From NCBI RefSeq assembly GCF_013122565.1, contig NZ_CP053258.1: a stretch of 64,000 nucleotides of DNA. One strand, 5' to 3'. This DNA comes from Escherichia coli (lineage in GTDB: Bacteria > Pseudomonadota > Gammaproteobacteria > Enterobacterales > Enterobacteriaceae). This document shows, piece by piece, positions 1-64,000 of the stretch. Within the stretch, counting starts at the first letter, position 1; the number at the start of each line of letters is the position of its first letter. The translations under genes were made by a program, and so were the position numbers. The notes beneath the pieces are model-generated. The model worked only from the letters and a program-made list of their open reading frames with translations. It had not been told where the DNA came from and ran no database searches.

Positions 1-713
1 CGCTCTCCTGTTCAGCCGATCGCAATATCAAAGCAAAAATTAACAAGCACGGTATCTGGCTGGAAAAACTCGAACACAATCCGGGGCAATATATTCCAGC
101 CTCACTATGGGAAGAAAATCACGCGCAACATGTACAACTGGATCTAAACCGTCCGTTGCGTGACGTGATGCAGGATCTCGCCAGATTACCGGTAGGTACC
201 CGCGTGTCGTTAAGTGGTCCCATCGTAGTGGCGCGCGATATCGCCCACGCCAAAATAAAAGCGCGGCTGGATAGCGGCGAATCGATGCCGGAGTACCTGA
301 AGCATCATATTGTCTATTACGCTGGCCCGGCGAAAACACCGGAGAACATGGCCTGCGGTTCACTAGGTCCAACCACGGGCGGTCGAATGGACGGTTATGT
401 CGATACCTTCCAGGCTGCTGGCGGCAGTCTGGTGATGTTATCGAAAGGTAACCGCAGCCAGCAGGTCACCGATGCCTGTCACAAACATGGTGGCTTCAAT
501 CTGGGAAGTATTGGCGGTGCAGCTGCGTTACTGGCGCAAGAATATGTCAAAAGTCTGCGTTGCCTGGAATACCCGGAGCTGGGTATGGAAGCGGTGTGGA
601 TGATGGAAGTGGAAAATCTGCCCGCATTCATCCTGGTAGATGATAAAGGCAATAATTTCTTTAGTCAGTTTGAGCAGCAACACCGCTGCGCCAGTTGCCC
701 TGCGGGACATTAA
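1..713 (+). CDS. Class I (Fe-S) fumarate hydratase, FumA/FumB-family paralog; 3' portion only, 5' end lies outside the window
   Basis: Frame 3 is open from position 3 to the stop at 711-713. The translation ([31 protein letters not shown] ... [12 protein letters not shown] ... ELGMEAVW ... [12 protein letters not shown]) matches the hinge and C-terminal domain of FumA/FumB as I recall them. The ORF track shows only the TTG-initiated tail 156..713. Confidence 0.8.
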
Positions 714-722
714 GGAAAATGA

Positions 723-1325
723 ATGGAAGCGCGAATTTCAACTGAACGGCATGTGCAGCGCCAGCAGAAATTGAAGGAACAGGTCGATACGCGCGTCGCG
801 GCGGCGATAGAGAAAAAAGGGATCTTGATTGTTTTCACCGGCAATGGCAAAGGGAAATCCACTGCCGCGTTTGGTACGGTGACGCGCGCGGTGGGTCATG
901 GCAAAACGGTGGGGGTTGCGCAGTACATCAAGGGGCAATGGGACAACGGCGAATACAACCTTCTCCAGCCGCTCGGGGTTGAGTTTCATATTATGGGAAC
1001 CGGTTTTACCTGGGAGACACAGAACCGGCAAGCGGATATCGACGCGGCGAAAGAGGTCTGGTCGGAAAGCAAACGGATGCTGGCTGACAAGCGTTACGAC
1101 TTAGTGGTGCTTGATGAGCTGACCTATATGCTGGCTTACCATTATCTGGATACCGAAGAAGTGATCGCTTCTCTGCAAAACCGCCCGGCACAACAAAGTG
1201 TCATTGTCACCGGACGCGGTTGCCACAGTCAGATATTAAAAATGGCGGATACGGTCAGCGAAATCCGCCCCGTCAAACATGCTTTTGATAACGGCATTCA
1301 GGCCCAGCCGGGTATCGACTGGTAA
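723..1325 (+). CDS. Cob(I)yrinic acid a,c-diamide / cob(I)alamin adenosyltransferase family protein (BtuR/CobO-like paralog)
   Basis: 200 aa with P-loop GNGKGKSTAAFG and strong similarity to E. coli BtuR as recalled (VFTGNGKGK, GFTWETQNR, VVLDELTYM, TGRGC, VSE-RPVKHAFD). AAGGA Shine-Dalgarno sits 6 nt upstream of the ATG and 9 bp after the fumarase stop. Confidence 0.8.
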   Translation: MEARISTERHVQRQQKLKEQVDTRVAAAIEKKGILIVFTGNGKGKSTAAFGTVTRAVGHGKTVGVAQYIKGQWDNGEYNLLQPLGVEFHIMGTGFTWETQNRQADIDAAKEVWSESKRMLADKRYDLVVLDELTYMLAYHYLDTEEVIASLQNRPAQQSVIVTGRGCHSQILKMADTVSEIRPVKHAFDNGIQAQPGIDW

Positions 1326-1328
1326 TAA

Positions 1329-1360
1329 CTGCGCCTGGCATCCCGCCAGGCGCAGGTTTT
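1329..1360. terminator. Bidirectional intrinsic terminator between the convergent CobO-like and LysR genes
   Basis: Perfect 11-bp inverted repeat CTGCGCCTGGC-atccc-GCCAGGCGCAG followed by GTTTT on the + strand and flanked by an A/T run for the opposite strand. Confidence 0.5.
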
Positions 1361-2264
1361 ACATCTCCTGCGGTACGACCGATTTCGCCAGCAACCATTC
1401 ACGAAATTGCTGCAAGTGCGGCGAGTCAGACTTCTCTTCCTGCCACGTCATAATAAAACGATTACCGGTACGAATAGGCACATCACAGGGAATCACCATA
1501 TCGCCACTATCCAAATCATGTTGAATAGCGAACCGTGGTAACAGCGCCACGCCGAGATTAGAGCGCACGGCGGCAATCAACATTGAAAGCAAATCGAAAC
1601 GTGGCCCGTTGTTGACCAGCGGACTGCTAACGCCAGATAAAGCAAACCACTCTTCCCAGCCAGTAATACGGGTGCTTTGATGCAGAAGTGGTAACTCAGT
1701 AAGCAGTTCTGCCACTGACAGTTTTTGATCGGACATTGCAAGCAAACTGCCGCTGCATACCGGCAAAATCTCCTCTTCAAAGAGATATTCTACTTCCGCC
1801 CAGGGCGCGCAAAAATTTTCGCGCATAATGACAGCATCGTACTCCCGATTAAGAAAATCGCCGTTATTAGCTAAAGAATGAATATTAACAATAATATCGG
1901 GATGTAACTTTGTGAATTCATGTAAATTTGGGATTAACCAGTGGGTACTAAAAGTAGGATTAACGGCAAGTTCAATAACCTGAACCGTAGGCTGCCAGGT
2001 CATAATGGTATTGGTATCGCGTTCCAGCTTATTTAATGTTTCTTTTACTATCCCCAGGTAATACTTCCCTGCATCATTAAGAAAAATACGTTTTTTAGAG
2101 TGTGAAAATAACGGAGTACGTAAAAATTCCTCCAGCGCACTTACTTGTCTGAATACTGCACTTTGGGTTAACGCTAACTCCTCTGCCGCTCTGGTATAAC
2201 TTTCATGACGTGCGACGACCTCAAAAGTCACCAGCAGTTCCGTTTTAGGTATTTTTCCTCGCAT
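1359..2264 (-). CDS. LysR-family transcriptional regulator
   Basis: N-terminal HTH region (LVTFEVVARHESYTRAAEELALTQSAVFRQVSALEEFL) and LysR-type substrate-binding C-terminus. Start chosen at MRGKIPKTELL (2264) rather than the longer track ORF starting at 2294. Confidence 0.8.
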   Translation of the reverse strand: MRGKIPKTELLVTFEVVARHESYTRAAEELALTQSAVFRQVSALEEFLRTPLFSHSKKRIFLNDAGKYYLGIVKETLNKLERDTNTIMTWQPTVQVIELAVNPTFSTHWLIPNLHEFTKLHPDIIVNIHSLANNGDFLNREYDAVIMRENFCAPWAEVEYLFEEEILPVCSGSLLAMSDQKLSVAELLTELPLLHQSTRITGWEEWFALSGVSSPLVNNGPRFDLLSMLIAAVRSNLGVALLPRFAIQHDLDSGDMVIPCDVPIRTGNRFIMTWQEEKSDSPHLQQFREWLLAKSVVPQEM

Positions 2265-2854
2265 AATGCCTTCCGTGAAAAAATAACAATTCAAAAAATT
2301 ATTTTATAAAAAACAGTAGCGCTAATGAATATCATAATTCAAATAAACAAACCAGTCAGCTATATGTCTAACCAGGAAAATAAAGTGACAATAATCCTAA
2401 AACAGGAATTTCACCTCAGTTATCCGCATGCAATGCTTTAAAGCCATTATTGCAAGAATATTATTCATATACATGAATATACTCTAAATAAGTCGAGTTG
2501 GAGGAAGGGAACAAATAATGAATTTCCAGAAGCTTACATAAGTAAGTGACCTGGGTGAGCGAACATCGATGCAGCACATGCAACTTGAATTATGACAAGT
2601 ATACAATGATAAATTTAGATACCCTATGTTATATATTATCTATGTCCGGTTAAATTGAATGAGTCATGGCCTTCAAAGACATCGCAAAAGATAATTTCTC
2701 TTTAACAATAAGCCAGATTTACCACTTGTAAAAATTGCTATCGCCACATACACTACGCGCGTTTTCTTTCCCTTTTGCTGGCTGCTGACCGGAAAGACAA
2801 AATTACCCTCGCAATACAGGGGGTTGTTTAACGTCTATATTTCAGGACAGCGTT

Positions 2855-4252
2855 ATGCATCATCTTTCAAGGCTTGATAAAGCCTTTCTGCGCAAAGGGA
2901 TCCAACTTTCCCGCGCCAACAATATTGTTTCATTATCTCGTCCATCAGGTGTCAGTGCCCGCGTACTGCTGCCAGACGAACTGCCGCTGGAAGAAAAAGC
3001 AGTAACACAACTGCTTGATTTTGCAGAAGTGAAGCTACCAGACCACCCAGGTTATGTACGCCAGACGTGTGCGACGCCAGATTTTCATCCCGGCAATGGC
3101 GTCCCCGTTGGCGCGGTGGTAGCCTCAACGCCGGATTTAGTCATTCCCGCCGCCATCGGCACCGATATTTCTTGTGGCATGCGGCTGCTGACGACCGGAA
3201 TAACACTTGAGCAAGCCGAAGCGCATAAAGACGTCATCACTCAGCGGTTAACGCAAGTGTTACTGCAAAATGAGCGCGATGTTCCGTTATCTGCACGAGC
3301 GTTCACCGCGCTTTTTGATGGCGGGCCGGCAGATTGCATGTCGGCCTTGCCATCAGCAGGTCTCTGGACACGCACGAATATCCCCCGAATGGTACAAGAG
3401 ATTGACCGCTGCATTGGGCTGAACGAGCATAAAAGTCATTCGCGTTATGCCCCACCCGCCCTGCTGGCAACGGACCGCGCATTACTCCGCGACCCTTGTC
3501 TGGGTACGCCGGGTTCAGGTAATCATTTTATTGAACTTCAGGTAGTTGATAGCGTGATCGATCGCCATGTAGCCTGGCAACAAGGGCTGAAAACAGGCGA
3601 TATCGTGGTGATGATCCATAGTGGATCGCGAGATGTCGGCTTTTACGTCGGACGACGCTGGACGGACCGTGCCCGCGCAGACTGGCCCGCTGGGCATAAA
3701 CATCCACAAAGCGGGTTATATGGTCTGGCTGGTGGACTGGCGGAGGAATATCTACAAGCGATGGGAATGGCGGCGCGTTACGCATGGTTAAATCGCGTGA
3801 CCATTACGGAAATGGTGCGCGTATGTTTTGCCGATTTATTCCATCAGGATGAATCACATCTGGTGGTGGATGTGCCGCATAACATCATCCTTCGCGAGCA
3901 TGAGATGAATATTCATCGCAAAGGCGCAACACCGGCACGTGCGGGCGATCTGGCGTTAATCCCCGGTTCAATGGGCGATTATTCGTGGCTTGCGGTAGGT
4001 TGCGGCAACCCGGAGTGGTTGTGGTCATGCAGTCACGGAGCAGGACGCAGCCAGCGTCGGCAGGCCATGCGCGCACACGCGACTGAAGAGTCAACGCTGC
4101 CGTGGCAATGCGTAACACTGCGTGAAGAACGGCGTATTGAGGAAGCGCCAGCTGCTTATAAAGATATTGGTCCGGTTATCGAAGCCCAACAAGAAGCTGG
4201 ATTAATTCAGCCAGCGGTCAGATTTCGACCGTGGTTAACGTTTAAGGCATAA
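2855..4252 (+). CDS. RtcB-family RNA ligase paralog (orphan)
   Basis: 465 aa with the RtcB signature motifs DISCGMR, GSGNHFIE, HSGSR, HN...HRKGA, IPGSMG and SHGAGR. Stop codon is immediately followed by the sucD 3' terminator palindrome. Confidence 0.8.
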   Translation: MHHLSRLDKAFLRKGIQLSRANNIVSLSRPSGVSARVLLPDELPLEEKAVTQLLDFAEVKLPDHPGYVRQTCATPDFHPGNGVPVGAVVASTPDLVIPAAIGTDISCGMRLLTTGITLEQAEAHKDVITQRLTQVLLQNERDVPLSARAFTALFDGGPADCMSALPSAGLWTRTNIPRMVQEIDRCIGLNEHKSHSRYAPPALLATDRALLRDPCLGTPGSGNHFIELQVVDSVIDRHVAWQQGLKTGDIVVMIHSGSRDVGFYVGRRWTDRARADWPAGHKHPQSGLYGLAGGLAEEYLQAMGMAARYAWLNRVTITEMVRVCFADLFHQDESHLVVDVPHNIILREHEMNIHRKGATPARAGDLALIPGSMGDYSWLAVGCGNPEWLWSCSHGAGRSQRRQAMRAHATEESTLPWQCVTLREERRIEEAPAAYKDIGPVIEAQQEAGLIQPAVRFRPWLTFKA

Positions 4253-4349
4253 AAAAGGCCATCATACGATGGCCAACCATGTCGAAACCGACAGCCCTTC
4301 GCCATTCCTGTAGAGGGAAGCGGCGAGGGCTATTTCTTATTACAGATAT
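4253..4349 (-). ncRNA. sdhX: sucD 3'UTR-derived sRNA (SdhX/RybD-like) with intrinsic terminator
   Basis: Minus-strand region directly after the sucD stop ends in hairpin GGCCATCGTATGATGGCC followed by TTTTTT (4253-4276 on +). Position and terminator match the SdhX sRNA as I recall it; exact 5' end not determinable. Confidence 0.5.
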
Positions 4350-5219
4350 TTATTTCAGAACAGTTTTCAGTGCTTCACCGATATCCGCCAGGCTGCGAAC
4401 GGTTTTCACGCCTGCGGCTTCCAGAGCCGCGAATTTCTCATCCGCAGTCCCTTTCCCACCGGCAATGATGGCACCTGCGTGGCCCATACGTTTGCCTTTC
4501 GGCGCAGTCACACCAGCGATGTAACCTACAACTGGCTTGGTAACGTGCTCTTTGATGTACGCTGCTGCTTCTTCTTCAGCGCTACCGCCGATCTCACCGA
4601 TCATCACGATCGCTTCGGTCTGCGGATCTTTTTCGAACATTTCGAGGATGTCGATAAAGTTAGAGCCAGGGATCGGGTCACCGCCGATACCAACACAGGT
4701 CGACTGACCGAAACCGTAATCCGTGGTCTGTTTAACCGCTTCATAGGTCAGTGTACCGGAACGGGAAACGATACCCACTTTACCCGGTTTGTGAATGTGA
4801 CCAGGCTGGATACCGATTTTGCATTCACCTGGGGTGATAACGCCCGGGCAGTTCGGGCCGATCATACGAACGCCGGCTTCATCCAGTTTCACTTTCACAG
4901 TCAGCATATCCAGCGTCGGGATGCCTTCAGTGATGGTGATAATCAGTTTGATGCCTGCGTCGATGGCTTCCAGAATGGAGTCTTTGCAGAACGGTGCTGG
5001 TACGTAGATAACAGAAGCGGTAGCGCCAGTGGCAGCAACGGCTTCACGCACGGTGTTGAACACCGGCAGGCCGAGGTGGGTGGTGCCGCCTTTACCTGGG
5101 GTTACGCCGCCAACCATTTTAGTGCCGTATGCAATAGCCTGTTCTGAGTGGAAAGTCCCCTGGCTACCGGTAAAACCCTGGCAGATAACCTTGGTGTTTT
5201 TATCAATTAAAATGGACAT
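4350..5219 (-). CDS. sucD: Succinyl-CoA synthetase alpha subunit
   Basis: 289 aa, [27 protein letters not shown]..., CoA-binding and phosphohistidine motifs; start overlaps the sucC stop. Confidence 0.97.
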
Positions 5220-6385
5220 TATTTCCCCTCCACTGCGGCAACAACCTGCTGAGCTGCATCCGTCAGACCTTTTGCTGCAATAATATTCAGGCCGCTGTCA
5301 GCCAGTTTCTTCGCGCCGAGTTCGGCGTTGTTACCTTCCAGACGTACCACGACCGGTACGTTAACACCCACTTCCGCTACCGCGCCGATGATACCGTCAG
5401 CGATCAGGTCGCAACGAACGATACCGCCGAAGATGTTAACCAGAACGGCTTTCACTTTGTCGTCAGAGAGGATGATTTTGAACGCTTCGGTTACACGTTC
5501 TTTGGTTGCGCCGCCGCCAACGTCCAGGAAGTTAGCCGGTTCGCCGCCGTGCAGTTTAACGATGTCCATCGTACCCATCGCCAGACCTGCGCCGTTAACC
5601 ATACAACCGATGTTACCGTCCAGCGCAACGTAGTTCAGTTCCCACTGTGCAGCTTGTGCTTCACGTGGATCTTCCTGCGACTGGTCACGCATTTCGCGCA
5701 GATCAGGCTGGCGGAACAGTGCGTTGCCATCAGCGCCCAGTTTGCCGTCGAGGCAAATCAGATCGCCCTGTTTGGTAATGACCAGCGGGTTGATTTCGAT
5801 CAGCGCCAGGTCACGCTCCAGGAAAATGGTCGCCAGGCCCATGAAGATTTTGGTGAACTGCTGAACCAGTTTACCTTCCAGACCAAGTTTGAACGCCAGC
5901 TCGCGTCCCTGATACGGCATCGGGCCAGTCAGCGGATCAAGCGCAACTTTATGGATCAGGTGCGGAGTTTCTTCCGCCACTTTTTCGATTTCCACGCCGC
6001 CTTCGGTGGAGGCCATAAAGACCACGCGACGTGAACTACGGTCTACAACGGCACCGAGATACAGCTCTTTAGCGATATCGGTCGCCGCTTCAACCAGAAT
6101 CTGGTTAACCGGTTGGCCATTGGCATCTGTTTGATACGTTACCAGACGCTTGCCCAGCCAGTTTTCTGCAAAAGCACGGATGTCTTCTTTGCTGTTTACA
6201 ACTTTCACACCGCCCGCTTTACCGCGGCCACCAGCGTGAACCTGACATTTCACTACCCACGGACCGGCACCGATTTTTGAAGCGGCTTCTTCTGCTTCGC
6301 GCGGAGTAGTACAGGCATAACCCACCGGTGCTGGTAAGCCATAGCGGGCAAAAAGTTGTTTTGCCTGATATTCATGTAAGTTCAT
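5219..6385 (-). CDS. sucC: Succinyl-CoA synthetase beta subunit
   Basis: 388 aa, [18 protein letters not shown]..., ATP-grasp domain. Confidence 0.97.
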
Positions 6386-6469
6386 GTGTTCTGTCCATCC
6401 TTCAGTAATCGTTATCTTTTAAACCGTAGACCGAATATTTCGTATCGCTTCCGGGTATTGTCGGTCACC

Positions 6470-6640
6470 CGTAGGCCTGATAAGACGCGTCAGCGTCGCA
6501 TCAGGCATCGCTTGTCGGATGCGGCGCGAGCGCCTTATCCGACCTACATCGGTGCTTCCCGTAGGCCTGATAAGACGCGTTAAGCGTCGCATCAGGCTTC
6601 AATGGCCGGAGAAGGCGATAATGCCTTATCCGGTCTACAG
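6470..6640. repeat. BIME / cluster of REP palindromes in the sucB-sucC intergenic region
   Basis: Several alternating-orientation REP units (GCCTGATGCGACGCT...CTTATCAGGCCTAC type, and GCCGGATGCGGCG...CTTATCCGACCTAC). Confidence 0.85.
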
Positions 6641-6660
6641 TGCAGGTGAAGCTTAAACTA

Positions 6661-7878
6661 CTACACGTCCAGCAGCAGACGCGTCGGATCTTCCAGCAAC
6701 TCTTTGATCGTTACCAGGAAGCCCACGGATTCGCGACCATCGATCAGACGGTGATCGTAGGACAGCGCCAGGTACATCATCGGCAGGATCTCAACCTGAC
6801 CATTCACCGCCATCGGACGATCTTTGATAGCGTGCATACCCAGAATTGCGCTCTGCGGCGGGTTGATGATCGGCGTAGACATCAGGGAACCGAACACACC
6901 ACCGTTGGTGATAGTGAAGTTACCACCGGTCAGATCTTCAACGGTCAGCTTGCCGTCACGGCCTTTGACTGCCAGCTCTTTGATTTTCTTCTCGATGTCT
7001 GCCATGCCGAGGGTATCGACATCACGCAGTACCGGCGTCACCAGGCCGCGCGGCGTAGAAACCGCCATGCTGACGTCGAAATAGTTGTGGTAAACCACAT
7101 CATCGCCGTCGATAGAAGCATTCACTTCCGGGTAACGTTTCAGGGCTTCAACCACCGCTTTCACGTAGAAGGACATAAAGCCCAGACGGATGCCGTGACG
7201 TTTTTCAAACGCTTCACCGTACTGCTTACGCAGATCCATAATCGGCTTCATGTTGACTTCGTTGAACGTGGTCAGCATGGCGGTGGAGTTTTTCGCTTCC
7301 AGCAGACGCTCTGCCACACGCTTACGCAGGCGAGTCATCGGGACACGTTTTTCGCTACGTGCAGCCAGAGCCGGTTGCGCCGCCGGAGCAGCCGCTGCCG
7401 GAGCAGACTCTTTCGCCGGGGCTTTCGCCAGATGTTTTTCCACATCTTCACGAGTCAGACGACCACCCACACCGGTGCCTTTAATGGCGCTGGCGTCGAG
7501 ATTGTGTTCAGCCAGCAGGCGACGGATCGCCGGGCTTAACGCATCGTTGTTTTGCTCTTCCAGAGACGCCTGCTGGCGTTGCGCCGGAGTGGACGCTTTC
7601 TCTTCAGATTTGGCGCTGGTTTCTTTACCGGCGCTGTTGCCTTCACGCAGGCGACCAAGGATCTGACGAGACGTTACCGTTGTACCTTCATCTTCCAGAA
7701 CCGCATCCAGAATGCCGTCTGCTGATGCCGGTACTTCCAGTACCACTTTGTCAGTTTCGATTTCTACCAGCACTTCATCACGTACGACTGCGTCGCCGGG
7801 TTTTTTATGCCAGGTTGCGACGGTGGCATCGGCTACGGATTCAGGCAGGTCAGGGACCAGAATATCTACGCTACTCAT
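6661..7878 (-). CDS. sucB: 2-oxoglutarate dehydrogenase E2 (dihydrolipoyllysine succinyltransferase)
   Basis: 405 aa, lipoyl domain ([14 protein letters not shown]), Ala/Pro-rich linker, catalytic DHRLIDG motif. Confidence 0.97.
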
Positions 7879-7892
7879 TGTGTATCCTTTAT

Positions 7893-10694
7893 TTATTCGA
7901 CGTTCAGCGCGTCATTAACCAGATCTTGTTGCTGTTTCTGGTGAACGGACATATACCCTACCGCCGGAGAGGCGGAGGCCGGGCGGCCTGCATAACGCAG
8001 AGAAGCCCCAAACGGAATCACTTCACGGAAATGATGCTGGCTGCAGTACCATGCGCCCTGGTTGAGCGGCTCTTCCTGGCACCAGACAAAATCCTTGACG
8101 TGAGCAAACTGCTGCAACACTTCCTGCATCGCTTTATGCGGGAACGGGTAGAGTTGCTCGATACGCACAATGGCGACATCGTGTTGATTGTTCTTACGAC
8201 GCTGTTCCAGCAGGTCGTAATAAACCTTACCAGAACACATCACTACGCGCTTCACGCCCTTCGGATCAAGCTCGTCGATTTCACCGATGGCTGGCAGGAA
8301 GGTGCCGTTCGCCAGTTCTTCGAGGCTGGAAACCGCCAGCGGATGACGCAGCAGGGATTTCGGCGACATCACGACCAGCGGACGACGCATCCCGCGCAGC
8401 GCCTGACGACGCAGCATGTGGTAAACCTGTGCCGGGGTAGACGGTACGCACACCTGCATGTTTTGCTCAGCGCAAAGTTGCAGATAACGTTCCAGACGCG
8501 CGGAGGAGTGCTCCGGCCCCTGCCCTTCGTAACCGTGTGGCAGCAACATCACCAGGCCACACATCCGGCCCCATTTCTGTTCGCCAGAGGAGATGAACTG
8601 GTCGATAACCACCTGAGCACCGTTAGCGAAGTCACCGAACTGCGCTTCCCAGATGGTCAGAGTGCGTGGTTCTGCGGTGGCATAACCGTATTCAAACGCC
8701 AGCACGGCTTCTTCAGACAGTACGGAGTCCCAGACACGGAACGCGCCCTGGCCGTTATGGATGTGTTGCAGCGGCGTGTAAGTGGAACCGTTAGACTGGT
8801 TGTGGATCACCGCGTGGCGGTGGAAGAAGGTACCGCGACCGGAGTCTTCACCCGACAGGCGAACCGGAATGCCTTCGTCAACCAGCGTGGCGTAAGCGAG
8901 GTTTTCCGCGCCGCCCCAGTCGAACAGTTTCTCACCGGCTGCCATCGCCTGGCGATCGCCATAAATCTTGGCAACGCGAGACTGCATTTCAACTGCTTCC
9001 GGCACCGTGCTGATGCGTTTAGCCAGTTCCTGCAGGCGCTTCATCTCAACTTTGTTCGGGTACTCTTCGTCCCATTCGTGGTTGAGGTACGGCGACCAGG
9101 TGAAGGAGTGCATGTTCATCGGACGCCACTCTGCTACCACGCAATCGCCAGCATCCAGCGCATCGCGGTACAGGTTAACCATCTCGGTGGCATCTTCCAG
9201 CGTCGCGACTTTTTCCTGCTCCAGCTTGTCTGCGTAGATTTTGCGCGGCGTTGGATGTTTTTTGATTTTCTGATACATCAGCGGCTGGGTTGCGCTCGGC
9301 TCGTCGGCTTCGTTGTGGCCGTGACGGCGGTAGCACACCAGGTCGATGAAGACATCACGTTTAAAGGTGTTACGGAAATCGAGCGCCAGACGGGTCACAA
9401 AGGCAACGGCTTCCGGATCATCCGCGTTAACGTGGAAAATCGGTGCCTGAACCATCTTACCGATATCAGTACAGTACGGCGTCGAACGTGCATCCAGCGG
9501 ATTAGAGGTGGTGAAGCCAACCTGGTTGTTGATAACGATACGTACCGTACCGCCAACTTCATAACCACGCGCTTTCGACATGTTCAGGGTTTCCTGAACC
9601 ACGCCCTGCCCGGTCACTGCGGCGTCACCGTGGATGGTGATTGGCAGCACTTTGTTGCTGCTCGGCTCATCGAGTCTGTCCAGACGGGCACGAACAGAAC
9701 CGATAACGACCGGGCTGACAATCTCAAGGTGAGACGGGTTAAACGCCAGCGCCAGGTGCACCAGGCCGCCATCGGTCTGGAAGTCAGACGAGAAGCCCAT
9801 GTGGTATTTCACGTCGCCTGTGCCGAGGTGTTCTTTATGTTTACCGGCAAACTCGTCGAACAAGTCTTGCGGTTTTTTACCCAGCACGTTCACCAGCACG
9901 TTCAGACGACCACGGTGCGCCATCCCGAGAACCACTTCGCGGGTGCCGCTGTTGCCCGCGTGGCGGATCATCTCTTTAAGCATCGGGATTAACGCGTCAC
10001 CGCCTTCCAGCGAGAAGCGTTTTGCGCCAGGGAATTTTGCGCCGAGGTAACGTTCAAGGCCTTCAGCGGCGGTCAGTTCGCTTAAGAAGCGTTTTTTCTC
10101 TTCGCTATTGAAAGTCGCGCGACCAGACTCGATACGCTGTTGGATCCAGCGTTTTTCTTCGGTGCTGGTAATGTGCATATACTCGGCGCCAATCGGGCCG
10201 CAGTAGGTTTGCTTCAGGGCTTCCAGCAGTTCACCGAGTTTCATGGTTTCTTTGCCGCTGGCAAATGAACCGACGTTGAAGGTCTCCTGGAAGTCTGCTT
10301 CGGTCAGATCGTGGAAAGACGGATCCAGATCGGCCACTTTATCTTGCTGCCACAGTCCCAGCGGATCGAGATTCGCATGCTGGTGACCACGGAAGCGGTA
10401 TGCGTTAATGAGCTGCAGGACTTTAACCTGCTTCACATTGGTGTCAGGGTCGGAGATCGTTGAAGAGTAACGTGAAGCGTCTTTCGCCAGGCGGCGGAAA
10501 TATTCACGCGTTTGAGAGTGGAATTGATCCGGTTTGACTCCCGTACCAGGTAACTGCTGGAACGTCGAACGCCAGTTAGCGTCAACCGAGTCAGGATCGG
10601 TTAAGAAGTCTTCATAGAGCTGTTCTATCCAGCTCTGGTTTGCGCCAGAGAGGTAAGAAGAGTCCAACCAGGCTTTCAAAGCGCTGTTCTGCAT
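7893..10694 (-). CDS. sucA: 2-oxoglutarate dehydrogenase E1 component
   Basis: 933 aa, [34 protein letters not shown]...; thiamine-diphosphate enzyme. Confidence 0.97.
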
Positions 10695-10873
10695 CGTGAT
10701 CCCTTAAGCATCTTTTTTATGCTTACTTCGCCGTGGATACTACCACGCACAGTGATGTGCGTGCCGGGGTTCACTTGCGAGCTCTTGTCTACGTAGTGGC
10801 TCGCGAAGGAACCTTTAAAAACTGTCTTAGTGTCAGGGGCAGTTTTTAAAGATTTCCTGCATTTCTTTGTTAC

Positions 10874-10992
10874 GCCTGATGCGCTGCGCTTATCAGGCCT
10901 ACGGGTAATGACGTGTAGGCCGGATAAGGCGTTCACGCCGCATCCGGCACTGGTTGCCTGATAAGACGCTTGAGCGTCTTATCAGGCCTACG
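10874..10992. repeat. REP cluster in the sdhB-sucA intergenic region
   Basis: Three REP units including two copies of CTTATCAGGCCTAC (10892-10902 and 10981-10991 contain ATCAGGCCTAC). Confidence 0.85.
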
Positions 10993-10994
10993 GT

Positions 10995-11711
10995 TTACGC
11001 ATTACGTTGCAACAACATCGACTTGATATGACCGATGGCGCGCGTCGGGTTCAGCCCCTTCGGACATACACTGACGCAGTTCATGATGCTGTGACAGCGG
11101 AATACACTGAATGCATCGCTCAAACCGTCGAGGCGGCTGTCAGTCTCGGTATCACGGCTATCGATCAGGAAACGATATGCCGCTAACAAGCCTGCCGGGC
11201 CGATAAACTTATCGGGATTCCACCAGAAAGACGGACAAGAGGTTGAACAACATGCGCAGAGAATACATTCATACAGCCCGTCGAGTTTTTCGCGCTGCTC
11301 TGGCATCTGTAAATGCTCGCGAGCTGGCGGATTTTGTTCATTATTCAACAGGTAAGGCTTAATTTTCTCATATTGCGCATAGAATTGTCCCATGTCTACC
11401 ACCAAATCGCGGATCACCGGTAAACCTGGCAGAGGGCGAATCACAATCTTCTTGCCCGGCTGGTTGAGTGCCGAAATTGGGGTAATACAGGCCAGACCAT
11501 TCTTGCCGTTCATGTTCAGACCGTCGGAACCGCACACACCTTCACGACAGGAGCGACGGAACGACAGGCTGGGATCTTTCTCTTTCAGCTGGATAAGCGC
11601 ATCCAGCAGCATCATGTCACGACCTTCTTCCGCTTCCAGGGTGTAATCCTGCATACGCGGAGCATCATCAACATCCGGGTTATAGCGATAAATTGAAAAC
11701 TCGAGTCTCAT
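10995..11711 (-). CDS. sdhB: Succinate dehydrogenase iron-sulfur subunit
   Basis: 238 aa, Cys clusters for the 2Fe-2S, 4Fe-4S and 3Fe-4S centres. Confidence 0.97.
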   Translation of the reverse strand: MRLEFSIYRYNPDVDDAPRMQDYTLEAEEGRDMMLLDALIQLKEKDPSLSFRRSCREGVCGSDGLNMNGKNGLACITPISALNQPGKKIVIRPLPGLPVIRDLVVDMGQFYAQYEKIKPYLLNNEQNPPAREHLQMPEQREKLDGLYECILCACCSTSCPSFWWNPDKFIGPAGLLAAYRFLIDSRDTETDSRLDGLSDAFSVFRCHSIMNCVSVCPKGLNPTRAIGHIKSMLLQRNA

Positions 11712-11726
11712 TTTCCTGTCTCCGCA

Positions 11727-13493
11727 TTAGTAAGTACGAATCTTCGGCGGGAATGCCGGACGCAGTTTCGGTTCCATGTTGACGCTTCGGCGCGTCATGG
11801 ATTCCGACTCTGGCAGATACAGGGAGTGGCACAGCCAGTTTTCATCATCACGATCCGGGAAGTCGAAGCGGCTATGCGCGCCACGGCTTTCGGTACGGAA
11901 GTTGGCAGAAACAGCCGTTGCATACGCCGTTTCCATCAGGTTATCCAGTTCCAGGCACTCAACGCGCTGGGTGTTGAACTCGCTGGAAGTGTCATCCAGA
12001 CGGGCATTTTTCAGACGCTCGCGGATAACTTTCAACTGCTCAAGCCCTTTCGCCATCGCATCACCTTCACGGAAGACCGAGAAGTTATGCTGCATACATT
12101 CTTGCAGCGCTTTACGAATCGCCACCGGATCTTCACCGTTACGATTATTGTTCCAGCGGTTCAGACGATCCAGAGATGCTTCAACATCAGACTCGCTGGC
12201 ATCGCGCAATGCGCCCTGCTCGGCGATAGACTCTTGCAGATGCAGACCCGCTGCGCGACCAAAGACCACCAGGTCCAGCAGCGAGTTGCCGCCCAGACGG
12301 TTAGCACCGTGTACCGATACGCAGGCAATTTCACCTACCGCGAACAGCCCCGGAACAACCACATCTTCGCCTTTCTCATTCACAGTCAGCGCCTGACCGG
12401 TAACTTTGGTCGGAATACCGCCCATCATGTAGTGACAGGTTGGGATAACCGGAATCGGCTCTTTCACCGGATCAACGTGAGCAAAGGTACGGGAAAGCTC
12501 CAGGATACCCGGCAGACGGGATTCGAGAACTTCTTTACCCAGGTGATCGAGTTTCAGTTTCGCGTGTGGCCCCCACGGACCATCACAGCCGCGACCTTCA
12601 CGGATTTCAATCATGATGGAACGCGCCACCACATCACGGCCCGCCAGGTCTTTGGCGTTCGGCGCATAACGCTCCATAAAGCGTTCGCCATGTTTGTTCA
12701 GCAGATAACCGCCTTCACCACGGCAACCTTCGGTGACCAGTACGCCCGCACCGGCAATGCCGGTCGGGTGGAATTGCCACATTTCCATATCCTGCACCGG
12801 TACGCCTGCGCGGATAGCCATGCCGACACCGTCACCGGTGTTAATGTGGGCGTTAGTGGTGGACTGATAAATACGCCCTGCCCCGCCAGTCGCCAGCACG
12901 GTAGCGCGGGCTTTGAAATAAACCACTTCACCGGTTTCGATGCACAGTGCGGTACAACCCACCACCGCGCCATCCTGGTTTTTCACCAGATCCAGCGCAT
13001 ACCACTCGGAGAAAATGGTGGTGTGGTTTTTCAGGTTCTGCTGATAAAGCGTGTGCAACAGTGCGTGACCGGTACGGTCAGCCGCTGCCGCAGTGCGTGC
13101 CGCCTGCTCGCCGCCGAAGTTTTTCGACTGACCGCCAAACGGACGTTGATAGATACGACCATCATCGAGACGCGAGAACGGCAGGCCCATGTGTTCCAGT
13201 TCCAGAATCGCTTCCGGCCCGGTTTTACACATATATTCAATCGCGTCCTGGTCACCGATATAGTCCGACCCTTTCACGGTGTCGTACATATGCCATTCCC
13301 AGTTATCTTCATGGGTATTACCCAGCGCAACGGTAATGCCGCCTTGCGCAGAAACGGTATGGGAACGGGTCGGGAAGACTTTAGAGAGCAGCGCACAGGT
13401 CTGGCCGCTCTGGGAAATTTGCAGCGCCGCGCGCATACCTGCGCCGCCGGCACCAATCACAACTGCATCAAATTCTCTGACTGGCAATTTCAT
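11727..13493 (-). CDS. sdhA: Succinate dehydrogenase flavoprotein subunit
   Basis: Start trimmed to [24 protein letters not shown] (FAD-binding GxGxxG); 588 aa. Confidence 0.97.
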
Positions 13494-13840
13494 CACACAC
13501 CCCACACCACAACGAATCCATAAATCACGTAAACCACCAGTGCAACGACAATCACCAGTTGCAGCATCAGGCGCAAAGCCAGCGGTTTAACGTAGTCGGT
13601 CAACACCTGCCACATGCCGATCCAGGCATGGATCAAGATAGAAAACAGCGCCAGCAGGGTGAACACTTTGGTGAACGCAGAGGCGAAGAAACCGATCCAG
13701 ACTTCATATGTCAGTTCGCCACTGGTGGCGAAAAAACCGACCATATAAATGATGTAGAGCGTCAGGACGATAGCGGTAGCGCGAACGAGGATGAAATCAT
13801 GTACGCCATTGCGTCCTAATGCGGAGGCGTTGCTTACCAT
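13493..13840 (-). CDS. sdhD: Succinate dehydrogenase membrane anchor subunit
   Basis: 115 aa hydrophobic protein, [21 protein letters not shown]... Confidence 0.95.
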
Positions 13841-14223
13841 ACGAGGACTCCTGCGAGAAGTGAAAGCACGACAGTAATAACAAAGGAGATTTTGGCGGAG
13901 CGTTTACCCGCTTCGAATGTTTCTTCCAGATAGCCAAAATCCATCATCATGTGGCGAATACCTACGACGACGTGATACGCCAGAGCGGTAAGGATGCCCC
14001 ACATGATAAATTTGACGAAGAAGCTGCCCATAATCGCGGAAGCTTGCTCGAAACCTTCAGGGGAAGAGAGGCTGGTACCCAGAAGCCACAGCAGGATGCC
14101 CACAGCAACAAAGGTGATCACACCGGAAACGCGATGGAGAATGGACGCTATCGCCGTGATGGGGAACCGGATGGTCTGTAGGTCCAGATTAACAGGTCTT
14201 TGTTTTTTCACATTTCTTATCAT
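13834..14223 (-). CDS. sdhC: Succinate dehydrogenase cytochrome b556 subunit
   Basis: Start trimmed to [34 protein letters not shown] (129 aa). Confidence 0.95.
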
Positions 14224-14238
14224 GAATAACGCCCACAT

Positions 14239-14931
14239 GCTGTTCTTATTATTCCCTGGGGACTACGGGCACAGAGGTTAACTTTCTGTTACCTGGAGAC
14301 GTCGGGATTTCCTTCCTCCGGTCTGCTTGCGGGTCAGACAGCGTCCTTTCTATAACTGCGCGTCATGCAAAACACTGCTTCCAGATGCGAAAACGACACG
14401 TTACAACGCTGGGTGGCTCGGGATTGCAGGGTGTTCCGGAGACCTGGCGGCAGTATAGGCCGTTCACAAAATCATTACAATTAACCTACATATAGTTTGT
14501 CGGGTTTTATCCTGAACAGTGATCCAGGTCACGATAACAACATTTATTTAATTTTTAATCATCTAATTTGACAATCATTCAACAAAGTTGTTACAAACAT
14601 TACCAGGAAAAGCATATAATGCGTAAAAGTTATGAAGTCGGTATTTCACCTAAGATTAACTTATGTAACAGTGTGGAAGTATTGACCAATTCATTCGGGA
14701 CAGTTATTAGTGGTAGACAAGTTTAATAATTCGGATTGCTAAGTACTTGATTCGCCATTTATTCGTCATCAATGGATCCTTTACCTGCAAGCGCCCAGAG
14801 CTCTGTACCCAGGTTTTCCCCTCTTTCACAGAGCGGCGAGCCAAATAACAAACGGGTAAAGCCAGGTTGATGTGCGAAGGCAAATTTAAGTTCCGGCAGT
14901 CTTACGCAATAAGGCGCTAAGGAGACCTTAA
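14239..14931. promoter_or_regulatory. Divergent gltA / sdhCDAB-sucABCD control region
   Basis: 693-bp AT-rich intergenic region between divergent sdhC and gltA. By established knowledge it holds the gltA and sdhC promoters; individual sites are not resolved here. Confidence 0.5.
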
Positions 14932-16215
14932 ATGGCTGATACAAAAGCAAAACTCACCCTCAACGGGGACACAGCTGTTGAACTGGATGTGCTGAAAGGC
15001 ACGCTGGGTCAAGATGTTATTGATATCCGTACTCTCGGTTCAAAAGGTGTGTTCACCTTTGACCCAGGCTTCACTTCAACCGCATCCTGCGAATCTAAAA
15101 TTACTTTTATTGATGGTGATGAAGGTATTTTGCTGCACCGCGGTTTCCCGATCGATCAGCTGGCGACCGATTCTAACTACCTGGAAGTTTGTTACATCCT
15201 GCTGAATGGTGAAAAACCGACTCAGGAACAGTATGACGAATTTAAAACTACGGTGACCCGTCATACCATGATCCACGAGCAGATTACCCGTCTGTTCCAC
15301 GCTTTCCGTCGCGACTCACATCCAATGGCAGTCATGTGTGGTATTACCGGCGCGCTGGCGGCGTTCTATCACGACTCGCTGGATGTTAACAATCCTCGTC
15401 ATCGTGAAATTGCCGCGTTCCGCCTGCTGTCGAAAATGCCGACCATGGCAGCGATGTGTTACAAGTATTCCATTGGTCAGCCATTTGTTTATCCGCGCAA
15501 CGATCTCTCCTACGCCGGTAACTTCCTGAATATGATGTTCTCCACGCCGTGCGAACCGTATGAAGTTAATCCGATTCTGGAACGTGCTATGGACCGTATT
15601 CTGATCCTGCACGCTGACCATGAACAGAACGCCTCTACCTCCACCGTGCGTACTGCTGGCTCTTCGGGTGCGAACCCGTTTGCCTGTATCGCAGCAGGTA
15701 TTGCTTCACTGTGGGGACCTGCGCACGGTGGTGCTAACGAAGCGGCGCTGAAAATGCTGGAAGAAATCAGCTCCGTTAAACACATTCCGGAATTTGTTCG
15801 TCGTGCGAAAGACAAAAATGATTCTTTCCGCCTGATGGGCTTCGGTCACCGCGTGTACAAAAATTACGACCCGCGCGCCACCGTAATGCGTGAAACCTGC
15901 CATGAAGTGCTGAAAGAGCTGGGCACCAAAGATGACCTGCTGGAAGTGGCTATGGAGCTGGAAAACATCGCGCTGAACGACCCGTACTTTATCGAGAAGA
16001 AACTGTACCCGAACGTCGATTTCTACTCTGGTATCATCCTGAAAGCGATGGGTATTCCTTCTTCCATGTTCACCGTCATCTTCGCCATGGCCCGTACCGT
16101 TGGCTGGATCGCTCACTGGAGCGAAATGCACAGTGACGGCATGAAGATCGCCCGTCCGCGCCAGTTGTATACAGGATATGAAAAACGCGACTTTAAAAGC
16201 GATATCAAGCGTTAA
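14932..16215 (+). CDS. gltA: Citrate synthase
   Basis: 427 aa, [78 protein letters not shown]... Confidence 0.97.
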
Positions 16216-16606
16216 TGGTTGATTGCTAAGTTGTAAATATTTTAACCCGCTGTTCATATGGCGGGTTAATTTTTATATGCCTAAATACAAATATTTGTAA
16301 AAATAAAATCCACTATCGGATATCCATATATTTTTAATAAAAATATATCGGTATGAATTATAAACAGTTCAGTGAACTTTAATCACCTATATTCCTGTCA
16401 GTCACATGAATAAATCACCAAACATAGCGCACCCCTATAATTTCCAATGGTTTATTCATTAAACAATTAATTCACGACATCAATTAATTACTTTTACATT
16501 TAATAAAATTAATAATATTTTTAAGAAAAACTAAAAACATTCGACAATCAAATAAGATATTCTTGCACCGATATACCTTTTTTCTTTTCTGTTAAAGGAC
16601 TCTGTT

Positions 16607-17173
16607 ATGTTTAAAGGACAAAAAACATTGGCCGCACTGGCCGTATCTCTGCTGTTCACTGCACCTGTTTATGCAGCTGATGAAGGATCCGGTGAAATTC
16701 ACTTTAAAGGTGAGGTTATTGAAGCGCCTTGTGAAATACATCAGGATGATATTGATAAAGAAGTTGAACTCGGTCAGGTGACCACCAGCCACATTAATCA
16801 AACTCATCACAGCGATGCCGTTGCTGTCGACCTGCGCTTGGTGAATTGCGATTTGGAAAACTCCAACAACGGTTCCGGTGACAAGATTTCTAAAGTTGCA
16901 GTCACCTTTGATAGCTCAGCGAAAACCACCGGCGCAGATCCGATTCTCAACAACACCAGCACGGGTGAAGCCACCGGCGTCGGCGTGCGTTTATTGAATA
17001 AAAATCAAACCAATATCGTTTTAGGCACCGCTGCTCCAGACATCGACCTGGCTCCGACCTCCAGCGAGCAAACGCTGAATTTCTTTGCCTGGATGGAACA
17101 AATTGATCAGGCAACACCAGTAACGCCAGGTGCAGTTACGGCGAATGCAACCTACGTGCTGGATTATAAATAA
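16607..17173 (+). CDS. ybgD: Fimbrial subunit (chaperone-usher fimbriae)
   Basis: 188 aa with signal peptide (MFKGQKTLAALAVSLLFTAPVYA) and fimbrial subunit C-terminal Y-x-L-x-Y-K-like pattern. Confidence 0.85.
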   Translation: MFKGQKTLAALAVSLLFTAPVYAADEGSGEIHFKGEVIEAPCEIHQDDIDKEVELGQVTTSHINQTHHSDAVAVDLRLVNCDLENSNNGSGDKISKVAVTFDSSAKTTGADPILNNTSTGEATGVGVRLLNKNQTNIVLGTAAPDIDLAPTSSEQTLNFFAWMEQIDQATPVTPGAVTANATYVLDYK

Positions 17174-17223
17174 GTATTACTTTGGCGGCGCTATCGCCGC
17201 CTTTCTTCAAATATTTATCAGGT

Positions 17224-19683
17224 ATGGACACCGTGAATATTTATCGACTCTCTTTTGTATCCTGCCTGGTCATGGCGATGCCTTCCGCATTAGCGGTCGA
17301 ATTCAACCTGAATGTCCTCGATAAATCGATGCGCGATCGTATTGATATATCATTATTAAAGGAAAAAGGTGTCATTGCTCCAGGCGAATATTTTGTTAGC
17401 GTTGCGGTAAATAATAACCAAATCAGTAACGGGCAAAAGATTAACTGGCAAAAAAATGACGATAAAACCATTCCGTGCATCAATGATTTACTGGTCGATA
17501 AATTTGGCTTAAAACCTGAAGTCCGTCAGTCGTTACCATTGATAAATCAGTGCATCGATTTTAGCTCCCGACCTGAAATGCTCTTCAATTTTGATCAGGC
17601 CAGTCAGCAACTGAATATCACCATTCCGCAGGCCTGGCTGGCGTGGCACTCAGATAACTGGACCCCACCCTCCACATGGAAAGAAGGTGTCGCCGGTGTC
17701 CTGATGGATTACAACTTGTTTGCTAGCAGCTACCGCCCACAGAATGGCAGCAGCAGCACTAATCTTAACGCCTACGGAACAGCAGGAATCAACACGGGGG
17801 CATGGCGCTTACGCAGTGATTACCAGTTGAATCAGACGGATAGCGATGATGACCATGAACAGTCAGGCGAAATATCACGTACCTATCTTTTTCGCCCGTT
17901 ACCGCAATTAGGTTCAAAATTAACCCTCGGCGAAACGGATTTTAGTTCCAATATTTTCGACGGTTTTTCTTATACCGGTGCGGCACTGGCGAGTGACGAT
18001 CGAATGTTGCCATGGGAACTACGCGGCTACGCTCCACAAATTAGCGGTATTGCACAGACCAATGCCACGGTGACGATCAGTCAATCAGGCCGCGTCATTT
18101 ACCAGAAAAAAGTCACACCAGGTCCGTTTATCATTGATGACCTTAATCAGTCCGTCCAGGGAACGCTGGATGTCAAAGTAACGGAAGAAGATGGTCGGGT
18201 GAACAATTTCCAGGTTTCGGCAGCATCGACGCCCTTCCTGACTCGCCAGGGACAGGTTCGCTATAAACTGGCCGCGGGTCAGCCACGGCCTTCCATGTCA
18301 CATCAAACTGAAAATGAAACCTTTTTTAGCAATGAAGTTTCCTGGGGGATGCTCTCCAACACCTCGCTGTACGGCGGCCTGCTGATTTCGGGTGATGACT
18401 ACCATTCTGCCGCAATGGGTATCGGGCAAAATATGCTGTGGCTTGGCGCGCTGTCGTTTGATGTCACCTGGGCCAGTAGCCATTTTGATACTCAGCAGGA
18501 CGAGCGGGGCTTAAGCTACCGATTTAACTACAGCAAACAAGTGGATACCACCAACAGCACGATTTCACTTGCCGCTTATCGTTTCTCCGATCGTCATTTT
18601 CACAGCTACGCCAACTATCTGGATCACAAATACAACGACAGCGATGCGCAGGACGAAAAACAGACAATCAGCTTATCCGTAGGCCAACCGATTACCCCAC
18701 TAAACCTCAATCTTTACGCCAACCTGTTGCATCAAACCTGGTGGAATGCAGACGCCTCCACGACCGCCAACATCACGGCAGGTTTTAATGTTGATATTGG
18801 TGACTGGAGAGATATCTCGATTTCGACGTCATTCAATACAACCCATTACGAAGATAAAGATCGCGATAACCAGATTTACCTGTCGATTTCGCTCCCCTTC
18901 GGTAACGGTGGCCGGGTTGGCTATGACATGCAAAACAGTAGCCACAGCACCACACACCGCATGTCGTGGAACGATACGCTGGATGAACGTAATAGCTGGG
19001 GCATGTCTGCCGGACTGCAATCCGACCGTCCGGACAGTGGAGCCCAGGTGAGCGGTAACTATCAGCACCTGAGTTCAGCGGGTGAGTGGGATATTTCTGG
19101 TACCTATGCCGCCAATGATTACAGTTCTGTAAGCAGCAGCTGGAGCGGTTCTTTCACCGCAACCCAATATGGTGCAGCGTTTCATCGCCGCAGCTCCACC
19201 AATGAACCACGCCTGATGGTCAGCACCGATGGCGTGGCAGATATTCCGGTTCAGGGCAATCTCGACTACACCAACCATTTTGGCATTGCGGTGGTGCCGT
19301 TGATTTCCAGTTACCAGCCTTCCACCGTGGCGGTGAACATGAATGACTTACCCGACGGCGTAACAGTTGCAGAAAACGTTATCAAAGAAACGTGGATTGA
19401 AGGCGCAATAGGTTACAAATCACTGGCTTCCCGTTCCGGTAAAGACGTTAACGTCATCATTCGCAACGCCAGCGGTCAGTTCCCTCCCCTCGGTGCGGAT
19501 ATCCGCCAGGATGACAGCGGCATTAGCGTGGGGATGGTTGGCGAGGAAGGACACGCCTGGTTAAGCGGAGTCGCTGAAAATCAAAAGTTTACCGTGGTCT
19601 GGGGTGATAGTCAGCGTTGCTCGATCCATCTTCCTGAACATATGGAAGACACCGCAAATCGCCTGATTTTACCTTGTCATTAA
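17224..19683 (+). CDS. ybgQ: Fimbrial outer-membrane usher
   Basis: About 820 aa, usher-family size and composition; start chosen at MDTVNIYRLSFVSCLVMAMPSALA. Confidence 0.85.
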   Translation: MDTVNIYRLSFVSCLVMAMPSALAVEFNLNVLDKSMRDRIDISLLKEKGVIAPGEYFVSVAVNNNQISNGQKINWQKNDDKTIPCINDLLVDKFGLKPEVRQSLPLINQCIDFSSRPEMLFNFDQASQQLNITIPQAWLAWHSDNWTPPSTWKEGVAGVLMDYNLFASSYRPQNGSSSTNLNAYGTAGINTGAWRLRSDYQLNQTDSDDDHEQSGEISRTYLFRPLPQLGSKLTLGETDFSSNIFDGFSYTGAALASDDRMLPWELRGYAPQISGIAQTNATVTISQSGRVIYQKKVTPGPFIIDDLNQSVQGTLDVKVTEEDGRVNNFQVSAASTPFLTRQGQVRYKLAAGQPRPSMSHQTENETFFSNEVSWGMLSNTSLYGGLLISGDDYHSAAMGIGQNMLWLGALSFDVTWASSHFDTQQDERGLSYRFNYSKQVDTTNSTISLAAYRFSDRHFHSYANYLDHKYNDSDAQDEKQTISLSVGQPITPLNLNLYANLLHQTWWNADASTTANITAGFNVDIGDWRDISISTSFNTTHYEDKDRDNQIYLSISLPFGNGGRVGYDMQNSSHSTTHRMSWNDTLDERNSWGMSAGLQSDRPDSGAQVSGNYQHLSSAGEWDISGTYAANDYSSVSSSWSGSFTATQYGAAFHRRSSTNEPRLMVSTDGVADIPVQGNLDYTNHFGIAVVPLISSYQPSTVAVNMNDLPDGVTVAENVIKETWIEGAIGYKSLASRSGKDVNVIIRNASGQFPPLGADIRQDDSGISVGMVGEEGHAWLSGVAENQKFTVVWGDSQRCSIHLPEHMEDTANRLILPCH

Positions 19684-19697
19684 TTAAGGAAATGAAA

Positions 19698-20429
19698 ATG
19701 ACATTTATGAAAGGACTTCCCCTTTTGTTGTTGGTAGCCAGTCTGTGCAGCCACGCAGCACTACAACCCGATCGTACTCGTATTGTGTTTAACGCTAATG
19801 ATAAAGCTACCAGTCTGCGAGTAGATAATCGTAGCGATAAACTCCCCTACCTCGCTTATTCCTGGCTCGAAAATGAAAAAGGGGAGAAAAGCGACGATCT
19901 TCTGGTCGCCCTGCCACCGATACAACGTCTGGAACCGAAAGCAACAACGCAGGTGCGGATAGTCAAGCAAGCCTCGACCGCGAAATTACCGGGCGATCGC
20001 GAAACGCTATTTTTCTACAATATACGTGAAATTCCTCCCGCCCCGGAAAAAAACAGCGACCATGCCGTTCTGCAGGTCGCCATCCAGAGCCGTATCAAGG
20101 TGTTCTGGCGACCGTCTGCGTTACGCAAGAAAGCAGGGGAAAAGGTCGAACTGCAGTTACAGGTCAGCCAGAATGGCAACCAACTTAGCTTAAAAAACCC
20201 GACCGGCTATTATCTGACAATCGCCTACCTGGGACGAAATGAGCAAGGCGTTCTCCCCGGCTTCAAAACCGTGATAGTTGCACCTTTTAGTACGGTCAGC
20301 ACTAATACCGGAAGCTATAGCGGCAGCCAGTTTTATCTCGGTTATATGGATGATTACGGCGCGTTACGCATGACGACGCTCAATTGTAGCGGACAATGCC
20401 GTTTACAAGCCGTGGAGGCGAAGAAATGA
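19698..20429 (+). CDS. ybgP: Fimbrial periplasmic chaperone
   Basis: About 243 aa PapD-like chaperone with signal peptide ([20 protein letters not shown]). Confidence 0.85.
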
Positions 20430-21487
20430 GTGCTGGTAAGGGATTATTGCTCATCTTTTTTCTTCTTTTTCTACCCTTGAAGTCTGCGCTGGCGCTGAAC
20501 TGCTATTTTGGTACTTCCGGCGGGGCGGTAGAAAAATCGGAAGCTATTCAACCATTTGCTGTACCAGGCAATGCCAAACCAGGCGATAAAATCTGGGAGT
20601 CTGACGATATTAAAATTCCCGTTTATTGTGACAACAATACCAACGGCAACTTTGAAAGCGAGCATGTCTACGCCTGGGTAAACCCGTATCCGGGGGTGCA
20701 GGATCCTTATTATCAACTCGGCGTGACATACAATGGTGTCGATTACGATGCCAGCCTGGGGAAAAGCCGTATCGACACTAACCAGTGTATCGACAGTAAA
20801 AACATTGATATTTATACCCCTGAGCAGATCATCGCGATGGGATGGCAGAACAAAATTTGCTCGGGCGATCCCGCTAATATTCATATGTCGCGTACCTTTC
20901 TCGCTCGCATGCGGTTATACGTCAAAATTCGCGAAATGCCACCGCATGATTATCAAAGCACGCTTAGCGATTACATCGTGGTGCAATTTGATGGCGAAGG
21001 CAGTGTTAATGAGGACCCTACCGCTCAAAACCTGAAATATCATATTACCGGTCTGGAAAACATTCGCGTGCTGGACTGCAGCGTCAATTTTGCCATTACG
21101 CCTGCCAACCAGGTGATTGATTTTGGTAAATTTAACTTGCTGGATATTCGGCGACATAACATGACTAAAACGTTCAGTATTAAAACGACCAAGAGCCAAA
21201 ACGATCAATGTACCGACGGATTTAAAGTCAGTTCCTCCTTTTATACCGAAGAAACATTGATTGAAGAAGATAAAGCATTGTTGATTGGTAATGGTCTGAA
21301 GCTACGTTTACTGGATGAAAACGCCTCGCCTTATACATTCAATAAATATGCTGAATACGCCGATTTCACCAGTGACATGTTGATCTACGAAAAAACCTAT
21401 ACAGCTGAACTTTCGTCCATTCCAGGCACCCCCATCGAGGCTGGGCCCTTCGATACAGTGGTGCTTTTTAAGATTAACTATAACTGA
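20426..21487 (+). CDS. ybgO: Fimbrial adhesin-like protein
   Basis: About 353 aa secreted protein with signal peptide; last gene of the ybgDQPO cluster. Confidence 0.8.
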
Positions 21488-21638
21488 TTTACCATCATGC
21501 CCTTTGCAGCCGAAAAGGGCATCTCATTCAGAAAATTGCTGATTTTCCCCTTTTCCTTGATTGCTGTTATTTTTTCCTGGCCCGGCTTTCTTTATGCTGT
21601 ATCGATACACCAAAGAGAAAATAATGAGGGAGCAAAGG

Positions 21639-22685
21639 ATGCCAGTTTTGCAGTGGGGAATGTTATGTGTGTTATCACTTCTCCTTTCTATTGGTTTCCT
21701 CGCGGTACATCTCCCGGCGGCGCTATTACTTGGGCCGATGATCGCCGGGATCATCTTTAGTATGCGCGGAATTACTCTGCAACTTCCCCGCTCCGCTTTT
21801 CTCGCCGCCCAGGCCATTCTTGGCTGCATGATTGCGCAAAACCTCACTGGTTCGATCCTGACCACGCTGGCGGTGAACTGGCCGATTGTGTTAGCTATTT
21901 TACTGGTGACGCTGCTTTCCAGCGCCATTGTTGGGTGGCTACTGGTGCGCTATAGCTCATTACCTGGAAATACCGGTGCCTGGGGTTCTTCTCCTGGCGG
22001 CGCGGCGGCAATGGTCGCTATGGCGCAAGATTACGGCGCAGATATTCGCCTGGTGGCGTTTATGCAATATCTGCGAGTGCTGTTCGTCGCAGGGGCCGCT
22101 GTTCTGGTCACACGCATGATGCTGGGCGATAACGCTGAAGCGGTTAACCAGCAGATCGTCTGGTTTCCGCCAGTGAGCATTAATCTCCTGCTTACGATTT
22201 TGCTCGCGGTCGTTGCCGGTACAGTGGGATGCCTGCTGCGTCTTCCTTCCGGCACGATGCTCATCCCGATGCTGGCGGGCGCAGTGCTCCAGTCTGGTCA
22301 GCTCATCACCATCGAACTACCGGAATGGCTGCTGGCGATGGCGTATATGGCAATTGGCTGGCGAATTGGTCTGGGCTTCGATAAACAAATCTTATTGCGG
22401 GCATTGCGACCGCTGCCGCAAATCTTGATGTCGATTTTTGCTCTGCTGGCTATTTGTGCGGGTATGGCGTGGGGGCTGACCCGGTTTATGCACATTGATT
22501 TTATGACTGCCTACCTCGCCACCAGCCCCGGCGGGCTTGATACCGTGGCGGTCATCGCCGCAGGGAGCAATGCCGATATGGCGCTCATTATGGCGATGCA
22601 AACCCTGCGCCTGTTCAGTATTTTGCTGACAGGGCCTGCCATTGCGCGGTTTATTTCAACCTATGCGCCGAAACGTACGGCTTAG
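21639..22685 (+). CDS. abrB: AbrB-family membrane protein (putative regulator/transporter)
   Basis: Start trimmed to [20 protein letters not shown]; polytopic membrane protein with internal duplication; 348 aa. Confidence 0.85.
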
Positions 22686-23473
22686 TGCTGGCAGCCAGGA
22701 CACCAGTAAAACGGGCGCGATGACAACGTGGTTTTCTCAATGATGTCGCCACAGCGTTCGCACGGTTCGCCATCACGATGAAAAACCTTAAAGCGAAACA
22801 GCGCCCCATGATGCTTATTCTCATCCACCTGCCCCCGCGTAGCGTAAGAAAGTCGAGGAATATCCAGTAACGCGTGTGCGAGTGCATCCAGTTGCGCCGC
22901 CTTGAGATCTTTCGCTTTATGATTCCCAGTCAACCCAACCTGCCAGAGGATCTCCACCCGCAGATAATTGCCAAGCCCAGCGAGAAACGCCTGATCGAGC
23001 AGTAATCCAGCAAACTGACGGTTACGAAAGCGCGGCGACAATAACCGTTCTTTCACCACCTCCGGCGTCAGATTCGGATCCAGCACATCGGGACCAACGC
23101 GTTGTAAAAACGGATGCGTGGTCAGTTGTTCCGGGGTCAACATCTCAATATCCGAGGCGCTATAAAGCAGAATGGTTTTGTCGGCAGTTTGCAGCTTCAC
23201 CCGCAGCACGCGCGTGGTTTGCGGCTCTTCACCGGTATCAACCACCCGCCACACGCCGTACAGCTGGTTATGGCTGTAGAGCGTTAAGCCATCGGAAAAA
23301 TGGGTCAGCAACGCTTTTCCGCGTGTTTCCATATGAGTGACGTGTTGACCGATAAGTTGTGACTGATACGGTTGTAACTGCGGGAAGGCAAACCAGACAT
23401 CAGTTAGTGGTTTGCCTTTAATCGCCACCTCCAGGTTATCCGCTGCGCGGCGGATCTCCGGACCTTCAGGCAT
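22682..23473 (-). CDS. nei: Endonuclease VIII (DNA glycosylase/AP lyase)
   Basis: 263 aa, N-terminal MPEGPEIRR catalytic proline and C-terminal zinc finger ([25 protein letters not shown]). Confidence 0.95.
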
Positions 23474-23507
23474 GGTGATATCCTTTTTTCGTTTTTATTC
23501 AGCGGGA

Positions 23508-24242
23508 TTATGCTGAGACAACAATCCCCTTTTTGGCAAATGCAGAGCGTAATCGGTGGGCAAACGCCAGCGCGTGCTCGCCGTCACCATGCAGGCAGAC
23601 CGTTTGTGCCGTTACTTTCGCCCATTCGCCAGTGATGCTTTTAACTCTGCCGTTTTGCACCATCTCCAGCGTCTGTGCAAGCGCCTGTTCTTCGTCTTCA
23701 ATCAGCGCGCCTGGCTGGCTTCGCGGCACCAGCGAGCCGTCAGCCTTGTAACCGCGATCGGCAAACACTTCCTCGCGCGTTGTCAGGCCATATTGCTTGC
23801 CTGCACGAATCAGCTCGCTTCCCGCCAGCCCGACGAGAATCAATGCCGGATCGCAAGCGTATACCGCTCTGGCGATGGCGTCTGCCAGTTGTGCCTCTTT
23901 CGCCGCCTGGTTGTATAACATGCCGTGCGGTTTAACATGGCGCATAACACCGCCTTGCGCACGGGCAATCGTTGCCAGCGCGCCAATTTGATACAGCGTC
24001 TGGGCGTAAACGGTTTCTGGCGGCAGCTGCATGACGCTGCGCCCAAAATTTTCCCTGTCGGGAAAACTCGGGTGAGCGCCAATCGCAACACCATTTTTTA
24101 TTGCTTCACGCACGCAAGCCTGCATGGTTTGCGCATCGCCTGCATGAAATCCACAGGCAATATTGGCAGAGGAAACCAGCGTTAATAGCTCTGCGTCGCT
24201 GGCATAGCCTTCGCCCAGATCGGCGTTCAGGTCAATTTTCAT
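23508..24242 (-). CDS. pxpA: 5-oxoprolinase subunit A (LamB/YcsF family)
   Basis: 244 aa, [36 protein letters not shown]...; K-12 ybgL. Confidence 0.9.
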
Positions 24243-25164
24243 TGTGCAGCCGCCACGCTAATTGTTCGAAATAACGTTGCTGATCTTGCCGTGCTTTCAG
24301 TGCTTCTTCCAGTGAACACTGGACAAAATGAATCGGCTGACCGAGCGGAATTTGCGCCAGATGGTACATATCAGCCTCGATGATACAGGCAATACGCGGA
24401 TAACCACCGGTGGTCTGTGCGTCGTTCATCAACACAATCGGCTGCCCGTTATGCGGCACCTGCACCACGCCCGGTAACAAACCGTGAGATAACAGTTCGC
24501 GATCGGTGGTGCGTTTTAAAATTTGCCCCTGTAAGCGATAGCCCATACGGTTGCTTTGCGGGCTAAGCTGCCAGGGCGAACGCCAGAATGCATCCTGCGA
24601 GGCGCGATCGAACTCATGATATTCCGGCCCCGGCAAGGCACGAATGCGGTTGCCCCACAGCAGCTGTTTAACGCCCTGCGCTTCCATAAAATCACGCTTC
24701 GCTTTGCCAATCGGGAGCCGGTCACCATCCTTCAGTAAACGGCCTTCCAGCCCGCCAATCCCCACGTTGAGATCGGTGCTGCATGACCCCATTACCGGCG
24801 GAACATCAATACCACCCGCGACCGCCAGATAACTGCGCATCCCGTGCTGCGGGCGTTTAAGCGTTAAACGCTGGCCTGCTTTCATCGGCAATCGCCAGCC
24901 GGTCCAGACGGCGTTATCATCCAGCCGCGCTTCGCAACCTGCACCCGTCAGGGCAAACCACCCATCAGTTTCGAACTCAACCGTTAACTGACCGAGCGTG
25001 ATTTCCAGCGCGGGGGCATTGTCGTCATTACCCACCAGCAGGTTAGCAATGCGCAGCGCAGGCATATCCAGTGCGCCACAGTGGCTGATACCCGACTGGC
25101 GAAAACCGTGACGACCGCCATCCTGCACAGTGGTATACATGCCCGCACGAATAATCTTCAGCAT
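24232..25164 (-). CDS. pxpC: 5-oxoprolinase subunit C (allophanate hydrolase subunit 2 family)
   Basis: 310 aa; K-12 ybgK; overlaps neighbours as in an operon. Confidence 0.9.
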
Positions 25165-25814
25165 ACTCCCTCCTTCTGCGGTACAAAGCGCACGCTGTCT
25201 CCCGGACGTAATAAGATGGGTTCGTCACGCGCCGGATCAAACAGGCTGAGTGAGGTGTGACCAATCAACTGCCAGCCACCCGGCGTCGCCAGCGGATAAA
25301 CGCCAGTCTGCGGCCCGCCGATCCCGACAGAACCTGCAGGAACGAGCAAGCGCGGTTCAGCGCGCCGTGGCGTGTGTAGTTGTTCCGGCAAACTCCCGAG
25401 ATACGGGAAGCCCGGTTGAAAACCTAAAAACCAGACCACGTATTCCACGGAGGAGTGCAATTCAACAACCTGTTTTTCGCTCAACCCACAATGCGCCGCG
25501 ACCACCGCCAAATCCGGTCCGCCTGCTCCACCGTAAACCACCGGAATTTCAATAAAGCGAGAATCCGGCTCCAGCGCCTCACTCTCCTCCCACCAGCGTT
25601 GCAAACGCTCTATGGCATCCAGCGCCAGCGACTCAGGATTACGCAAAATCACCGTGATATTGTTCATGCCGGGAATAGCTTCAACCACATTCGGCATATC
25701 CACCAGACGCTGTGCCAGTCGCCAGATCCGTTTCTGGCTAGCCAGCGTCACCGGCGGTTCCAGTTCCAGCACTACCGCCGTTTCACCTATCAGATAACAA
25801 CGCGCTCGTTGCAC
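25158..25814 (-). CDS. pxpB: 5-oxoprolinase subunit B (allophanate hydrolase subunit 1 family)
   Basis: 218 aa; K-12 ybgJ. Confidence 0.9.
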
Positions 25815-25836
25815 TTTCGATCCCTCTGATTATTCG

Positions 25837-26580
25837 TTATGCAGGATTAGGAATATCAATAAAGGTCACATCAAGATCGGTATTTCCATTCAGCCACTCG
25901 CTCAACGCGCGAATACCACCGCGTTCAGTGGCATGGTGACCCGCAGCATAAAAATGCAATCCCTGCTCGCGGGCTGAATGAATGGTCTGTTCAGAAACTT
26001 CGCCAGTAATAAAAGCATCCACGCCAAAACGCGCGGCGCTATCGATAAAACTTTGCCCGCCGCCCGTGCACCAGGCAACACGCTGGACCACCTCAGGTCC
26101 GGTATCGCCACACCATAACGGCTTACGTCCCAGGCGCGCTTCAATCCAGGAAGCCAGCTCCAGTCCCGGCACAGGCATGGTCAGCTCGCCCCACGGCACC
26201 AATGGCTCAATTTCGCCCATGACCGTGATCCCCAGTAACGCCGCCAGCTGTGCGTTATTGCCCAGCTCAGGATGTGCGTCAAGCGGCAAATGCCAGCCAT
26301 ACAGGTTGATATCATTCGCCAGCAAGGTTTTTAAACGGTTACGCTTCATGCCGCGAATGACCGGAGATTCGCCTTTCCAGAAGTAGCCATGATGCACAAT
26401 GACCGCATCCGCACCCAGACGCACTGCCTCATCGAGCAAAGCCTGGCTGGCGGTGACACCGGTAACAATTTTTTGCACCGTCTCTTTGCCTTCCACCTGC
26501 AAACCATTCGGCGCGTAATCACTAATCGCCGCGCTGTTCAGTTTTTCGTTAATCAGTTGTTCCAGTTCGGTGTTTTTCAT
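25837..26580 (-). CDS. ybgI: Nif3-family metal-binding protein
   Basis: 247 aa, MKNTELEQLINEKLNSAAISDYAPNGLQVEG... Confidence 0.9.
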   Translation of the reverse strand: MKNTELEQLINEKLNSAAISDYAPNGLQVEGKETVQKIVTGVTASQALLDEAVRLGADAVIVHHGYFWKGESPVIRGMKRNRLKTLLANDINLYGWHLPLDAHPELGNNAQLAALLGITVMGEIEPLVPWGELTMPVPGLELASWIEARLGRKPLWCGDTGPEVVQRVAWCTGGGQSFIDSAARFGVDAFITGEVSEQTIHSAREQGLHFYAAGHHATERGGIRALSEWLNGNTDLDVTFIDIPNPA

Positions 26581-26667
26581 CTTCGCGCCTTCCGTATTCT
26601 GATAGCTACACCGTTAACATAGCGTTACCTCGCCTGTTCGTCGATAGCCAATCTTTTGACATATTAA

Positions 26668-28332
<1,665 letters not shown>

Positions 28333-28374
28333 CAGGCCAGCACCGATGCCTGATAAGACGCTCGCTGCGTTTTA

Positions 28375-29793
28375 TCAGGCTCCTTTCCTCGCTTCTTCAT
28401 ACGCTGCCAGCGTTCGCAGCCTTGCCTCTTTGTGATCAACTATCGGTTGCGGATAATCCAGCATCACACCTGCTTTCTGCGCCCACTTCCACGGCTCATG
28501 CACCGCTTTCCCTGGTACATCGCGCAGCTCCGGTAACCATCGGCGGATAAACTCACCTTCGCGATCAAATTTCTCGCCCTGGGTTGTCGGGTTAAAAATA
28601 CGAAAATACGGCGCAGCATCGGTTCCGGTGGAGGCCGCCCATTGCCAGCCACCGTTATTGGCTGCCAAATCACCATCAATCAGCTGCGACATGAAATATC
28701 GCTCGCCTTCGCGCCAGTCGATCAATAAATCTTTCACCAGAAAACTGGCTGTAATCATCCGTAGCCGGTTATGCATCCAGCCAGTGTTGTTAAGCTGACG
28801 CATGGCGGCATCGACAATCGGGTATCCGGTTTTACCTTCCTGCCAGGCCTGTAAATGGGCGGGATTGCTTTGCCATTGCACGCGGTCGGTCCAGGCAATA
28901 AACGGTCGATGTTTACACAACGAGGGGTAATACGTCATTAGATGACGGTAGAACTCGCGCCAGATCAGCTCATTAAGCCAGACACTACCGGCCCCACCGT
29001 CCAGCGCCTGAGGCTGTTCCGCCAACAGGCGATGCAAACACTGGCGAGGCGATAACCCGCCCGTTGCCAGACTGGCGGACAAACGACTGGTGCCTTCCAC
29101 TGCCGGAAAATCTCGTTGTTGCTCATACTCTCCGGCACCGTTCTGGCAAAACTGGCGTAATTGCGCAATCACCGCTTTTTCTTCCACCGGGAAATGCGCA
29201 GTATCGAAAGACTGACGAGGATAATTCAGCGTAATGGATGGCGCGGGCTCTATCGATCCGCTACTACGAACTTTTGGTGCAGTGACGCACTCCGGCATCC
29301 CTTCCCGCAGCCGTTTCAGCCAGGCATTCTTAAAAGGCGTAAAGACTTTGTACATCTCGTGATTGCCGGTCATCACCGCCCCCGGCGGCAGGATCACGCT
29401 GTCATCAAATCCTTCACACACCACGTTACGCAGCGCCCTCTCAGCCTGCACATCCCGCGCCCGCTCATTCACCTCATACTGATAGTTATAAAACAGATGG
29501 GTAATGCGATTTTCCACGCACACCTGTTTAACTGTTTCGACACTGGCAGCAAAGTCATCCACTTCACGGAACAATAAAGGAATGCCTTTTTCCGCCAGCG
29601 CTATTCGTAGCCCATTCAGTTGCGCATTGATAAATTCAGCCTGACGCGGCGACATATTATGCACTGCCCACTGGCGCGGTGTAGCGATATACAACGCCAG
29701 CACGCGTGCAGACGAATTGCGGCAGGCGGCAGCCAGCGCGAGATTATCATGCAGACGTAAATCCTGGCGAAACCAGACCAGATGGGTAGTCAT
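28375..29793 (-). CDS. phr: Deoxyribodipyrimidine photolyase
   Basis: 472 aa, MTTHLVWFRQDLRLHDNLALAAACRN...; FAD-binding C-terminal domain. Confidence 0.95.
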   Translation of the reverse strand: MTTHLVWFRQDLRLHDNLALAAACRNSSARVLALYIATPRQWAVHNMSPRQAEFINAQLNGLRIALAEKGIPLLFREVDDFAASVETVKQVCVENRITHLFYNYQYEVNERARDVQAERALRNVVCEGFDDSVILPPGAVMTGNHEMYKVFTPFKNAWLKRLREGMPECVTAPKVRSSGSIEPAPSITLNYPRQSFDTAHFPVEEKAVIAQLRQFCQNGAGEYEQQRDFPAVEGTSRLSASLATGGLSPRQCLHRLLAEQPQALDGGAGSVWLNELIWREFYRHLMTYYPSLCKHRPFIAWTDRVQWQSNPAHLQAWQEGKTGYPIVDAAMRQLNNTGWMHNRLRMITASFLVKDLLIDWREGERYFMSQLIDGDLAANNGGWQWAASTGTDAAPYFRIFNPTTQGEKFDREGEFIRRWLPELRDVPGKAVHEPWKWAQKAGVMLDYPQPIVDHKEARLRTLAAYEEARKGA

Positions 29794-30299
29794 AAAGCTC
29801 CTGCATGGCGCAAGTTAATCACACGCGGCCAAAGTTCGAAATAACGCTGCCCTGAAAGCCAGGCGTCAGGATAAAGCGCCATATAGTGTTTGATACGCAT
29901 CAGCGGCGCAAGAAGCGGTTGCTCGCCACGGCGATAACTGTCGATAAGCGCAGCCAGCTGCTGGCGTTCTGTGGAATCAATATGTGGGCGAAAATAACCC
30001 TGAACGTGCATCAAAACGTTGGTGTGATCGCGCGTGTTGGCGGGGTGAGAAAGTAAAACGATTACACGTTGGCGGTACTGGTTGTAATAGTCATCCAGAT
30101 TTTGCCACCGATGAATATCAGCCACAAACGGGCCAAGTTTGCGGTATTCCGGCTGGTAATGCGCCAGAAAGACGAGTTTATAGCGGCTGTGATAATCGTT
30201 GAACGCCCCACGCGTTAGCCCATGTTCTTTCAGTCGATGTAACTCATGAAGGGCGAAGATACGGATTAGGGTGCTTTCATCAAATCGTTGCTGATTCAT
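29790..30299 (-). CDS. ybgA: DUF1722-family protein cotranscribed with photolyase
   Basis: Start trimmed to MNQQRFDESTLIRIFALHELHRLKEHG (169 aa); stop overlaps the phr start. Confidence 0.85.
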   Translation of the reverse strand: MNQQRFDESTLIRIFALHELHRLKEHGLTRGAFNDYHSRYKLVFLAHYQPEYRKLGPFVADIHRWQNLDDYYNQYRQRVIVLLSHPANTRDHTNVLMHVQGYFRPHIDSTERQQLAALIDSYRRGEQPLLAPLMRIKHYMALYPDAWLSGQRYFELWPRVINLRHAGAL

Positions 30300-30400
30300 T
30301 ACTGCTCCTGAACGGTTTACAGGAGTAAGTGTAGACGGCGAAAAGAAAAAAACCGCCAGCGTTTCCACTAGCGGTTTTCAATGTATTCAAAACTCAGCAA

Positions 30401-30607
30401 TCAGTAAAAATCACCGGTTGCCTTTTCGGCCTGATCCATCCAAACCGGTTTATCGCTGGTTTTCGACCAGACGCGATGCAGGTAGCTGTAAAAGCGGGCG
30501 CGGTCTTTCCAGAAAAGCATGAAAGGCAGCGCCAGAACGCCCGCTGCAACCGCATAAGTACGGCGTAAAAAGATAAGCCATGCAGGATATTCTCTGTAGA
30601 GTTCCAT
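30401..30607 (-). CDS. ybfA: Small DUF2517-family protein
   Basis: 68 aa, [68 protein letters not shown]. Confidence 0.8.
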
Positions 30608-30816
30608 ACTTTTCTCCCCCTTTTGTATCTACCCGGTGAATAGCACCGGAAAAATGAATTTGTTTATCTGATGAAAATAGTACCGCCTTTTGTGTAATTT
30701 TACTACTCATCCGACCACTTATTTTTGCTTATTGATGGTTTATTTACATTCATCCTGTAATTAAGTTACACAAAAGTTAAATTAATACTAAACGTTAGTT
30801 AAATCATGGCTTTTGC

Positions 30817-30842
30817 CATTTTTATACTTTTTTTACACCCCG
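30817..30842 (+). promoter_or_regulatory. KdpE-binding site / kdpFABC promoter region
   Basis: CATTTTTATACTTTTTTTACACCCCG upstream of kdpF matches the T-rich KdpE operator as I recall it. Confidence 0.5.
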
Positions 30843-30919
30843 TCCGCAGATTTTTGCGAAATCTTTGCAGCCAGAATTCTACCCTTCCGGTATCACTTTT
30901 AGGCCACTGGAGGTGCACT

Positions 30920-31009
30920 GTGAGTGCAGGCGTGATAACCGGCGTATTGCTGGTGTTTTTATTACTGGGTTATCTGGTTTATGCCCTGATCAATGCGGAG
31001 GCGTTCTGA
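30920..31009 (+). CDS. kdpF: K+-transporting ATPase small subunit F
   Basis: GTG-initiated 29-aa hydrophobic peptide [29 protein letters not shown] with GGAGG upstream; stop overlaps the kdpA ATG (TGATG). Confidence 0.85.
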
Positions 31010-32682
31010 TGGCTGCGCAAGGGTTCTTACTGATCGCCACGTTTTTACTGGTGTTAATGGTGCTGGCGCGCCCTTTAGGCAGCGGGCTGGCGCGGCTGAT
31101 TAATGACATACCTCTTCCCGGTACAGCGGGCGTTGAACGTATACTCTTTCGTTTACCTGGCGTCTCTGACAGTGAGATGAACTGGAAGCAGTATCTCTGT
31201 GCCATTCTCGGCCTGAACATGCTGGGGCTGGCGGTGCTGTTTTTCATGCTGCTCGGTCAGCACTATCTACCGCTTAATCCACAGCAGTTGCTGGGGCTGT
31301 CGTGGGATCTGGCGCTGAATACCGCCGTCAGCTTTGTCACGAATACCAACTGGCAATCTTATAGCGGTGAAACCACGTTGAGCTATTTCAGCCAGATGGC
31401 GGGCTTAACGGTGCAAAACTTTCTTTCTGCCGCCAGCGGGATTGCGGTGATTTTTGCCTTCATCCGTGCATTTACCCGCCAGAGCATGAGCACACTCGGG
31501 AATGCCTGGGTCGATCTGCTACGCATCACGTTATGGGTGCTAGTCCCTGTGGCGTTGTTGATCGCACTGTTTTTTATTCAACAAGGTGCACTGCAAAACT
31601 TTCAGCCTTATCAGGCGGTGAATACCGTTGAAGGAGCGCAACAGCTGTTACCAATGGGTCCGGTGGCTTCTCAGGAAGCGATCAAGATGCTCGGCACTAA
31701 CGGCGGTGGTTTCTTTAATGCCAACTCGTCGCATCCGTTTGAAAACCCAACCGCACTGACCAACTTCGTGCAGATGCTGGCGATCTTCTTGATCCCAACA
31801 GCGCTGTGCTTTGCCTTTGGTGAAGTGACGGGCGATCGCCGTCAGGGGCGCATGTTGCTGTGGGCGATGTCGGTGATTTTTGTCATCTGCGTAGGCGTGG
31901 TGATGTGGGCAGAAGTTCAGGGTAATCCTCATCTGCTGGCGCTGGGTGCGGACAGCAGCATCAATATGGAAGGTAAAGAGAGCCGTTTCGGCGTGCTGGT
32001 CAGTAGCCTGTTTGCGGTCGTGACTACAGCGGCATCCTGTGGCGCGGTGATTGCGATGCATGATTCGTTTACCGCTCTCGGTGGCATGGTGCCGATGTGG
32101 CTGATGCAAATTGGTGAAGTGGTATTCGGCGGTGTCGGTTCTGGTCTTTACGGCATGATGCTGTTTGTCCTGCTGGCGGTGTTTATTGCCGGGCTGATGA
32201 TTGGTCGTACACCGGAATATCTGGGTAAAAAAATCGACGTACGTGAGATGAAACTGACTGCACTGGCGATTCTGGTCACCCCGACGCTGGTGCTGATGGG
32301 CGCGGCGCTGGCAATGATGACCGACGCCGGACGTAGCGCCATGCTCAACCCTGGCCCGCATGGTTTTAGCGAAGTGCTGTACGCCGTGTCATCCGCCGCT
32401 AACAACAACGGCAGCGCCTTTGCCGGATTAAGCGCCAACTCTCCGTTCTGGAACTGTTTACTGGCGTTCTGCATGTTTGTCGGTCGCTTCGGGGTGATTA
32501 TCCCGGTGATGGCAATTGCCGGTTCGCTGGTGAGTAAAAAGAGCCAACCCGCCAGCTCCGGCACGCTGCCAACGCACGGCCCGCTGTTTGTTGGCCTGTT
32601 AATCGGCACCGTGTTGCTGGTTGGCGCACTGACCTTTATCCCTGCCCTGGCGCTTGGTCCGGTGGTGGAATATCTCTCCTGA
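31009..32682 (+). CDS. kdpA: K+-transporting ATPase subunit A
   Basis: Start trimmed to [38 protein letters not shown] (557 aa). Confidence 0.97.
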
Positions 32683-32704
32683 TGATATTGAGTGAGCACT
32701 GAAT

Positions 32705-34753
32705 ATGAGTCGTAAACAACTGGCGCTATTCGAACCAACACTTGTCGTTCAGGCGCTGAAAGAAGCGGTGAAAAAATTAAACCCGCAGGCGCAATGGCGC
32801 AATCCGGTGATGTTTATCGTCTGGATCGGCAGTCTGCTGACCACCTGTATTAGCATCGCGATGGCAAGCGGCGCGATGCCTGGCAATGCGCTGTTTAGCG
32901 CGGCAATTAGCGGCTGGCTGTGGGTCACCGTACTGTTCGCTAATTTCGCCGAGGCGCTGGCAGAAGGCCGCAGTAAAGCGCAGGCCAATAGTCTGAAAGG
33001 GGTGAAAAAAACTGCCTTTGCCCGCAAGCTGCGTGAGCCGAAATATGGCGCTGCGGCGGACAAAGTTCCTGCCGATCAACTGCGTAAAGGCGATATCGTA
33101 CTGGTAGAAGCTGGCGATATTATCCCCTGCGATGGTGAAGTTATTGAAGGGGGCGCATCGGTCGATGAAAGCGCCATCACCGGGGAATCGGCACCGGTTA
33201 TCCGTGAATCCGGCGGCGATTTTGCCTCCGTCACTGGCGGCACGCGTATTCTTTCTGACTGGCTGGTAATTGAGTGCAGCGTTAATCCCGGCGAGACATT
33301 TCTGGATCGGATGATCGCGATGGTGGAAGGCGCACAGCGACGCAAAACGCCGAACGAGATTGCCCTGACCATTCTCCTGATTGCCCTGACTATCGTCTTT
33401 TTACTGGCAACCGCCACGCTGTGGCCGTTTTCCGCGTGGGGCGGTAATGCAGTCAGCGTAACGGTACTGGTGGCGCTGCTGGTCTGTCTGATCCCAACCA
33501 CTATTGGCGGCCTGTTGTCAGCGATCGGCGTCGCCGGGATGAGTCGGATGCTGGGCGCGAATGTGATTGCCACCAGCGGACGTGCAGTTGAAGCGGCGGG
33601 TGACGTTGACGTCCTGCTGCTGGATAAAACCGGCACCATCACACTCGGTAACCGTCAGGCGTCGGAGTTTATCCCTGCGCAGGGCGTGGATGAAAAAACG
33701 CTGGCTAATGCCGCACAACTGGCTTCGCTGGCTGATGAAACGCCGGAAGGCCGCAGTATTGTGATCCTCGCCAAGCAGCGTTTTAATCTGCGCGAGCGCG
33801 ATGTGCAGTCGCTTCACGCCACCTTTGTACCGTTTACTGCGCAAAGCCGGATGAGCGGGATCAACATCGACAACCGCATGATCCGTAAAGGTTCTGTCGA
33901 TGCCATTCGCCGCCATGTTGAGGCTAACGGTGGTCACTTCCCTGCCGATGTTGATCAAAAAGTCGATCAGGTTGCGCGTCAGGGAGCCACGCCGCTGGTG
34001 GTGGTGGAAGGTTCTCGTGTGCTGGGCGTTATTGCGCTGAAAGATATCGTCAAAGGCGGTATTAAAGAGCGCTTCGCCCAGCTGCGTAAAATGGGCATTA
34101 AAACGGTGATGATTACCGGCGATAACCGTCTGACTGCCGCCGCCATTGCTGCGGAAGCGGGCGTCGATGATTTCCTCGCTGAAGCGACACCGGAGGCCAA
34201 GCTGGCATTGATTCGTCAGTATCAGGCGGAAGGCCGTTTGGTGGCGATGACCGGCGACGGCACCAACGATGCTCCGGCGCTGGCGCAGGCAGATGTCGCG
34301 GTGGCGATGAACTCTGGTACTCAGGCGGCGAAAGAAGCGGGCAATATGGTGGATCTCGACTCTAACCCGACCAAGTTGATCGAGGTGGTACATATTGGCA
34401 AACAGATGCTGATGACCCGTGGCTCGCTGACCACCTTCAGCATTGCCAACGATGTGGCGAAATACTTCGCCATTATTCCGGCGGCGTTCGCGGCAACGTA
34501 TCCGCAGTTAAATGCGCTGAACATCATGCGCCTGCATTCGCCCGACTCCGCCATTCTCAGTGCGGTCATTTTCAACGCCTTGATTATCGTCTTTTTGATT
34601 CCCCTGGCGTTAAAAGGCGTGAGTTATAAACCGCTTACCGCTTCTGCCATGTTGCGCCGTAACTTATGGATTTACGGTCTGGGTGGGCTGCTGGTGCCGT
34701 TTATTGGTATCAAAGTCATTGATTTACTGCTGACCGTTTGCGGTCTGGTGTGA
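32705..34753 (+). CDS. kdpB: K+-transporting P-type ATPase subunit B
   Basis: 682 aa with P-type ATPase motifs DKTGTIT and [11 protein letters not shown]. Confidence 0.97.
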
Positions 34754-34761
34754 GGTTTACC

Positions 34762-35334
34762 ATGAGTGGATTACGTCCGGCATTATCGACATTTATCTTT
34801 CTGTTATTGATTACTGGCGGCGTTTACCCGCTGCTGACCACCGTGCTGGGGCAATGGTGGTTTCCCTGGCAGGCCAACGGTTCGTTGATCCGTGAAGGTG
34901 ATACAGTGCGGGGTTCGGCATTAATCGGGCAGAATTTTACTGGCAACGGCTATTTTCATGGTCGCCCGTCGGCAACGGCAGAAATGCCCTATAATCCACA
35001 GGCTTCTGGCGGGAGCAATCTGGCGGTCAGTAACCCTGAGCTGGATAAACTAATAGCCGCACGCATTGCGGCATTACGGGCCGCTAACCCGGATGCCAGC
35101 GCGAGCGTTCCGGTTGAACTGGTGACGGCGTCGGCAAGCGGGCTGGACAATAACATAACCCCGCAAGCGGCGGCCTGGCAAATCCCACGCGTGGCGAAAG
35201 CGCGTAATCTCAGCGTTGAACAGCTCACGCAACTGATCGCAAAATACAGCCAACAACCGCTGGTGAAATATATCGGCCAGCCGGTCGTCAACATTGTTGA
35301 ACTCAATCTGGCGCTGGATAAGCTTGATGAATAA
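34762..35334 (+). CDS. kdpC: K+-transporting ATPase subunit C
   Basis: Start trimmed to [27 protein letters not shown] (190 aa). Confidence 0.95.
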
Positions 35335-38011
35335 CGAACCCTTACGTCCCGACCCCGACCGTCTGCTGGAACAAACTGCCGCGCCGCATCGGGGGAAGCT
35401 GAAAGTTTTCTTCGGTGCCTGTGCAGGCGTCGGGAAGACCTGGGCGATGCTGGCAGAAGCCCAGCGACTGCGGGCGCAAGGGCTGGATATTGTGGTTGGC
35501 GTGGTAGAAACCCACGGGCGAAAAGATACCGCCGCCATGCTGGAAGGGCTGGCTGTTCTGCCGTTAAAACGCCAGGCGTACCGTGGGCGGCATATCAGCG
35601 AGTTTGATCTCGATGCCGCCCTCGCCCGCCGCCCGGCGCTGATCTTAATGGACGAACTGGCGCACAGTAATGCGCCAGGTTCTCGTCATCCTAAACGCTG
35701 GCAGGATATCGAAGAACTGCTGGAAGCTGGCATTGATGTTTTCACAACCGTCAACGTTCAGCATCTGGAAAGTCTGAATGATGTGGTCAGCGGCGTCACC
35801 GGAATTCAGGTACGGGAAACCGTGCCCGATCCTTTTTTCGATGCCGCCGACGACGTGGTTCTGGTGGACTTGCCCCCGGACGATCTGCGCCAGCGGCTGA
35901 AAGAAGGCAAAGTCTATATTGCCGGGCAGGCGGAGCGCGCCATTGAACATTTTTTCCGCAAAGGCAATCTGATCGCCCTGCGCGAACTGGCACTGCGCCG
36001 TACTGCTGATCGCGTTGATGAGCAAATGCGCGCCTGGCGGGGGCATCCTGGCGAAGAGAAAGTGTGGCACACGCGCGACGCGATCCTTTTATGCATCGGC
36101 CATAACACCGGCAGCGAAAAACTGGTCCGCGCAGCGGCGCGGCTGGCGTCACGGCTGGGTAGCGTCTGGCACGCGGTGTATGTTGAAACCCCTGCCCTGC
36201 ATCGCTTACCGGAGAAAAAACGTCGGGCAATTCTCAGCGCCTTACGTCTGGCGCAGGAGCTGGGCGCGGAGACGGCAACACTTTCTGATCCAGCGGAAGA
36301 GAAAGCGGTAGTGCGTTATGCCCGTGAACATAATCTCGGCAAGATTATTCTCGGTCGCCCAGCCTCGCGCCGCTGGTGGCGTCGGGAAACGTTTGCTGAC
36401 CGACTGGCGCGCATCGCTCCCGATCTCGATCAGGTGCTGGTCGCGCTTGATGAACCACCCGTCCGCACGATTAACAACGCGCCGGATAGCCGCTCTTTTA
36501 AAGACAAGTGGCGGGTACAGATTCAGGGATGCGTGGTTGCCGCCGCGTTATGCGCCGTTATCACCTTAATTGCTATGCAGTGGCTGATGGCGTTTGATGC
36601 CGCCAACCTGGTGATGCTGTATCTGCTTGGCGTGGTGGTGGTCGCGCTATTTTATGGACGCTGGCCTTCGGTGGTTGCTACCGTCATTAATGTGGTGAGT
36701 TTCGATCTCTTTTTTATCGCCCCACGCGGCACGCTCGCCGTCTCTGATGTGCAATATCTGCTGACCTTCGCGGTGATGTTAACCGTCGGGCTGGTGATCG
36801 GGAACCTTACTGCGGGTGTGCGTTATCAGGCGCGGGTAGCCCGTTACCGCGAGCAACGCACACGGCACTTATATGAAATGTCGAAAGCTCTGGCGGTGGG
36901 CCGCAGTTCGCAGGACATCGCCGCCACCAGCGAACAATTTATTGCCTCCACGTTTCATGCCCGCAGTCAGGTGTTGTTGCCCGATGACAACGGTAAATTG
37001 CAGCCGTTAACACATCCGCAAGGAATGACGCCGTGGGACGATGCCATCGCGCAGTGGAGTTTTGATAAAGGCCTGCCTGCGGGTGCGGGCACCGACACGT
37101 TACCCGGCGTGCCGTACCAGATTTTGCCGTTAAAAAGCGGTGAGAAAACCTACGGGCTGGTGGTGGTGGAACCGGGGAATCTGCGTCAGTTGATGATCCC
37201 GGAACAGCAGCGCCTGCTGGAGACGTTTACGCTGTTAGTCGCCAATGCGCTTGAGCGGCTGACGCTGACCGCCAGCGAAGAACAGGCGCGGATGGCAAGC
37301 GAACGGGAACAGATCCGCAACGCCCTGCTGGCGGCGCTTTCGCATGATTTACGCACTCCGCTTACGGTGCTGTTCGGTCAGGCAGAAATCTTAACGCTCG
37401 ATCTGGCAAGCGAAGGATCGCCCCACGCCCGCCAGGCCAGCGAGATCCGTCAGCACGTGCTGAACACTACCCGACTGGTGAATAATCTACTGGATATGGC
37501 GCGAATTCAGTCCGGCGGCTTTAATTTGAAGAAAGAGTGGTTAACGCTGGAAGAAGTAGTCGGCAGCGCGCTGCAAATGCTGGAACCGGGTTTATCGTCG
37601 CCCATCAATCTTTCTCTGCCAGAACCGCTGACCTTAATCCACGTTGACGGGCCACTCTTTGAACGGGTGCTGATTAATCTGCTGGAGAACGCGGTGAAAT
37701 ACGCGGGTGCGCAGGCCGAAATTGGGATCGATGCCCACGTTGAGGGCGAAAATCTACAACTGGATGTCTGGGATAACGGCCCCGGTCTTCCGCCAGGCCA
37801 GGAGCAGACGATATTTGATAAGTTTGCTCGCGGGAATAAAGAGTCGGCAGTACCGGGGGTAGGGCTTGGGCTGGCAATTTGTCGGGCGATAGTGGATGTA
37901 CACGGGGGCACTATTACCGCGTTCAACCGACCGGAAGGTGGTGCCTGTTTTCGTGTTACACTTCCCCAGCAAACCGCTCCTGAACTTGAAGACTTTCATG
38001 AGGATATGTGA
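35327..38011 (+). CDS. kdpD: Sensor histidine kinase KdpD
   Basis: Start trimmed to [41 protein letters not shown] (894 aa); Walker A, USP domain, four TM helices, HisKA (LSHDLRTPL) and HATPase domains. Confidence 0.97.
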
Positions 38012-38685
38012 CAAACGTTCTGATTGTTGAAGATGAACAGGCTATTCGTCGCTTTCTGCGCACGGCGCTGGAGGGCGACGGTATGCGCGTCTTTGAGGCC
38101 GAAACGCTGCAACGCGGCTTGCTGGAAGCGGCAACCCGTAAGCCAGATTTGATTATTCTCGATCTCGGCCTGCCCGACGGTGATGGGATTGAGTTTATCC
38201 GCGACCTGCGCCAGTGGAGCGCGGTGCCGGTGATTGTGCTTTCCGCACGCAGCGAAGAGAGCGACAAAATCGCCGCGCTGGATGCCGGAGCGGATGATTA
38301 TCTGAGTAAGCCGTTTGGCATTGGCGAATTGCAGGCCCGTCTGCGCGTCGCATTACGCCGCCACTCTGCCACCACCGCGCCCGATCCGCTGGTGAAATTT
38401 TCCGATGTTACCGTCGATTTAGCCGCCCGCGTGATCCATCGCGGTGAGGAAGAGGTGCATCTCACCCCGATTGAGTTTCGCCTGCTGGCAGTGCTGCTCA
38501 ACAACGCCGGAAAAGTACTCACCCAGCGCCAGTTACTCAATCAGGTGTGGGGGCCAAACGCGGTCGAACACAGTCACTATTTGCGTATTTATATGGGACA
38601 TCTGCGACAAAAACTGGAACAGGATCCCACTCGCCCCCGCCATTTCATTACTGAAACCGGTATTGGGTATCGGTTTATGCTTTGA
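38008..38685 (+). CDS. kdpE: Response regulator KdpE (OmpR family)
   Basis: 225 aa; receiver domain (ILDLGLPDGDG) and winged-helix output; 4-bp overlap with kdpD. Confidence 0.97.
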   Translation: MTNVLIVEDEQAIRRFLRTALEGDGMRVFEAETLQRGLLEAATRKPDLIILDLGLPDGDGIEFIRDLRQWSAVPVIVLSARSEESDKIAALDAGADDYLSKPFGIGELQARLRVALRRHSATTAPDPLVKFSDVTVDLAARVIHRGEEEVHLTPIEFRLLAVLLNNAGKVLTQRQLLNQVWGPNAVEHSHYLRIYMGHLRQKLEQDPTRPRHFITETGIGYRFML

Positions 38686-38808
38686 AAAAAGTGGCAATGT
38701 ATGGATAAAGTCATTTTTTATTCAAATATAAGGAACTTAATATTTAAAAAATGTTCCATACAATTCCTCATCATAAATGACACCGTAGCACACAAGGAGC
38801 AAGTAGCG

Positions 38809-39459
38809 ATGCGTGAAATAAATCAGTTAGTAAATACTGAAGATTCAGCCTGGCCAATAATCCAGAACTGGTTAAAAGACGCCACAAACCATACCGAACT
38901 CTTACCGGTTAATAAAGATTTAGCCGAAACCGCACTTTATCAATTACAGGTGACAACAAAATCACCGATGGGTGCGCTTGTCTATGGCTCCGGAGGTCTA
39001 CTGATTGATAATGGTTGGTTACGCATAGCAGGCTCTGGTCACCCCCGGTTGCCACGAGATCCAGTAAGTTGGACACAACGCCCTGAATTCGCAGGCGTGC
39101 GGGCTTTACCCATCGCTGACGATGTCGCAGGGGGAATTTTTGCTCTTAATGGTGGCGATCTTGGGGAAGATACTGGCTGCGTTTATTATTTTGCGCCAGA
39201 TACGCTGAATTGGGAAAGTCTGGAAGTTGGATATTCTGAGTTTCTTCAGTGGGCATTATCCGGTGATTTAGATACCTTCTATGAAAATGTACGATGGCAG
39301 CAATGGCGAGAAGACGTAATAAAATTATCGGCAACGGAAGCCTTCACGTTCTACCCTTTCTTATGGGTACAAAGTGAAGAAGCAAGAACAAGAAAAGTTA
39401 TTTCGCTTACTGAACTCTGGGAAATGCAGTATCAAATGAAAGAAACATTCACTCAATAA
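38809..39459 (+). CDS. Hypothetical protein, probably the intact counterpart of K-12 ybfG
   Basis: 216-aa ORF starting MREINQLVNTEDSAWPIIQNW with AAGGAG Shine-Dalgarno; position between kdpE and ybfP. The ybfG assignment is from positional memory only. Confidence 0.55.
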   Translation: MREINQLVNTEDSAWPIIQNWLKDATNHTELLPVNKDLAETALYQLQVTTKSPMGALVYGSGGLLIDNGWLRIAGSGHPRLPRDPVSWTQRPEFAGVRALPIADDVAGGIFALNGGDLGEDTGCVYYFAPDTLNWESLEVGYSEFLQWALSGDLDTFYENVRWQQWREDVIKLSATEAFTFYPFLWVQSEEARTRKVISLTELWEMQYQMKETFTQ

Positions 39460-39499
39460 GACATGTTCAGGTCCGGGTTTCATTCCCGGACTCACTATT

Positions 39500-39994
39500 T
39501 TAATGTGTGTTTATCGCTTTCAATTCTTGCTGGCATTTTTCTGACTGGCAGCGTCGCAACTCAATAATCCCGACATGCATCATCGAGCCAAAAAATCCGC
39601 TTTCGCTGACATAATCCTCATTGACTATCGGTCGAGTGCCGGGCTTGCCCTGGCAAACCCGCATAAAAAATGAGGTGTAGCATTGCCAACCGGGATTTAA
39701 ACCGACCTTTTCTTGTGCTGACATATCGTGAAGATAAGTAAGTTCTTTTTCGTTCCCGCCTGACAACTGCCAGCTGCGGGTATTATCAGGTAAGTTATCG
39801 CCACGGCAATTTGTCTTACACCGGGAAGGTGCAATATTTACCGCAATGCTACCCGTTAATCCTCTGGTTTTATCTTTAGGGGTCAGTAACCAGTCGCCAG
39901 CTAATGATGATTGTTCAGGTTGGGCGCATGCAGTCAGCAGTAATGTGGCGGTAATTAGTGACACTATGACGACCAGACTCCTGTTGGTCTTCAT
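39500..39994 (-). CDS. ybfP: Lipoprotein
   Basis: 164 aa with signal peptide and lipobox (LLLTAC). Confidence 0.85.
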   Translation of the reverse strand: MKTNRSLVVIVSLITATLLLTACAQPEQSSLAGDWLLTPKDKTRGLTGSIAVNIAPSRCKTNCRGDNLPDNTRSWQLSGGNEKELTYLHDMSAQEKVGLNPGWQCYTSFFMRVCQGKPGTRPIVNEDYVSESGFFGSMMHVGIIELRRCQSEKCQQELKAINTH

Positions 39995-40043
39995 TGGGAT
40001 TTCCTTGAGCTACTCAGTTTGTTGACAAAGTGTTCGTTGTTTT

Positions 40044-40142
40044 TGCCGGATGCGGCGTGAACGCCTTATCCGGCCTACAAAATCGCGTAAATTCAATATA
40101 TTGCACCATCCTCGTAGGCCTGATAAGCGTAGCGCATCAGGC
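40044..40142. repeat. REP pair (BIME) between ybfP and pgm
   Basis: GCCGGATGCGGCGTGAACGCCTTATCCGGCCTAC and the inverted unit GTAGGCCTGATAAGCGTAGCGCATCAGGC. Confidence 0.85.
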
Positions 40143-40208
40143 AATTCTGTGTTTGTCATACGTAAAAAAGGGCGATCTTCTGACCGCCCTTTTTCTTATT
40201 TAATGTGT

Positions 40209-41849
40209 TTACGCGTTTTTCAGAACTTCACTAACAATCTCAACCGCTTCTTTCTCGATCTGCTTGCGATGTTCTTCACCGAGGAAGCTTTCGCAATAAA
40301 TCTTGTACGCGTCTTCCGTGCCTGACGGACGCGCGGCGAACCAGCCGTTGTCAGTCATCACTTTCAGACCGCCGATAGAAGCACCGTTGCCCGGTGCCGC
40401 CGTCAGGCGCGCGGTGATCGGGTCGCCTGCCAGGGTGCTGGCGCTCACCATTTCCGGAGACAGCTTAGACAGCGCCGCTTTTTGTGCGGAAGTCGCAGCT
40501 GCCTGCAAACGGTTGTAGCTCGGCGCACCAAAGCGTTTTGCCAGTTCGTTGTAGTGTTCCTGCGGATTCTTACCGGTGACAGCGGTGATTTCCGCCGCCA
40601 GCAGACACATGATGATGCCGTCTTTGTCGGTGGACCATGGCGTGCCGTCGAAACGCAGGAAGGAAGCCCCTGCGCTCTCTTCGCCGCCAAAGCCGAAGCT
40701 GCCGTCGAACAGACCATCAACAAACCATTTGAAACCTACCGGGACTTCTACCAGCTTACGGCCCAAGTCATTGACCACACGGTCGATCATCGCAGAAGAA
40801 ACCAGCGTTTTACCGACAGCAACATCTTTGCCCCACTGCGGACGATGCTGGAACAGGTAGTTGATCGCCACCGCCAGGTAGTGGTTCGGATTCATCAAAC
40901 CTGCCGGAGTGACGATACCGTGACGGTCATAATCCGGGTCGTTAGCAAACGCCAGATCGAACTTATCACGCAGTGCCAGCAGGCCCGCCATCGCACACTC
41001 GGAGGAGCAGTCCATACGGATCGCGCCGTCTTTATCAAGGTGCATAAAGCGGAACGTTTGATCGACCTGATCGTTAACGATAGTCAGGTTGAGGTTGTAA
41101 TACTCGCCAATACGCTTCCAGTATTCGATACCGGAACCGCCCAGCGGATCAACGCCAAGCGTCAGGCCCGCCTTCTGAATCGCCGCCATATCAACGATAT
41201 CGGCCAGCCCTTCCACGAACGGCTGCACCAGATCCTGCTCTTTCACATGACCGGATGCCATCGCTTCGTCGAGGGAGATACGCTTCACGCCTTTCAGGCC
41301 ATCGGCCAGCAGTGCGTTGGCACGATCTTCCACCACTTTAGTGACGTTGGTATCAGCCGGGCCACCATTTGGCGGATTGTACTTGATACCACCATCTTCC
41401 GGCGGGTTATGGGACGGTGTAATCACGATACCGTCTGCCAGCGGGCCACCTTTTTTATTGTGAACCAGGATGGCATTGGAAACGGCAGGCGTCGGGGTGA
41501 AGCCATTGTTTTCCTGCACAATAACATCTACGCCGTTCGCTGCCAGCACTTCCAGAACGGAAATAAATGCAGGTTCGGACAGGGCGTGAGTATCTTTACC
41601 CACATAGCAAGGGCCAGTGATGCCGTTTTTCGCACGTTCTTCAGCAATTGCCTGAGCGATCGCCAGAATGTGCGGCTCGTTAAAGCTGTGGCGCGCTGCA
41701 CTGCCACGGTGACCGGAAGTACCGAATTTCACCGCGTGCTCCGCATTCCCTGCTTCTGGTTTCAGTACATAATATTGCGCCGTCAGTTGGGCGACGTTAA
41801 TCAAATCACTCTGTTGTGCAGGTTGGCCTGCACGATTGTGGATTGCCAT
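40209..41849 (-). CDS. pgm: Phosphoglucomutase
   Basis: Start trimmed to [28 protein letters not shown] (546 aa); active-site TPSHNP motif present. Confidence 0.97.
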
Positions 41850-41874
41850 TGCTTTGTCCTTTGTCTGCAACGTG

Positions 41875-42420
41875 TTAGATAGTTCCGCAAACCTTCTCAA
41901 TCAATTCCGCCGGGAATTGCATCGACTGCATGATGTGTTCGATCATGCTGCATTTACGGCCGGTGTTGGTGTTGGTGATCACCCAATACGGCGTGCCTGG
42001 CACATGTTTCGGCTTGGTCTGATTACCATTTTTCAGCAGCGTTTGTTCATCTGCCGCAAAGTAAACGCGCGTACGACCGTGCAACGATTCCGTTGCTTCG
42101 GCAAACGCCTGGGCGTCAAGAGAATATAGTGTAGACAACAGCAGCATAAAGCGATTGACCGCTCGCTTTTGCTCTGCGTATTCATCCGAAAGCAGAAGTT
42201 CACGCATTGCGCGAACCTTGTCTTTAATCGTTTTGACCGGCTTCGCTTCGACGATAGCAGGTGACGCAACGCGAACCTCTTTCGTCACCGGAGCAGCAGG
42301 CTGTGATGCGGCGGAAAATTTCAACATACGCCGTAAAATGTCGGATGCGCTCTCGCCGATATGCTTAGTGTGGCTGGCAATATAGCTGTAGAGTTCATCA
42401 TCAACTTCAATCGTTTTCAT
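41875..42420 (-). CDS. seqA: Replication initiation negative regulator SeqA
   Basis: Start trimmed to [35 protein letters not shown] (181 aa). Confidence 0.95.
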
Positions 42421-42604
42421 CTTAATCCAGTGCAGTGTCTTAGCTGAATACAAGTCGCCAGGAGTATATGAATAAATCCCGGCAGCGGATAGCGTCAAGC
42501 CTGGCTTGCAGAAAAACTCGGAATAAACCTTATTTGTTGCAGCCCTGTGGCACAATGGTCAACATAATACCCTAACCCGACAACGCGAAAAAAAGAACTT
42601 TGCC

Positions 42605-43369
42605 ATGAAATTGAATATCCGCGCGCAAACTGCACAAAACCAGCACAATAATTCTCCCATCGTTCTTGTCCACGGTCTGTTTGGCAGCCTCGACAACCTT
42701 GGCGTACTGGCTCGCGATCTGGTAAACGATCACAATATCATCCAGGTTGATATGCGTAACCACGGTCTTTCACCGAGAGATCCGGTAATGAATTACCCGG
42801 CGATGGCGCAGGATCTTGTTGATACTCTGGATGCACAGCAGATCGACAAAGCAACATTTATCGGTCACTCCATGGGCGGTAAAGCGGTAATGGCACTTAC
42901 TGCACTGGCCCCCGATCGCATCGATAAACTGGTGGCGATCGATATCGCGCCGGTCGACTATCACGTACGCCGTCATGATGAGATTTTCGCGGCTATCAAC
43001 GCGGTCAGTGAATCGGACGCACAAACTCGCCAGCAAGCAGCAGCAATAATGCGCCAGCATCTTAATGAAGAAGGGGTGATTCAGTTTCTGTTGAAATCTT
43101 TTGTTGACGGGGAGTGGCGCTTTAACGTGCCGGTATTGTGGGATCAGTATCCGCATATTGTGGGTTGGGAGAAAATCCCGGCATGGGATCACCCTGCCCT
43201 GTTTATCCCTGGCGGCAATTCTCCGTATGTTAGCGAGCAGTACCGTGATGATTTACTGGCACAATTTCCACAGGCACGGGCGCATGTGATTGCAGGCGCG
43301 GGTCACTGGGTCCATGCTGAAAAACCGGATGCGGTATTACGCGCTATCCGTCGCTATCTCAATGATTAA
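42605..43369 (+). CDS. ybfF: Alpha/beta-hydrolase esterase
   Basis: 254 aa, GHSMGG nucleophile elbow. Confidence 0.9.
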   Translation: MKLNIRAQTAQNQHNNSPIVLVHGLFGSLDNLGVLARDLVNDHNIIQVDMRNHGLSPRDPVMNYPAMAQDLVDTLDAQQIDKATFIGHSMGGKAVMALTALAPDRIDKLVAIDIAPVDYHVRRHDEIFAAINAVSESDAQTRQQAAAIMRQHLNEEGVIQFLLKSFVDGEWRFNVPVLWDQYPHIVGWEKIPAWDHPALFIPGGNSPYVSEQYRDDLLAQFPQARAHVIAGAGHWVHAEKPDAVLRAIRRYLND

Positions 43370-43508
43370 CGCAACTGATTAAAAACCCAGCGTCCGCGTC
43401 GCTTTCCGCGCGTGGGCGTTGGCGTGACTCATCGCGCTGATGTATTATGGCGCGCTATCCATCCGGGCAGAGGCCTGGCTGATTGTTTCCCCCGAAGTCA
43501 CCAAGATC

Positions 43509-43802
43509 ATGGCCAAAGAACAAACGGACCGTACGACATTAGATCTGTTCGCGCACGAGCGTCGACCGGGACGACCGAAAACTAATCCGCTTTCGCGCGA
43601 TGAACAGCTGCGTATTAATAAACGCAACCAGCTAAAACGCGACAAAGTACGTGGCCTTAAGCGTGTCGAACTGAAGCTGAACGCGGAAGCTGTCGAGGCG
43701 CTGAACGAGCTGGCGGAATCGCGCAATATGAGCCGTAGCGAACTGATCGAAGAGATGTTAATGCAGCAACTGGCGGCGCTGCGTAGTCAGGGCATCGTTT
43801 AA
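43509..43802 (+). CDS. ybfE: CopG-like small DNA-binding protein
   Basis: Start trimmed to [33 protein letters not shown] (97 aa). Confidence 0.8.
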
Positions 43803-43941
43803 ATTTCCACTTTCATGTAGCACAGTGTGCAGTCCTGCTCGTTTGCTGATTCCGCAAGACTGCCTGTTCTGCTATGATTGCCTTTATCCGTGGGCAATTT
43901 TCCACCCCCATTTCAATAAGTTTCAAGAGGTTATTTCACTC

Positions 43942-44472
43942 ATGGCTATCACTGGCATCTTTTTCGGCAGCGACACCGGTAATACCGAAAATATCGCAAA
44001 AATGATTCAAAAACAGCTTGGTAAAGACGTTGCCGATGTCCATGACATTGCAAAAAGCAGCAAAGAAGATCTGGAAGCTTATGACATTCTGCTGCTGGGC
44101 ATCCCAACCTGGTATTACGGCGAAGCGCAGTGTGACTGGGATGACTTCTTCCCGACTCTCGAAGAGATTGATTTCAACGGCAAACTGGTTGCGCTGTTTG
44201 GTTGTGGTGACCAGGAAGATTACGCCGAATATTTCTGCGACGCATTGGGCACCATCCGCGACATCATTGAACCGCGCGGTGCAACCATCGTTGGTCACTG
44301 GCCAACTGCGGGCTATCATTTCGAAGCATCAAAAGGTCTGGCTGATGACGACCACTTTGTCGGTCTGGCTATCGACGAAGACCGTCAGCCGGAACTGACC
44401 GCTGAACGTGTAGAAAAATGGGTTAAACAGATTTCTGAAGAGTTGCATCTCGACGAAATTCTCAATGCCTGA
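43942..44472 (+). CDS. fldA: Flavodoxin 1
   Basis: Start trimmed to [27 protein letters not shown] (176 aa), FMN-binding signature. Confidence 0.97.
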
Positions 44473-44672
44473 TGTGATGCGGCGTAGACTCATGTCTACG
44501 CCGTATTAATAGATAATGCCAATCAAAATAATTGCTACAAATTTGTAACTTTTGCTGTTGTACCTGTACAATGTCCCGGTGTTCAAGTGGCCTTGCCGTT
44601 GTAAATGTAAGCTGTGCCACGTTTTTATTAACAATATTTGCCAGGGACTTGTGGTTTTCATTTAGGCGTGGC

Positions 44673-44691
44673 AATTCTATAATGATACGCA
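44673..44691 (+). promoter_or_regulatory. Fur box at the uof/fur promoter
   Basis: TATAATGATACGCATTATC closely matches the 19-bp Fur consensus GATAATGATAATCATTATC and overlaps the uof start codon. Confidence 0.6.
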
Positions 44692-44768
44692 TTATCTCAA
44701 GAGCAAATTCTGTCACTTCTTCTAATGAAGTGAACCGCTTAGTAACAGGACAGATTCCGCATGACTGA
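44682..44768 (+). CDS. uof: Upstream ORF of fur (leader peptide)
   Basis: 28-aa ORF MIRIISRANSVTSSNEVNRLVTGQIPHD whose stop (44766-44768) overlaps the fur ATG at 44761. Confidence 0.7.
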   Translation: MIRIISRANSVTSSNEVNRLVTGQIPHD

Positions 44769-45207
44769 TAACAATACCGCCCTAAAGAAAGCTGGCCTGA
44801 AAGTAACGCTTCCTCGTTTAAAAATCCTGGAAGTTCTTCAGGAGCCGGACAACCATCACGTCAGTGCGGAAGATTTATACAAACGTCTGATCGATATGGG
44901 TGAAGAAATTGGTCTGGCTACGGTATATCGCGTACTGAACCAGTTTGACGATGCTGGTATCGTCACCCGCCACAATTTTGAAGGCGGTAAATCCGTATTT
45001 GAACTGACACAGCAACATCACCACGATCACCTGATCTGCCTCGACTGCGGCAAGGTTATCGAATTTAGTGATGATTCCATCGAAGCGCGTCAGCGTGAAA
45101 TTGCCGCAAAACATGGCATTCGCCTGACTAACCACAGTCTCTATCTTTACGGTCACTGTGCCGAAGGCGATTGCCGCGAAGATGAGCACGCGCACGAAGG
45201 CAAATAA
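44761..45207 (+). CDS. fur: Ferric uptake regulator
   Basis: 148 aa, MTDNNTALKKAGLKVTLPRLKILEVLQEPDNHHVSAEDLYKRLIDMGEEIGLATVYRVLNQF... Confidence 0.98.
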   Translation: MTDNNTALKKAGLKVTLPRLKILEVLQEPDNHHVSAEDLYKRLIDMGEEIGLATVYRVLNQFDDAGIVTRHNFEGGKSVFELTQQHHHDHLICLDCGKVIEFSDDSIEARQREIAAKHGIRLTNHSLYLYGHCAEGDCREDEHAHEGK

Positions 45208-45291
45208 GCCAGCCTGAATGAGAAAAAGCCAACCTGCAGGTTGGCTTTTTTATGCAAGGAAAATAAGAAAAGCGAGAGTTACAGCTCTCTC

Positions 45292-45618
45292 TTATTTGTT
45301 ATTACTGCGAATTTCCTGCCAAACTTTATCACAATCGGCTTTCACCGCCTGATCATTTCCGGTTTGCGTTGCACGCAGACACTGCTGATAATCCAGTACG
45401 CGTACACTTTCCTGGTCGGCAAACTGCTGATGTTGTTTCTCTTTCTTCAGCACGTTTAACACGCTCTGGCAGGCTTCAATTTTTTCCGGCGAACCTTGCG
45501 CGGTGTTGATACAGGCGCTGTATGCCTCTTTCAGACGGCTGTCTTCCTGTGGCGCGGTTGATTGCGCACAAGCCACCAGCCCCGATGCCATCATGGCGAT
45601 GAGAATCAGTTTTTTCAT
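45292..45618 (-). CDS. chiQ: Chitosugar-induced lipoprotein
   Basis: 108 aa, signal peptide with lipobox (LVAC). Confidence 0.85.
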   Translation of the reverse strand: MKKLILIAMMASGLVACAQSTAPQEDSRLKEAYSACINTAQGSPEKIEACQSVLNVLKKEKQHQQFADQESVRVLDYQQCLRATQTGNDQAVKADCDKVWQEIRSNNK

Positions 45619-45667
45619 AGCGAATTCCTCAAATGTGCGGCAGGCACAAAACCTGCCGCGTCGGGCA

Positions 45668-47074
45668 TCAGAAGATGGTGAATGGTGCGATTACCATAAA
45701 TTTCACGTCACGCTCATCCTGGAAGATGTTACCGTAACCGCCGCCCCAGCTTGGGATGTCAGAGTGGTTGTCGTATTCGGTGAAATGCAGTTTGAACATC
45801 GTGCCTTTGGCGCGGCCGTCCTGAATGGTGTAGACCGCATCCAGGCTGTATGCAGACTCTTCAATAGTCCGGTTTTTGTCGTAGTACGCATCCGGATTGC
45901 TCTGCCAGGTCGCAGGTTTTGCATCCCATGCGTAAACGTAGGAAGCGCCGATGGCGAAGCCTGGAAGATTCCAGTTTTTCAGGTCATACATCGCACCGAA
46001 GAAGACCGCTTTTTCGCCGTTGGCGTTGAAGTCAGAACGGTTATCCCACCAGATATCCAGGCGACCATTCGAGGAAGCGTAGGTTGGGGTCATACGTTGC
46101 AGGAAGTATCCCTGCTGACCGTCAGCCTTAACCCAGGTGCCTTCGAGGCGCAAATCCACTACGTCAGCCGCCCGGTAACCAAAGGTCAACGCTTGCAGCC
46201 AGGCGGTGCCGTCATAAAGATCGTTGACGCTGCGATCGTCAACTTTATCGCGCGTACCATAGAACTGATAGCTGGTGGTTAACGGGCTACCGGCGATATC
46301 AAATTTGTAGCTGGCTTTGGCAAAATATTGATCGATATACCCTTCCGCCTGACCAAACGCCGCTTCCAGTACGAAGTTATTTTTGAAGTCGTATTTCGCC
46401 CCAAGGGAGTGCAGATAATCAACTTTGGTGGTTTTATCGTTCTGATAAAACTCATCCATTTCCAGGTGCCACGGCGCTTTGTATTCGTTGGTCCACATGT
46501 AGGAGAAACTCAAGGCACCAGCATCGCCGTAATCAAAATTCGCTCCGGCTTCCGCACCCTGATAAGTACCTGGCATAAAGCTCCAGTGCGGCGCTAACAG
46601 CGTCTGACCGGTTGGCTGAATATAACCTGCCCTCGCCCAAACCGGACCGTATTTAAATTTGGCCGCAGCTTTATACAGGCTTATACCGCTTTTGTCGCCG
46701 GACCAGTCTTCGTCATAGGCTTTATTACTTTTTGAAAACGCGATTTCGTTCGGGTGAGAGCTGTCGCCGTTTTCCGCCATTTCAATCGCCGTAAACGCAG
46801 CAATATCAAGGCCGAACATATCAGCAGCATAACCGGACTGAAAATCGAGGTTGGCATTCCAGGTGGAGTGAGAAAGGTTGGTTTTGTATTTGTCGCCGTC
46901 GGTAACATCTTTACGGTCGCGTTCACGCTGCCAGTAATAGATACCGCCGGTTAAGGTTGAATCGTCGATGAATCCTTCGGCGCGAGCCTCCGGCATTGCC
47001 ATAAAGCCCGACATTGCTGTAACACCGGCGATAGCCAGCGCCAGCGTACTACGTTTGCCACTAAACGTACGCAT
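45668..47074 (-). CDS. chiP: Chitoporin (OprD-family outer-membrane porin)
   Basis: 468 aa, signal peptide, beta-barrel with C-terminal aromatic residue. Confidence 0.9.
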
Positions 47075-47521
47075 GGGTTAATCCTCTTTGACGTATAAAT
47101 TGCTGCACCAAAGGTGAACAGCGAAAAAATAAAAATTAAAAAAGTAGCGTTGAGAAAAGTCTCGCTGACTACAGGAACAGACTATTTTTCGCGACGCGAA
47201 TTATCAATCTCTTTCTGTAACCAGAATGTAAGAACATGAGCAACCGCACATATTTTGATGATTTTTGTTACAAGGCTTAAGTTTGCGGTTGAAAGGCTTG
47301 CAGAAGAATAAAAGCGTGAAATTCCAGCAAGATGAAAGCGGTTACATTTTATTTAATTATGTTTTGTGATTTTAAATTTATTTTATGGATAAATTGCGAA
47401 GCGGAATTAATTCGCGAAGAAAAGCAGAAAAAAACGCCGCAGAGCGCGGCGTTTGGGATTGTTTGCATATTTCTTGCCGGATGTGGCGTAAATGCCTCAC
47501 CCGGCCTGGTAGAACTTAAAA

Positions 47522-49186
47522 TTACTCGCCTACTTTCGCCCAGGTATCACGCAGCCCAACGGTGCGGTTAAATACCGGTTTTTCCGCCGTAGAATGGCGG
47601 CTGTCGAGGCAGAAGTAACCTTCACGCTCAAACTGGAATGCTTTACCCGCTACCGCGTCTTTCAGCGACGGTTCAGCAAAGCCCTGTTTGATCACCAGCG
47701 ATTCCGGGTTAATCACCGACAGGAAATCATCCGCAGCGCCTGGGTTAGGCACGCTGAACAGACGATCATACAAACGGATTTCAACCGGCAGCGCATGTGC
47801 CGCGCTCACCCAGTGAATAACGCCTTTCACTTTACGACCATCTGCCGGATCTTTGCTTAAGGTATCGGCGTCATAAGTACAGAAGATGGTGGTGATATTA
47901 CCTTCGGCATCTTTCTCGACGCGTTCTGCCTTAATCACGTAAGCATTACGCAGACGCACTTCTTTACCCAGCACCAGACGTTTGTACTGCTTGTTAGCTT
48001 CTTCGCGGAAATCGGCGCGATCGATCCAAATTTCACCGCTAAACGGCACCTGACGGCTCCCCATTTCCGGTTTGTTCGGATGGTTCGGCATGGTGACCAT
48101 TTCGCCTTCGCCCTGATAGTTTTCGATAACCAGTTTCACCGGATCGATAACCGCCATTGCGCGCGGCGCATTTTCGTTGAGATCTTCACGGATGCAGGAT
48201 TCCAGCGACGCCATCTCAATGGTGTTGTCCTGCTTGGTCACGCCAATGCGTTTGCAGAACTCACGAATAGAAGCCGCAGTGTAACCACGACGACGCAGAC
48301 CAGAAATGGTCGGCATACGCGGGTCATCCCAGCCTTCAACGTGCTTGTCGGTCACCAGCAGGTTCAGCTTACGCTTGGACATCACAGTGTATTCCAGATT
48401 CAGGCGCGAGAATTCGTACTGGCGCGGGTGAACAGGAATGGTGATGTTGTCCAGCACCCAGTCGTACAGGCGACGGTTGTCCTGGAATTCAAGCGTACAC
48501 AATGAGTGCGTAATACCTTCCAGCGCATCGCTGATGCAGTGGGTGAAGTCGTACATCGGGTAGATGCACCACTTGTTGCCAGTCTGGTGGTGTTCAGCAA
48601 ATTTAATGCGGTACAGCACCGGATCGCGCATTACGATAAATGGCGACGCCATGTCGATTTTCGCACGCAGGCAGGCTTTACCTTCTTCAAAACCACCGGC
48701 ACGCATTTTTTCGAACAGCGCCAGGTTCTCTTCAACGCTGCGGTCGCGGTACGGGCTGTTTTTACCCGGCTGCGTCAGGGTGCCGCGGTATTCGCGGATC
48801 TGTTCCGGTGTCAGTTCATCAACATACGCCAGGCCTTTATTGATCAGTTCGATCGCATAGGCGTGGAGCTGATCAAAATAATCGGAGGAGTAACGGACGT
48901 TACCAGACCAGTGAAAACCTAACCACTCTACGTCGTTTTTGATCGAATCGACATACTCGATATCTTCTTTTACCGGGTTAGTGTCGTCGAAACGCAGGTT
49001 GCACTGGCCTTTATAGTCCTGGGCGATCCCGAAGTTCAGGCAGATAGATTTCGCATGCCCAATATGCAGATAGCCATTCGGCTCCGGCGGGAAACGGGTG
49101 TGTACTGTGGTGTGCTTACCACTGGCCAGATCTTCATCGATGATCTGACGGATAAAGTTAGTCGGGCGGGCTTCTGCCTCACTCAT
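47522..49186 (-). CDS. glnS: Glutaminyl-tRNA synthetase
   Basis: 554 aa, [24 protein letters not shown]..., HIGH motif ([14 protein letters not shown]) and MSK motif. Confidence 0.98.
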
Positions 49187-49388
49187 CGTGGATTCCTCAA
49201 AGCGTAAACAACGTATAACGGCGTATGATCTTATAAGCGGGACAGGCTGACAACTGTTAGTTAGTGAAAATCGAAAATCTCACTGAGATTATGGGGATGA
49301 TTGATGAAAAAAAAAGCGGCAGAGAAGATCTCCACCGCTTGTCATTGTTGGATGCGACGCTCAAGCGTCGCATCAGGCATAAAGCAGA

Positions 49389-51335
49389 TTACTTTTTGAT
49401 TTCATACAGCGGTGTTTGACCCGCCACAACATGGCCCTGAGCTTTAATGATCAAACCACTGAAATCGTCGATATTGCTGCAAACCACCGGACTAATCATC
49501 GAGCTGGCGTTAGCGTTCAGGTAATCCAGATCCATTTCCAGAATCGGTTGCCCTGCGCTTACCTGCGCGCCCTCTTCCACCAGACGTTTAAAGCCTTTAC
49601 CTTCCAGCGCTACGGTGTCGATACCCATATGGACGACGATCTCCGCGCCTTTTTCGGTTTCCAGGCAGAACGCGTGGTTGGTGTTGAAGATTTTCACGAT
49701 TGTTCCTGCGGCTGGTGATACGACGATTTTATCTGTCGGTTTTACCGCCACACCGTCACCCACCGCTTTGCTGGCGAATGCTTCGTCAGGAACCTGATCC
49801 AGTGCCACAACATCACCGGTAATCGGCGATACCAGCTCCGCGACAGACACCGCGTTTGGTACAGCCTGCGGTTTTGCTACAGGAGCGGCAGTTGCCGGAG
49901 TTGCTTCAGCTGACGCAGCTGCTACCGGGCCACGGGCAACGACTTTCTTCATCGCATCGCCGATGGATTCTGCTTTCGCGCCAACAATCACCTGAATAGT
50001 CTGTTTGTTCAGTTTTACTACCCCAGAAGCCCCCAGACGTTTACACATCGTATCGTTAACGCGGGCAGAGTCAGCCACGGTAAGGCGCAGACGAGTGATA
50101 CAGGCGTCAATCGCTTTCAGGTTGTCAGTGCCGCCAACCGCAGCAATATAGTTGGTTGCCAGTTGATTGAGGCCTTCTTCAGTGTTGCTGTTGGCTTCTT
50201 CAGTAACGATCTCGTCTTCTTTATCTTCACGACCCGGCGTTTTCAGGTTGAACATGCGGATAACCAAACTGAACACCACGAAGTAGATAGCGAAGAAGAC
50301 AACACCCATAACCAGCAGCATCCAGACGTTCTGGCTGGCGGCCGGCAGGTTATACATCAACGCGTAGTCGATAGCCCCCGCAGAGAAAGAGAAGCCGGCA
50401 TGGATACCCAGCAGCGTTGCCACAAACAGGCTGATACCGGTCAGCAGTGCGTGCAGGAGGTACAGCAGCGGTGCAAGGAACATGAACAGGAATTCCAGCG
50501 GCTCAGTCACACCGGTCAGGAACGCAGTAACAGCAACAGAAAGCAGCATCCCGCCAACCATCGGACGACGCTCTTTCGGTGCTGCGAAGTACATCGCCAG
50601 CGCCGCACCCGGCAGACCGAACATCATGATCGGGAAGAAGCCGGACATGAACATCCCCGCGGTGCCGTCACCAGCGTAGAAACGGTTGATGTCGCCGTGG
50701 AAAACCGTACCCGCCGCGTTGGTGAATTCACCAATCTGGAACCAGGCGATGGTGTTCAGCACCTGATGCAGACCGGTTGGGATCAGCAGACGGTTGATGA
50801 AACCAAAGATACCGGAACCCAGCGCGTCCGCAGAAACGATCCACTCGCCGCCTGCATGGATAGCGTGCTGTACCGGCGGCCAGACGTAACCAAAAATGGC
50901 CGCCAGCACCAGACAGAAGAAGCCGGTGGCGATCGGCACAAAGCGTTTGCCGCCGAAGAAGCTCAGGAAGTCCGGCAGTTTAATATCGGACCAACGGTTA
51001 TAGGCTGCGCCACCAACCAGACCGGTAATGATACCCGCCAGTACACCCATGTTTATTTCTGGGTTGATGGTCACCATCGCTTTGGTTAACACAAAGTAAC
51101 CTACCGCACCCGCCAGCGCCGCCGCACCAGCGCTGTCTTTCGACCAGCTGGATGCCACACCGATGGCGAAGATTAATGCGAGGTTATCAAAAATCGCACC
51201 GCCCGCCTGGGCAATAAACGCAACGTTAAGTAAATCTGGCTGACCGAATCGCAGCAACAGCGCCGCCACCGGCAGCACCGCGATAGGGAGCTGTAACGCC
51301 CTACCGAGTCGCTGGAAAAAACCTAAAATATTCAT
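49389..51335 (-). CDS. nagE: PTS N-acetylglucosamine-specific EIICBA component
   Basis: 648 aa; EIIC membrane domain, EIIB cysteine region, EIIA C-terminal domain. Confidence 0.97.
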   Translation of the reverse strand: MNILGFFQRLGRALQLPIAVLPVAALLLRFGQPDLLNVAFIAQAGGAIFDNLALIFAIGVASSWSKDSAGAAALAGAVGYFVLTKAMVTINPEINMGVLAGIITGLVGGAAYNRWSDIKLPDFLSFFGGKRFVPIATGFFCLVLAAIFGYVWPPVQHAIHAGGEWIVSADALGSGIFGFINRLLIPTGLHQVLNTIAWFQIGEFTNAAGTVFHGDINRFYAGDGTAGMFMSGFFPIMMFGLPGAALAMYFAAPKERRPMVGGMLLSVAVTAFLTGVTEPLEFLFMFLAPLLYLLHALLTGISLFVATLLGIHAGFSFSAGAIDYALMYNLPAASQNVWMLLVMGVVFFAIYFVVFSLVIRMFNLKTPGREDKEDEIVTEEANSNTEEGLNQLATNYIAAVGGTDNLKAIDACITRLRLTVADSARVNDTMCKRLGASGVVKLNKQTIQVIVGAKAESIGDAMKKVVARGPVAAASAEATPATAAPVAKPQAVPNAVSVAELVSPITGDVVALDQVPDEAFASKAVGDGVAVKPTDKIVVSPAAGTIVKIFNTNHAFCLETEKGAEIVVHMGIDTVALEGKGFKRLVEEGAQVSAGQPILEMDLDYLNANASSMISPVVCSNIDDFSGLIIKAQGHVVAGQTPLYEIKK

Positions 51336-51456
51336 CTTATTCCCCCTACGAGAACCCTAATTGGCTCGTTTAAAGCCGTATTTTTATTTTGCTGCAAATT
51401 GTACTGCCGATGTTCTGTAATCAGATTGTTAGATCATCTGCTACAGAGTGTGTGAA

Positions 51457-51575
51457 AATTTAATTCGTATCGCAAATTAAACGCGTGTCTTTTGTGAGTT
51501 TTGTCACCAAATATCGTTATCATCACTCCCTTTTACTGGCTAAACCAGAAAACTTATTTTATCATTCAAAAAATC
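51457..51575. promoter_or_regulatory. nagE-nagBACD divergent control region: two NagC operators flanking a CRP site
   Basis: Palindromic TTAATTCGTATCGCAAATTAA (about 51461-51482); CRP-like TGTGAGTTTTGTCACC (51493-51508); CTTATTTTATCATTCAAAAAATC (about 51553-51575). Matches the loop-forming architecture as I recall it. Confidence 0.6.
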
Positions 51576-51667
51576 AGGTCGGATTGACGCCTGTCTGCGC
51601 AAATCCAGGTTACGCTTAAAGATGCCTAATCCGCCAACGGCTTACATTTTACTTATTGAGGTGAATA

Positions 51668-53676
<2,009 letters not shown>

Positions 53677-53684
53677 GAGAAAGT

Positions 53685-54905
53685 ATGACACCAGGCGGAC
53701 AAGCTCAGATAGGTAATGTTGATCTCGTAAAACAGCTTAACAGCGCGGCGGTTTATCGCCTGATTGACCAGTACGGGCCAATCTCGCGGATTCAGATTGC
53801 CGAGCAAAGCCAGCTTGCCCCCGCCAGCGTAACCAAAATTACGCGTCAGCTTATCGAACGCGGGCTGATCAAAGAAGTTGATCAGCAGGCCTCCACTGGG
53901 GGCCGCCGCGCTATCTCCATCGTCACCGAAACCCGCAATTTCCACGCAATCGGTGTACGGCTTGGTCGTCACGACGCCACCATCACCCTGTTTGATCTCA
54001 GCAGCAAAGTGCTGGCAGAAGAACATTACCCGCTGCCGGAACGTACCCAGCAAACGCTGGAACATGCCCTGTTGAATGCCATTGCTCAGTTTATTGATAG
54101 CTACCAGCGCAAACTGCGCGAGCTGATCGCGATTTCGGTGATCCTGCCAGGGCTTGTTGACCCGGACAGCGGCAAAATTCATTACATGCCGCATATTCAG
54201 GTAGAAAACTGGGGGCTGGTAGAAGCACTGGAAGAACGTTTTAAAGTGACCTGTTTCGTCGGTCACGATATCCGTAGTCTGGCGCTGGCAGAGCACTACT
54301 TCGGTGCAAGTCAGGATTGCGAAGACTCCATTCTGGTGCGTGTCCATCGCGGAACCGGGGCCGGGATTATCTCTAACGGGCGCATTTTTATTGGCCGCAA
54401 CGGCAACGTCGGTGAAATTGGCCATATTCAGGTCGAACCGCTGGGTGAACGCTGCCACTGCGGCAACTTTGGCTGCCTGGAAACTATCGCCGCCAACGCT
54501 GCCATTGAACAACGGGTGTTGAATCTGTTAAAGCAGGGCTACCAGAGCCGCGTGCCGCTGGACGACTGCACCATCAAAACTATCTGTAAAGCCGCGAACA
54601 AAGGCGATAGCCTGGCGTCGGAAGTGATTGAGTATGTCGGTCGTCATCTGGGCAAAACCATCGCCATTGCTATCAACTTATTTAATCCGCAAAAAATTGT
54701 TATTGCCGGTGAAATCACCGAAGCCGATAAAGTGCTGCTCCCTGCTATTGAAAGCTGCATTAATACCCAGGCGCTGAAGGCGTTTCGTACTAATCTGCCG
54801 GTGGTACGTTCTGAGCTGGATCACCGCTCGGCAATCGGCGCTTTTGCGCTGGTAAAACGCGCCATGCTCAACGGTATTTTGCTCCAGCATTTGCTGGAAA
54901 ATTAA
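53685..54905 (+). CDS. nagC: N-acetylglucosamine repressor (ROK family)
   Basis: 406 aa, N-terminal HTH plus ROK sugar-kinase-like domain with CxCGxxGC zinc motif. Confidence 0.97.
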   Translation: MTPGGQAQIGNVDLVKQLNSAAVYRLIDQYGPISRIQIAEQSQLAPASVTKITRQLIERGLIKEVDQQASTGGRRAISIVTETRNFHAIGVRLGRHDATITLFDLSSKVLAEEHYPLPERTQQTLEHALLNAIAQFIDSYQRKLRELIAISVILPGLVDPDSGKIHYMPHIQVENWGLVEALEERFKVTCFVGHDIRSLALAEHYFGASQDCEDSILVRVHRGTGAGIISNGRIFIGRNGNVGEIGHIQVEPLGERCHCGNFGCLETIAANAAIEQRVLNLLKQGYQSRVPLDDCTIKTICKAANKGDSLASEVIEYVGRHLGKTIAIAINLFNPQKIVIAGEITEADKVLLPAIESCINTQALKAFRTNLPVVRSELDHRSAIGAFALVKRAMLNGILLQHLLEN

Positions 54906-54952
54906 TGTGCTTTTATAGTGGCGCTTATTGTTGTCAATATTCTGGGTAGTCC

Positions 54953-55705
54953 ATGACCATTAAAAATGTAATTTGCGATATCGACGGCGTGCTGATGCAC
55001 GATAACGTCGCCGTACCGGGTGCAGCGGAATTTTTGCACGGGATTATGGATAAAGGCCTGCCGCTGGTGTTGCTGACCAACTATCCTTCGCAGACCGGGC
55101 AAGATCTGGCGAACCGCTTTGCCACTGCCGGTGTCGATGTACCTGACAGCGTGTTTTATACCTCTGCGATGGCGACCGCCGATTTCCTGCGTCGCCAGGA
55201 AGGCAAGAAAGCGTATGTGGTGGGCGAAGGCGCACTGATTCATGAACTGTACAAAGCCGGTTTCACTATTACCGATGTGAACCCTGATTTTGTGATTGTT
55301 GGCGAAACGCGTTCCTACAACTGGGACATGATGCATAAAGCGGCCTATTTCGTCGCTAATGGTGCACGCTTTATCGCCACCAACCCGGATACCCACGGGC
55401 GCGGTTTTTATCCGGCCTGTGGCGCGTTGTGTGCAGGGATTGAGAAAATCTCCGGGCGCAAACCGTTCTATGTTGGTAAGCCGAGTCCGTGGATTATCCG
55501 CGCGGCATTAAACAAAATGCAGGCACATTCGGAAGAAACGGTGATTGTCGGCGATAACCTGCGTACCGATATTCTGGCCGGCTTCCAGGCAGGTCTGGAG
55601 ACGATTCTGGTGCTTTCTGGTGTTTCGTCGCTCGACGATATCGACAGTATGCCTTTCCGCCCCAGCTGGATTTACCCGTCGGTCGCTGAAATCGACGTTA
55701 TCTGA
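54953..55705 (+). CDS. nagD: HAD-family UMP phosphatase (NagD/UmpH)
   Basis: 250 aa, DIDGVL HAD motif I. Confidence 0.95.
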   Translation: MTIKNVICDIDGVLMHDNVAVPGAAEFLHGIMDKGLPLVLLTNYPSQTGQDLANRFATAGVDVPDSVFYTSAMATADFLRRQEGKKAYVVGEGALIHELYKAGFTITDVNPDFVIVGETRSYNWDMMHKAAYFVANGARFIATNPDTHGRGFYPACGALCAGIEKISGRKPFYVGKPSPWIIRAALNKMQAHSEETVIVGDNLRTDILAGFQAGLETILVLSGVSSLDDIDSMPFRPSWIYPSVAEIDVI

Positions 55706-55756
55706 ATAGCAACCACGTCTGCGGACGTGGTTGATACTGATGACAAATGCCAAACT

Positions 55757-55854
55757 GCCTGATGCGCTACGCTTATCAGGCCTACGCAGCTCCTGCAATA
55801 TATTGAATTTTCATGCTTTTGTAGGCCGGATAAGGCGTTCACGCCGCATCCGGC
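55757..55854. repeat. REP pair (BIME) between nagD and asnB
   Basis: GCCTGATGCGCTACGCTTATCAGGCCTAC and inverted GTAGGCCGGATAAGGCGTTCACGCCGCATCCGGC. Confidence 0.85.
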
Positions 55855-56101
55855 ATGAACAAATCGCACTTTGTCAGTAATTTGGCCCCCGTAAAATATA
55901 ACCATTCAATAAAACCCGCTAAAAATTATCGATTCATCAATAAATACATCCTTACACCAGACCTTTTTTCACCAATCGACAATCACCATTACGTTTTTTA
56001 TTTTTTCACCGCCAAATCGCTTGCGCACAGTGCTGCTTTGCGGCATTTTTTTAAACAAGCAAACACAACAAGCAACAAATACCAGGTTAACGGAGAAGGT
56101 T

Positions 56102-57766
56102 ATGTGTTCAATTTTTGGCGTATTCGATATCAAAACAGACGCAGTTGAGCTGCGTAAGAAAGCACTCGAGCTGTCACGCCTGATGCGTCATCGTGGCCCG
56201 GACTGGTCCGGTATTTATGCCAGCGATAACGCCATTCTCGCTCACGAACGTCTGTCAATTGTTGACGTTAACGCGGGGGCGCAACCTCTCTACAACCAAC
56301 AAAAAACCCACGTACTGGCGGTAAACGGTGAAATCTACAACCACCAGGCATTGCGCGCTGAATATGGCGATCGTTATCAGTTCCAGACAGGGTCTGACTG
56401 TGAAGTGATCCTCGCGCTGTATCAGGAAAAAGGGCCGGAATTTCTCGACGACTTGCAGGGCATGTTTGCCTTTGCCCTGTACGACAGCGAAAAAGATGCC
56501 TACCTGATTGGTCGCGACCATCTGGGGATCATCCCACTGTATATGGGGTATGACGAACACGGTCAGCTGTATGTGGCCTCAGAAATGAAATCGCTGGTGC
56601 CAGTTTGCCGCACGATTAAAGAGTTCCCGGCGGGGAGCTATTTGTGGAGCCAGGACGGCGAAATCCGTTCTTACTATCATCGCGACTGGTTCGACTACGA
56701 TGCGGTGAAAGATAACGTGACCGACAAAAACGAGCTGCGTCAGGCACTGGAAGATTCAGTTAAAAGCCATCTGATGTCTGATGTGCCTTACGGTGTGCTG
56801 CTTTCTGGTGGTCTGGATTCCTCAATTATTTCCGCGATCACCAAGAAATACGCCGCCCGTCGCGTGGAAGATCAGGAACGTTCTGAAGCCTGGTGGCCGC
56901 AGTTACACTCCTTTGCTGTAGGCCTGCCGGGTTCACCGGATCTGAAAGCAGCCCAGGAAGTGGCAAACCATCTGGGCACGGTGCATCACGAAATTCACTT
57001 CACTGTACAGGAAGGTCTGGATGCCATCCGCGACGTGATTTACCACATCGAAACTTATGATGTGACCACTATTCGCGCTTCAACACCGATGTATTTAATG
57101 TCGCGTAAGATCAAGGCGATGGGCATTAAAATGGTGCTGTCCGGTGAAGGTTCTGATGAAGTGTTTGGCGGTTATCTTTACTTCCACAAAGCGCCGAACG
57201 CTAAAGAACTGCATGAAGAGACGGTGCGTAAACTGCTGGCCCTGCATATGTATGACTGCGCGCGTGCCAACAAAGCGATGTCAGCCTGGGGCGTGGAAGC
57301 ACGCGTTCCGTTCCTCGACAAAAAATTCCTTGATGTGGCGATGCGCATTAACCCGCAGGATAAAATGTGCGGTAACGGCAAAATGGAAAAACACATCCTG
57401 CGTGAATGTTTTGAGTCGTATCTGCCCGCAAGCGTGGCCTGGCGGCAGAAAGAGCAGTTCTCCGATGGCGTCGGTTACAGTTGGATCGACACCCTGAAAG
57501 AAGTGGCGGCGCAGCAGGTTTCTGATCAGCAACTGGAAACTGCCCGCTTCCGCTTCCCGTACAACACGCCGACCTCAAAAGAAGCGTATCTGTACCGGGA
57601 GATCTTTGAAGAACTGTTCCCGCTTCCGAGTGCCGCTGAGTGCGTGCCGGGCGGTCCTTCCGTCGCGTGTTCTTCCGCTAAAGCAATCGAATGGGATGAA
57701 GCGTTCAAGAAAATGGACGATCCATCTGGTCGTGCGGTTGGTGTTCACCAGTCGGCGTATAAGTAA
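56102..57766 (+). CDS. asnB: Asparagine synthetase B (glutamine-hydrolysing)
   Basis: Start trimmed to MCSIFGVFDIK (N-terminal catalytic Cys after Met); 554 aa; SGGLDSS PP-loop. Confidence 0.98.
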   Translation: MCSIFGVFDIKTDAVELRKKALELSRLMRHRGPDWSGIYASDNAILAHERLSIVDVNAGAQPLYNQQKTHVLAVNGEIYNHQALRAEYGDRYQFQTGSDCEVILALYQEKGPEFLDDLQGMFAFALYDSEKDAYLIGRDHLGIIPLYMGYDEHGQLYVASEMKSLVPVCRTIKEFPAGSYLWSQDGEIRSYYHRDWFDYDAVKDNVTDKNELRQALEDSVKSHLMSDVPYGVLLSGGLDSSIISAITKKYAARRVEDQERSEAWWPQLHSFAVGLPGSPDLKAAQEVANHLGTVHHEIHFTVQEGLDAIRDVIYHIETYDVTTIRASTPMYLMSRKIKAMGIKMVLSGEGSDEVFGGYLYFHKAPNAKELHEETVRKLLALHMYDCARANKAMSAWGVEARVPFLDKKFLDVAMRINPQDKMCGNGKMEKHILRECFESYLPASVAWRQKEQFSDGVGYSWIDTLKEVAAQQVSDQQLETARFRFPYNTPTSKEAYLYREIFEELFPLPSAAECVPGGPSVACSSAKAIEWDEAFKKMDDPSGRAVGVHQSAYK

Positions 57767-58075
57767 GAAATGCGGTATTGCCCCGGAGAAATCCGGGGCA
57801 ATTTCAGTTACTGGGGCGCTTGTTGATTCTGATATGCAGTGAGGAAATGTTCCGGATTTGCTACATCGCTGTTTGGCAACTCATCACTGTAGGCCAGTAT
57901 TTCATAGATTAATTTCCCACCACTATTGTTGAATTCCGAATTTCATCCTGTACGACAAAAGAATGGCTAGGGTGGGGAAAAAACACAAAGTAAACAATAA
58001 TTGACGAATATAGCGCCACGCTGTTCGCAACCTAACCAAACAGTCACTTTCGAGCAATTTTCCTTGAAAAAGAGG

Positions 58076-58104
58076 TTGACGCTGCAAGGCTCTATACGCA
58101 TAAT
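58076..58104 (+). promoter_or_regulatory. Sigma-70 promoter of the metT tRNA operon
   Basis: TTGACG (58076-58081), 17-bp spacer, CATAAT (58099-58104), then GC-rich discriminator GCGCCCCGC typical of stringently controlled stable-RNA promoters; AT-rich UP-like region upstream. Confidence 0.6.
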
Positions 58105-58144
58105 GCGCCCCGCAACGCCGATAAGGTATCGCGAAAAAAAAGAT

Positions 58145-58221
58145 GGCTACGTAGCTCAGTTGGTTAGAGCACATCACTCATAATGATGGGGTCACAGGTT
58201 CGAATCCCGTCGTAGCCACCA
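58145..58221 (+). tRNA. metT: tRNA-Met (elongator, anticodon CAT)
   Basis: GGCTACGTAGCTCAGTTGGTTAGAGCACATCACTCATAATGATGGGGTCACAGGTTCGAATCCCGTCGTAGCCACCA; cloverleaf with encoded CCA. Confidence 0.95.
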
Positions 58222-58230
58222 TCTTTTTTT

Positions 58231-58315
58231 GCGGGAGTGGCGAAATTGGTAGACGCACCAGATTTAGGTTCTGGCGCCGCAAGGTGTGCGAGTTCAAGTC
58301 TCGCCTCCCGCACCA
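58231..58315 (+). tRNA. leuW: tRNA-Leu (anticodon TAG), long variable arm
   Basis: GCGGGAGTGGCGAAATTGGTAGACGCACCAGATTTAGGTTCTGG...CTCGCCTCCCGCACCA. Confidence 0.95.
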
Positions 58316-58338
58316 TTCACCAGAAAGCGTTGTACGGA

Positions 58339-58413
58339 TGGGGTATCGCCAAGCGGTAAGGCACCGGTTTTTGATACCGGCATTCCCTGGTTCGAATCCA
58401 GGTACCCCAGCCA
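58339..58413 (+). tRNA. glnU: tRNA-Gln (anticodon TTG)
   Basis: TGGGGTATCGCCAAGCGGTAAGGCACCGGTTTTTGATACCGGCATTCCCTGGTTCGAATCCAGGTACCCCAGCCA. Confidence 0.95.
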
Positions 58414-58447
58414 TCTTCTTCGAGTAAGCGGTTCACCGCCCGGTTAT

Positions 58448-58522
58448 TGGGGTATCGCCAAGCGGTAAGGCACCGGTTTTTGATACCGGCATTCCCTGGT
58501 TCGAATCCAGGTACCCCAGCCA
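58448..58522 (+). tRNA. glnW: tRNA-Gln (anticodon TTG), duplicate
   Basis: Identical to the glnU sequence. Confidence 0.95.
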
Positions 58523-58537
58523 TCGAAGAAACAATCT

Positions 58538-58614
58538 GGCTACGTAGCTCAGTTGGTTAGAGCACATCACTCATAATGATGGGGTCACAGGTTCGAATCC
58601 CGTCGTAGCCACCA
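58538..58614 (+). tRNA. metU: tRNA-Met (elongator, anticodon CAT), duplicate
   Basis: Identical to the metT sequence. Confidence 0.95.
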
Positions 58615-58662
58615 AATTCTGAATGTGTCGAATACGTTCGGCAAATTCAAAAACCAATTTGT

Positions 58663-58737
58663 TGGGGTATCGCCAAGCGGTAAGGCACCGGATTCTGATT
58701 CCGGCATTCCGAGGTTCGAATCCTCGTACCCCAGCCA
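58663..58737 (+). tRNA. glnV: tRNA-Gln (anticodon CTG)
   Basis: TGGGGTATCGCCAAGCGGTAAGGCACCGGATTCTGATTCCGGCATTCCGAGGTTCGAATCCTCGTACCCCAGCCA. Confidence 0.95.
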
Positions 58738-58774
58738 ATTTATTCAAGACGCTTACCTTGTAAGTGCACCCAGT

Positions 58775-58849
58775 TGGGGTATCGCCAAGCGGTAAGGCAC
58801 CGGATTCTGATTCCGGCATTCCGAGGTTCGAATCCTCGTACCCCAGCCA
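58775..58849 (+). tRNA. glnX: tRNA-Gln (anticodon CTG), duplicate
   Basis: Identical to the glnV sequence. Confidence 0.95.
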
Positions 58850-58856
58850 CATTAGA

Positions 58857-58890
58857 AAAGCTCGCTTCGGCGGGCTTTTTGCTTTTTTGC
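58857..58890 (+). terminator. Intrinsic terminator of the tRNA operon
   Basis: AAAAGCTCGCTTCGGCGGGCTTTTTGCTTTTTTGCG: GC stem with tetraloop followed by T-runs. Confidence 0.7.
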
Positions 58891-58967
58891 GTATATTCAA
58901 TGTCGAATGCGATGTTGACTCGTCTTATCCTTCAAAGTCGGATGCGACGCTGCCGCGTCTTATCCGA

Positions 58968-60191
<1,224 letters not shown>

Positions 60192-60192
60192 C

Positions 60193-60252
<60 letters not shown>

Positions 60253-60281
60253 GTTGGCATGCATCCAGCAATGTTGTGAGG

Positions 60282-61457
60282 CTACACCCCTAACGCATAT
60301 TTCAGCGCCTGACGTTTCAACACGCCAGCACGCTCCGCCGCCATCAAACCAAGATTACGCACAAAACGCAGCGGCGGCAGATTATTACTGAATCCGGCAT
60401 AAAACAGATCCATACCACTTTGCATAATGAAGTTATCCGCCATGCGCCGCATCTGGTAACGCTTGAGGACAGGATAACTGGCCCACGCTTCGCCATAGCT
60501 ACGGGCGTTGACCAGAACATCAATCAGGGCATCGACATCACGATAACCAAGATTCACCCCCTGCCCCGCCAGCGGATGGATGGTATGCGCGGCATCGCCC
60601 ACCAGCGCAAGCCCTGGTTGCACATACTGCAACGCATGGCGACGTGTCAGCGGAAACGCACCAGCGGCAAGCGGTGTAACGTAACCCAGACGCGACGGGA
60701 AATGCTTCGCGATTTCCGCCTGGAGCTGCGCCATATTCATATTCTGCAACTGGCGAATGCGCGCCGGAGAGTCATACCACACCAGCGATGCCCAGTTATC
60801 AAACAACGGCAGAAACGCACGCGGTCCGTCCGGGGTAAATTGCTGCCAGGTGCTATCGCCGGGATCGTTCTCGCACTGGATGCTAATCAACATGCACGAC
60901 TGCGCATACTGCCAGGCATGAACGCCAATTCCCGCCATCTGCCGCACCTGCGAATTTGCGCCGTCGGCACCAATCACCAGCTTCGCGCGGATCGTTTCTC
61001 CACCCTTCAGTTCCAGCTCCTGAAGATCATCATGGCGATGCAGCGCAATCAGTGAGCCTGGCACACGTAACGTTACTTTCGGATGCGCTTCCAGCGCCTG
61101 CCACAGCGCCTGTTGCAGGACGGTGTTTTCCACCATATAGCCAAGCAACGGTAGCTTAAGTTCAGCAGCATCAAACACCACATGCGCCGTTTCCCACTCC
61201 CACGTTTCCAGTCTGTGGTAAGGATGGCAACGCATAGCCTGTACTGCATCCCAGACCCCTAACCCTTTAAGCAATGATACCGAAGCCGCGCTGATCGCCG
61301 AGATCCGCACGTCCGGTTGGCTATCAGCGACAAACGGCGCTGGTTCTGCGTGCTCGATCACCGTTACCGAAAATCCGTGCTGTGCCAGCCCCAGCGCCAG
61401 TGCGCCGCCGACCATTCCTCCGCCGACAATGGCAATTTCCGTTGGTTGATTTGTCAT
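60282..61457 (-). CDS. ubiF: FAD-dependent ubiquinone biosynthesis hydroxylase
   Basis: Start trimmed to MTNQPTEIAIVGGGMVGGALALGLAQHGF (FAD GxGxxG); about 391 aa. Confidence 0.95.
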   Translation of the reverse strand: MTNQPTEIAIVGGGMVGGALALGLAQHGFSVTVIEHAEPAPFVADSQPDVRISAISAASVSLLKGLGVWDAVQAMRCHPYHRLETWEWETAHVVFDAAELKLPLLGYMVENTVLQQALWQALEAHPKVTLRVPGSLIALHRHDDLQELELKGGETIRAKLVIGADGANSQVRQMAGIGVHAWQYAQSCMLISIQCENDPGDSTWQQFTPDGPRAFLPLFDNWASLVWYDSPARIRQLQNMNMAQLQAEIAKHFPSRLGYVTPLAAGAFPLTRRHALQYVQPGLALVGDAAHTIHPLAGQGVNLGYRDVDALIDVLVNARSYGEAWASYPVLKRYQMRRMADNFIMQSGMDLFYAGFSNNLPPLRFVRNLGLMAAERAGVLKRQALKYALGV

Positions 61458-61602
61458 GGTCAATCATCCTGTTAGCAATATGCTTTAAGTTTACAGGATT
61501 TTTACCCCTAAGGGCTGATAACGCTCATACTGGTCACAACGGCAGCAAAGCATTACACTATGCGCCCTGCATTCCTGGCTACTATTTCGCAAGAGCAAGT
61601 CG

Positions 61603-63027
61603 ATGACCAAAAAACTCCATATTAAAACCTGGGGCTGTCAGATGAACGAGTACGATTCATCGAAGATGGCCGATCTGCTGGATGCCACCCACGGCTATCA
61701 ACTGACCGACGTGGCGGAAGAAGCGGATGTGCTGCTGCTGAACACCTGCTCAATCCGCGAGAAGGCTCAGGAAAAGGTCTTCCATCAGTTGGGTCGCTGG
61801 AAACTGTTAAAAGAGAAGAATCCAGACCTGATTATCGGCGTCGGTGGCTGCGTGGCATCGCAAGAAGGCGAGCACATTCGCCAGCGCGCCCACTATGTCG
61901 ATATTATTTTTGGGCCGCAAACGCTGCACCGTCTGCCGGAGATGATCAACTCCGTGCGCGGCGACCGCAGCCCGGTTGTAGATATCAGCTTCCCGGAAAT
62001 CGAGAAGTTTGACCGTCTACCGGAACCGCGCGCCGAAGGGCCGACCGCGTTTGTCTCCATCATGGAAGGCTGCAATAAATATTGCACCTACTGCGTGGTG
62101 CCTTACACCCGTGGTGAAGAGGTAAGCCGTCCGTCTGACGATATTCTGTTTGAGATTGCCCAGCTTGCGGCTCAGGGCGTGCGTGAAGTCAACCTGCTCG
62201 GTCAGAACGTGAATGCCTGGCGTGGTGAAAACTACGACGGCACCACCGGATCGTTTGCCGATCTGCTGCGTCTGGTTGCAGCGATCGACGGGATCGATCG
62301 TATTCGCTTTACCACCAGTCATCCGATCGAATTCACCGACGATATCATCGAAGTGTACCGCGACACGCCGGAGCTGGTGAGCTTCCTGCATCTGCCGGTA
62401 CAGAGCGGTTCCGATCGCATTCTGAACCTGATGGGCCGTACCCATACGGCGCTGGAGTACAAAGCGATCATCCGTAAACTGCGTGCGGCGCGTCCGGATA
62501 TTCAGATCAGTTCTGATTTCATTGTTGGCTTCCCTGGCGAAACCACCGAAGACTTCGAGAAAACGATGAAGCTGATTGCCGACGTCAATTTCGACATGAG
62601 CTACAGCTTTATCTTCTCTGCACGTCCGGGTACACCAGCCGCCGATATGGTTGATGATGTTCCGGAAGAAGAGAAGAAGCAGCGTCTGTATATTCTGCAA
62701 GAGCGCATTAATCAGCAAGCGATGGCGTGGAGCCGTCGGATGCTCGGCACCACCCAGCGTATTCTGGTAGAAGGGACTTCACGTAAGAGCATCATGGAGC
62801 TTTCCGGGCGTACGGAAAATAACCGCGTGGTCAACTTCGAAGGCACGCCGGATATGATCGGTAAATTCGTCGATGTAGAAATTACCGACGTCTACCCGAA
62901 CTCTCTGCGCGGTAAAGTGGTGCGAACTGAAGATGAAATGGGTCTGCGCGTGGCAGAAACACCAGAATCGGTGATTGCCCGTACTCGCAAAGAAAACGAC
63001 CTTGGTGTGGGTTATTATCAGCCGTAA
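61603..63027 (+). CDS. miaB: tRNA-i6A37 methylthiotransferase (radical SAM)
   Basis: 474 aa, [19 protein letters not shown]..., radical-SAM CxxxCxxC (CNKYCTYC), TRAM domain. Confidence 0.98.
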
Positions 63028-63179
63028 TTCTCAGGCCCGCCGTTCCGGTGGGCCTTGTTTTTTCTCTCTTTATCCCCATCTTTATCGCAATGCTTGCGCC
63101 TTTTTCCTGTGGCGTGAATAATTTCCTTATAGGCCGGTGAATGTTCAGCTTCCGGCGGCATACAGATAAGAGGAACGGT

Positions 63180-64000
63180 TTGAACATAGACACTCGCGAA
63201 ATCACCCTGGAGCCAGCAGACAACGCGCGTCTGTTGAGCCTGTGCGGCCCGTTTGATGACAACATCAAGCAGCTCGAACGCCGTCTCGGCATCGAGATCA
63301 ATCGCCGCGATAACCACTTTAAACTGACCGGCCGTCCGATTTGCGTCACCGCTGCGGCAGACATTCTGCGTAGCCTGTATGTCGATACTGCCCCGATGCG
63401 CGGTCAGATTCAGGATATTGAACCGGAACAGATCCACCTTGCGATTAAAGAAGCGCGGGTACTGGAGCAAAGCGCGGAGAGCGTGCCGGAGTACGGCAAA
63501 GCGGTCAATATCAAAACTAAACGCGGCGTAATTAAGCCGCGCACGCCAAACCAGGCGCAGTACATCGCCAATATTCTCGACCATGACATTACCTTCGGCG
63601 TTGGCCCGGCGGGTACGGGTAAAACCTACCTGGCAGTGGCTGCAGCAGTTGATGCCCTGGAGCGTCAGGAAATTCGCCGTATTCTGCTGACTCGTCCGGC
63701 GGTCGAAGCCGGTGAGAAACTGGGGTTCCTGCCTGGCGATTTAAGCCAGAAAGTAGACCCGTATCTGCGCCCACTGTACGACGCGCTGTTTGAAATGCTG
63801 GGCTTTGAGAAAGTCGAGAAACTGATTGAGCGCAACGTTATTGAAGTCGCGCCGCTGGCCTATATGCGTGGTCGTACGCTGAATGACGCCTTTATCATTC
63901 TCGATGAGAGCCAGAACACCACCATCGAACAGATGAAGATGTTCCTGACCCGTATCGGTTTTAACTCAAAAGCGGTTATCACCGGCGACGTCACGCAGAT
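63180..64000 (+). CDS. ybeZ: PhoH-like ATPase, 3' end lies outside the window
   Basis: TTG start with AAGAGGA Shine-Dalgarno; translation (L/M)NIDTREITLEPADNARLLSLCGP... with Walker A GPAGTGKTYLA. Frame is open to the window end, so the ORF track does not list it. Confidence 0.85.
   Translation, partial: MNIDTREITLEPADNARLLSLCGPFDDNIKQLERRLGIEINRRDNHFKLTGRPICVTAAADILRSLYVDTAPMRGQIQDIEPEQIHLAIKEARVLEQSAESVPEYGKAVNIKTKRGVIKPRTPNQAQYIANILDHDITFGVGPAGTGKTYLAVAAAVDALERQEIRRILLTRPAVEAGEKLGFLPGDLSQKVDPYLRPLYDALFEMLGFEKVEKLIERNVIEVAPLAYMRGRTLNDAFIILDESQNTTIEQMKMFLTRIGFNSKAVITGDVTQ

Follow-up and report, generated by a model that had tools for sequence, protein, structure and literature searches.

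In E. coli and other Enterobacteriaceae, E. fergusonii included, Kronen & Berg 2015 (PMC4682846) described a gene cluster with FumD (ECs0757), CobA and an LTTR, which they found in 26.5% of E. coli strains; for ECs0757, the orthologue in strain Sakai, they characterised the product as FumD and gave mesaconase kinetics. The cluster, also termed a 'glutamate fermentation' cluster, encodes the opening reactions of the methylaspartate pathway, in which glutamate would be converted to methylaspartate by a B12-dependent glutamate mutase (GlmS/GlmE together with GlmL), methylaspartate into mesaconate through methylaspartate ammonia-lyase, and mesaconate to (S)-citramalate by FumD. Because neither expression of the cluster nor growth on glutamate was detectable in that study, the pathway is physiologically unproven in E. 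coli. RtcB has 0 occurrences in the paper. The second described system is SdhX (RybD), a small RNA derived from the 3' UTR of the sdhCDAB-sucABCD operon, for which the seed UUCGACAUGGU and a Rho-independent terminator were reported by Miyakoshi et al. 2019 (PMC6393394).

The window, i.e., the whole 64-kb stretch of E. coli DNA analysed here, contains sequence of both systems. Positions 1-4252 represent, with a probability of about 0.88, the right-hand end of the chromosomal accessory methylaspartate cluster plus a separate rtcB module, in a genome that lacks mngR-mngA-mngB. The initial annotation had listed a fumarase, cobO, a LysR regulator and an RtcB paralog as genes unexpected beside sucD; all four are present in 1-4252, and every feature it described there lies at, or a few bases from, the position it gave. 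It presented them as an unnamed accessory set, of which the accessory character stands and the anonymity does not: the fumD-cobO-LTTR block is the already known distal end of the cluster of Kronen & Berg 2015 (PMC4682846), a link that had been missed. The extra RtcB gene is an uncharacterised addition beside this published cluster, and the difference on the sucD side is genuine, yet ordinary variation between strains at a variable chromosomal spot.

As had been noted, the left boundary of the block lies outside the window; the fumarase gene measures 1653 nt in related loci, and position 1 is some 940 nt inside it. The 3' part of fumD occupies 1..713 on the plus strand, with its start beyond the edge and an open frame at 3-713 (711 nt, the C-terminal 236 aa). 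This fragment scores 541 bits on NCBIfam NF011921 (class I fumarate hydratase, positions 315-550 of 550), compared with 376 bits on the FumA model and 370 bits on NF011920, and shares 98.3% nucleotide identity with the O157:H7 gene. Judged from its sequence, it is neither FumA nor FumB but FumD, a fourth class I fumarase. The adjacent cobO (cobA; 723..1325, plus strand) encodes a cob(I)yrinic acid a,c-diamide adenosyltransferase that scores above the curated cut-offs of TIGR00708 (246.6 bits versus 167.75) and NF004637 (295.6 bits versus 185); it would supply adenosylcobalamin to the glutamate mutase of the cluster. Convergent with it is the gene for a GcvA-like LysR-type regulator (1359..2264, minus strand; RefSeq homologues of 906 nt), which corresponds to the LTTR of the published cluster and is its putative regulator. 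Its open reading frame extends upstream to a TTG at 2294, and on NF008352 the protein reaches 221 bits, under the cut-off of 288. Between the two genes, the terminator scan placed a GC-rich hairpin at 1329..1355 (11-pair stem with 9 GC pairs; inverted repeat I2), likely a terminator shared by cobO and lysR.

The order fumD, cobO, lysR equals that in Fig 5 of PMC4682846, where CobA is drawn in the cluster. Compared with the O157:H7 Sakai ECs0757 region, the window has fumD, cobA/cobO and the LTTR gene in the same order, 98-99% nucleotide identity in these genes and the same chromosomal site; it differs in carrying an intact rtcB and another AT-rich spacer, whereas the lysR-sucD spacer of O157:H7 holds fragments of rtcB and of the hut ammonia-lyase (HAL) gene. 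In related genomes, the cluster sits between cydA and sucD. Five related E. coli loci share the series cydA, two hypothetical genes, glmS-glmL-glmE, a methylaspartate ammonia-lyase gene, an atuA-like gene, a DUF4387 gene, a symporter gene, fumD, cobO, lysR, a variable part and sucD, with glmS, glmE, glmL and the ammonia-lyase gene upstream of fumD in 5/5 of those examined. By this synteny, glmSLE, the ammonia-lyase gene and others probably lie to the left of window position 1 in this genome as well.

E. coli RtcB1 is encoded in the rtcBA operon, under RtcR/sigma-54 control, while RtcB2 belongs to the rtcB2-prfH ribosome repair module (PMC9304027, PMC9223846). The gene at 2855..4252 (plus strand, 465 aa) encodes a stand-alone RtcB-family 3'-phosphate/5'-OH RNA ligase paralog with a full-length PF01139 match, in which residues 63-464 span model positions 7-425 out of 426 (E = 1.9e-95); it is similar in length to archaeal and eukaryal RtcB. 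The 1UC2 and 2EPG chains carry the same residues at the positions aligned with its D104, C107, H224, H255, H342 and H394; these positions correspond to D, C and H motifs conserved in P. horikoshii RtcB. In the latter protein, the metal ligands and the GMP-accepting histidine are D95, C98, H203, H234, H329 and H404 in the numbering of the published structures. All metal-binding and GMP-attachment residues are thus kept in the paralog, which shares the full-length PF01139 domain and the catalytic residues with E. coli RtcB1, RtcB2 and Pyrococcus horikoshii RtcB (PDB 1UC2/4DWQ), and we predict that it is catalytically competent as a GTP/Mn-dependent RNA 3'-P/5'-OH ligase. The gene is under purifying selection, with a dN/dS of about 0.13 (0.12-0.17 in 9 of 10 pairwise comparisons of E. 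coli-type alleles and 0.25 in the tenth).

The protein falls below every NCBIfam equivalog cut-off; the matches to NF007153 (201.6 bits versus 407) and TIGR03073 (164.7 bits versus 271.8) each cover only residues ~213-464 (213-459 for TIGR03073). Assignment to an RtcB2-PrfH module was rejected on this TIGR03073 score and on the lack of a prfH neighbour. An rtcR-rtcBA operon was rejected as well: the neighbours are lysR and sucD, and rtcA/rtcR are not annotated in the related loci. Outside Escherichia and Citrobacter, the nearest relatives are RtcB proteins of Burkholderiales, other Betaproteobacteria and Pseudomonas, with 60-68% identity; the genes of those in Burkholderiales and Pseudomonas stand alone.

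The 590-bp AT-rich intergenic stretch reported initially was recovered at 2265..2854, between lysR and rtcB (GC 0.346 versus 0.519 for the whole window). It consists of a variable spacer allele (2283-2746, GC 0.317) and an rtcB leader (2747-2854) conserved in all rtcB contexts examined, the fold of which is unremarkable (z = -1.84). No Rfam match and no hut coding remnants were found in 2265..2854. At the site left of rtcB, three states occur among 5,426 complete E. coli genomes: the AT-rich spacer (150 genomes), an 8.6-kb hut cassette in the place of the spacer (~145 genomes, exemplified by locus L006) and a third variant. The four genes therefore do not travel as the single block first described: only ~300 of the 1,121 genomes with the island also have rtcB, whose left-hand spacer is itself a swap site. 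rtcB is a separate module, gained and lost independently of the methylaspartate cluster.

At the right-hand end, sequence comparison places the junction between rtcB-specific sequence and the sequence common to the K-12 mngR-sucD spacer at 4246..4250; the junction supplies the stop as well as the two final codons of rtcB (K, A). The sequences read '...gtttaaGGCATAAaaaaggcc' in the window, '...gtttaaTGGGTAActgaaatg' in the B-type locus L002 and '...cgcgaTAAgcacaaaaaaggcc' at the K-12 mngR end. The sdh-suc operon and SdhX share an intrinsic terminator at 4251..4274 on the minus strand (stem 4257-4263/4268-4274, U6 tract 4251-4256). The initial observation that the RtcB stop (4250-4252) abuts the palindrome at 4253-4276 was essentially correct; more precisely, this TAA overlaps the U-tract by 2 nt. 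The convergent gene of K-12 likewise ends a few bases from the A/U-tract of this terminator, the mngR stop being 4 nt from it, and SdhX is intact in both; the window differs in having rtcB, not mngR, as the convergent gene and in lacking the mannosylglycerate PTS and hydrolase module. It is because mngR-mngA-mngB is missing here that rtcB ends exactly on the terminator. Read on the plus strand, the hairpin has no T-run downstream.

The sucD 3' UTR, corresponding to the SdhX small-RNA region, is intact at 4251..4349 (minus strand) and 98% identical to K-12, with the seed at 4276-4286 and a GC-rich hairpin followed by the U-tract downstream of sucD. In comparison with published SdhX (PMC6393394), seed, stem and U-tract are all present, and only the DNA just past the U-tract differs. 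The region has a fold z of -4.39; an Rfam scan of 4251..4349 returned no match. The open reading frame of sucD (4350..5219, minus strand), the core gene bounding the variable interval, shows zero non-synonymous differences from five other genomes. As SdhX and sucD beyond it are conserved, the terminator forms the fixed right-hand limit of the interval.

To place this arrangement in the population, a census was made of the 5,426 complete E. coli genomes. The refuting condition set by the initial annotation, that this arrangement is the majority configuration with K-12 derived, does not hold: the majority is the K-12-type mngR/sucD junction, present in 3,882 genomes (71.5%), and mngR-mngA-mngB stands beside sucD in such genomes, as it had stated for K-12. 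In comparison, fumD-cobO was detected in 1,121 (20.7%), the rtcB/sucD junction in 156 (2.9%) and the exact window form in ~20; in a further ~144 genomes the 3' end of rtcB is apart from the sucD 3' UTR. The one genome examined from the latter set, LHM10-1, carries the block and mngBAR side by side. The proposal that the block replaces mngR-mngAB needs correcting: mngBAR sequence is absent from the whole 64-kb window, but 'in place of' does not fit a genome with both. The description of the terminator junction as an indel hotspot is borne out, since the cydA-sucD interval takes at least six arrangements, each of which stops at the sucD/SdhX terminator. Among these is locus L005, with a further deletion into lysR. 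Island, rtcB and mngBAR are independent presence/absence modules. The rtcB/sucD junction arose once and is now carried by ~3% of E. coli: L006 and the O157 locus L003 share the 'tttaaggcat' of the window, L001 has 'tttaaagcat', one base different, and L005 matches window 4209-4400 at 99%.

The abruptness of the junction is the only sign that rtcB might have been joined to the terminator by chimeric assembly or sequencing error, which can practically be discounted given that the identical junction recurs in 156 independently finished genomes and one metagenome-assembled genome and that the rtcB frame is intact with a proper stop codon. Recent insertion of a self-mobile island at the sucD terminator, displacing mngR-mngAB, would accord with the absence of the block from 79% of E. 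coli genomes, with the Betaproteobacteria and Pseudomonas affinity of RtcB beyond Escherichia/Citrobacter, and with base composition in part. The GC comparison proposed in the initial annotation gave a mixed outcome, lysR (0.446) and the spacer region (0.346) being AT-rich and fumD, cobO and rtcB (0.525-0.541 versus 0.519 for the window) being typical of the background. A classical integrative island was nevertheless rejected for the stretch up to its left boundary outside the window: no tRNA was found in window 1-12000, no direct repeats flank the block, no integrase or transposase is annotated in loci L001-L006, and the enzyme genes are at background GC. Self-mobility is also countered by the deep divergence of rtcB alleles (dS 0.14-0.21), which argues for long residence, by the co-occurrence of block and mngBAR in LHM10-1 at least and probably in the majority of the ~144 genomes with rtcB apart from the sucD UTR, and by a cryptic Escherichia lineage (Escherichia sp. 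MOD1-EC7003) in which rtcB adjoins mngB. It is largely refuted and, in our assessment, very unlikely. More tenable, though less likely than not, is that the island-bearing state, possibly island + rtcB + mngBAR, was ancestral for E. coli, that K-12 and most strains arose by loss, and that the window is one partial-loss state. The same allelic divergence and rtcB-mngB adjacency would fit such a history, as do the nested decay series from hut + rtcB through the O157 remnants to truncated lysR and the presence of the cluster in E. fergusonii and other Enterobacteriaceae (PMC4682846); the K-12-type majority weighs against it, as does K-12 itself, which has 470 bp of unrelated sequence at the island position and no island remnants. 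Patchy distribution may equally mean gain, because recombination can import the segment, as seen in a 'Citrobacter sp.' MAG. Between K-12 and island-bearing strains there is no clean empty site, and the flanks differ strongly, being 85% (cydA upstream region) and 76% (mngB 3' end) identical. We favour a long-standing polymorphic modular region, reshuffled by deletion and by homologous recombination across the core genes on either side, over a self-mobile island. As to mngBAR, either it was deleted from an island + rtcB + mngBAR form or it was inserted into an rtcB/sucD form; the 3-nt 'taa' overlap does not polarise the event.

With regard to function, rtcB could be part of the amino-acid catabolic cluster, e.g., if the divergently encoded LysR regulator governed it and the pathway depended on it for expression. 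In the window form the two genes do diverge across the shared 590-bp region, and within E. coli rtcB is found at this locus only. However, ~820 of the 1,121 island-bearing genomes have no intact rtcB, hut-type genomes have rtcB divergent from hutU and not from lysR, and distant homologues have neither LysR nor hut nor glm neighbours, six of their loci showing no conserved neighbours at all, so that we consider such a role improbable. Rather more speculative still is the idea that E. coli has in this protein a third RNA-repair ligase, functionally apart from RtcB1 and RtcB2 and with its own RNA target, and that transcription of rtcB, for want of the plus-strand T-run, may read through as antisense RNA over the SdhX seed and sucD; if this were true, readthrough would couple rtcB expression to SdhX-mediated acetate/TCA control in the ~3% of strains with the junction.

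The first 4252 nt of the window form an accessory block whose content, as described in the initial annotation, was confirmed by listing the ORFs and reading the raw sequence. A plus-strand fumarase gene enters in frame at the window edge and ends at position 713; it is followed by cobO (723–1325, plus strand), a GC-rich hairpin between cobO and lysR (1329–1355), a minus-strand LysR-type gene (1359–2264, with the frame open to a TTG at 2294), an intergenic stretch of 590 bp (region 2265–2854, GC 0.346), and an rtcB gene of 465 codons (2855–4252, plus strand). Beyond the block lie sucD (4350–5219, minus strand) and then sucC, sucB, sucA, and the sdh genes. In the NCBIfam search, the cobO product scored above the curated cut-offs, and the LysR-type regulator was GcvA-like with a score under the cut-off. 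The C-terminal 236 residues of the first frame score 541 bits against the class I fumarase model NF011921 and 376 bits against the FumA model, a clear preference for the former, and the label "FumA-like" should be replaced by the proper name, fumD (mesaconase).

To identify the locus, 5,426 complete E. coli genomes were searched by megablast and the annotated regions were inspected. In related genomes, the cydA–sucD interval contains, in order, two hypothetical genes, glmS–glmL–glmE (encoding glutamate mutase with its reactivase), genes for methylaspartate ammonia-lyase, an AtuA-like protein, a DUF4387 protein, and a dicarboxylate/amino-acid symporter, and finally the fumarase gene, cobO, and lysR. 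Kronen & Berg (PMC4682846) have described this cluster, and the block is its end. They named the fumarase ECs0757 FumD, showed its preference for mesaconate over fumarate, gave the cluster a frequency of 26.5% among E. coli strains, placed CobA and an LTTR beside fumD in their drawing, and could find no conditions for cluster expression, with none seen in O157:H7; RtcB is not mentioned in that paper. The initial interpretation was essentially right: the finding is real, but the accessory cluster is a known one, annotated in RefSeq, and its site is already known to vary. Its chief practical value is one of annotation, assigning the block to the tail of a methylaspartate-pathway cluster.

Six arrangements of the cydA–sucD interval were seen in the loci examined. 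K-12 (type A) has cydA–mngBAR–sucD; LHM10-1 (type B) carries the island, rtcB, and mngBAR together; the window and strain 2017-02-2CC (type C) carry the island and rtcB, the latter abutting sucD; strain E20 (type F) resembles type C with hutU, a permease gene, hutD, hutI, hutG, and an ammonia-lyase gene added between lysR and rtcB; in O157:H7 (type D) lysR is followed by ~670 bp and sucD; and in type E a truncated lysR is followed by sucD. The block had been described as standing in place of the K-12 neighbours, and the window form indeed lacks mng; however, the coexistence of all three elements in LHM10-1 shows that this is not a replacement. At least five modules (glm-to-fumD–cobO–lysR, hut, rtcB, mngBAR, and spacer alleles), each present or absent independently of the others, make up this mosaic interval, whose right-hand limit is fixed at the SdhX terminator.

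Across the 5,426 genomes, the K-12-type mngR|sucD junction was present in 3,882 (71.5%), fumD–cobO in 1,121 (20.7%), and the rtcB|sucD junction in 156 (2.9%). The rtcB 3′ end was found apart from the sucD UTR in ~144 genomes, the AT-rich spacer 2283–2746 in 150, and an 8.6-kb hut cassette replacing this spacer in 145. The exact window form, defined as the AT-rich spacer plus intact rtcB abutting the terminator, without hut and without mng, occurs in ~20 genomes (20 top-ranked single-piece full-length matches). Since this form is rare and the mngR|sucD junction is the commonest, the window arrangement is not the core state of E. coli.

The placement of the rtcB stop codon against the sucD/SdhX terminator also stands. 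The sdh–suc terminator lies on the minus strand, with a stem at 4257–4263/4268–4274 and a U6 tract at 4251–4256; because the rtcB TAA occupies 4250–4252, stop codon and tract even share two bases. The published SdhX seed UUCGACAUGGU (PMC6393394) was found at 4276–4286 on the minus strand, and the sucD 3′ UTR of the window is ~98% identical to that of K-12. An Rfam scan of 1–7000 at a permissive threshold gave no match in the block or the sucD 3′ UTR, its hits being limited to REP/naRNA4 elements at 6474–6635. The junction sequence 'tttaaggcat' is identical in the window, strain E20, and O157:H7, with 'tttaaagcat' in 2017-02-2CC; type E matches window 4209–4400 at 99%, and type B reads 'tttaatgggtaactgaaatg...' at the rtcB end, running on into the spacer ahead of mngB. 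Because types C, F, and D are essentially the same, type E matches closely, and type B differs, the rtcB|terminator junction arose once. The final two rtcB codons differ by form (FKA* versus FNG*). The K-12 mngR end is 'gaTAAgcacaaaaaaggcc', and a deletion from one 'taa' triplet to another could account for these ends, but the overlap is too short to show the direction of the event.

The unannotated lysR–sucD spacer of O157:H7 strain 4276 (~670 bp, 16283–16930 of locus L003) was resolved by pairwise BLAST into the hut-type lysR-proximal intergenic region and fragments, two of the hut ammonia-lyase gene and two of rtcB (window 3979–4035 and 4209–4252). As the spacer is built from these pieces, type D is a decayed type F, with O157:H7 deriving from a hut + rtcB form through internal deletions; type E is type D after a further deletion. 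In a cryptic-lineage contig (locus L008, Escherichia sp. MOD1-EC7003), mngB adjoins rtcB, which hints that the right side of type B is old. Positions 1–1680 of this contig contain a lysR truncated after ~160 codons and a third lysR–rtcB variant, an AT-rich spacer of ~950 bp with pieces resembling the intergenic regions on either side of hut, as if hut had been cleanly deleted.

The hut cassette of strain E20 (17921–26563 of locus L006) occupies the place of window 2283–2746 and comprises hutU, a cytosine-permease-like gene, hutD, hutI, hutG, and a HAL/hutH-like ammonia-lyase gene. As this cassette (histidine to glutamate) adjoins the genes for conversion of glutamate to mesaconate, its position gives hut-type genomes a contiguous histidine-to-glutamate-to-citramalate gene set and implies a putative route from histidine to citramalate in E. 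coli, a species usually regarded as lacking hut genes. No papers on the hut cassette or the cydA–sucD island in E. coli were found in the searched literature; in a preprint of 2026, the combination of Hut and methylaspartate in gut anaerobes is termed an 'oxidative histidine pathway', and E. coli served there as a control strain that does not metabolize histidine. The histidine-to-citramalate route and the modular interval are modest points past the searched papers and offer a testable lead.

The AT-rich sequence 2283–2746 is one of at least three alternatives, the others being the hut cassette and the cryptic-lineage spacer. It contains only short ORFs, and since it has no Rfam match, no riboswitch or sRNA was assigned to it. 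A tblastn search of the spacer for hut coding remnants found none (best E = 1.3), and a promoter scan gave 5 sites against a mean of 5.1 in shuffled sequence; the left ~200 nt are ~62% similar at the DNA level to the lysR-proximal region of hut-type genomes. We read the spacer as fast-diverging regulatory or junk sequence. The segment 2747–2854, directly 5′ of rtcB, is kept in every context examined and is presumed to contain the promoter and leader of rtcB; the fold of the leader (2747–2870) was not convincing (z = −1.84).

The RtcB paralog is the sole uncharacterised element of the block and a new member of a known family. It has a full-length PF01139 match (Pfam, E = 1.9e-95), falls beneath every equivalog cut-off of NCBIfam within the RtcB family, and sits in a large subfamily of 460–470-aa RtcB proteins, with source-named homologues at 60–68% identity in Burkholderiales, other Betaproteobacteria, and Pseudomonas. 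In a structure alignment, D104, C107, H224, H255, H342, and H394 align with P. horikoshii RtcB residues that we take to be the metal ligands and the GMP-accepting histidine. The gene is intact in all compared alleles, and ten pairwise comparisons gave dN/dS values of 0.12–0.17, apart from a single one of 0.25. Judged from these sequence features, the protein is probably an active RNA ligase. It differs from both RtcB systems so far studied in E. coli (PMC5175333; PMC9304027, PMC9223846). The neighbourhoods of six distant homologues (Acidovorax, Massilia, Gilliamella, Saezia, Snodgrassella, and Undibacterium) had no conserved partner and no rtcA, rtcR, prfH, LysR, or recurrent tRNA, with a single tRNA-Ser nearby in Acidovorax only. 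Because conserved neighbours are lacking and intact rtcB is missing from ~820 of the 1,121 E. coli genomes that carry the island, the gene is treated as an independent passenger module. A simple recombinant origin of the window rtcB from B-type and hut-type alleles was considered and rejected, as the gene is a fine-scale mosaic 3–6% from every allele compared. The ~300 E. coli genomes holding this intact, selectively maintained paralog go beyond the papers' descriptions and provide a testable lead; neither the paralog nor the modular interval alters current understanding.

On the sequence examined, the block is not a self-mobile island: no integrase or transposase is annotated in the related loci, no tRNA genes were found in window 1–12000, and a search of 1–4500 for flanking direct or inverted repeats returned only chance-level pairs plus the cobO/lysR hairpin. 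In GC content, fumD, cobO, and rtcB (0.525–0.541) are near the window value of 0.519; AT-richness is confined to lysR (0.446) and the spacer. No clean empty site could be defined in K-12 because the flanks themselves have diverged, K-12-type and island-bearing sequences (locus L004 2600–3700 versus LHM10-1) sharing 85% identity in the cydA upstream region and 76% at the 3′ end of mngB. Such low identity, far under the genome average, points to haplotypes around the variable interval that are old and diverged. Synonymous divergence is unusually high in rtcB (dS 0.14–0.21) and sucD (0.08–0.15), compared with 0–0.07 for fumD, cobO, and lysR. The 5,426 complete RefSeq genomes include no close relative of the source genome: the best identity reached 98.8% for the sdh–suc core (4350–14000) and 97.6% for the block.

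In a metagenome-assembled 'Citrobacter sp.' genome (HRGM_Genome_0066, locus L007 1–16784), lysR–hut–rtcB–sucD–sucC is 95–98% identical to E. coli and sucB–sucA only ~89%, with the switch falling in the REP-containing sucB/sucC spacer. This drop in identity, a hallmark of homologous recombination through the core flanks, suggests that the island plus sucDC was exchanged between species in that way. In the window, REP/BIME-type elements (Rfam naRNA4) lie at 6474–6635 in the sucB–sucC spacer, whose length ranges from 93 to 274 bp among the loci examined, and at 10918–10988 in the sdhB–sucA spacer.

Two further differences from K-12 were observed. The RhsC element (rhsC–ybfB–ybfC–ybfQ–ybfD, ~8.3 kb) between ybfA and ybgA is missing at window 30337–30347, and speFL–speF–potE is missing at 38542–38686. 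The latter genes lie in K-12 between kdpE and a partial fragment of a winged-helix gene, and window 38542–38686 aligns to both the kdpE end and this fragment, as if speF–potE had been inserted with a duplication in K-12.

Follow-up and report, generated by a model that had tools for sequence, protein, structure and literature searches.

The first 1,325 nucleotides of the window, by which we mean the whole 64,000-nucleotide stretch of Escherichia coli DNA analysed here, very probably form the 3' end of the enterobacterial methylaspartate (mesaconate) island, which serves glutamate fermentation and has fumD and cobO as its last two genes. The window begins inside fumD, and the upstream context was read from the relatives 2017-02-2CC, O157:H7 PV15-279 and XJ5.2, the last of which is the closest (99.6% identical over the fumD-cobO pair); island membership of the pair in the window strain is taken over from them. 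In all three E. coli relatives the genes run glmS, glmL, glmE, methylaspartate ammonia-lyase, an AtuA-family gene, a DUF4387 gene, a symporter gene of the dicarboxylate/amino-acid:cation type, fumD and cobO, and the island sits between cydA and sucD. The products of glmS and glmE are subunits S and E of methylaspartate/glutamate mutase, encoded in the relatives about 6-9 kb upstream, and glmL encodes an accessory protein. The first-pass annotation of this DNA had held that the pairing of a hydro-lyase with an adenosyltransferase-like protein was not known from characterised operons. The pairing had been described before. Accounts of the two genes, their operon and the enzymology of FumD appeared in 2015: Fig. 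5 of Kronen & Berg (PMC4682846) draws GltP-FumD-CobA-LysR, and its legend lists GltP, FumD, CobA (cob(I)alamin adenosyltransferase) and an LTTR. The annotation had also stated that upstream sequence placing the pair in a characterised cobalamin operon would speak against its view, and this is where the upstream sequence of the relatives places it.

Table 1. Features at the downstream end of the island in the window
Feature	Position	Strand	Remarks
fumD, 3' part	3..713	+	residues 315-550 of the 550-residue class I fumarate hydratase/mesaconase FumD; 5' part outside the window
Shine-Dalgarno sequence AAGGA for cobO	712..716	+	overlaps the fumD stop codon TAA (711-713); read from the sequence
cobO, island copy	723..1325	+	predicted CobA/BtuR-type ATP:cob(I)alamin adenosyltransferase, 200 residues; last gene of the operon
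Terminator-like hairpin	1329..1355	+	11-bp stem with 9 G-C pairs; GTTTTAC comes next; in the gap that separates cobO from the convergent LysR gene
LysR-family regulator gene	1359..2264	-	convergent; LysR/GcvA-like matches; start codon as in the RefSeq annotation of relatives
sucD	4350-5219	-	

The partial class I Fe-S hydro-lyase proposed for the window start is a real gene and no chance reading frame (Table 1). The stop-free frame runs from position 3 to the TAA codon and gives 236 residues, the C-terminal part of a class I Fe-S fumarate hydratase, which match the NCBIfam model NF011921 ('class I fumarate hydratase') over profile positions 315-550 of 550 with E=2.4e-162. In a subgroup test the same residues scored 541 bits with NF011921 versus 376 with the FumA model NF011919 and 370 with NF011920, the full-length cut-off of NF011921 (1060 bits) being out of reach for a fragment that makes up 43% of the protein. 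A further match is to the C-terminal half of 5L2R, a class I fumarase from Leishmania (E=1.8e-89). In the alignment to Leishmania FH-2 (5L2R/6UQM) the cysteine of SCSADR is kept, as are the motifs GPTTGGRMD and KGNRS. We take SCSADR, GPTT.GRMD and KGNRS to represent Cys346 (the third cluster-ligand cysteine), Thr467/468, Arg471 and Lys491 of LmFH-2. The sequence comparisons thus assign the window hydro-lyase to the FumD/mesaconase subgroup of the class I Fe-S fumarate hydratases.

The closest characterised protein is FumD of E. coli O157:H7 (ECs0757 / ECATCC700728_0849), to which the window protein is identical at 233 of 236 positions. The three substitutions are W/R, S/P and V/I, the comparison covering the part downstream of the N-terminal 314 residues, which lie outside the window together with the domain that carries the other two Fe-S cysteines. 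Both genes share the same stop codon, the same downstream cobO and the same site between cydA and sucD, and the gene-specific part of the FumD_rev cloning primer (PMC4682846) matches window positions 696-713 on the minus strand exactly. FumD of O157:H7 was named, cloned and characterised as a mesaconase/fumarase by Kronen & Berg (2015, PLoS One, PMC4682846), who showed biochemically that it hydrates mesaconate to (S)-citramalate and reported a kcat/Km of 2x10^6 M-1 s-1 for mesaconate versus 7.5x10^5 M-1 s-1 for fumarate. In that study the fumD ORF alone was cloned in pET16b; the purified protein was highly active under anoxic handling and could be reactivated with Fe2+ and a thiol (PMC4682846). 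By this biochemistry of a 99%-identical protein the window FumD would be an oxygen-sensitive [4Fe-4S] class I hydro-lyase converting mesaconate to (S)-citramalate. The gene, labelled only 'class I fumarate hydratase' in RefSeq, can therefore be annotated as fumD (mesaconase). It is intact at 550 residues in relatives and interrupted by IS1 in XJ5.2.

The second gene had been read as encoding a BtuR/CobO-like P-loop protein and this reading is upheld by profile matches and sequence alignments. Its product scores above the curated cut-offs of two models for cob(I)yrinic acid a,c-diamide adenosyltransferase, NF004637 (295.6 vs 185 bits) and TIGR00708 cobA (246.6 vs 167.75 bits), and can be aligned over its full length with Salmonella CobA (1G5R; E=2.5e-88). 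The P-loop GNGKGK(S/T)T and the GFTWETQ motif are kept in the alignments to 1G5R and BtuR, the latter motif presumably belonging to the corrinoid site (Phe91/Trp93 of Salmonella CobA). The protein shares 67% of its amino acids with E. coli BtuR and 69% with Salmonella CobA, both alignments being free of indels. Compared with these housekeeping enzymes, Salmonella enterica CobA (1G5R, 4HUT) and E. coli BtuR, the island CobO is of the same length class and gap-free, and judged by its residues it keeps every hallmark of a corrinoid adenosyltransferase. It differs from them in being a second, island-borne paralogue encoded by the last cistron of a catabolic operon, whereas btuR sits at the yciK-btuR locus, and the gene is accordingly best annotated as the island copy cobO and not as btuR. 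Our literature search found no experimental work on the island CobO/CobA.

Both genes were suspected to be extra, diverged copies, which a survey of complete E. coli genomes bears out. In 5422 of 5426 genomes there is DNA resembling btuR/cobO at about 68% nucleotide identity; the island copy itself occurs in 1122 records. With the fumD fragment as query, fumA/fumB-like copies of about 70% nucleotide identity were found in essentially all E. coli genomes, with a median of 2 such places per genome and 3 in carriers of the island.

The assignments of the mutase, of FumD and of the two proteins between methylaspartate ammonia-lyase and the symporter together mean that the island encodes a complete catabolic route. 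The AtuA-family and DUF4387 proteins match chains A and B of PDB 9ERQ/9EVF, which were deposited as citramalate lyase cmlA and cmlB. A two-subunit citramalate lyase cmlAB was used in a preprint, and a literature search for a primary CmlAB paper did not find one; the once-missing citramalate lyase step of the pathway now has a deposited structure. The island then reads glmS-glmL-glmE-mal-cmlA-cmlB-gltP-fumD-cobO with a convergent LysR gene, inserted between cydA and sucD, and from the mutase, FumD and CmlAB assignments it carries the full conversion of glutamate via 3-methylaspartate, mesaconate and (S)-citramalate to pyruvate and acetate.

Glutamate mutase is a B12-dependent enzyme, and MutL/GlmL is its reactivating chaperone (PMC4682846). 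The suggestion that the adenosyltransferase could serve an enzyme encoded upstream is in keeping with the adenosylcobalamin-dependent mutase GlmS/GlmE found there in relatives, and we consider it most likely that CobO makes adenosylcobalamin for glutamate mutase rather than maturing the hydro-lyase. CobO would convert salvaged or inactivated cobalamin to adenosylcobalamin for GlmS/GlmE of the same operon, and CobO with the reactivase GlmL would make up a module for cofactor supply and recycling. E. coli lacks de novo B12 synthesis, and a salvaged corrinoid must be adenosylated before use as adenosylcobalamin. Dedicated operon-encoded adenosyltransferases are the rule for other adenosylcobalamin enzymes such as those served by PduO and EutT. 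By analogy the island may follow the same logic as pdu (PduO with PduGH) and eut (EutT with EutA), where an adenosyltransferase and a reactivase share the operon of the enzyme, the reactivase here being GlmL/MutL. The island enzyme is CobA-type, whereas PduO and EutT come from two different adenosyltransferase families that are unrelated to it. A stronger version of this proposal is that the island CobO is a CobA-type enzyme specialised for glutamate mutase, which hands its product straight to GlmS or works in a cycle with GlmL. A PduO-type adenosyltransferase hands its cofactor to methylmalonyl-CoA mutase, which offers a likeness for such a hand-off, but we regard this specialisation as unlikely. 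If it were true, CobO would be the first CobA-type enzyme tied to an operon for which a client is defined.

The two genes are separated by a 9-nt spacer (714-722) carrying a Shine-Dalgarno sequence, much as the first-pass annotation had described, and this sequence overlaps the fumD stop codon and ends 6 nt before the ATG of cobO. The junction TAAGGAG, 5-7 nt, ATG is kept in Citrobacter, Klebsiella, Salmonella, Raoultella, Lelliottia, Buttiauxella and Pluralibacter. Two features expected of a translationally coupled pair, a short junction and a Shine-Dalgarno sequence at the upstream stop, are present at fumD-cobO. We found no mRNA structure hiding the Shine-Dalgarno sequence at this junction: a 100-nt fold was no better than those of shuffled sequences (z=+1.1), and in the minimum free energy structure the Shine-Dalgarno sequence lies within an unpaired loop. 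Since the junction RNA shows no excess of structure over shuffles and the Shine-Dalgarno sequence is unpaired, there is no evidence for structure-dependent coupling. Co-translation of fumD and cobO would be allowed by the spacing and coupling by re-initiation is possible. As operon junctions go, this one is compact and ordinary, and it gives no reason to connect the two proteins functionally beyond their membership of the same pathway.

Of 5426 complete E. coli genomes, 1121 (21%) carry the fumD-cobO pair; an earlier figure was 26.5% of the then-sequenced strains (PMC4682846). The glmS-to-mal block is found at a coverage of at least 80% in 1121 genomes, and the whole 10-kb block from glmS to cobO is contiguous in 1117 of the 1121 carriers of the pair. 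Beyond E. coli we surveyed one genome per species using GlmE as bait and mapped the cluster proteins by tblastn. In 20 or more loci from enterobacterial species fumD adjoins cobO and the gene order of the island is the same. An arrangement of fumD, cobO directly after it and then a convergent LysR gene was seen in many species of Citrobacter, in Klebsiella oxytoca, in Salmonella enterica subsp. arizonae and diarizonae as well as in Raoultella, Lelliottia, Buttiauxella, Pluralibacter and one Enterobacter species. In Yersinia aldovae and Y. rohdei the pair is located on the other side of the cluster and on the opposite strand, still together. Mutase clusters that have the lyase genes and fumD and lack cobO are found in Pseudescherichia vulneris, Escherichia sp. 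ESNIH1 and Enterobacteriaceae UBA7338. Among the distant-phylum loci sampled cobO is absent throughout, and FumD-like genes (about 50% identity) follow AtuA/DUF4387 without it in Aminicenantes, Riflebacteria, Verrucomicrobia, Acidobacteria and others. When cobO is part of a cluster it always adjoins fumD and never glmS or glmE, and gene order alone therefore does not indicate the mutase as its client.

Both genes are maintained by strong purifying selection. Their lengths are identical in 9 other genomes from 7 genera, with dN of about 0.1 and saturated dS, and dN/dS is at most 0.07 for fumD and cobO (0.03-0.07 for cobO against other genera). Decay was seen in two places. In XJ5.2, besides the IS1 that splits fumD, the symporter gene has an internal stop. 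In Escherichia sp. E1V33 a deletion removes codons 4 to about 113 of cobO, and the P-loop with them, and there is no gltP symporter gene. Against 1117 length-intact copies these are sporadic exceptions.

The strict neighbourhood of the two genes could be explained if CobO were an accessory or maturation factor of FumD, for example a P-loop ATPase for insertion of the Fe-S cluster. It is in line with this idea that cobO, if present in a mutase locus, lies directly 3' of fumD, that the Yersinia pair moved together and that the junction is conserved. Yet the protein is a full-length and indel-free homologue of Salmonella CobA with its corrinoid- and ATP-binding motifs kept. Further, FumD made from a fumD-only plasmid was highly active when kept anoxic and was reactivated by Fe2+ and thiol alone (PMC4682846). 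There are also four enterobacterial lineages and at least 10 distant-phylum loci whose clusters hold FumD or FumD-like genes, including homologues beside mutase genes, and no cobO. The proposal of the first-pass annotation that CobO matures the hydro-lyase finds no support here and is already largely refuted; we hold it to be extremely improbable.

A less drastic alternative is that the island CobO is a redundant BtuR duplicate hitch-hiking with the island and feeding the general corrinoid pool, with no specific relation to the mutase. The near-universal presence of BtuR would fit with this, as would the clusters that do without cobO and our Rfam search, which found no cobalamin riboswitch or other B12-specific regulatory RNA in the island or the window; the only matches were the REP-derived naRNA4, a tRNA cluster and ES036. 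Indeed, with BtuR already present in E. coli and clusters without cobO in existence, the island CobO may be dispensable. Against it, the gene is kept at low dN/dS in the same operon position across many genera, including those with a housekeeping cobA, and dedicated adenosyltransferases are usual in other adenosylcobalamin operons. We judge redundancy to be improbable. One may also ask if the whole cluster, fumD-cobO included, is a remnant, silent or in decay, that no longer has a function in E. coli. Kronen & Berg found no conditions for expression of the cluster in O157:H7; whatever the condition they tried, methylaspartate ammonia-lyase activity went undetected and glutamate did not improve growth (PMC4682846). 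The lesions of XJ5.2 and E1V33 point the same way. On the other hand both ORFs are intact in the window, their constant length and low dN against saturated dS speak for continued function, and the 10-kb block is length-intact in 1117 of 1121 carriers, which makes such a remnant very improbable. Supply of adenosylcobalamin to glutamate mutase thus stays our preferred role for CobO.

The downstream end of the island lies within the window itself. The hairpin that follows cobO was the top match of a consensus scan, a consensus match only, and it is also kept in Escherichia sp. E1V33; by its sequence it probably marks the end of the operon. The LysR gene occurs at the equivalent position in relatives and adjoins cobO across genera, and it is the LTTR in Fig. 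5 of Kronen & Berg (PMC4682846) and presumably the regulator of the cluster. Mechanical calling extends this ORF to position 2294. The convergent LysR gene after cobO and the site between cydA and sucD are a layout common to the window and its relatives, with the difference that the window strain has, on the way from the LysR gene to sucD, an RtcB-family gene that is absent from O157:H7. A PADLOC scan of CobO and the neighbouring RtcB-family protein gave no matches, and a consensus promoter scan gave matches no more numerous than in shuffled sequence.

The island shares its pathway and first enzymes with the clostridial cluster glmS-mutL-glmE-mal-mesAB-citDEF/CXG and departs from it further downstream. 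In clostridia the mesaconase is split into MesA and MesB and the citramalate lyase is of the CitDEF type, whereas the enterobacterial type has the single-chain FumD, CmlAB (AtuA/DUF4387) and often CobO. No cobA-type gene was found within 10 kb of the clostridial cluster. As a side observation, the two kinds of citramalate lyase genes were mutually exclusive among 56 GlmE-anchored loci with at least 7 kb of sequence downstream of mal: 44 had AtuA/DUF4387 only, 11 had CitE/CitF only, 1 had neither and none had both. This exclusion agrees with the CmlAB assignment, the idea of a replacement being already established by 9ERQ/9EVF and the preprint.

Immediately 3' of the methylaspartate ammonia-lyase gene of the island lies a gene pair encoding an AtuA(DUF1446) protein and a DUF4387 protein, an arrangement found in Enterobacterales as well as in many distant phyla. 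Both proteins match the structures deposited as 'citramalate lyase CmlA/CmlB' (PDB 9ERQ/9EVF). The RefSeq names remain 'acyclic terpene utilization AtuA family protein' for the first and 'DUF4387 domain-containing protein' for the second. Among the 56 GlmE-anchored loci that extend at least 7 kb downstream of mal, the pair was present in 44 and CitE/CitF-type citramalate lyase genes in 11, with one locus carrying neither and none carrying both. The two gene sets are thus perfectly mutually exclusive among these loci.

Sporadic decay of the island is visible among relatives and affects fumD, the symporter gene and cobO. The cobO gene of Escherichia sp. E1V33 has lost about 330 bp internally and the P-loop has gone with the deletion; the symporter gene is missing from the island of the same strain.

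Features of the window and of related loci (L-numbers denote loci from other genomes)
Feature	Location	Strand	Remark
AtuA(DUF1446)/DUF4387 gene pair	L001 10828-12509; loci L004-L083		upstream of window position 1
fumD split by IS1	L003 (E. coli XJ5.2, closest relative) 12284-14713		
symporter gene with internal stop	L003 (E. coli XJ5.2) 10897-12177		
cobO with internal deletion	L004 (Escherichia sp. E1V33) 11066-11340		
intergenic region upstream of RtcB-family gene	window 2295-2854		560 bp
RtcB-family protein gene	window 2855-4252	+	465 aa; between LysR gene and sucD
REP-derived naRNA4 (RF02564) match	window 6474-6544	-	sucC-sucB intergenic region
REP-derived naRNA4 (RF02564) match	window 10918-10988	+	sucA-sdhB intergenic region
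ES036/CssrF match	window 55778-55820	-	after nagD
seven-tRNA cluster	window 58145-58846		
IS621 copy (IS110 family)	window 58959-60251	+	
IS621 transposase ORF	window 59162-60142		326 aa

The RtcB-family protein encoded beside the island matches RtcB models solely by its C-terminal half (residues 213-464), with a score of 201.6 bits that falls under the cut-off of 407. Its N-terminal 212 residues matched no model and a PADLOC scan of the protein gave zero matches. Of 5426 E. coli genomes, just 143 have the complete arrangement of window positions 1-4300. The RtcB-family gene is absent from O157:H7, and no such gene was seen adjoining the island in other genera.

Comparison with strain 2017-02-2CC revealed further differences along the window. 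A 4.3 kb speFL-speF-potE segment, located 3' of kdpE in that strain, is missing from the window at 38542-38686. In 2017-02-2CC it is bounded by a direct repeat that comprises about 145 bp from the 3' end of kdpE and carries the annotation of a partial winged-helix pseudogene in that strain. This layout suggests that the segment was either deleted when the repeats recombined or inserted in the other lineage. From the ybgQ fimbrial operon through phrB (16454-30340) nucleotide identity to 2017-02-2CC is 92-94%, versus 96-97% elsewhere, and at about 30340-30346 that strain has an additional 2.2 kb, with CDI immunity genes and hypothetical genes, which the window is without. The IS621 copy also differs in location, adjoining the seven-tRNA cluster just downstream in the window and lying between nagD and asnB in 2017-02-2CC. 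The naRNA4 and ES036/CssrF matches in the window are ordinary E. coli repeat elements.

Follow-up and report, generated by a model that had tools for sequence, protein, structure and literature searches.

RtcB RNA ligases join 3′-phosphate or 2′,3′-cyclic phosphate ends to 5′-hydroxyl ends in a GTP- and Mn-dependent reaction that is established for the family. The roles and control of bacterial RtcB are known for two contexts only: the rtcBA operon, represented by E. coli RtcB1 (b3421) and activated by RtcR and sigma-54, and the RtcB2-PrfH pair, in which RtcB2 joins a release-factor homolog in ribosome repair after colicin E3 (PMC9304027, PMC9223846). The RtcB encoded in the 64-kb stretch of Escherichia coli DNA analyzed here (the window) shares its Pfam family and its metal-ligand and GMP-histidine motifs with RtcB1, and resembles RtcB2 in being an RtcB-family protein whose accessory gene is patchy in E. 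coli; but it is ~30% identical to each, differs in length (465 amino acid residues, compared with 408 for b3421 and 379 for RtcB2), lacks RtcA, RtcR, PrfH, and a −24/−12 element, and is preceded by a structured leader for which our covariance model (R2) gives no hit at K-12 rtcB (L088). The best matches of solved structure are the long archaeal and Thermus-type RtcBs (P. horikoshii PH1602 and T. thermophilus TTHA1785, E ~1e-42), which are of similar length and have the N-terminal extension in common with it, but the similarity is distant (~148 bits), the Pfam-annotated neighborhoods of window-type RtcBs showed no archease gene, and the window clade is proteobacterial and cyanobacterial, with a leader specific to it.

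Upstream of RtcB, positions 1-2264 form the distal end of the methylaspartate island, with fumD, cobO, and LysR genes in the order seen in E. coli, Salmonella, and Enterobacter. A LysR-type regulator is drawn within this cluster together with FumD (Kronen & Berg 2015, PMC4682846), but the RtcB unit lies outside the published cluster and is missing from most islands. The features are collected in Table 1.

Table 1. Features of the left part of the window, with the evidence for each.
Position	Strand	Feature	Evidence
1-713	+	3′ part of class I fumarate hydratase (FumD-type mesaconase), methylaspartate island, cut by window start	NCBIfam NF011921, profile positions 366-550
723-1325	+	cobO, cob(I)yrinic acid a,c-diamide adenosyltransferase, last gene of island operon	NF004637, 295.6 bits (cut-off 185); RefSeq annotation agrees
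1329-1355	.	GC-rich terminator-like hairpin between convergent cobO and LysR genes	consensus scan: 11-bp stem, 9 GC pairs
1359-2264	-	LysR-type regulator (GcvA-like), methylaspartate/mesaconase island member, outside the RtcB unit	NF008352, E=1.7e-65, below its cut-off
2283-2746	.	AT-rich filler, 464 bp, layout-specific; 8.6-kb hut operon in its place in other strains	blastn
2469-2603	.	ERIC/IRU repetitive intergenic element within filler	multi-copy, without annotated feature
2726-2754	+	putative sigma-70-type promoter: −35 TTGTAA 2726-2731, 17-nt spacer, −10 TACACT 2749-2754	consensus and conservation
2761-2854	+	conserved structured 5′ leader of RtcB mRNA, ~95 nt	covariance model R2
2765-2797	+	hairpin P1: UCUUUCC (2765-2771) with GGAAAGA (2791-2797), invariant heptamer inside	helix search
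2781-2787	+	invariant heptamer GCUGCUG (anchor)	locus comparison
2791-2843	+	P2/P3 rod: P2 ~2792-2803 with ~2825-2843, closing P3 (2805-2810 with 2819-2824)	covariation
2844-2857	+	translation initiation region: SD-like AGGA 2844-2847, heptamer partner GACAGC 2846-2851, start codon 2855-2857	
2855-4252	+	RtcB-family 3′-phosphate/5′-hydroxyl RNA ligase, distinct clade without conserved partner	465 aa ORF
4209-4252	+	RtcB 3′ end, left as 44-nt remnant in strains that lost the gene	genome matches
4257-4274	-	terminator-like hairpin of convergent sucD transcript	consensus scan
4350-5219	-	sucD	ORF

An intact RtcB without a conserved partner

The Pfam profile PF01139 covers RtcB residues 63-464 (model positions 7-425 of 426, E=1.9e-95), and alignment to P. 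horikoshii RtcB (1uc2, also 2epg) reveals that all of the RtcB motifs have been kept: PDFH, GTDISCG with the Asp/Cys metal ligands, GSGNHF, HSGSR, PHN, and SHGAGR with the GMP-histidine. The metal-ligand and GMP-histidine residues are invariant among 21 members of the clade. Since dN/dS is 0.13 relative to other E. coli alleles and 0.077 relative to an 86%-identical ortholog (overall range 0.07-0.16), the gene is not a pseudogene, and we conclude that 2855-4252 is an intact RtcB under purifying selection. As a member of this family, the protein presumably carries out GTP/Mn2+-dependent joining of 3′-P or 2′,3′>P ends to 5′-OH ends. The preliminary description of this DNA had reported an RtcB with all catalytic motifs outside both of the usual enterobacterial contexts; this is confirmed, and neither the loss of metal ligands nor the decay of the gene that could have overturned that description is seen.

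Scores of 201.6 bits against the NCBIfam model for the rtcBA type (NF007153, equivalog cut-off 407) and of 164.7 bits against that for the PrfH type (TIGR03073, cut-off 271.8) place the window RtcB in neither group; judged by sequence comparison, it is a distinct and unstudied third branch of the RtcB family. A tblastn search of the 64-kb window with K-12 RtcA and RtcR and E. coli PrfH found no match, a scan of 2265-2854 for the sigma-54 consensus TGGCAC-N5-TTGCW was empty with up to 2 mismatches allowed, both as the preliminary description had maintained, and there are no Rfam families or tRNAs in the region around RtcB. Nor does a partner lie just past the edge of the window, where a glutamate mutase/methylaspartate ammonia-lyase operon stands in place of RtcA, RtcR, or PrfH; in E. 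coli 2017-02-2CC, the whole fumD-type gene is present with the glmS-glmL-glmE-MAL operon upstream.

The survey of ortholog neighborhoods extends this picture. RtcB orthologs at 55-68% identity occur in Beta- and Gammaproteobacteria without a conserved neighbor; no gene family recurs beside RtcB across 80 genome loci, and the Pfam-annotated neighborhoods are likewise devoid of a recurrent gene. Among 88 RtcB loci, RtcA is absent, the only PrfH-like sequence is a weak partial match (57 amino acids, 47% identity, locus L081), and an RtcR ortholog is found in just 3 Gilliamella loci, where an opposed gene lies between RtcR and RtcB. Widely distributed in Beta- and Gammaproteobacteria, the clade extends to Cyanobacteria, again without a conserved neighboring gene, and its members are common in Burkholderia, Variovorax, Pseudomonas, insect-gut symbionts, and filamentous cyanobacteria. 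In E. coli, RtcB is an accessory gene of patchy distribution, present in 289 of 5,426 genomes, and several hundred genomes (a figure extrapolated from sampled rows) match 4209-4252 alone.

Putative promoter and conserved leader of the RtcB unit

RtcB appears to be transcribed from a sigma-70-type promoter of its own, ~500 bp from the LysR start, with a GC-rich discriminator and a transcription start predicted from consensus and conservation to lie near 2761. The sequence CTTGT and the −10 element are conserved in layouts A and B and in L094, a relative with coding dS ~1.1, despite a differing spacer, and in 23 of 37 genus representatives, where discriminator GC is 0.74, a TANNNT precedes hairpin P1 by 2-13 nt.

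Downstream of this promoter, the 108 nt preceding the ATG are nearly invariant at the same coding divergence, and the leader itself is ~91% identical to that of L094. Model R2 matches 2765-2857 at 68.4 bits (E=6.7e-16, R2 E-values being rough), the sole match in the window at E≤1, and in a search of both strands of 1.77 Mb, all 44 of the top hits end exactly at an RtcB start codon on the plus strand; the highest-ranked off-target hit has 22 bits. In 76 of 86 loci, 17 cyanobacterial loci included, an exact copy of the heptamer precedes the RtcB start by 62-140 nt. GC-rich coding DNA often contains GCTGCTG (1,346 copies in 3.5 Mb), so the heptamer is not diagnostic by itself. R2 misses the leaders of Variovorax, xanthomonads, Pseudomonas chlororaphis-type strains, and cyanobacteria, which were recognized by eye and by RNAalifold only. 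Rfam 15 had no hit at E≤1 within window positions 1200-4500, none at the gathering score in 7 loci, and, for the leaders of Burkholderia and Gilliamella, nothing above noise at E≤10; the leader is absent from Rfam 15 and from the literature searched. The leader travels with the RtcB gene wherever the gene goes, and occupies what a cis-acting leader should: a fixed place, in sense orientation, directly ahead of a single gene family.

Fold and proposed action of the leader

The leader has a minimum free energy of −29.2 kcal/mol (z=−2.27), and covariation backs the base pairs of P1, P2, and P3. The arms of P1 covary across 35 genera (14.74 for matched arms vs 10.88 for mismatched arms, the former value being reached by 0 of 5000 permutations). 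In the P2/P3 rod, all 13 pairs show two-sided changes among 39 distinct leaders; the covariation score is 0.525 compared with 0.217 in shuffles (0 of 500 reach it) and ≤0.126 when slid, and 90% of cells are paired compared with 72% in shuffles, counts made on an alignment that was fitted to R2. RNAalifold of the gamma group agrees with P2/P3.

The heptamer is predicted to pair with the Shine-Dalgarno/start-codon region (helix 1) and, together with P2 and P3, to form a long rod in which the initiation region is buried. RNAalifold predicts helix 1 in each of three separate lineage groups; in the single-sequence minimum free energy folds of 36 of 37 genera, at least 4 heptamer bases pair with the start region, compared with 19.5% of dinucleotide shuffles; and in the window fold, pairing involves 12 of the 15 nt between −12 and +3. 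Because the heptamer never varies, helix 1 has no two-sided covariation and shows one-sided changes only, and these run from GC to GU and from UA to UG (11+2 GU cells and 6+20 UG cells), as fits a sense-strand RNA. Helix 1 is backed by its conservation, by one-sided changes compatible with wobble pairing, and by thermodynamic prediction. The 3′ arm of P1 overlaps the 5′ arm of P2, so that the two folds would compete; when forced, P1 costs a median of 7 kcal/mol relative to the rod in a nested energy model, which does not reach a pseudoknot of P1 with the heptamer helix.

We think it probable that 2726-4252 is a self-contained expression unit, made up of a sigma-70-type promoter, a structured leader of ~95 nt, and an RtcB of the partnerless clade, in which the leader acts in cis on translation. 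The leader would then set RtcB synthesis at translation initiation, with the rod as the default off state and relief upon opening of the helix between the heptamer and the start site. We rank the candidate triggers as follows: i) RtcB acting autogenously, in analogy to the thrS operator, by binding a substrate-like hairpin from which broken RNAs could titrate it; ii) an endonucleolytic cut at or next to the heptamer that might free the start site; and iii) a trans-acting RNA with the sequence CAGCAGC. The comparison with autogenous operators that mimic an enzyme's RNA substrate (the thrS operator, ribosomal-protein leaders) is one of how such leaders may work: in both cases a structured leader stays with one gene family whatever the genomic context and overlaps the ribosome-binding site, and the invariant loop suggests recognition by a conserved macromolecule, but there is no sequence or structural homology, and the start site of the RtcB leader is also predicted to be sequestered by an intramolecular helix. 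A bolder version, which we hold to be possible but doubtful, would make the leader a direct sensor of RNA damage, with the start site opened by an endoribonuclease cut at or beside the exposed heptamer or by titration of RtcB onto broken RNAs.

Alternative readings of the upstream region

The preliminary description had RtcB controlled by the divergent LysR protein across a 590-bp AT-rich region, possibly as a two-gene stress or defense module. The geometry was described correctly: the longest LysR open reading frame is 1359-2294, but RefSeq orthologs start at the ATG that corresponds to 2264 (301 amino acids), which leaves an intergenic region of 590 bp (2265-2854), with a sliding-window GC of 0.30-0.39 compared with 0.52-0.57 in the flanking genes. 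Two genes divergent over one intergenic region are the classical LysR-type arrangement, and this layout is common to 144 E. coli genomes; we nevertheless regard LysR control as very improbable, since i) LysR orthologs are fixed to cobO/fumD in four genera without window-type RtcB (57-99% identity, Salmonella, Yersinia, and Enterobacter among them); ii) of the 1,119 E. coli genomes (among 5,426) with the LysR gene, ~830 lack RtcB and only 144 have the two genes directly adjacent, and no such pairing occurs in Salmonella, Yersinia, or Enterobacter; iii) a hut operon of ~8-8.6 kb separates LysR and RtcB both in layout B (strain ampC_0069, L002) and in L094; iv) no ortholog of the window LysR is found near RtcB in 80 orthologous loci of other genera; and v) the putative RtcB promoter is retained whatever stands upstream of it. 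Layouts B and C match the window at 637-2282 and 2747-4400 but not at 2283-2746 (blastn), and layout C (one locus, L003) retains RtcB fragments 3979-4035 and 4209-4252 together with hut fragments. ERIC/IRU elements are intergenic repeats of ~127 bp, multi-copy in enterobacterial genomes, with ERIC1R and ERIC2 primer sites; the element in the filler has a median of 7 matching places per E. coli genome at ~84% identity and an ERIC2 primer site at 2540-2561 (2 mismatches, 0 expected). LysR probably adjoins RtcB here only because the ERIC-carrying filler, found in 144 genomes, replaces the hut operon of other strains. Judged by the company it keeps, the LysR protein is the regulator of the methylaspartate/mesaconase island, separate from the RtcB unit. 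The earlier proposal of a differently regulated RNA repair function accordingly survives in part: regulation does appear to be different, by a promoter and leader of its own, but LysR is not the likely controller.

Three further readings concern the leader itself. In our estimation, a riboswitch for a metabolite or ion is improbable, and so is a transcription attenuator. RtcB requires GTP and Mn2+, and 2′,3′-cyclic nucleotides are released by RNA decay, so that all three are conceivable ligands; there are also two competing folds with one strand in common, and a U-run follows hairpin P3 in AT-rich hosts. That U-run, however, belongs to the 3′ arm of P2 and, in Burkholderia and cyanobacteria, is either missing or located farther away, hardly any unpaired nucleotide is conserved besides the heptamer, no Rfam riboswitch family matches, and, unlike in known aptamers, loops and junctions vary in length and sequence, with whole hairpins inserted in Variovorax and Delftia. 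Could the inverted heptamers GCTGCTG ... CAGCAGC instead be transcription-factor operators in DNA, with the RNA structure incidental? Both copies are conserved rather than covarying and lie just downstream of the putative promoter, but the 3′ copy changes by transitions after which G-U pairs remain possible in the sense-strand RNA only, and is located upstream of the ATG in Proteobacteria yet over codons 1-3 in Cyanobacteria while remaining complementary in both; together with the covariation of P1, P2, and P3 and the lack of a conserved regulator gene nearby, this makes a DNA element scarcely credible. The stable hairpins immediately after the promoter, the U-rich tract in some hosts, and the Y-RNA-like genes carried by Salmonella-type rtc operons would be compatible with a separate small RNA (a ligase substrate, guide, or Y-RNA-like partner) from which RtcB is expressed by read-through. 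Yet the structure always reaches into the RtcB ribosome-binding site or start codon and is therefore inseparable from the mRNA, there is no general terminator-like end, and Rfam finds no match, so that we consider a small RNA highly improbable as well.

Implications for RtcB biology

We wish to emphasize that adjacency was a trap for annotation at this locus: the LysR protein should be assigned to glutamate fermentation via methylaspartate and not to RNA repair. The window locus represents a third branch of bacterial RtcB, in which an RNA leader takes the place of a protein partner and the core heptamer is unchanged across phyla. If the doubtful damage-sensor reading were true, ligase synthesis would answer RNA breakage with no regulatory protein involved, and feedback would come from RtcB resealing or rebinding the leader of its own mRNA. 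Bacterial RNA repair would then have, beside RtcR/sigma-54 and coupling to PrfH, a third mode of control, based on RNA only and conserved between Proteobacteria and Cyanobacteria. Should the leader control translation, as we think probable, the unit would offer a compact and testable system for how cells sense RNA breakage, and whatever recognizes GCUGCUG would provide a handle on the natural substrates of the ligase.

RtcB stands outside the rtcBA and PrfH contexts

The RtcB gene has every appearance of being intact. Its 465-aa product is matched end to end by the Pfam RtcB profile (E=1.9e-95) and keeps all of the catalytic motifs GTDISCG, GSGNHF, HSGSR, PHN, and SHGAGR defined by comparison with the P. 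horikoshii and T. thermophilus structures, so that by profile and motifs alike it is evidently a member of the RtcB family. Because dN/dS is low (0.13 within E. coli, 0.077 against an 86%-identical orthologue), the gene appears to be functional. Among E. coli sequences of this RtcB, a cluster of 189 (P0004) is represented by a 398-aa protein that covers 85% of the query and could be a truncated allele or reflect another choice of start codon. A preliminary description of the locus had proposed an intact ligase transcribed divergently from a LysR-type gene across an AT-rich gap, with neither a sigma-54 element nor an RtcA, RtcR, or PrfH partner in the window, and all of this stands: no match to the sigma-54 promoter consensus was found in the intergenic region, no tRNA, tmRNA, or known Rfam RNA family in the LysR-RtcB region, and no RtcA, RtcR, or PrfH gene in the 64-kb window.

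Nor does the protein fall into either familiar RtcB group. Its scores, 201.6 bits with the rtcBA-type model and 164.7 with the PrfH-type model, fall short of the respective cut-offs of 407 and 271.8; it is only 30% identical to K-12 RtcB1 and likewise 30% identical to intact, PrfH-linked RtcB2, and lacks the defining rtcBA/RtcR and RtcB2/PrfH features; among solved structures it is closest to the long enzymes of Thermus and Pyrococcus (~148 bits). A search of 5.8 billion proteins recovered a tight family of 462-470-aa orthologues (58-68% identity) in hosts including Burkholderia, Ralstonia, Variovorax, Chitinimonas, Undibacterium, and Pseudomonas aeruginosa; scanning a single genome for each species added Gilliamella, Snodgrassella, Xenorhabdus, Pectobacterium, xanthomonads, and Massilia and, at about 40% identity, many filamentous cyanobacteria and some myxobacteria.

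The neighborhoods of these orthologues confirm that the gene stands alone. When some 1,050 neighboring ORFs from 83 loci were clustered, no family recurred in more than 3 genera except generic LysR-type proteins, which are at most 26% identical to the window LysR; neighborhoods annotated with Pfam were unrelated to each other. RtcA was found at none of 88 loci, PrfH at none but for a weak partial match at one (L081; 57 aa, 47% identity), and an RtcR orthologue with an RtcB1 gene a few kb off only at 3 Gilliamella loci, where an opposed gene separates them from the clade RtcB. Beyond the window edge, in the closest complete genome, there is again no RtcA, RtcR, or PrfH gene, and a glm/methylaspartate operon is found there. 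Since no partner appears across the RtcB loci, the lack of a conserved partner gene is, on this survey, a trait of the whole clade.

Some of the loci merit separate mention. At the Gilliamella loci (L016, L017, and L029), the RtcB that carries the leader has, 2-7 kb upstream, both an orthologue of K-12 RtcR (58% identity) and an RtcB1 orthologue (71%), so that these bee-gut symbionts have two clustered loci for RNA repair; two ORFs of 534 aa flank the RtcB1 gene, and one of them shows a faint SPFH/HflC-like match. In a Comamonadaceae MAG, the leader and the clade RtcB come in tandem after an RtcB1-like gene (53% identical to K-12 RtcB). Some genomes of P. aeruginosa have the RtcB and its leader after nuoN and a methyltransferase gene and before a gene for an AI-2E-family transporter; to judge from a cluster of 299 sequences, the RtcB is probably accessory in this species too.

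Coordinates of features in the window and, where a locus is named, at compared loci
Feature	Location	Remarks
LysR-type gene	1359-2264 (-)	ORF 1359-2294; 301 aa from the start used by orthologues, an ATG corresponding to 2264
LysR-RtcB intergenic region	2265-2854	590 bp, GC 0.30-0.39
Segments matching the hut layout	637-2282, 2747-4400	pairwise blastn
Filler	2283-2746	464 bp, no match to the hut layout
ERIC/IRU repeat	2469-2603	inside the filler; median of 7 matching sites in an E. coli genome; ERIC2 primer site 2540-2561
GC-rich discriminator	2755-2761	
Leader RNA	2761-2854	structured 5' RNA
Covariance-model match	2765-2857	68.4 bits; single match in the window at E<=1
P1 hairpin	2765-2797	
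Heptamer GCUGCUG	2781-2787	
P2/P3 rod	2791-2843	
RtcB gene	2855-4252 (+)	
RtcB fragments in RtcB-less strains	3979-4035, 4209-4252	L003 (strain 1190) 5477-6141
sucB-sucC intergenic region	6386-6660	
hut operon	L002 (strain ampC_0069) 5598-13339; L094 (distant relative) 1531-9250	complete histidine-utilization operon: hutU, cytosine-type permease, hutD, hutI, hutG, histidine ammonia-lyase (HAL-type); divergent from the RtcB promoter
RtcR, RtcB1, and clade RtcB, Gilliamella	L016 2967-8121	
Tandem RtcB genes, Comamonadaceae MAG	L014 818-3714	
Leader-bearing RtcB, P. aeruginosa	L004 7073-9404	
Cyanobacterial leaders	L058-L082	roughly -150 to +10 relative to the start of RtcB

Adjacency to LysR reflects a local rearrangement

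The window comes from the E. coli chromosome beside sucABCD; over the first 4.4 kb, identity to strain 2017-02-2CC is 97.6%. The gene order in the closest complete genome is cydA, two hypothetical genes, glmS-glmL-glmE, methylaspartate ammonia-lyase, AtuA-like, DUF4387, a dicarboxylate/amino acid:cation symporter, class I fumarate hydratase, cobO, LysR (on the opposite strand), RtcB, and sucD. Here lies the island of the methylaspartate (mesaconate) pathway, which was described in E. coli O157:H7 and has a LysR-type regulator on its gene map (PMC4682846). The window starts inside the fumarase gene, and the glm operon was therefore invisible to the preliminary description, which had placed RtcB apparently under LysR-type control.

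Four lines of evidence argue against that assignment: i) the LysR orthologue adjoins cobO/fumD without RtcB in Salmonella enterica (85% identity) and Enterobacter (84%), where the gaps beside LysR hold no RtcB remnants, and in Yersinia enterocolitica (63%) it lies between the glm operon and fumD-cobO, again without RtcB, a position between two pathway operons being classical for a pathway regulator; ii) of 5,426 complete E. coli genomes, 1,119 carry the LysR gene and 289 carry RtcB with its upstream 108 nt, and the two genes are directly adjacent, as in the window, in just 144; iii) RtcB-bearing E. coli genomes other than these match the window from 2747 onward only, and in the one examined (strain ampC_0069) an 8.6-kb hut operon on the LysR strand lies between the two genes, as it also does on a contig of a distant relative (RtcB 86% and LysR 89% identical, coding dS ~1.1) with another downstream gene; and iv) no orthologue of the window LysR is found near RtcB at any of 80 orthologous loci of other genera, the best being 26% identical and at variable distance. 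We therefore do not regard LysR as a partner of RtcB: their adjacency in the window is, from these comparisons, most probably a local rearrangement rather than a conserved regulatory pair, and RtcB does not appear to be LysR-controlled. The preliminary interpretation is thus supported in part, for we accept its view that RtcB is a stand-alone gene regulated otherwise than in the RtcR/sigma-54 and PrfH contexts.

Because fragments of both the hut operon and RtcB persist in RtcB-less strains (a single locus, that of strain 1190, was studied in detail), these strains appear to be deletion derivatives of the hut layout. The LysR-sucD gap holds only short RtcB/hut remnants in several hundred E. coli genomes (an extrapolation from sampled entries), a probable deletion scar showing that RtcB has been lost repeatedly or early in large lineages.

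The layout breakpoint (2747) falls inside the promoter spacer, and a CTTGTA -35-like hexamer stands at equal spacing in both layouts. Small ORFs in the LysR-RtcB gap are only chance-sized, and a 7-codon ORF with a strong Shine-Dalgarno sequence (MNFQKLT) falls within the ERIC element. Farther downstream, sucB and sucC are ~275 bp apart in the window and in 2017-02-2CC vs 94 bp in strains ampC_0069 and 1190; translation of this intergenic region gives a repeated RRPDKTRQ signature typical of REP/BIME elements.

A conserved unit precedes RtcB across phyla

About 108 nt upstream of the ATG are nearly invariant between the adjacent layout, the hut layout, and the distant relative, even where synonymous sites of the gene are saturated, and an equal architecture precedes orthologues in virtually every locus. 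The unit consists of i) a -10-like hexamer (TAGAAT, TATACT, or TACACT) and a GC-rich discriminator; ii) hairpin P1, whose loop carries an invariant GCUGCUG heptamer; iii) one to three variable hairpins; and iv) a CAGCAGC-like stretch, which in Proteobacteria immediately precedes the start codon and in Cyanobacteria overlaps it (AUGCAGCC). The exact heptamer occurs 62-140 nt upstream of the RtcB start in 76 of 86 loci, where about 3 would be expected from its overall frequency (1,346 copies in 3.5 Mb of examined sequences), and in many betaproteobacterial leaders the CAGCAGC stretch is the sole Shine-Dalgarno sequence. In some 23 proteobacterial loci, the stretch from the -10 to the leader is GC-rich (CCGCGC-like, mean GC 0.74). 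Such discriminators are typical of stringently controlled promoters, and by analogy hint at growth-rate or stringent control of transcription. Cyanobacterial leaders have an extra conserved hairpin (GUUGUUUUCCC...GGGAAAAUAAC) upstream of P1 and a longer invariant loop, (C)GCGGCUGCUGAAC, the GCG part of which has no intramolecular partner.

The leader is predicted to bury the initiation region

Pairing of the heptamer with the initiation region was predicted by each separate RNAalifold run (gammaproteobacterial/Neisseriales, betaproteobacterial, and cyanobacterial groups), and in alignment-free minimum-energy folds 36 of 37 genus representatives have 4 or more heptamer bases paired to the start region, vs 19.5% of 1,480 dinucleotide shuffles. 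For the E. coli leader the folding energy is -29.2 kcal/mol (z=-2.27), and between -12 and +3 pairing takes up 12 of the 15 nt. A covariance model, bootstrapped first on 13 leaders and next on 18, was run against both strands of 1.77 Mb of sequence: the best 44 matches (24-76 bits), 26 of them outside the 18 seeds, all end exactly at an RtcB start codon, and the first off-target match scores 22 bits. E-values from these models are rough; the first model (R1, 13 AT-rich leaders) proved too narrow, with betaproteobacterial leaders at E 0.002-1 among 3-4 off-targets, and was replaced by the second (R2).

On an alignment fitted to the model, 90% of cells are paired vs 72% in shuffles (0/500 as high), the covariation score is 0.525 vs 0.217 in shuffles and at most 0.126 with slid partners, and two-sided changes occur in 13 of 13 P2/P3 pairs. 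Since the heptamer is invariant, two-sided covariation is absent from the heptamer helix; the only changes in this helix are GC-to-GU and UA-to-UG, which fits an RNA of the sense strand rather than a DNA palindrome. P1 could not be scored on this alignment because its 3' arm overlaps P2, and a per-sequence shuffle test was weak (median p 0.11) owing to its CU-rich and GA-rich arms; a comparison of matched with mismatched arms, used instead, gave 14.74 vs 10.88 (0/5000 permutations as high; 0/5000 for Proteobacteria, 122/5000 for Cyanobacteria). The rod of heptamer-start helix, P2, and P3 is thus shown by folding models to be the thermodynamically preferred fold in nearly all lineages, predicted to bury the initiation region, and comparative sequence evidence shows that the 5'-proximal P1 covaries while sharing a strand with P2.

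A home-made descriptor (heptamer, flanking helix, downstream complement, and ORF) was unspecific, with 276 of 332 matches elsewhere, mostly in GC-rich genes. A metagenome scan for CCTTCC-N(2-8)-GCTGCTG-N(0-4)-GGAAGG gave at least 120 chance matches with no RtcB after any among the matches listed, and is uninformative on whether other genes carry the leader.

A proposed model for control of RtcB synthesis

We propose that the leader governs RtcB translation initiation in cis and that the rod would be the off state. That the heptamer is invariant while its partner drifts suggests that another factor also reads it, and RtcB protein is the sole component that always accompanies the heptamer; for both reasons we favor autogenous repression, in which RtcB would repress its own synthesis via a substrate-like hairpin, analogous to the thrS operator, and broken RNAs would compete for the enzyme and relieve repression. 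Cleavage at the heptamer ranks second as a possible trigger and a trans RNA third. A reading of P3 as an intrinsic terminator does not hold across leaders, and CsrA-type GGA sites, judged by eye, occur in some Proteobacteria only. The first 10-11 nt of the cyanobacterial loop are presumably the exact complement of 16S rRNA 518-528, and we considered whether the loop is antisense to the 530 loop; complementarity extends past the heptamer in cyanobacteria and xanthomonads only (13 of 35 genera) and the +1 base never matches, so we retain this as an improbable idea.

No Rfam 15 family matches the leader, a full-text literature search found no paper describing a structured RNA upstream of rtcB (an absence that is no proof of novelty), and RtcB is not mentioned in the main text of the large motif-discovery papers retrieved. 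The locus thus appears, from comparison across genomes, to be an RtcB ligase whose own promoter and structured, phylum-spanning leader travel with it; the enzyme family was already known, and the leader offers a concrete, testable entry into the control of a partner-less RNA ligase.

Follow-up and report, generated by a model that had tools for sequence, protein, structure and literature searches.

The question raised by this locus is whether the short untranslated stretch between sucD and an accessory island of Escherichia coli encodes a known regulatory RNA, and whether the position of the island directly beyond that stretch says anything about the selection acting on it. The window analyzed here is a stretch of 64,000 nucleotides from contig NZ_CP053258.1. 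The original prediction, made from these letters, held that the 97 nucleotides past the sucD stop codon (4253-4349) form a structured 3' untranslated region (3'UTR) that ends in a strong intrinsic terminator and resembles the small RNA (sRNA) SdhX, and that its preservation up to the edge of the accessory DNA implies that the sRNA was under selection while the rearrangement took place.

Identity and extent of the sucD 3'UTR

The sucD gene, encoding the alpha subunit of succinyl-CoA synthetase, occupies positions 4350..5219 on the minus strand in the list of open reading frames (stop codon TAA, 4352-4350), where matching E. coli records likewise annotate sucD. It is the last gene of the sdhCDAB-sucABCD operon, with sucC, sucB, and sucA lying upstream, and the operon gives the parental mRNA of SdhX. 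Past the stop codon, the minus strand reads AUAUCUGUAAUAAGAAAUAGCCCUCGCCGCUUCCCUCUACAGGAAUGGCGAAGGGCUGUCGGUUUCGACAUGGUUGGCCAUCGUAUGAUGGCCUUUUUU. In the numbering used here, position 1 of SdhX is the first base past the sucD stop codon, so that position p corresponds to window position 4350 - p.

In the curated K-12 record (NC_000913.3), the ncRNA sdhX (b4764) is placed at 765050..765150, directly 3' of sucD; a PGAP-annotated K-12 record is without this feature. The annotated K-12 length of 101 nucleotides, projected on the window, reaches 4249. Alignment of the two sequences gives identity at 100 of the 101 positions and at all 99 positions up to the mapped 3' end of the RNA. The identity starts inside sucD and holds through the last U, with the first mismatch at RNA position 100, which is A here and G in K-12. 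Term-seq in K-12 placed a strong 3' end at 765148(+), that is, at SdhX position 99, the last U, and the table holds three entries for this end that span three growth conditions (Adams et al. 2021, PMC7815308, supplementary file 1). As the 3' end falls at position 99 and the first mismatch only at position 100, the window and K-12 encode the same mature RNA, with 99 of 99 nucleotides identical. Full-length SdhX (also RybD) is accordingly placed at 4251..4349 on the minus strand, from the first base past the sucD stop codon to the last U. The original prediction had the start of this interval right but set its 3' limit short, since the U tract continues to 4251 and gives a length of 99 rather than 97 nucleotides. 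Its proposed match to SdhX in position and terminator proves stronger than was claimed: the alignment to K-12 sdhX that it called for shows identity across the whole RNA, not in the terminator alone.

The RNA is nearly universal in the species. A query with the 101-nucleotide sdhX sequence (E = 7e-45) found it in 5425 of 5426 complete E. coli genomes, in 4225 of them at an identity of at least 99%. The core genes of the window have a best E. coli match of 98.8%. Searches of Rfam returned no SdhX match in the whole window at the gathering score, and at a permissive threshold within 4100-4500 only a match of isrD to the terminator alone (17.3 bits, where the gathering score is 37), again with no SdhX family; because Rfam 15 is without an SdhX model, the missing match speaks neither for nor against membership.

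Several other features were seen in the window. Rfam naRNA4 (CssrE) matches occur twice, at 6474-6544 on the minus strand and at 10918-10988 on the plus strand, within the operon, where they fall in its sucB-sucC and sdhB-sucA spacers; we take these to be palindromic repeats of the REP/BIME type. A match to Rfam ES036 (CssrF) at 55778-55820 on the minus strand is barely over the gathering score, and seven tRNA genes (Met, Leu, Gln, Gln, Met, Gln, Gln) lie at 58145-58849 on the plus strand, comparable to metT-leuW-glnUW-metU-glnVX of K-12.

On sequence, then, the 3'UTR of sucD is SdhX itself in its K-12 form, not merely an SdhX-like element. That it is the known K-12-type sRNA, processed from the 3' end of the sdh-suc transcript and acting as described for K-12, is close to certain in our estimation, and its presence in this window is that of an already known, ordinary feature.

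Structure and expected mode of action

A fold of the 105-nucleotide UTR has a free energy of -42.1 kcal/mol (z = -4.56 against dinucleotide shuffles), and its minimum free energy structure has three elements: a long hairpin at RNA positions 19-57, a smaller one, and the terminator. The long hairpin, hairpin 1, corresponds to 4293..4331 on the minus strand and has the same sequence as in K-12. The Rho-independent terminator lies at 4251..4274, also on the minus strand, with a stem formed by 4274-4268 and 4263-4257, a GUAU loop, and a run of six U residues at 4256-4251. The terminator scan reads it as GGCCATC-GTAT-GATGGCC followed by TTTTTT, with seven base pairs, five of them G-C. Fold and scan together bear out the earlier description of a structured 3'UTR with a strong intrinsic terminator at its end. 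This hairpin doubles as the terminator of the sdh-suc operon and would be expected to serve as the Hfq-binding 3' module of the sRNA.

Nested within the full-length RNA is a short form of 38 nucleotides (SdhX 62-99; 4251..4288, minus strand), the counterpart of Salmonella SdhX2. In isolation this part folds at -12.7 kcal/mol into the terminator hairpin, preceded by a free 14-nucleotide 5' tail in which the seed lies; a functional form of 38 nucleotides has been described (PMC6393394, PMC9438474). The seed, UUCGACAUGGU, with its core CGACAU, was defined by Miyakoshi et al. 2019 (PMC6393394). In the window it is found as a sequence match at position 64 (SdhX 64-74; 4276..4286, minus strand), and it is unpaired in the short-form fold. 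Two single bases that matter for target choice are also present. Position 34 is C (window 4316), inside hairpin 1 and within a katG-pairing region specific to E. coli, and position 62 is G (window 4288). C34 is required for repression of katG, for which a C34G change with compensatory katG mutations has been published, whereas G62, with which the short form begins, is an E. coli-specific base required for repression of fdoG (PMC6393394).

Positions 65-73 form nine contiguous Watson-Crick pairs with positions -2 to +7 of K-12 ackA (CCAUGUCGA), and 0 of 500 shuffled seeds equalled the energy of this duplex; the pairing was computed on the K-12 gene, as ackA, katG, and fdoG of the present genome lie outside the window. 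A promoter scan over 1 kb found one promoter-like site, no excess over shuffled sequence (mean 0.9). The lack of any upstream site above the chance level fits release of the RNA by processing rather than its separate transcription (PMC6393394).

In K-12, SdhX is the end of an approximately 10-kb sdh-suc mRNA from which RNase E cuts give forms of about 101 and 38 nucleotides (PMC6393394). The RNA is bound by Hfq and represses ackA over its start codon, with katG and fdoG as additional targets in E. coli (PMC6393394; reviewed in PMC9438474). By analogy, transcription from the operon promoters would stop at the intrinsic terminator (4274-4251), and RNase E cleavage of the long mRNA would yield species of about 100 and about 38 nucleotides with a common 3' end, whose terminator hairpin and U tail would be bound by Hfq. 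The single-stranded seed UUCGACAUGGU (4286-4276) would then pair across the ackA start codon and reduce synthesis of acetate kinase, an effect that would tie expression of the TCA-cycle operon to acetate metabolism. G62 and the region of C34 would bring in fdoG and katG, respectively, as E. coli targets. That this strain expresses the RNA, processes it, and binds it by Hfq we infer from the identical K-12 sequence.

Comparison with characterized systems places the RNA precisely. It shares with K-12 SdhX (b4764) its place after sucD, 99 of 99 nucleotides, the seed, the hairpins, the terminator, C34, and G62. It differs from K-12 in that base 100, the first past the RNA, is A rather than G, and in its convergent neighbor: K-12 has mngR, which ends 2 nucleotides past the annotated end of sdhX, and the window has an rtcB-family gene with a stop codon that overlaps the U tract. 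Like SdhX1 (87 nucleotides) and SdhX2 (38 nucleotides) of Salmonella, it would represent the 3' end of the same operon, released by RNase E, bound by Hfq, and directing the seed core CGACAU to ackA, properties established in Salmonella (PMC6393394) and read here from the sequence. The Salmonella RNA, however, is without the katG-pairing region, has U at the position of G62, and targets fumB and yfbV but not katG or fdoG (PMC6393394), so that the window carries the E. coli version. Release from an mRNA 3' end by RNase E, an intrinsic terminator as the Hfq module, and a short seed are features that SdhX would share with CpxQ, SroC, NarS, and MalH (PMC9438474; by analogy in the present case). Those sRNAs have other parental genes and other targets, and SdhX is unusual in that its conservation across genera is slight outside the seed (PMC6393394).

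The convergent rtcB-family gene

Transcribed toward sucD is an open reading frame of 465 codons at 2855..4252 on the plus strand, with a Pfam RtcB match at E = 1.5e-95. Matching genomes annotate the product as an RtcB family protein, and the gene is the first of the accessory island. This RtcB paralogue has about 60 residues before the Pfam domain, and neither rtcA nor rtcR adjoins it. Its stop codon, TAA at 4250-4252, consists of base 4250 and of the two bases complementary to the final U residues of SdhX. Past rtcB, the part of the island in the window (1-4252) includes a LysR regulator, cobO, and a class I fumarate hydratase gene; in related genomes (one locus, 9149-22120) the island adds genes for a dicarboxylate symporter, DUF4387 and AtuA-family proteins, methylaspartate ammonia-lyase, and glutamate (methylaspartate) mutase. 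The island presumably encodes the methylaspartate route of glutamate fermentation, as in strains of the O157:H7 type.

The C terminus of the protein varies with its neighborhood. It reads TFKA* where the gene abuts sdhX (window 4245-4252, with the stop codon borrowed from the U tract) and TFNG* in strain XJ5.2 (locus 6225-6240), in which mngRAB lies between the two. In a solved RtcB homologue, VVK is aligned to the TFK of the window. Canonical RtcB ends in VKG, and by this comparison the window and XJ5.2 C termini would each retain one of two canonical residues. In the mngB-rtcB spacer of XJ5.2 (locus ~6250-6290), a hairpin, TTTCAGGCCATC-TTCG-GATGGCCTGAAA, follows mngB. It has the 7-base pair core stem of the SdhX terminator (GGCCATC/GATGGCC), which may be coincidence, and it leaves the junction unexplained.

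Because the rtcB stop codon lies partly in the U tract, any complete rtcB mRNA enters sdhX in antisense, and in this arrangement convergent transcription of rtcB could interfere with SdhX. A stronger form of this idea treats the sucD-rtcB spacer as a two-way terminator, in which the complement of hairpin 1 (4293-4331) together with AUUUCUUAUU ends the rtcB mRNA, whose 3'UTR, fully antisense to SdhX, could then titrate the sRNA or set off its degradation. The plus strand does fold as a mirror image of the hairpins, the second of which, complementary to hairpin 1, is followed by a U-rich run, but such mirroring follows necessarily from the structure of SdhX itself. The terminator scan called no plus-strand terminator in the sucD-rtcB spacer. 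Likewise, K-12 Term-seq has zero minus-strand 3' ends, in the sense of mngR, between 764900 and 765199, although K-12 mngR may be poorly expressed, which limits the weight of their absence. As expression of rtcB is moreover only presumed in this reading, we consider the two-way terminator unlikely. Somewhat less probable again is the regulatory consequence, by which expression of the island could sponge or destroy SdhX through an rtcB mRNA 3'UTR that ends at the mirrored hairpin 1 and the U-rich run at about 4331-4345 and is a perfect complement of SdhX, its seed as well, coupling the island to the TCA/acetate switch. Were the antisense reading true, K-12 mngR would fall under the same argument.

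Transcription may also pass in the other direction. Published K-12 Rho termination tables list a region at 765604(+), about 450 nucleotides past the SdhX terminator and antisense to mngR. This suggests that in K-12 some transcription escapes the SdhX terminator and continues antisense to the neighboring gene, and equivalent read-through in this window would run antisense into rtcB.

Constraint on the RNA and the accessory junction

Selection on the 3'UTR was assessed in eight genomes spanning the fetched junction types, in all of which the SucD protein is identical. Within sdhX, 5 of the 99 positions are variable (pi 0.018), against 47 of 161 four-fold degenerate sites of sucD (pi 0.115), a difference significant by Fisher's test (p = 8e-7). 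The variable positions of sdhX fall in the 5' leader (4 and 5), near the top of hairpin 1 (45 and 46), and in the terminator loop (83). No variable site among the eight genomes falls in the seed, in the terminator stem, or in the U tract. With fewer variable sites than the four-fold sites of sucD and none in these three elements, purifying selection on the UTR is supported.

A single exception was encountered. In FDAARGOS_944 (NZ_CP065613.1; 6215-6998), an IS1 element lies within the SdhX seed, flanked by a 9-base pair target duplication (TCGACATGG), and splits sucD and SdhX nucleotides 1-73 from the terminator. This is the sole interrupted sdhX among 5425 complete E. coli genomes and, judged from the insertion, a probable natural sdhX knockout; as this strain carries IS1 in the seed, sdhX is not indispensable.

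The junction between core and variable DNA is placed at 4245..4250 by alignments and by the rtcB C terminus. Homology to the K-12 flank of sdhX fades between 4249 and 4245, and homology to rtcB copies located elsewhere, as in XJ5.2, starts at 4245, the XJ5.2 comparison giving a breakpoint at 4245-4248. The neighbors found at this point in other strains were surveyed in complete E. coli genomes with 140-nucleotide junction queries, each consisting of the final 50 nucleotides of sdhX and 90 nucleotides beyond, at a coverage of at least 80%. Four types were found: mngR (3884 genomes), an rtcB remnant of the O157 type (838), a TPR gene (547), and the intact rtcB end of the window type (156). They sum to 5425, that is, to all complete E. 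coli genomes carrying sdhX. In the alignment, all types agree as far as the end of the U tract and part 2-6 nucleotides later. In about 135-144 additional genomes, the rtcB end is located elsewhere, with mngRAB between rtcB and sdhX.

Individual strains illustrate the range of arrangements. In K-12, sucD is followed by sdhX, mngR, and mngA, with mngB-cydA beyond. In XJ5.2, mngRAB follows sdhX and the rtcB island comes after it. In O157:H7 strain TW14359, sdhX is followed by an rtcB 3' remnant of about 43 nucleotides, LysR, and the rest of the island; in A37 and the B2 strain "clone D i2" by the TPR gene and cydA; and in EC42405 by a broken rtcB and a hut (histidine utilization) cluster. The junction of the window is therefore an inherited minority haplotype of a hypervariable sdhX-cydA locus. 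With intact rtcB in 156 genomes and the remnant in 838, it is old as well as inherited, the O157-type derivative having the same breakpoint and the two accounting for 994 genomes in all.

These distributions bear directly on whether a recent rearrangement took place in this strain, with selection on the sRNA fixing the breakpoint exactly at the 3' end of the RNA. The breakpoint is indeed only 1-6 nucleotides from that end, and the UTR is under purifying selection. That the same junction recurs in 156 complete genomes that have rtcB intact and in 838 that have the remnant nevertheless points to an old event, and three other types of neighbor break at the same place. In K-12, moreover, only 2 nucleotides separate the annotated sdhX end from the mngR stop codon, which leaves almost no alternative breakpoint. 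Recombination in the flanking core genes can also move the junction without a new selection event. On this evidence, a recent rearrangement shaped by the sRNA is very unlikely, and the inherited haplotype is the preferred account.

Of the original claim of selection on the sRNA during the rearrangement, what stands is purifying selection on the UTR; the junction adds little as evidence for it, given the old shared haplotype and the dual role of the hairpin. Homologous recombination in the core genes on either side could swap the variable block and would take the junction with it passively. The position of the junction says little about selection since it is old and shared, since the K-12 gap is only 2 nucleotides, since the hairpin has two roles, and since passive carriage is possible. 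Nor can it show whether the sRNA or the operon terminator is what selection acts on, as the same hairpin also terminates and stabilizes the sdh-suc mRNA (PMC6393394). That the element is an operon terminator only, its conservation serving the ending and stability of the sdh-suc mRNA with no trans-acting sRNA role in this strain, is nonetheless hardly credible: although the SdhX hairpin is the operon terminator, removing the entire 3'UTR in Salmonella lowers SucD and impairs growth on acetate (PMC6393394), and the need for a terminator accounts for part of the observed constraint, the non-terminator nucleotides 1-75 are also identical to a K-12 RNA of proven regulatory activity, and the seed is invariant in the compared genomes and complementary to ackA, neither of which a terminator alone needs.

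The island junction leaves the RNA unchanged. The locus is a tidy case in which core and accessory DNA meet at a point fixed by an sRNA/terminator 3' end, and it introduces no new mechanism. SdhX is a characterized link of the TCA-cycle operon to acetate metabolism, and as the K-12 RNA is unchanged here, the import of the finding is mainly one of annotation.

Follow-up and report, generated by a model that had tools for sequence, protein, structure and literature searches.

What does a run of REP palindromes do in the middle of an otherwise tightly packed metabolic operon? In the 64-kb stretch of Escherichia coli DNA analysed here (the window), a REP-rich spacer had been predicted between sucB and sucC, inside the sdh-suc transcription unit, and the open reading frame coordinates place it there exactly, at 6386-6660 (Table 1). 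The rest of the operon is packed as closely as had been stated, with sucD and sucC overlapping and gaps of about 14-15 bp between sucA and sucB and between sdhA and sdhB. The other big gap of the operon lies between sdhB and sucA and contains REPs too. In the RefSeq annotation of the best-matching E. coli records the genes flanking the spacer are named sucC and odhB (= sucB), and over the query the top-matching complete E. coli genome shows 98.7% identity. We also note that the sucB stop is a tandem in-frame pair, TAG TAG, at 6658-6663 (-).

Several features surround the cluster within the same region. The sdhB-sucA spacer (10695-10994) holds a second REP cluster of the same transcription unit, at 10887-10991. 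An Rfam naRNA4 match of 83.5 bits at 10918-10988 (+) in this spacer is antisense to the operon, so that its y+z2 unit is oriented opposite to those of the sucB-sucC spacer. At the far end of the operon, the terminator sequence of the SdhX sRNA in the sucD 3' UTR (4251-4278, -) is conserved exactly. Downstream of it (1-4252), an RtcB-family gene at 2855-4252 converges on the terminator, accompanied by genes for a LysR regulator, a class I fumarate hydratase fragment and cobO, where K-12 instead has mngR/mngAB. This arrangement downstream of sucD is uncommon, 143 of 5,426 E. coli genomes having it.

Table 1. Coordinates of the operon genes, the sucB-sucC REP cluster and the IS621-family element in the window
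Feature	Position	Strand	Details
sucD	4350-5219	-	ORF listing
sucC	5219-6385	-	ORF listing
sucB-sucC intercistronic spacer with BIME-2	6386-6660	-	275 bp; ORF coordinates and K-12 alignment
sucB	6661-7878	-	ORF listing
sucA	7893-10694	-	ORF listing
sdhB	10995-11711	-	ORF listing
sdhA	11727-13505	-	ORF listing
Closing helix, 5' arm on transcript	6627-6641	-	inverted repeat; predicted fold
REP 1 on transcript, degenerate y (y')	6603-6638	-	GTAG foot on transcript strand; hairpin -16.4 kcal/mol
REP 2, z2 type	6561-6597	-	inverted on transcript, CTAC foot; hairpin -21.5 kcal/mol
REP 3, central y type	6514-6547	-	plus strand GTCGGATGCGGCG..CGCCTTATCCGACCTAC; hairpin -20.7 kcal/mol
REP 4, second z2 type	6471-6506	-	hairpin -21.7 kcal/mol
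Palindrome 5, degenerate	6426-6466	-	GTAG/CTAC foot; homologous to the lone palindrome in the 93-bp allele
Closing helix, 3' arm on transcript	6423-6437	-	inverted repeat; minimum-energy fold, five alleles
BIME-2 unit y' + z2	6564-6635	-	Rfam naRNA4, 49.8 bits, below gathering score
BIME-2 unit y + z2	6474-6544	-	Rfam naRNA4 (RF02564), 74 bits, above the 59.5-bit gathering score
Equivalent of K-12 3' end 762937	6462	-	about 12 nt beyond last z2 stem
Equivalent of K-12 3' end 762981	6418	-	5 nt beyond closing helix
Predicted variant-guide target ATCCGACCTAC	6537-6547	+	in central y REP; 7 nt + CT core (6544-6545) + 2 nt
IS621-family element, inserted in REP	58971-60249	+	1279 bp; transposase 59162-60142; guide strands 59034-59042 and 59056-59064

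Architecture of the spacer

The sucB-sucC spacer is a BIME-2 of two tandem 90/91-bp units, in each of which a y-type REP faces a z2-type REP. Four clear REPs and a degenerate fifth palindrome account for the three or more palindromes of the original prediction. Their order on the transcript is y'-z2-y-z2, followed by the degenerate palindrome, and GTAG and CTAC feet alternate (GTAG at 6426, 6471 and 6561 on the plus strand; CTAC at 6544-6547 and 6635-6638). The four clear REPs are interrupted stems of 34-37 nt, with hairpins of -16.4 to -21.7 kcal/mol and linkers of 5-13 nt between REPs, and a repeat finder recovered two families of direct repeats at 90/91-bp spacing together with local inverted repeats. 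Across the window, REP-tail motifs gave 9 and 11 matches where 0.02 and 0.35 would be expected; none of 100 shuffles gave as many, and six REP sites were found where about 0 were expected.

REPs are defined as imperfect palindromes of 30-40 nt whose stem has a mismatch or bulge inside it, and a BIME-2 as z2 and y REPs with short linkers, in tandem and in strain-variable copy number, a BIME-1 having a long linker that binds IHF (Ton-Hoang et al., PMC3333891). The palindromes of the spacer are imperfect, interrupted and 30-40 nt long, carry the conserved GTAG tetranucleotide at the 5' foot (CTAC in the inverted copy), lie outside genes (between the sucB stop and sucC start codons) and have many dispersed copies, a 461-bp megablast query hitting 13 places in the median E. 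coli genome. The y and z2 REPs alternate in inverse orientation over short linkers, in tandem copies that vary between strains. A BIME-1 architecture is ruled out, since there is no long linker, the IHF consensus WATCAANNNNTTR has no occurrence in 6386-6660, and the z REPs are of the long z2 form. Small proteins are likewise unsupported as products of the spacer, the overlapping open reading frames of 26-65 aa on both strands being Arg-rich read-throughs of the palindromes. Elsewhere in the window, an inverted pair of 142-nt sequences (40023-40164 and 55735-55876, 85% complementary and 15.6 kb apart) combines a y REP with a short z-type REP in BIME-1-like pairs at 40063-40129 and 55770-55836; Rfam ES036 (CssrF) matches at 55778-55820 (-).

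Folded as RNA, the whole spacer reaches -116 kcal/mol (z = -7.6 against dinucleotide shuffles). The degenerate palindrome at 6426-6466 has no significant structure when folded alone. Five alleles were folded, and in each the minimum-energy structure is predicted to have a long-range closing helix around the entire cluster. The 275-bp spacer aligns over its full length with the 274-bp spacer of K-12 MG1655 (NC_000913.3, 762740-763013), and by this alignment it is the orthologue of the K-12 sucB-sucC REP cluster, which has already been described and named BIME-2 (Sutormin et al., PMC6379681). Position, order of the five palindromes and flanks are the same, and the differences are scattered substitutions in loops and linkers plus 1-nt indels. 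No functional difference between the two spacers is expected.

Both units also match the Rfam naRNA4 model on the transcribed strand and align to its two-hairpin y + z2 consensus, one of them scoring above the gathering score. Processing of the abundant suc transcript might accordingly release naRNA4-like y+z2 RNAs that bind HU. The model, however, in effect describes any y+z2 pair, and the match follows from the spacer being a BIME-2; we found no evidence for a discrete RNA of roughly 80 nt, nor for HU binding, from the suc locus, and regard such a source as highly improbable.

RNA 3' ends and the sdh-suc message

In the malEFG operon, REPs form stem-loops that stop 3'-to-5' exonucleases, and REP hairpins protect the RNA on their 5' side. 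We lean, with a confidence somewhat above even, towards the sucB-sucC cluster being an RNA barrier of this sort, its stem-loops yielding a stable RNA that ends after sucAB and uncoupling sucCD from it. In the sdhCDAB-sucABCD transcript the palindromes would fold into very stable stem-loops, which would block 3'-to-5' exonucleases and may pause polymerase, and as a consequence RNAs ending just downstream of the cluster would accumulate. The message containing sucAB would then be more stable than that of sucCD and partly uncoupled from it, and the translation start of sucC would keep its own unstructured ribosome-binding region. Because the protected RNA is that on the 5' side, the stabilised message is expected to be sdhCDAB-sucAB, not sucCD. 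The original reading survives once corrected in this way: for sucCD an uncoupling or relative reduction is expected, and not a stabilisation.

Evidence on RNA ends comes from the Term-seq data of K-12 (Adams et al. 2021, PMC7815308, supplementary file 1). Two 3' ends map within the K-12 spacer, at 762981 (LB, OD 0.4, 1569 reads) and 762937 (LB, OD 2.0, 1500 reads), both with modest read counts, and the tables for M63 minimal medium list no end in the spacer. We placed the two ends, which are K-12 data, on the window via the gap-free 3' part of the alignment (Table 1). Processed ends at the REPs, which the original prediction implied, are present in these K-12 data at the downstream edge of the cluster, and it is for the K-12 orthologue only that in vivo 3' ends a few nt downstream of a REP stem, as expected of a message stabiliser, are seen.

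The K-12 3' ends could also reflect termination instead of exonuclease stalling. Some polymerases would then terminate in or just after the cluster, in a Rho- or hairpin-dependent manner, and lower the transcription of sucCD. Ends at the downstream edge are equally compatible with such a transcriptional attenuator, and attenuation associated with BIMEs has reportedly been described before. Against it, a search of 6200-6900 on either strand found no hairpin-plus-T-run terminator, the helix being followed only by UUUAAAA, and an intrinsic (Rho-independent) terminator was rejected on the grounds that the hairpin is not followed by a T run. Nor does the K-12 bicyclomycin table contain a Rho-termination region at the coordinates of the spacer, leaving Rho-dependent termination at these coordinates unsupported by the published data (PMC7815308). 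All told, we judge attenuation of this kind unlikely.

Other ways in which the spacer might act on its neighbours were considered. No sigma-70-like promoter was found in 6200-6900, and an internal promoter for sucCD within the spacer was rejected for this reason. The Shine-Dalgarno region of sucC lies 40 nt downstream of the last palindrome, outside the REP hairpins, and is unstructured. On the upstream side, the start of the closing helix is 20 nt, and that of the first REP stem 28 nt, beyond the sucB stop. Translational down-regulation by REPs is said to need a stem within about 15 nt of the stop codon, and REP-induced ribosome stalling at the sucB stop was rejected, since the stems lie at least 20 nt downstream and thus beyond that distance.

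Variation in unit number among strains and species

A comparison of REP copy number among strains had been proposed as a check, and we surveyed 5,426 complete E. coli genomes. Copy number does vary, the spacer holding 0, 2 or 3 units of 90/91 bp. The shortest spacer, of 93 bp (for example in MS6192), has no BIME-2 unit and one palindrome, GTAGACCGAC...GTCGGTCTAC. Spacers of 261-275 bp, including those of the window and K-12, have two units (in 970 genomes the matches extend over 80% or more of the 461-bp query), and a 365-bp spacer with three units is present in about one fifth of genomes, as estimated from sampled rows. Short alleles were counted with an allele-specific 37-mer because an 85-nt query proved unsuited to the purpose, long alleles also reaching 84% coverage of it via their joined flanks. 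The exact 37-mer specific to the 93-bp allele occurs in 2,563 of the 5,426 genomes, which sets a lower bound of 47%, and sampled rows point to about 58%. The share of complete E. coli genomes that have no BIME-2 units at this site is at least 47% and probably about 60%. With about half or more of the strains devoid of units, the expansion is dispensable and cannot be essential.

Beyond E. coli, one genome of each species was scanned with a pattern, which yielded 72 Enterobacterales spacers, all of 60-152 bp except those of E. albertii (261 bp) and E. whittamii (274 bp), and among the 72 species sampled the expansion is confined to Escherichia. REP-tail motifs occur in 40 of the 72 spacers, as one REP or one pair, and the remainder have unrelated G+C-rich hairpins. 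Significant structure was found in 83% of them (z < -2, relative to mononucleotide-only shuffles), and in 90% the fold reaches -15 kcal/mol or below, be the hairpin REP-like or not. Within E. coli, the closing helix is formed in the alleles with 0, 2 and 3 units alike, spacer positions 20-34 pairing with the CGGUCUACGG side, just before UUUAAAA. We infer that the conserved feature is an old intercistronic hairpin, and that BIME-2 units were inserted and amplified inside it in Escherichia. For an RNA barrier this would mean that the selected feature is probably one stable intercistronic hairpin, present in most Enterobacterales, with the extra BIME-2 units being a dispensable, Escherichia-specific expansion. 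The units probably originated through the activity of a REP-associated tyrosine transposase or through recombination, and would be nested in a REP-like palindrome of greater age, the stem of which persists as the closing helix.

Two further observations concern the history of the site. A 261-bp allele is common to E. albertii and E. coli SCAID URN1-2021, the second z2 REP being internally truncated to GCCTGATGCGACATCAGGC in both, which suggests either an old common allele or recurrent deletion. In Salmonella enterica the REP pair between sucB and sucC has the order z-y in subsp. arizonae and y-z in subsp. diarizonae, and these opposite orders imply independent insertion, or inversion, at the same site.

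The variation bears on whether the cluster has any selected effect on suc at all. REPs may simply have accumulated in a permissive gap, through a REP-associated transposase or replication slippage, as neutral passengers. The coexistence of 93-, 261-275- and 365-bp spacers within one species fits such a history, as does the truncated z2 of E. albertii and one E. coli allele, and variable copy number is a general property of BIME-2 elements (PMC3333891). Pure neutrality is harder to reconcile with the stable hairpin kept at this position in 83% of the 72 species, including those with an unrelated sequence there, and with a closing helix that is present in every allele folded and to which RNA 3' ends map in K-12. 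These three points together make at least the basal hairpin look functional, and we consider an entirely neutral cluster rather unlikely.

A role at the level of DNA, which would be compatible with the RNA barrier, is suggested by gyrase. In the midst of a highly transcribed 10-kb operon, the cluster could act as a topological insulator, or as a strong gyrase site that does not depend on transcription. In K-12 the sucC-sucB BIME-2 is one of two with multiple in vivo cleavage sites, gyrase cuts mostly in the y REPs, and the signals rise when transcription is blocked (PMC6379681); this paper is the sole one that we found on the function of the sucB-sucC REPs specifically. To judge by its sequence, the window has the same y/z2 units. 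Set against this, y/z2 units are missing here from every non-Escherichia species sampled and from roughly half, or more, of the E. coli strains, so that a gyrase site at the suc spacer is dispensable. We hold the gyrase role to be possible, at somewhat less than even odds.

A more speculative extension of the RNA barrier is that the number of units (0, 2 or 3, inside one closing helix) acts as a strain-level rheostat of sucAB:sucCD expression, selected in lineages rather than drifting, with added units also creating landing sites for IS621-type elements. If true, unit number would set how much 2-oxoglutarate dehydrogenase (sucAB) is expressed relative to succinyl-CoA synthetase (sucCD), and each extra unit would add programmable bridge-recombinase landing sites inside a core metabolic operon. 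We think this very doubtful. The natural 0-, 2- and 3-unit alleles would permit a direct test of the effect of BIME-2 copy number on operon stoichiometry.

The IS621-family element and comparison with known systems

The cluster had also been said to offer target-like sequence to the resident insertion sequence, with a match at 6536-6546. The sole insertion sequence found in the window is an IS621-family element, itself inserted in a REP and flanked by ATCCGACCT on the left and ACAG on the right; a cluster of seven tRNA genes (58145-58846, +) lies directly upstream of that REP. The protein of the element has the Pfam domains DEDD_Tnp_IS110 and Transposase_20 and is identical to canonical IS621 at 323 of 326 positions, and PGAP names relatives of the element 'IS110-like element IS621 family'. 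Its 5' non-coding region is that of canonical IS621, apart from both strands of the bridge RNA's target-binding loop, which read ATCCGACC in place of ATCGGGCC and GCGCGGTAG in place of GTTGCGTAG. All six differences in the loop from canonical IS621 fall inside the guide strands. The target-binding loop of IS621 specifies an 11-nt target with a CT core, the REP tail ATCAGGCCTAC being its natural target (Durrant et al. 2024, PMC11208160). The variant guide is predicted, from the loop sequence, to retarget the element from ATCAGGCCTAC/ATCGGGCCTAC to ATCCGACCTAC.

The one perfect 11-nt match to ATCCGACCTAC in the 64-kb window, where about 0.03 would be expected (guide strands ATCCGACCT and GCGCGGTAG), is in the central y REP of the cluster, at 6537-6547. 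The sequence of the earlier match, TATCCGACCT, does recur at the left flank of the element (58961) and inside it (59033). Since 6537-6547 equals the full 11-nt target that the guide is predicted to specify, that match is both real and mechanistically meaningful. The canonical target ATCAGGCCTAC is present in both z2 REPs, at 6561-6571 (-) and 6471-6481 (-). The suc z2 REPs thus resemble the natural REP targets of IS621 (PMC11208160) in carrying the canonical target, and the resident variant, unlike canonical IS621, has a guide that matches the y REP and not the z2 tails. A chimeric junction query found the element at the suc site in none of the 5,426 complete E. coli genomes, which is weak evidence because the variant is rare; its guide was found in 71 copies in 28 of these genomes, and the IS621 family in 2,244. 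The best matches of the junction query were in other BIMEs, between prpB and prpC (inside the prp operon), yjgA and mpl, and codB and prpE. With its target predicted to move from the tail of a z-type REP to that of a y-type one, the element exemplifies how a bridge recombinase is retargeted in nature.

Overall, the sucB-sucC REP cluster is an ordinary and already known element, known since the operon was sequenced and already recorded as a BIME-2, as a gyrase hotspot and in 3'-end maps. The additions made here are modest: the allele series of 0, 2 and 3 units, the conserved closing helix, the mapping of the K-12 3' ends and the rare retargeted IS621 guide. The locus offers a worked example of a conserved intercistronic hairpin that was colonised and expanded by REPs in Escherichia only.

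Among known systems, REPs within operons, of the malE-malF type, are reportedly stabilisers of mRNA. The suc cluster resembles these in having REP hairpins between the cistrons of a polycistronic message, RNA 3' ends shortly after the hairpins and an expected protection of the upstream cistrons, but where the malE-malF type has two palindromes the suc site has four to five, inside a long-range helix. With REP325 / naRNA4 (RF02564) it shares the two-hairpin y + z2 unit, REP325 being at another locus. Inverted REP pairs are also the building blocks of BIME-1/RIP elements (y + z1, with a long IHF-binding linker), from which the suc cluster differs in its 5-13 nt linkers, its z2 REPs and the absence of an IHF consensus. 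The K-12 MG1655 BIME-2, at the same position, is a documented gyrase cleavage hotspot (PMC6379681) and carries the Term-seq 3' ends.

Follow-up and report, generated by a model that had tools for sequence, protein, structure and literature searches.

Positions 16216-21487 of the analysed DNA hold the Escherichia coli ybgDQPO operon, an ordinary and already described locus. The window, as we call the whole stretch under analysis, comprises 64,000 nucleotides. With high confidence we read the operon as a minimal π-type (Pap-like) chaperone-usher fimbria, which would work by the full mechanism proposed below and is maintained by purifying selection. Furthermore, ybg alleles are divergent and mosaic, forming an island with sharp boundaries and unusually deep differences between strains. 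The discovery value is small, as ybgDQPO is already catalogued, and our analysis mainly confirms the annotation.

Identity and gene content of the locus

The operon occupies the same gltA-abrB slot as in other E. coli genomes, the K-12 type among them, and the ybgDQPO identity proposed in a first-pass annotation, made from the letters of the sequence, was right. The same annotation correctly placed the locus next to gltA, which ends at 16215 (Pfam Citrate_synt), gave the exact end coordinate (21487), and described four intact genes in the order subunit, usher, chaperone and adhesin. All four reading frames are uninterrupted on the plus strand, and their order is borne out by domain, sequence and fold evidence (Table 1). 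Its AT-rich region upstream of ybgD was also confirmed, with a length of 391 bp instead of 390.

The lengths of the four proteins (188/819/243/353 aa) equal those of annotated intact proteins in other E. coli, with 188/818/242/353 aa in the K-12 type. Over the whole operon, the K-12 type aligns to the window with 100% coverage and 88.9% nucleotide identity, which together with the shared slot identifies the two as orthologues. By nucleotide search, a full-length copy was found in 4153 of 5426 genomes. Outside of the species, the E. marmotae ybg operon also lies between gltA and abrB. In the literature, ybgDQPO is filed as a core-associated, cryptic fimbria of the π type (for π: PMC3032704 Table 5, PMC5216030). 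Our comparison by scores and gene order places it in the same clade: YbgQ reaches 523 bits against PapC versus 270-277 against FimD, and the usher gene comes ahead of that for the chaperone.

Table 1. Features of the ybg operon and its surroundings, in window positions
Feature	Position	Strand	Description
AT-rich gltA-ybgD spacer	16216..16606	+	Regulatory leader, presumed H-NS platform; 391 bp, 26.3% G+C
gltA intrinsic terminator	16242..16275	+	Terminator scan; 12-bp stem, 4-nt loop, T5 tail
Candidate promoter P1, TAAATA-16-TAAAAT	16282..16309	+	Alignment with the K-12-type spacer; K-12 promoter from PMC3946193
Candidate promoter P2, TTTACA-17-TATTTT	16493..16521	+	Consensus match only; 86 nt 5' of the ybgD ATG
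ybgD, major pilin	16607..17173	+	188 aa; Pfam Fimbrial 1.5e-30
GC-rich hairpin, GGCGGCG-CTAT-CGCCGCC then TTTCTTC	17184..17201	+	Between the pilin and usher genes
ybgQ, outer-membrane usher	17224..19683	+	819 aa; PapC_N, Usher, PapC_C
ybgP, periplasmic chaperone	19698..20429	+	243 aa; PapD_N and PapD_C, 2.8e-34
ybgO, two-domain tip adhesin	20426..21487	+	353 aa; first 4 nt (ATGA) shared with the end of ybgP
9-bp hairpin, ATGCCCTTT/AAAGGGCAT	21497..21522	+	After the ybgO stop, without T tail; operon transcript 3' end structure

Pilin, usher and chaperone

YbgD carries the marks of a Sec-exported pilin: a signal peptide of about 23 aa, a FimA-like N-terminal donor strand, one Cys pair, and a penultimate Tyr in the C-terminal ...VLDYK. 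It matches the solved structures of FimA and PapA at 1e-16 to 1e-13, and the alignment to FimA takes in both the GxxHFKGEV(I/V) strand and the C-terminal end. The Shine-Dalgarno sequence of its gene is AAGGA.

YbgQ is a complete usher, with the Pfam domains PapC_N (1.5e-33), Usher (4.4e-187) and PapC_C (3.9e-13). Residues 25-818 align to PapC 1-805, and the full-length match to PapC (7lhg_C) stands at 1e-155, compared to about 1e-79 to 1e-81 for FimD. Among NCBIfam models, StdB and related ushers score best, each of them under its equivalog cut-off. The mechanical reading frame begins at a TTG at 17182; the nearest genome annotates the ATG at 17224. For the K-12 Ybg system, the literature describes usher assembly as TAM-dependent. 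YbgP matches PapD at 1.8e-47. The alignment retains DRTR and IK(V/L)F(W/Y)RP, as well as the residues corresponding to PapD Arg8 and Lys112, and YbgP is thus a chaperone with the subunit-anchoring pair in place.

The short space between the pilin and usher genes contains a GC-rich hairpin with a predicted fold of -19 kcal/mol (z -2.8). Six alleles, the O157 type among them, have an invariant stem and a variable loop. The operons of E. marmotae, Salmonella and Enterobacter have hairpins at the same place, with a different sequence. This hairpin presumably acts as a partial terminator or as an mRNA stabilizer that sets an excess of pilin. Its weak T tail makes terminator activity uncertain.

The adhesin YbgO and the operon 3' end

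YbgO consists of a signal peptide (residues 1-23), a receptor-binding domain (24-217) and a pilin domain (218-353). The N-terminal domain is a beta-sandwich, and the pilin domain that follows lacks a donor strand of its own, as is found in two-domain adhesins. The PDB holds chains identical to residues 24-217/222, and the structure models have pLDDT values of 88 and 91.5. By fold, the matches of YbgO are the tip adhesins LpfD, Abp1D, MrkD, GafD, UclD, FimH and PapG. Among the domain models, Pfam Fimbrial gives a weak match to residues 218-353 only, at 23 bits and thus under the gathering score of 25.6, and no NCBIfam model matches. These two results, together with the absence of a receptor from the literature found, would suit a minor subunit of large size that has a structural function or terminates the fibre, in place of a receptor-binding tip adhesin. 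We judge such a role very unlikely for YbgO. A literature search on the PDB entries 9RX0, 9RWW, 9RWU and 9RWE, or on a YbgO ligand, returned no relevant paper.

An in-frame ATG at 20396 lies upstream of ybgO and is not the annotated start. The hairpin following the ybgO stop folds with -13.2 kcal/mol (z -2.8) and is present in all alleles compared, including the deletion strain.

The leader and its promoters

The gltA-ybgD spacer differs strongly from its surroundings in base composition, with 26.3% G+C compared to 51.9% in the whole window. Of all 391-bp segments, only 0.1% reach so low a value; the minimum of the entire window (25.6%) starts at 16234, inside the spacer itself. This composition is a shared property of the locus. 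Across six alleles the leader remains at 26-33% G+C and 386-391 bp, though identity drops to about 45%, and the operons of Salmonella, Enterobacter and E. marmotae have AT-rich leaders as well (29-31% G+C).

The spacer opens with the gltA terminator, whose RNA fold (-16.5 kcal/mol, z -4.4) was equalled by none of 200 shuffles and whose stem core is kept in all alleles compared. Two candidate promoters follow, with positions that are consensus guesses. P1 is homologous to the K-12 ybgD promoter found by genomic SELEX, TAAACA-16-TAAAAT (PMC3946193). P2 is the sole sigma-70-like match in the spacer by consensus scan and overlaps an AATATT-TTA block kept in all six alleles. A sigma-70 scan of 16100-21800 gave three promoter-like sites, versus 9.1 in shuffled sequence. 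An Rfam scan of 14000-23000, with E up to 1, gave no match, and so the leader contains no known sRNA or riboswitch.

Silencing by H-NS

The window allele is probably silenced by H-NS, in agreement with the literature on the K-12 allele. In K-12, the list of 78 "promoter islands" with H-NS binding in every ChIP data set includes the ybgD/gltA spacer, and such islands are transcriptionally suppressed (PMC3661553, Table 1). Genomic SELEX likewise gives this spacer the label HNS in its list of promoters (PMC3946193), and a statement citing Korea 2010 describes cryptic chaperone-usher fimbriae in general as H-NS repressed (PMC3559732). The window has the AT-rich upstream DNA of an H-NS-silenced operon (26.3% versus 51.9% G+C). 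As the window and K-12 spacers share only about 75% identity, silencing of the window allele is something that we infer.

The spacer could instead be an ordinary promoter and leader, controlled by dedicated activators or particular cues (BolA, temperature or signals from the host, for instance), with no part for H-NS. The genomic SELEX study assigns ybgD a "constitutive" RpoD promoter (PMC3946193), and the H-NS consensus is not enriched beyond base composition: with at most two mismatches, TCGATAAATT-like motifs occur at three sites in the spacer versus 1.5 in composition-matched shuffles, and 186 of 1000 shuffles reach three sites. Since this count does not stand out from the shuffles, we left the motif out as evidence. 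However, in K-12 every ChIP study finds H-NS on the spacer, which is one of the transcriptionally suppressed islands, and 391 bp at 26% G+C is DNA of the sort favoured by H-NS. Control by activators is also compatible with silencing, because such operons are usually switched on through anti-silencing by an activator. An H-NS-free leader is therefore improbable to us, and H-NS silencing is the reading that we retain.

The inverted repeats of the spacer also raise the question of phase variation, by inversion of a promoter as in fim or by a Dam-Lrp methylation switch of the pap/std type. Several AT-rich inverted repeats are present, and the π-type relatives pap and std use Dam-dependent switches. 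Yet the repeats are low-complexity A/T runs with 71-92% complementarity and have no counterparts in other alleles, GATC is missing from 16216-16606, and the genes from sdhC to dtpD include neither a recombinase nor a papI/papB-like regulator. Lacking GATC, a credible invertible element and a nearby recombinase or regulator, the spacer does not qualify as a pap- or fim-type switch; we rejected this candidate and give phase variation of this kind next to no chance.

Allele divergence and selection

The most divergent ybg alleles differ at synonymous sites by dS values of up to 1.3-1.9, versus 0.05-0.08 in the adjacent gltA. Within E. coli, the pilin genes of the K-12 and O157 types differ from the window type by dS >1, and the window YbgD is 94.7% identical to that of a different species, E. 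marmotae. The ybgD class of the window is the commoner one, with 2826 genomes at 90-99% identity versus 1338 at 60-80%, the band of the K-12 type.

We had considered the window allele as rare, based on only 12 genomes with at least 95% identity over the operon. This reading was dropped, since the ybgD class of the window is the majority, and since the flanks of the nearest complete genome (97.9-98.2% in 1-11700 and 28000-52000) are about as similar as the best operon match (98.4%).

In all four ybg genes dN/dS is 0.03-0.15, at dS from 0.1 to >1, similar to abrB (0.03-0.05). The receptor-binding domain of YbgO is 99% identical to K-12 in protein sequence at a dS of 0.39. When intactness was compared across strains, a check that the first-pass annotation had proposed, 14 of 14 sampled carriers were annotated without pseudogene flags. 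Two genomes, L004 and L022, which were picked for showing only a small remnant match, have lost the operon by deletion. In this small sample, strains either keep four intact genes or delete the whole block. For pseudogene frequency, the sizes of truncated-YbgO clusters were left out, because contig-end fragments cannot be distinguished from true truncations.

These results bear on the possibility that the operon is a functionless remnant on its way to a pseudogene, and intact in the window by chance. Ybg has been called cryptic and "not intact in many strains" (PMC3559732), S. flexneri 2457T carries a ybgO pseudogene, and besides the two deletions, about 23% of complete E. coli genomes have no ybgD. 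Against decay speak the low dN/dS in four genes over this range of dS, the near-identity of the receptor-binding domain to K-12, the intact annotation of every sampled carrier, and the conservation of the non-coding hairpins. We therefore regard a decaying remnant as extremely improbable. Given the strong purifying selection on the ybg genes, "cryptic" should not be taken to mean "decaying". Low dN/dS and the intact-or-deleted pattern of the small sample indicate that, despite its label, ybg acts as a selected, functional unit.

As a tentative explanation for the depth of the divergence, the gltA-abrB slot may hold old alleles of one fimbria as a trans-species balanced polymorphism, reshuffled by recombination within the operon, with a receptor-binding domain that strong purifying selection keeps near-constant. 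We regard this as possible rather than probable. If true, it would imply that Ybg, "cryptic" in the laboratory, is made in the host, where the immune system can see it, and that its receptor is conserved. The variation sits in the pilin and the chaperone, and the receptor domain of the adhesin is constant, which points to a constant receptor; the structure of this domain is in the PDB.

Proposed assembly and expression

Following the established chaperone-usher mechanism, YbgP would capture the subunits in the periplasm, and a YbgO-YbgP complex would prime the YbgQ pore. YbgD would then be added through donor-strand exchange, giving a YbgD rod with YbgO at the tip. The strong gltA terminator is predicted to insulate the operon from gltA transcription, and transcription would begin within the 391-bp leader of 26% G+C. 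This leader is probably covered by H-NS, which would hold the operon silent in laboratory conditions, as is documented for K-12. Through partial termination or protection of the transcript 3' end, the GC-rich hairpin after ybgD may result in more pilin than assembly proteins, and the ATGA overlap likely links translation of ybgO to that of ybgP. For K-12, the literature describes induction of Ybg by BolA, and adherence of Ybg to bladder cells is attributed to Korea 2010 where that study is cited in PMC6033998. The leader and the post-pilin hairpin travel with the operon family across genera, and are thus good targets for tests of silencing and of subunit ratios.

Comparison with known fimbrial systems

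The closest known system is ybgDQPO of K-12, which resembles the window in its gltA-ybg-abrB slot, four genes, gene order and lengths, AT-rich 390-bp leader, and hairpins. Protein identity between the two is high for YbgQ (95.5%) and YbgO (96.0%), lower for YbgP (87.7%) and lowest for YbgD (79.8%). They belong to different allele classes, with nucleotide identities of 64-84% across ybgD and 78-85% across ybgP. Near-identical stretches lie between these divergent parts, and so the window allele is a mosaic with respect to K-12.

E. coli Yqi and the zupT-ribB operons of Salmonella and Enterobacter share with Ybg the combination of pilin, usher, chaperone and two-domain adhesin, a leader rich in A+T, and a hairpin downstream of the pilin gene. 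They differ from it in their chromosomal site (zupT-ribB, checked by gene neighbours only). The operon in this slot of E. coli, which we take to be ygiL-yqiGHI or "ExPEC adhesin I", encodes proteins 38-44% identical to those of the window. The zupT-ribB operons of Salmonella (54-65%) and Enterobacter (43-62%) are thus nearer to Ybg than Yqi of E. coli itself.

The Salmonella Std fimbria (stdABCD) is alike in that StdB gives the top usher score among NCBIfam models, and StdC ranks with the best for the chaperone; its gene order is also pilin, usher, chaperone. The scores are far under the equivalog cut-offs (645 versus 1289 bits), and Ybg is therefore not an Std orthologue. Control of std by Dam and HdfR has no visible counterpart in the window leader, as this contains zero GATC. 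The P (Pap) pili of uropathogenic E. coli, the type member of the π fimbriae, share with Ybg the usher gene ahead of the chaperone gene and the two-domain tip adhesin. YbgQ matches PapC with 523 bits versus 277 for FimD, and PapD is the best match of YbgP.

Identity and gene order of the cluster

By synteny, the cluster beside gltA lies at the ybgDQPO position of K-12-type genomes, and the name and coordinates proposed for it by the first-pass annotation are exact. All four reading frames are uninterrupted, as had been claimed, and their products have the same lengths as annotated intact proteins of other E. coli genomes (Table). The operon itself is already known and has been classed as pi-type and core-associated (PMC3032704, PMC5216030, PMC3559732).

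The order subunit-usher-chaperone-adhesin is right, because it agrees with the domain, structure and fold matches of the four proteins. YbgD matches the Pfam family Fimbrial, and its alignment to the solved structures of FimA and PapA takes in the N-terminal donor strand. YbgQ (PapC_N, Usher and PapC_C) aligns end to end with solved PapC (1e-155), whereas FimD is a much poorer match (about 1e-79 to 1e-81). YbgP (PapD_N and PapD_C) aligns with the PapD structure (1.8e-47) and retains the Arg8/Lys112 pair.

For YbgO, the sole Pfam match is a weak Fimbrial hit at residues 218-353, in a pilin domain that follows a signal peptide of 23 residues and an N-terminal domain of 194 residues. Two PDB chains named “Fimbrial protein” are essentially the N-terminal domain: 9rx0_A matches residues 24-222 and 9rww_A residues 24-217 (E 1e-129). 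AlphaFold predicts both the whole protein (pLDDT 88) and the domain (91.5) with confidence, and the Foldseek neighbours of the whole model are the two-domain tip adhesins LpfD, CupB6, FimH, CsuE, PapG and CfaE. As a side observation, residues 24-222 (20495-21091) correspond to four PDB entries without a reference: 9RX0 and 9RWW, approximately 96% identical, and the more distant relatives 9RWU and 9RWE. The literature library that was searched gave no paper naming these entries, and they were absent from the Foldseek results (library of entries released until April 2026).

Features of the ybg locus in the window, and ybg-homologous operons elsewhere
Feature	Position	Details
gltA	ends 16215	427 aa; Citrate_synt (Pfam)
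gltA-ybgD spacer	16216-16606	391 bp; 26.3% G+C
gltA intrinsic terminator, strong	16242-16275	-16.5 kcal/mol, z -4.4
Candidate promoter TAAATA-16-TAAAAT	16282-16309	aligned counterpart of K-12 SELEX ybgD promoter
Second candidate promoter	16493-16521	consensus scan
ybgD	16607-17173 (+)	188 aa, uninterrupted
ybgD-ybgQ intergenic hairpin		GGCGGCG/CGCCGCC + TTTCTTC
ybgQ	17224-19683 (+)	819 aa, uninterrupted; mechanical ORF starts at TTG 17182
ybgP	19698-20429 (+)	243 aa, uninterrupted
ybgO	20426-21487 (+)	353 aa, uninterrupted
9-bp hairpin		3' of ybgO
abrB	21639-22685	next gene after ybgO
Four-gene operon at zupT-ribB (yqi) position	L007 3165-8062	ybg-homologous
Four-gene operon at zupT-ribB (yqi) position	L008 3179-8074	ybg-homologous
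Four-gene operon at zupT-ribB (yqi) position	L012 2078-7050	ybg-homologous

Leader, expression signals and presumed silencing

The upstream region is as strongly AT-rich as first described. Its G+C content compares with 51.9% for the window, just 0.1% of all 391-bp windows are equally low, and the minimum of the entire 64 kb falls within it; the sole other stretch with a 391-bp G+C below 33% is 2221-2724. In all six alleles compared the spacer keeps 26-33% G+C and 386-391 bp, while the window's version is only ~75% identical to K-12 and ~45% to the O157 type. Leaders of related operons in E. marmotae, Salmonella and Enterobacter have 29-31% G+C, even at another chromosomal site. The leaders are therefore AT-rich throughout the operon family, in keeping with control by H-NS.

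In K-12, this spacer belongs to a set of 78 “promoter islands”, which carry many promoter-like sites, are suppressed in transcription and are H-NS-bound in every ChIP data set (PMC3661553). Genomic SELEX placed an HNS-marked ybgD promoter, TAAACA-16-TAAAAT, within it (PMC3946193). The window's spacer showed no enrichment of the H-NS consensus motif, and neither GATC sites nor switch elements were found there. The earlier observation and its interpretation hold, with H-NS silencing of the window's own allele as the one presumed step. ybgD is induced by BolA overexpression in K-12, and ybg genes are transcribed in STEC and Shigella.

ybgD, ybgP and ybgO each have a good Shine-Dalgarno sequence, and the latter two genes overlap by ATGA. 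Across the six alleles, the stem of the ybgD-ybgQ hairpin is invariant and its loop variable, with flanking codons differing by up to 30%; Salmonella and Enterobacter operons have hairpins of unrelated sequence at the same site. Through attenuation or 3'-end protection, the hairpin could provide surplus pilin mRNA, for which papA offers a parallel.

Allele divergence and loss

The evolutionary pattern is the sole mildly new aspect of the locus. Among 5,426 complete E. coli genomes, the closest to this strain differs from it by ~2%. By comparison, the ybg block is a divergence island, sharply delimited by the stop codon of gltA on one side and the start of abrB on the other. Operon-wide identity to the window is at least 95% in 12 other complete genomes, 90-95% in 2911, 80-90% in 1427 (K-12 type, 88.9%) and 60-80% in 412 (O157 and O145 types, 77-78%). 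Identity of ybgD is bimodal (90-99% in 2826 genomes, 60-80% in 1338), and that of window and K-12 ranges from 64% to 98% along the operon. Protein accessions recombine among strains: for instance, PEC389 combines the K-12 YbgP with a YbgD variant (WP_000472430.1) that it shares with MDK9L1, whose allele is 93.1% identical to the window's over the operon.

dS reaches 1.3-1.9 in ybg versus 0.05-0.08 in gltA, with ybg dN/dS of 0.03-0.15 throughout. Conservation is highest in the receptor domain of YbgO, which at dS 0.39 is 99% identical to K-12 in protein sequence, and lowest in YbgD (70-80%). Separately, abrB dS versus five other strains is 0.14-0.21, two- to threefold higher than in gltA, so raised diversity reaches past the block on this side.

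Comparison across strains, the check proposed with the intactness claim, found the operon annotated intact in 14 of 14 sampled carriers. Two further strains, chosen because no more than a small remnant matched, both had it deleted. One locus (L004) has a clean deletion leaving the final 396 nt of ybgO; in E. coli VG888-46E9 (L022 4001-5035), an IS1-associated deletion put IS1B in place of the operon, with remnants of ybgD (90 nt) and ybgO (195 nt); here the operon was lost independently, by a different route. ybgD is missing from ~23% of genomes.

Other observations in the window

Over long stretches (1-11700 and 28000-52000 tested), the best identity to any of the 5,426 genomes is just 97.9-98.2%; the lineage is therefore unrepresented among complete RefSeq genomes, and the strain possibly belongs to a divergent Escherichia clade. 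The best-matching genomes cover 1-11700 (mngB/mngA-sucDCBA side, 11.7 kb) in two pieces spanning ~17.3 kb, so ~5.6 kb of theirs, with annotated features including an “RtcB family protein”, is missing from the window. The same stretch carries a short repeat with ~36 copies per genome. The 600 bp at 23150-23750 (5' nei and 3' pxpA sequence, both genes on the minus strand) reach at most 89.7% identity to any of 5,424 complete genomes, with neighbouring DNA 94-98% identical, and look like a short import from beyond the sampled E. coli diversity. An ORF of 35 codons lies upstream of gltA (~14619-14726, +), and every genome compared has it annotated as a hypothetical protein (WP_001305582.1); its E. 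marmotae counterpart matches Pfam PF23495 (YbgU).

Related operons

E. marmotae has the operon at the same site, with a YbgD 94.7% identical to the window's. Outside Escherichia, the closest operons lie between zupT and ribB, where E. coli, judged by gene neighbours, has ygiL-yqiGHI. In this interval, the operons of Salmonella and Enterobacter are more similar to Ybg than to the Yqi of E. coli; at 43-65% protein identity, they are also closer to Ybg than E. coli Yqi is (38-44%). These sequence relationships hint that ybg and yqi-position operons have been exchanged or duplicated between sites.
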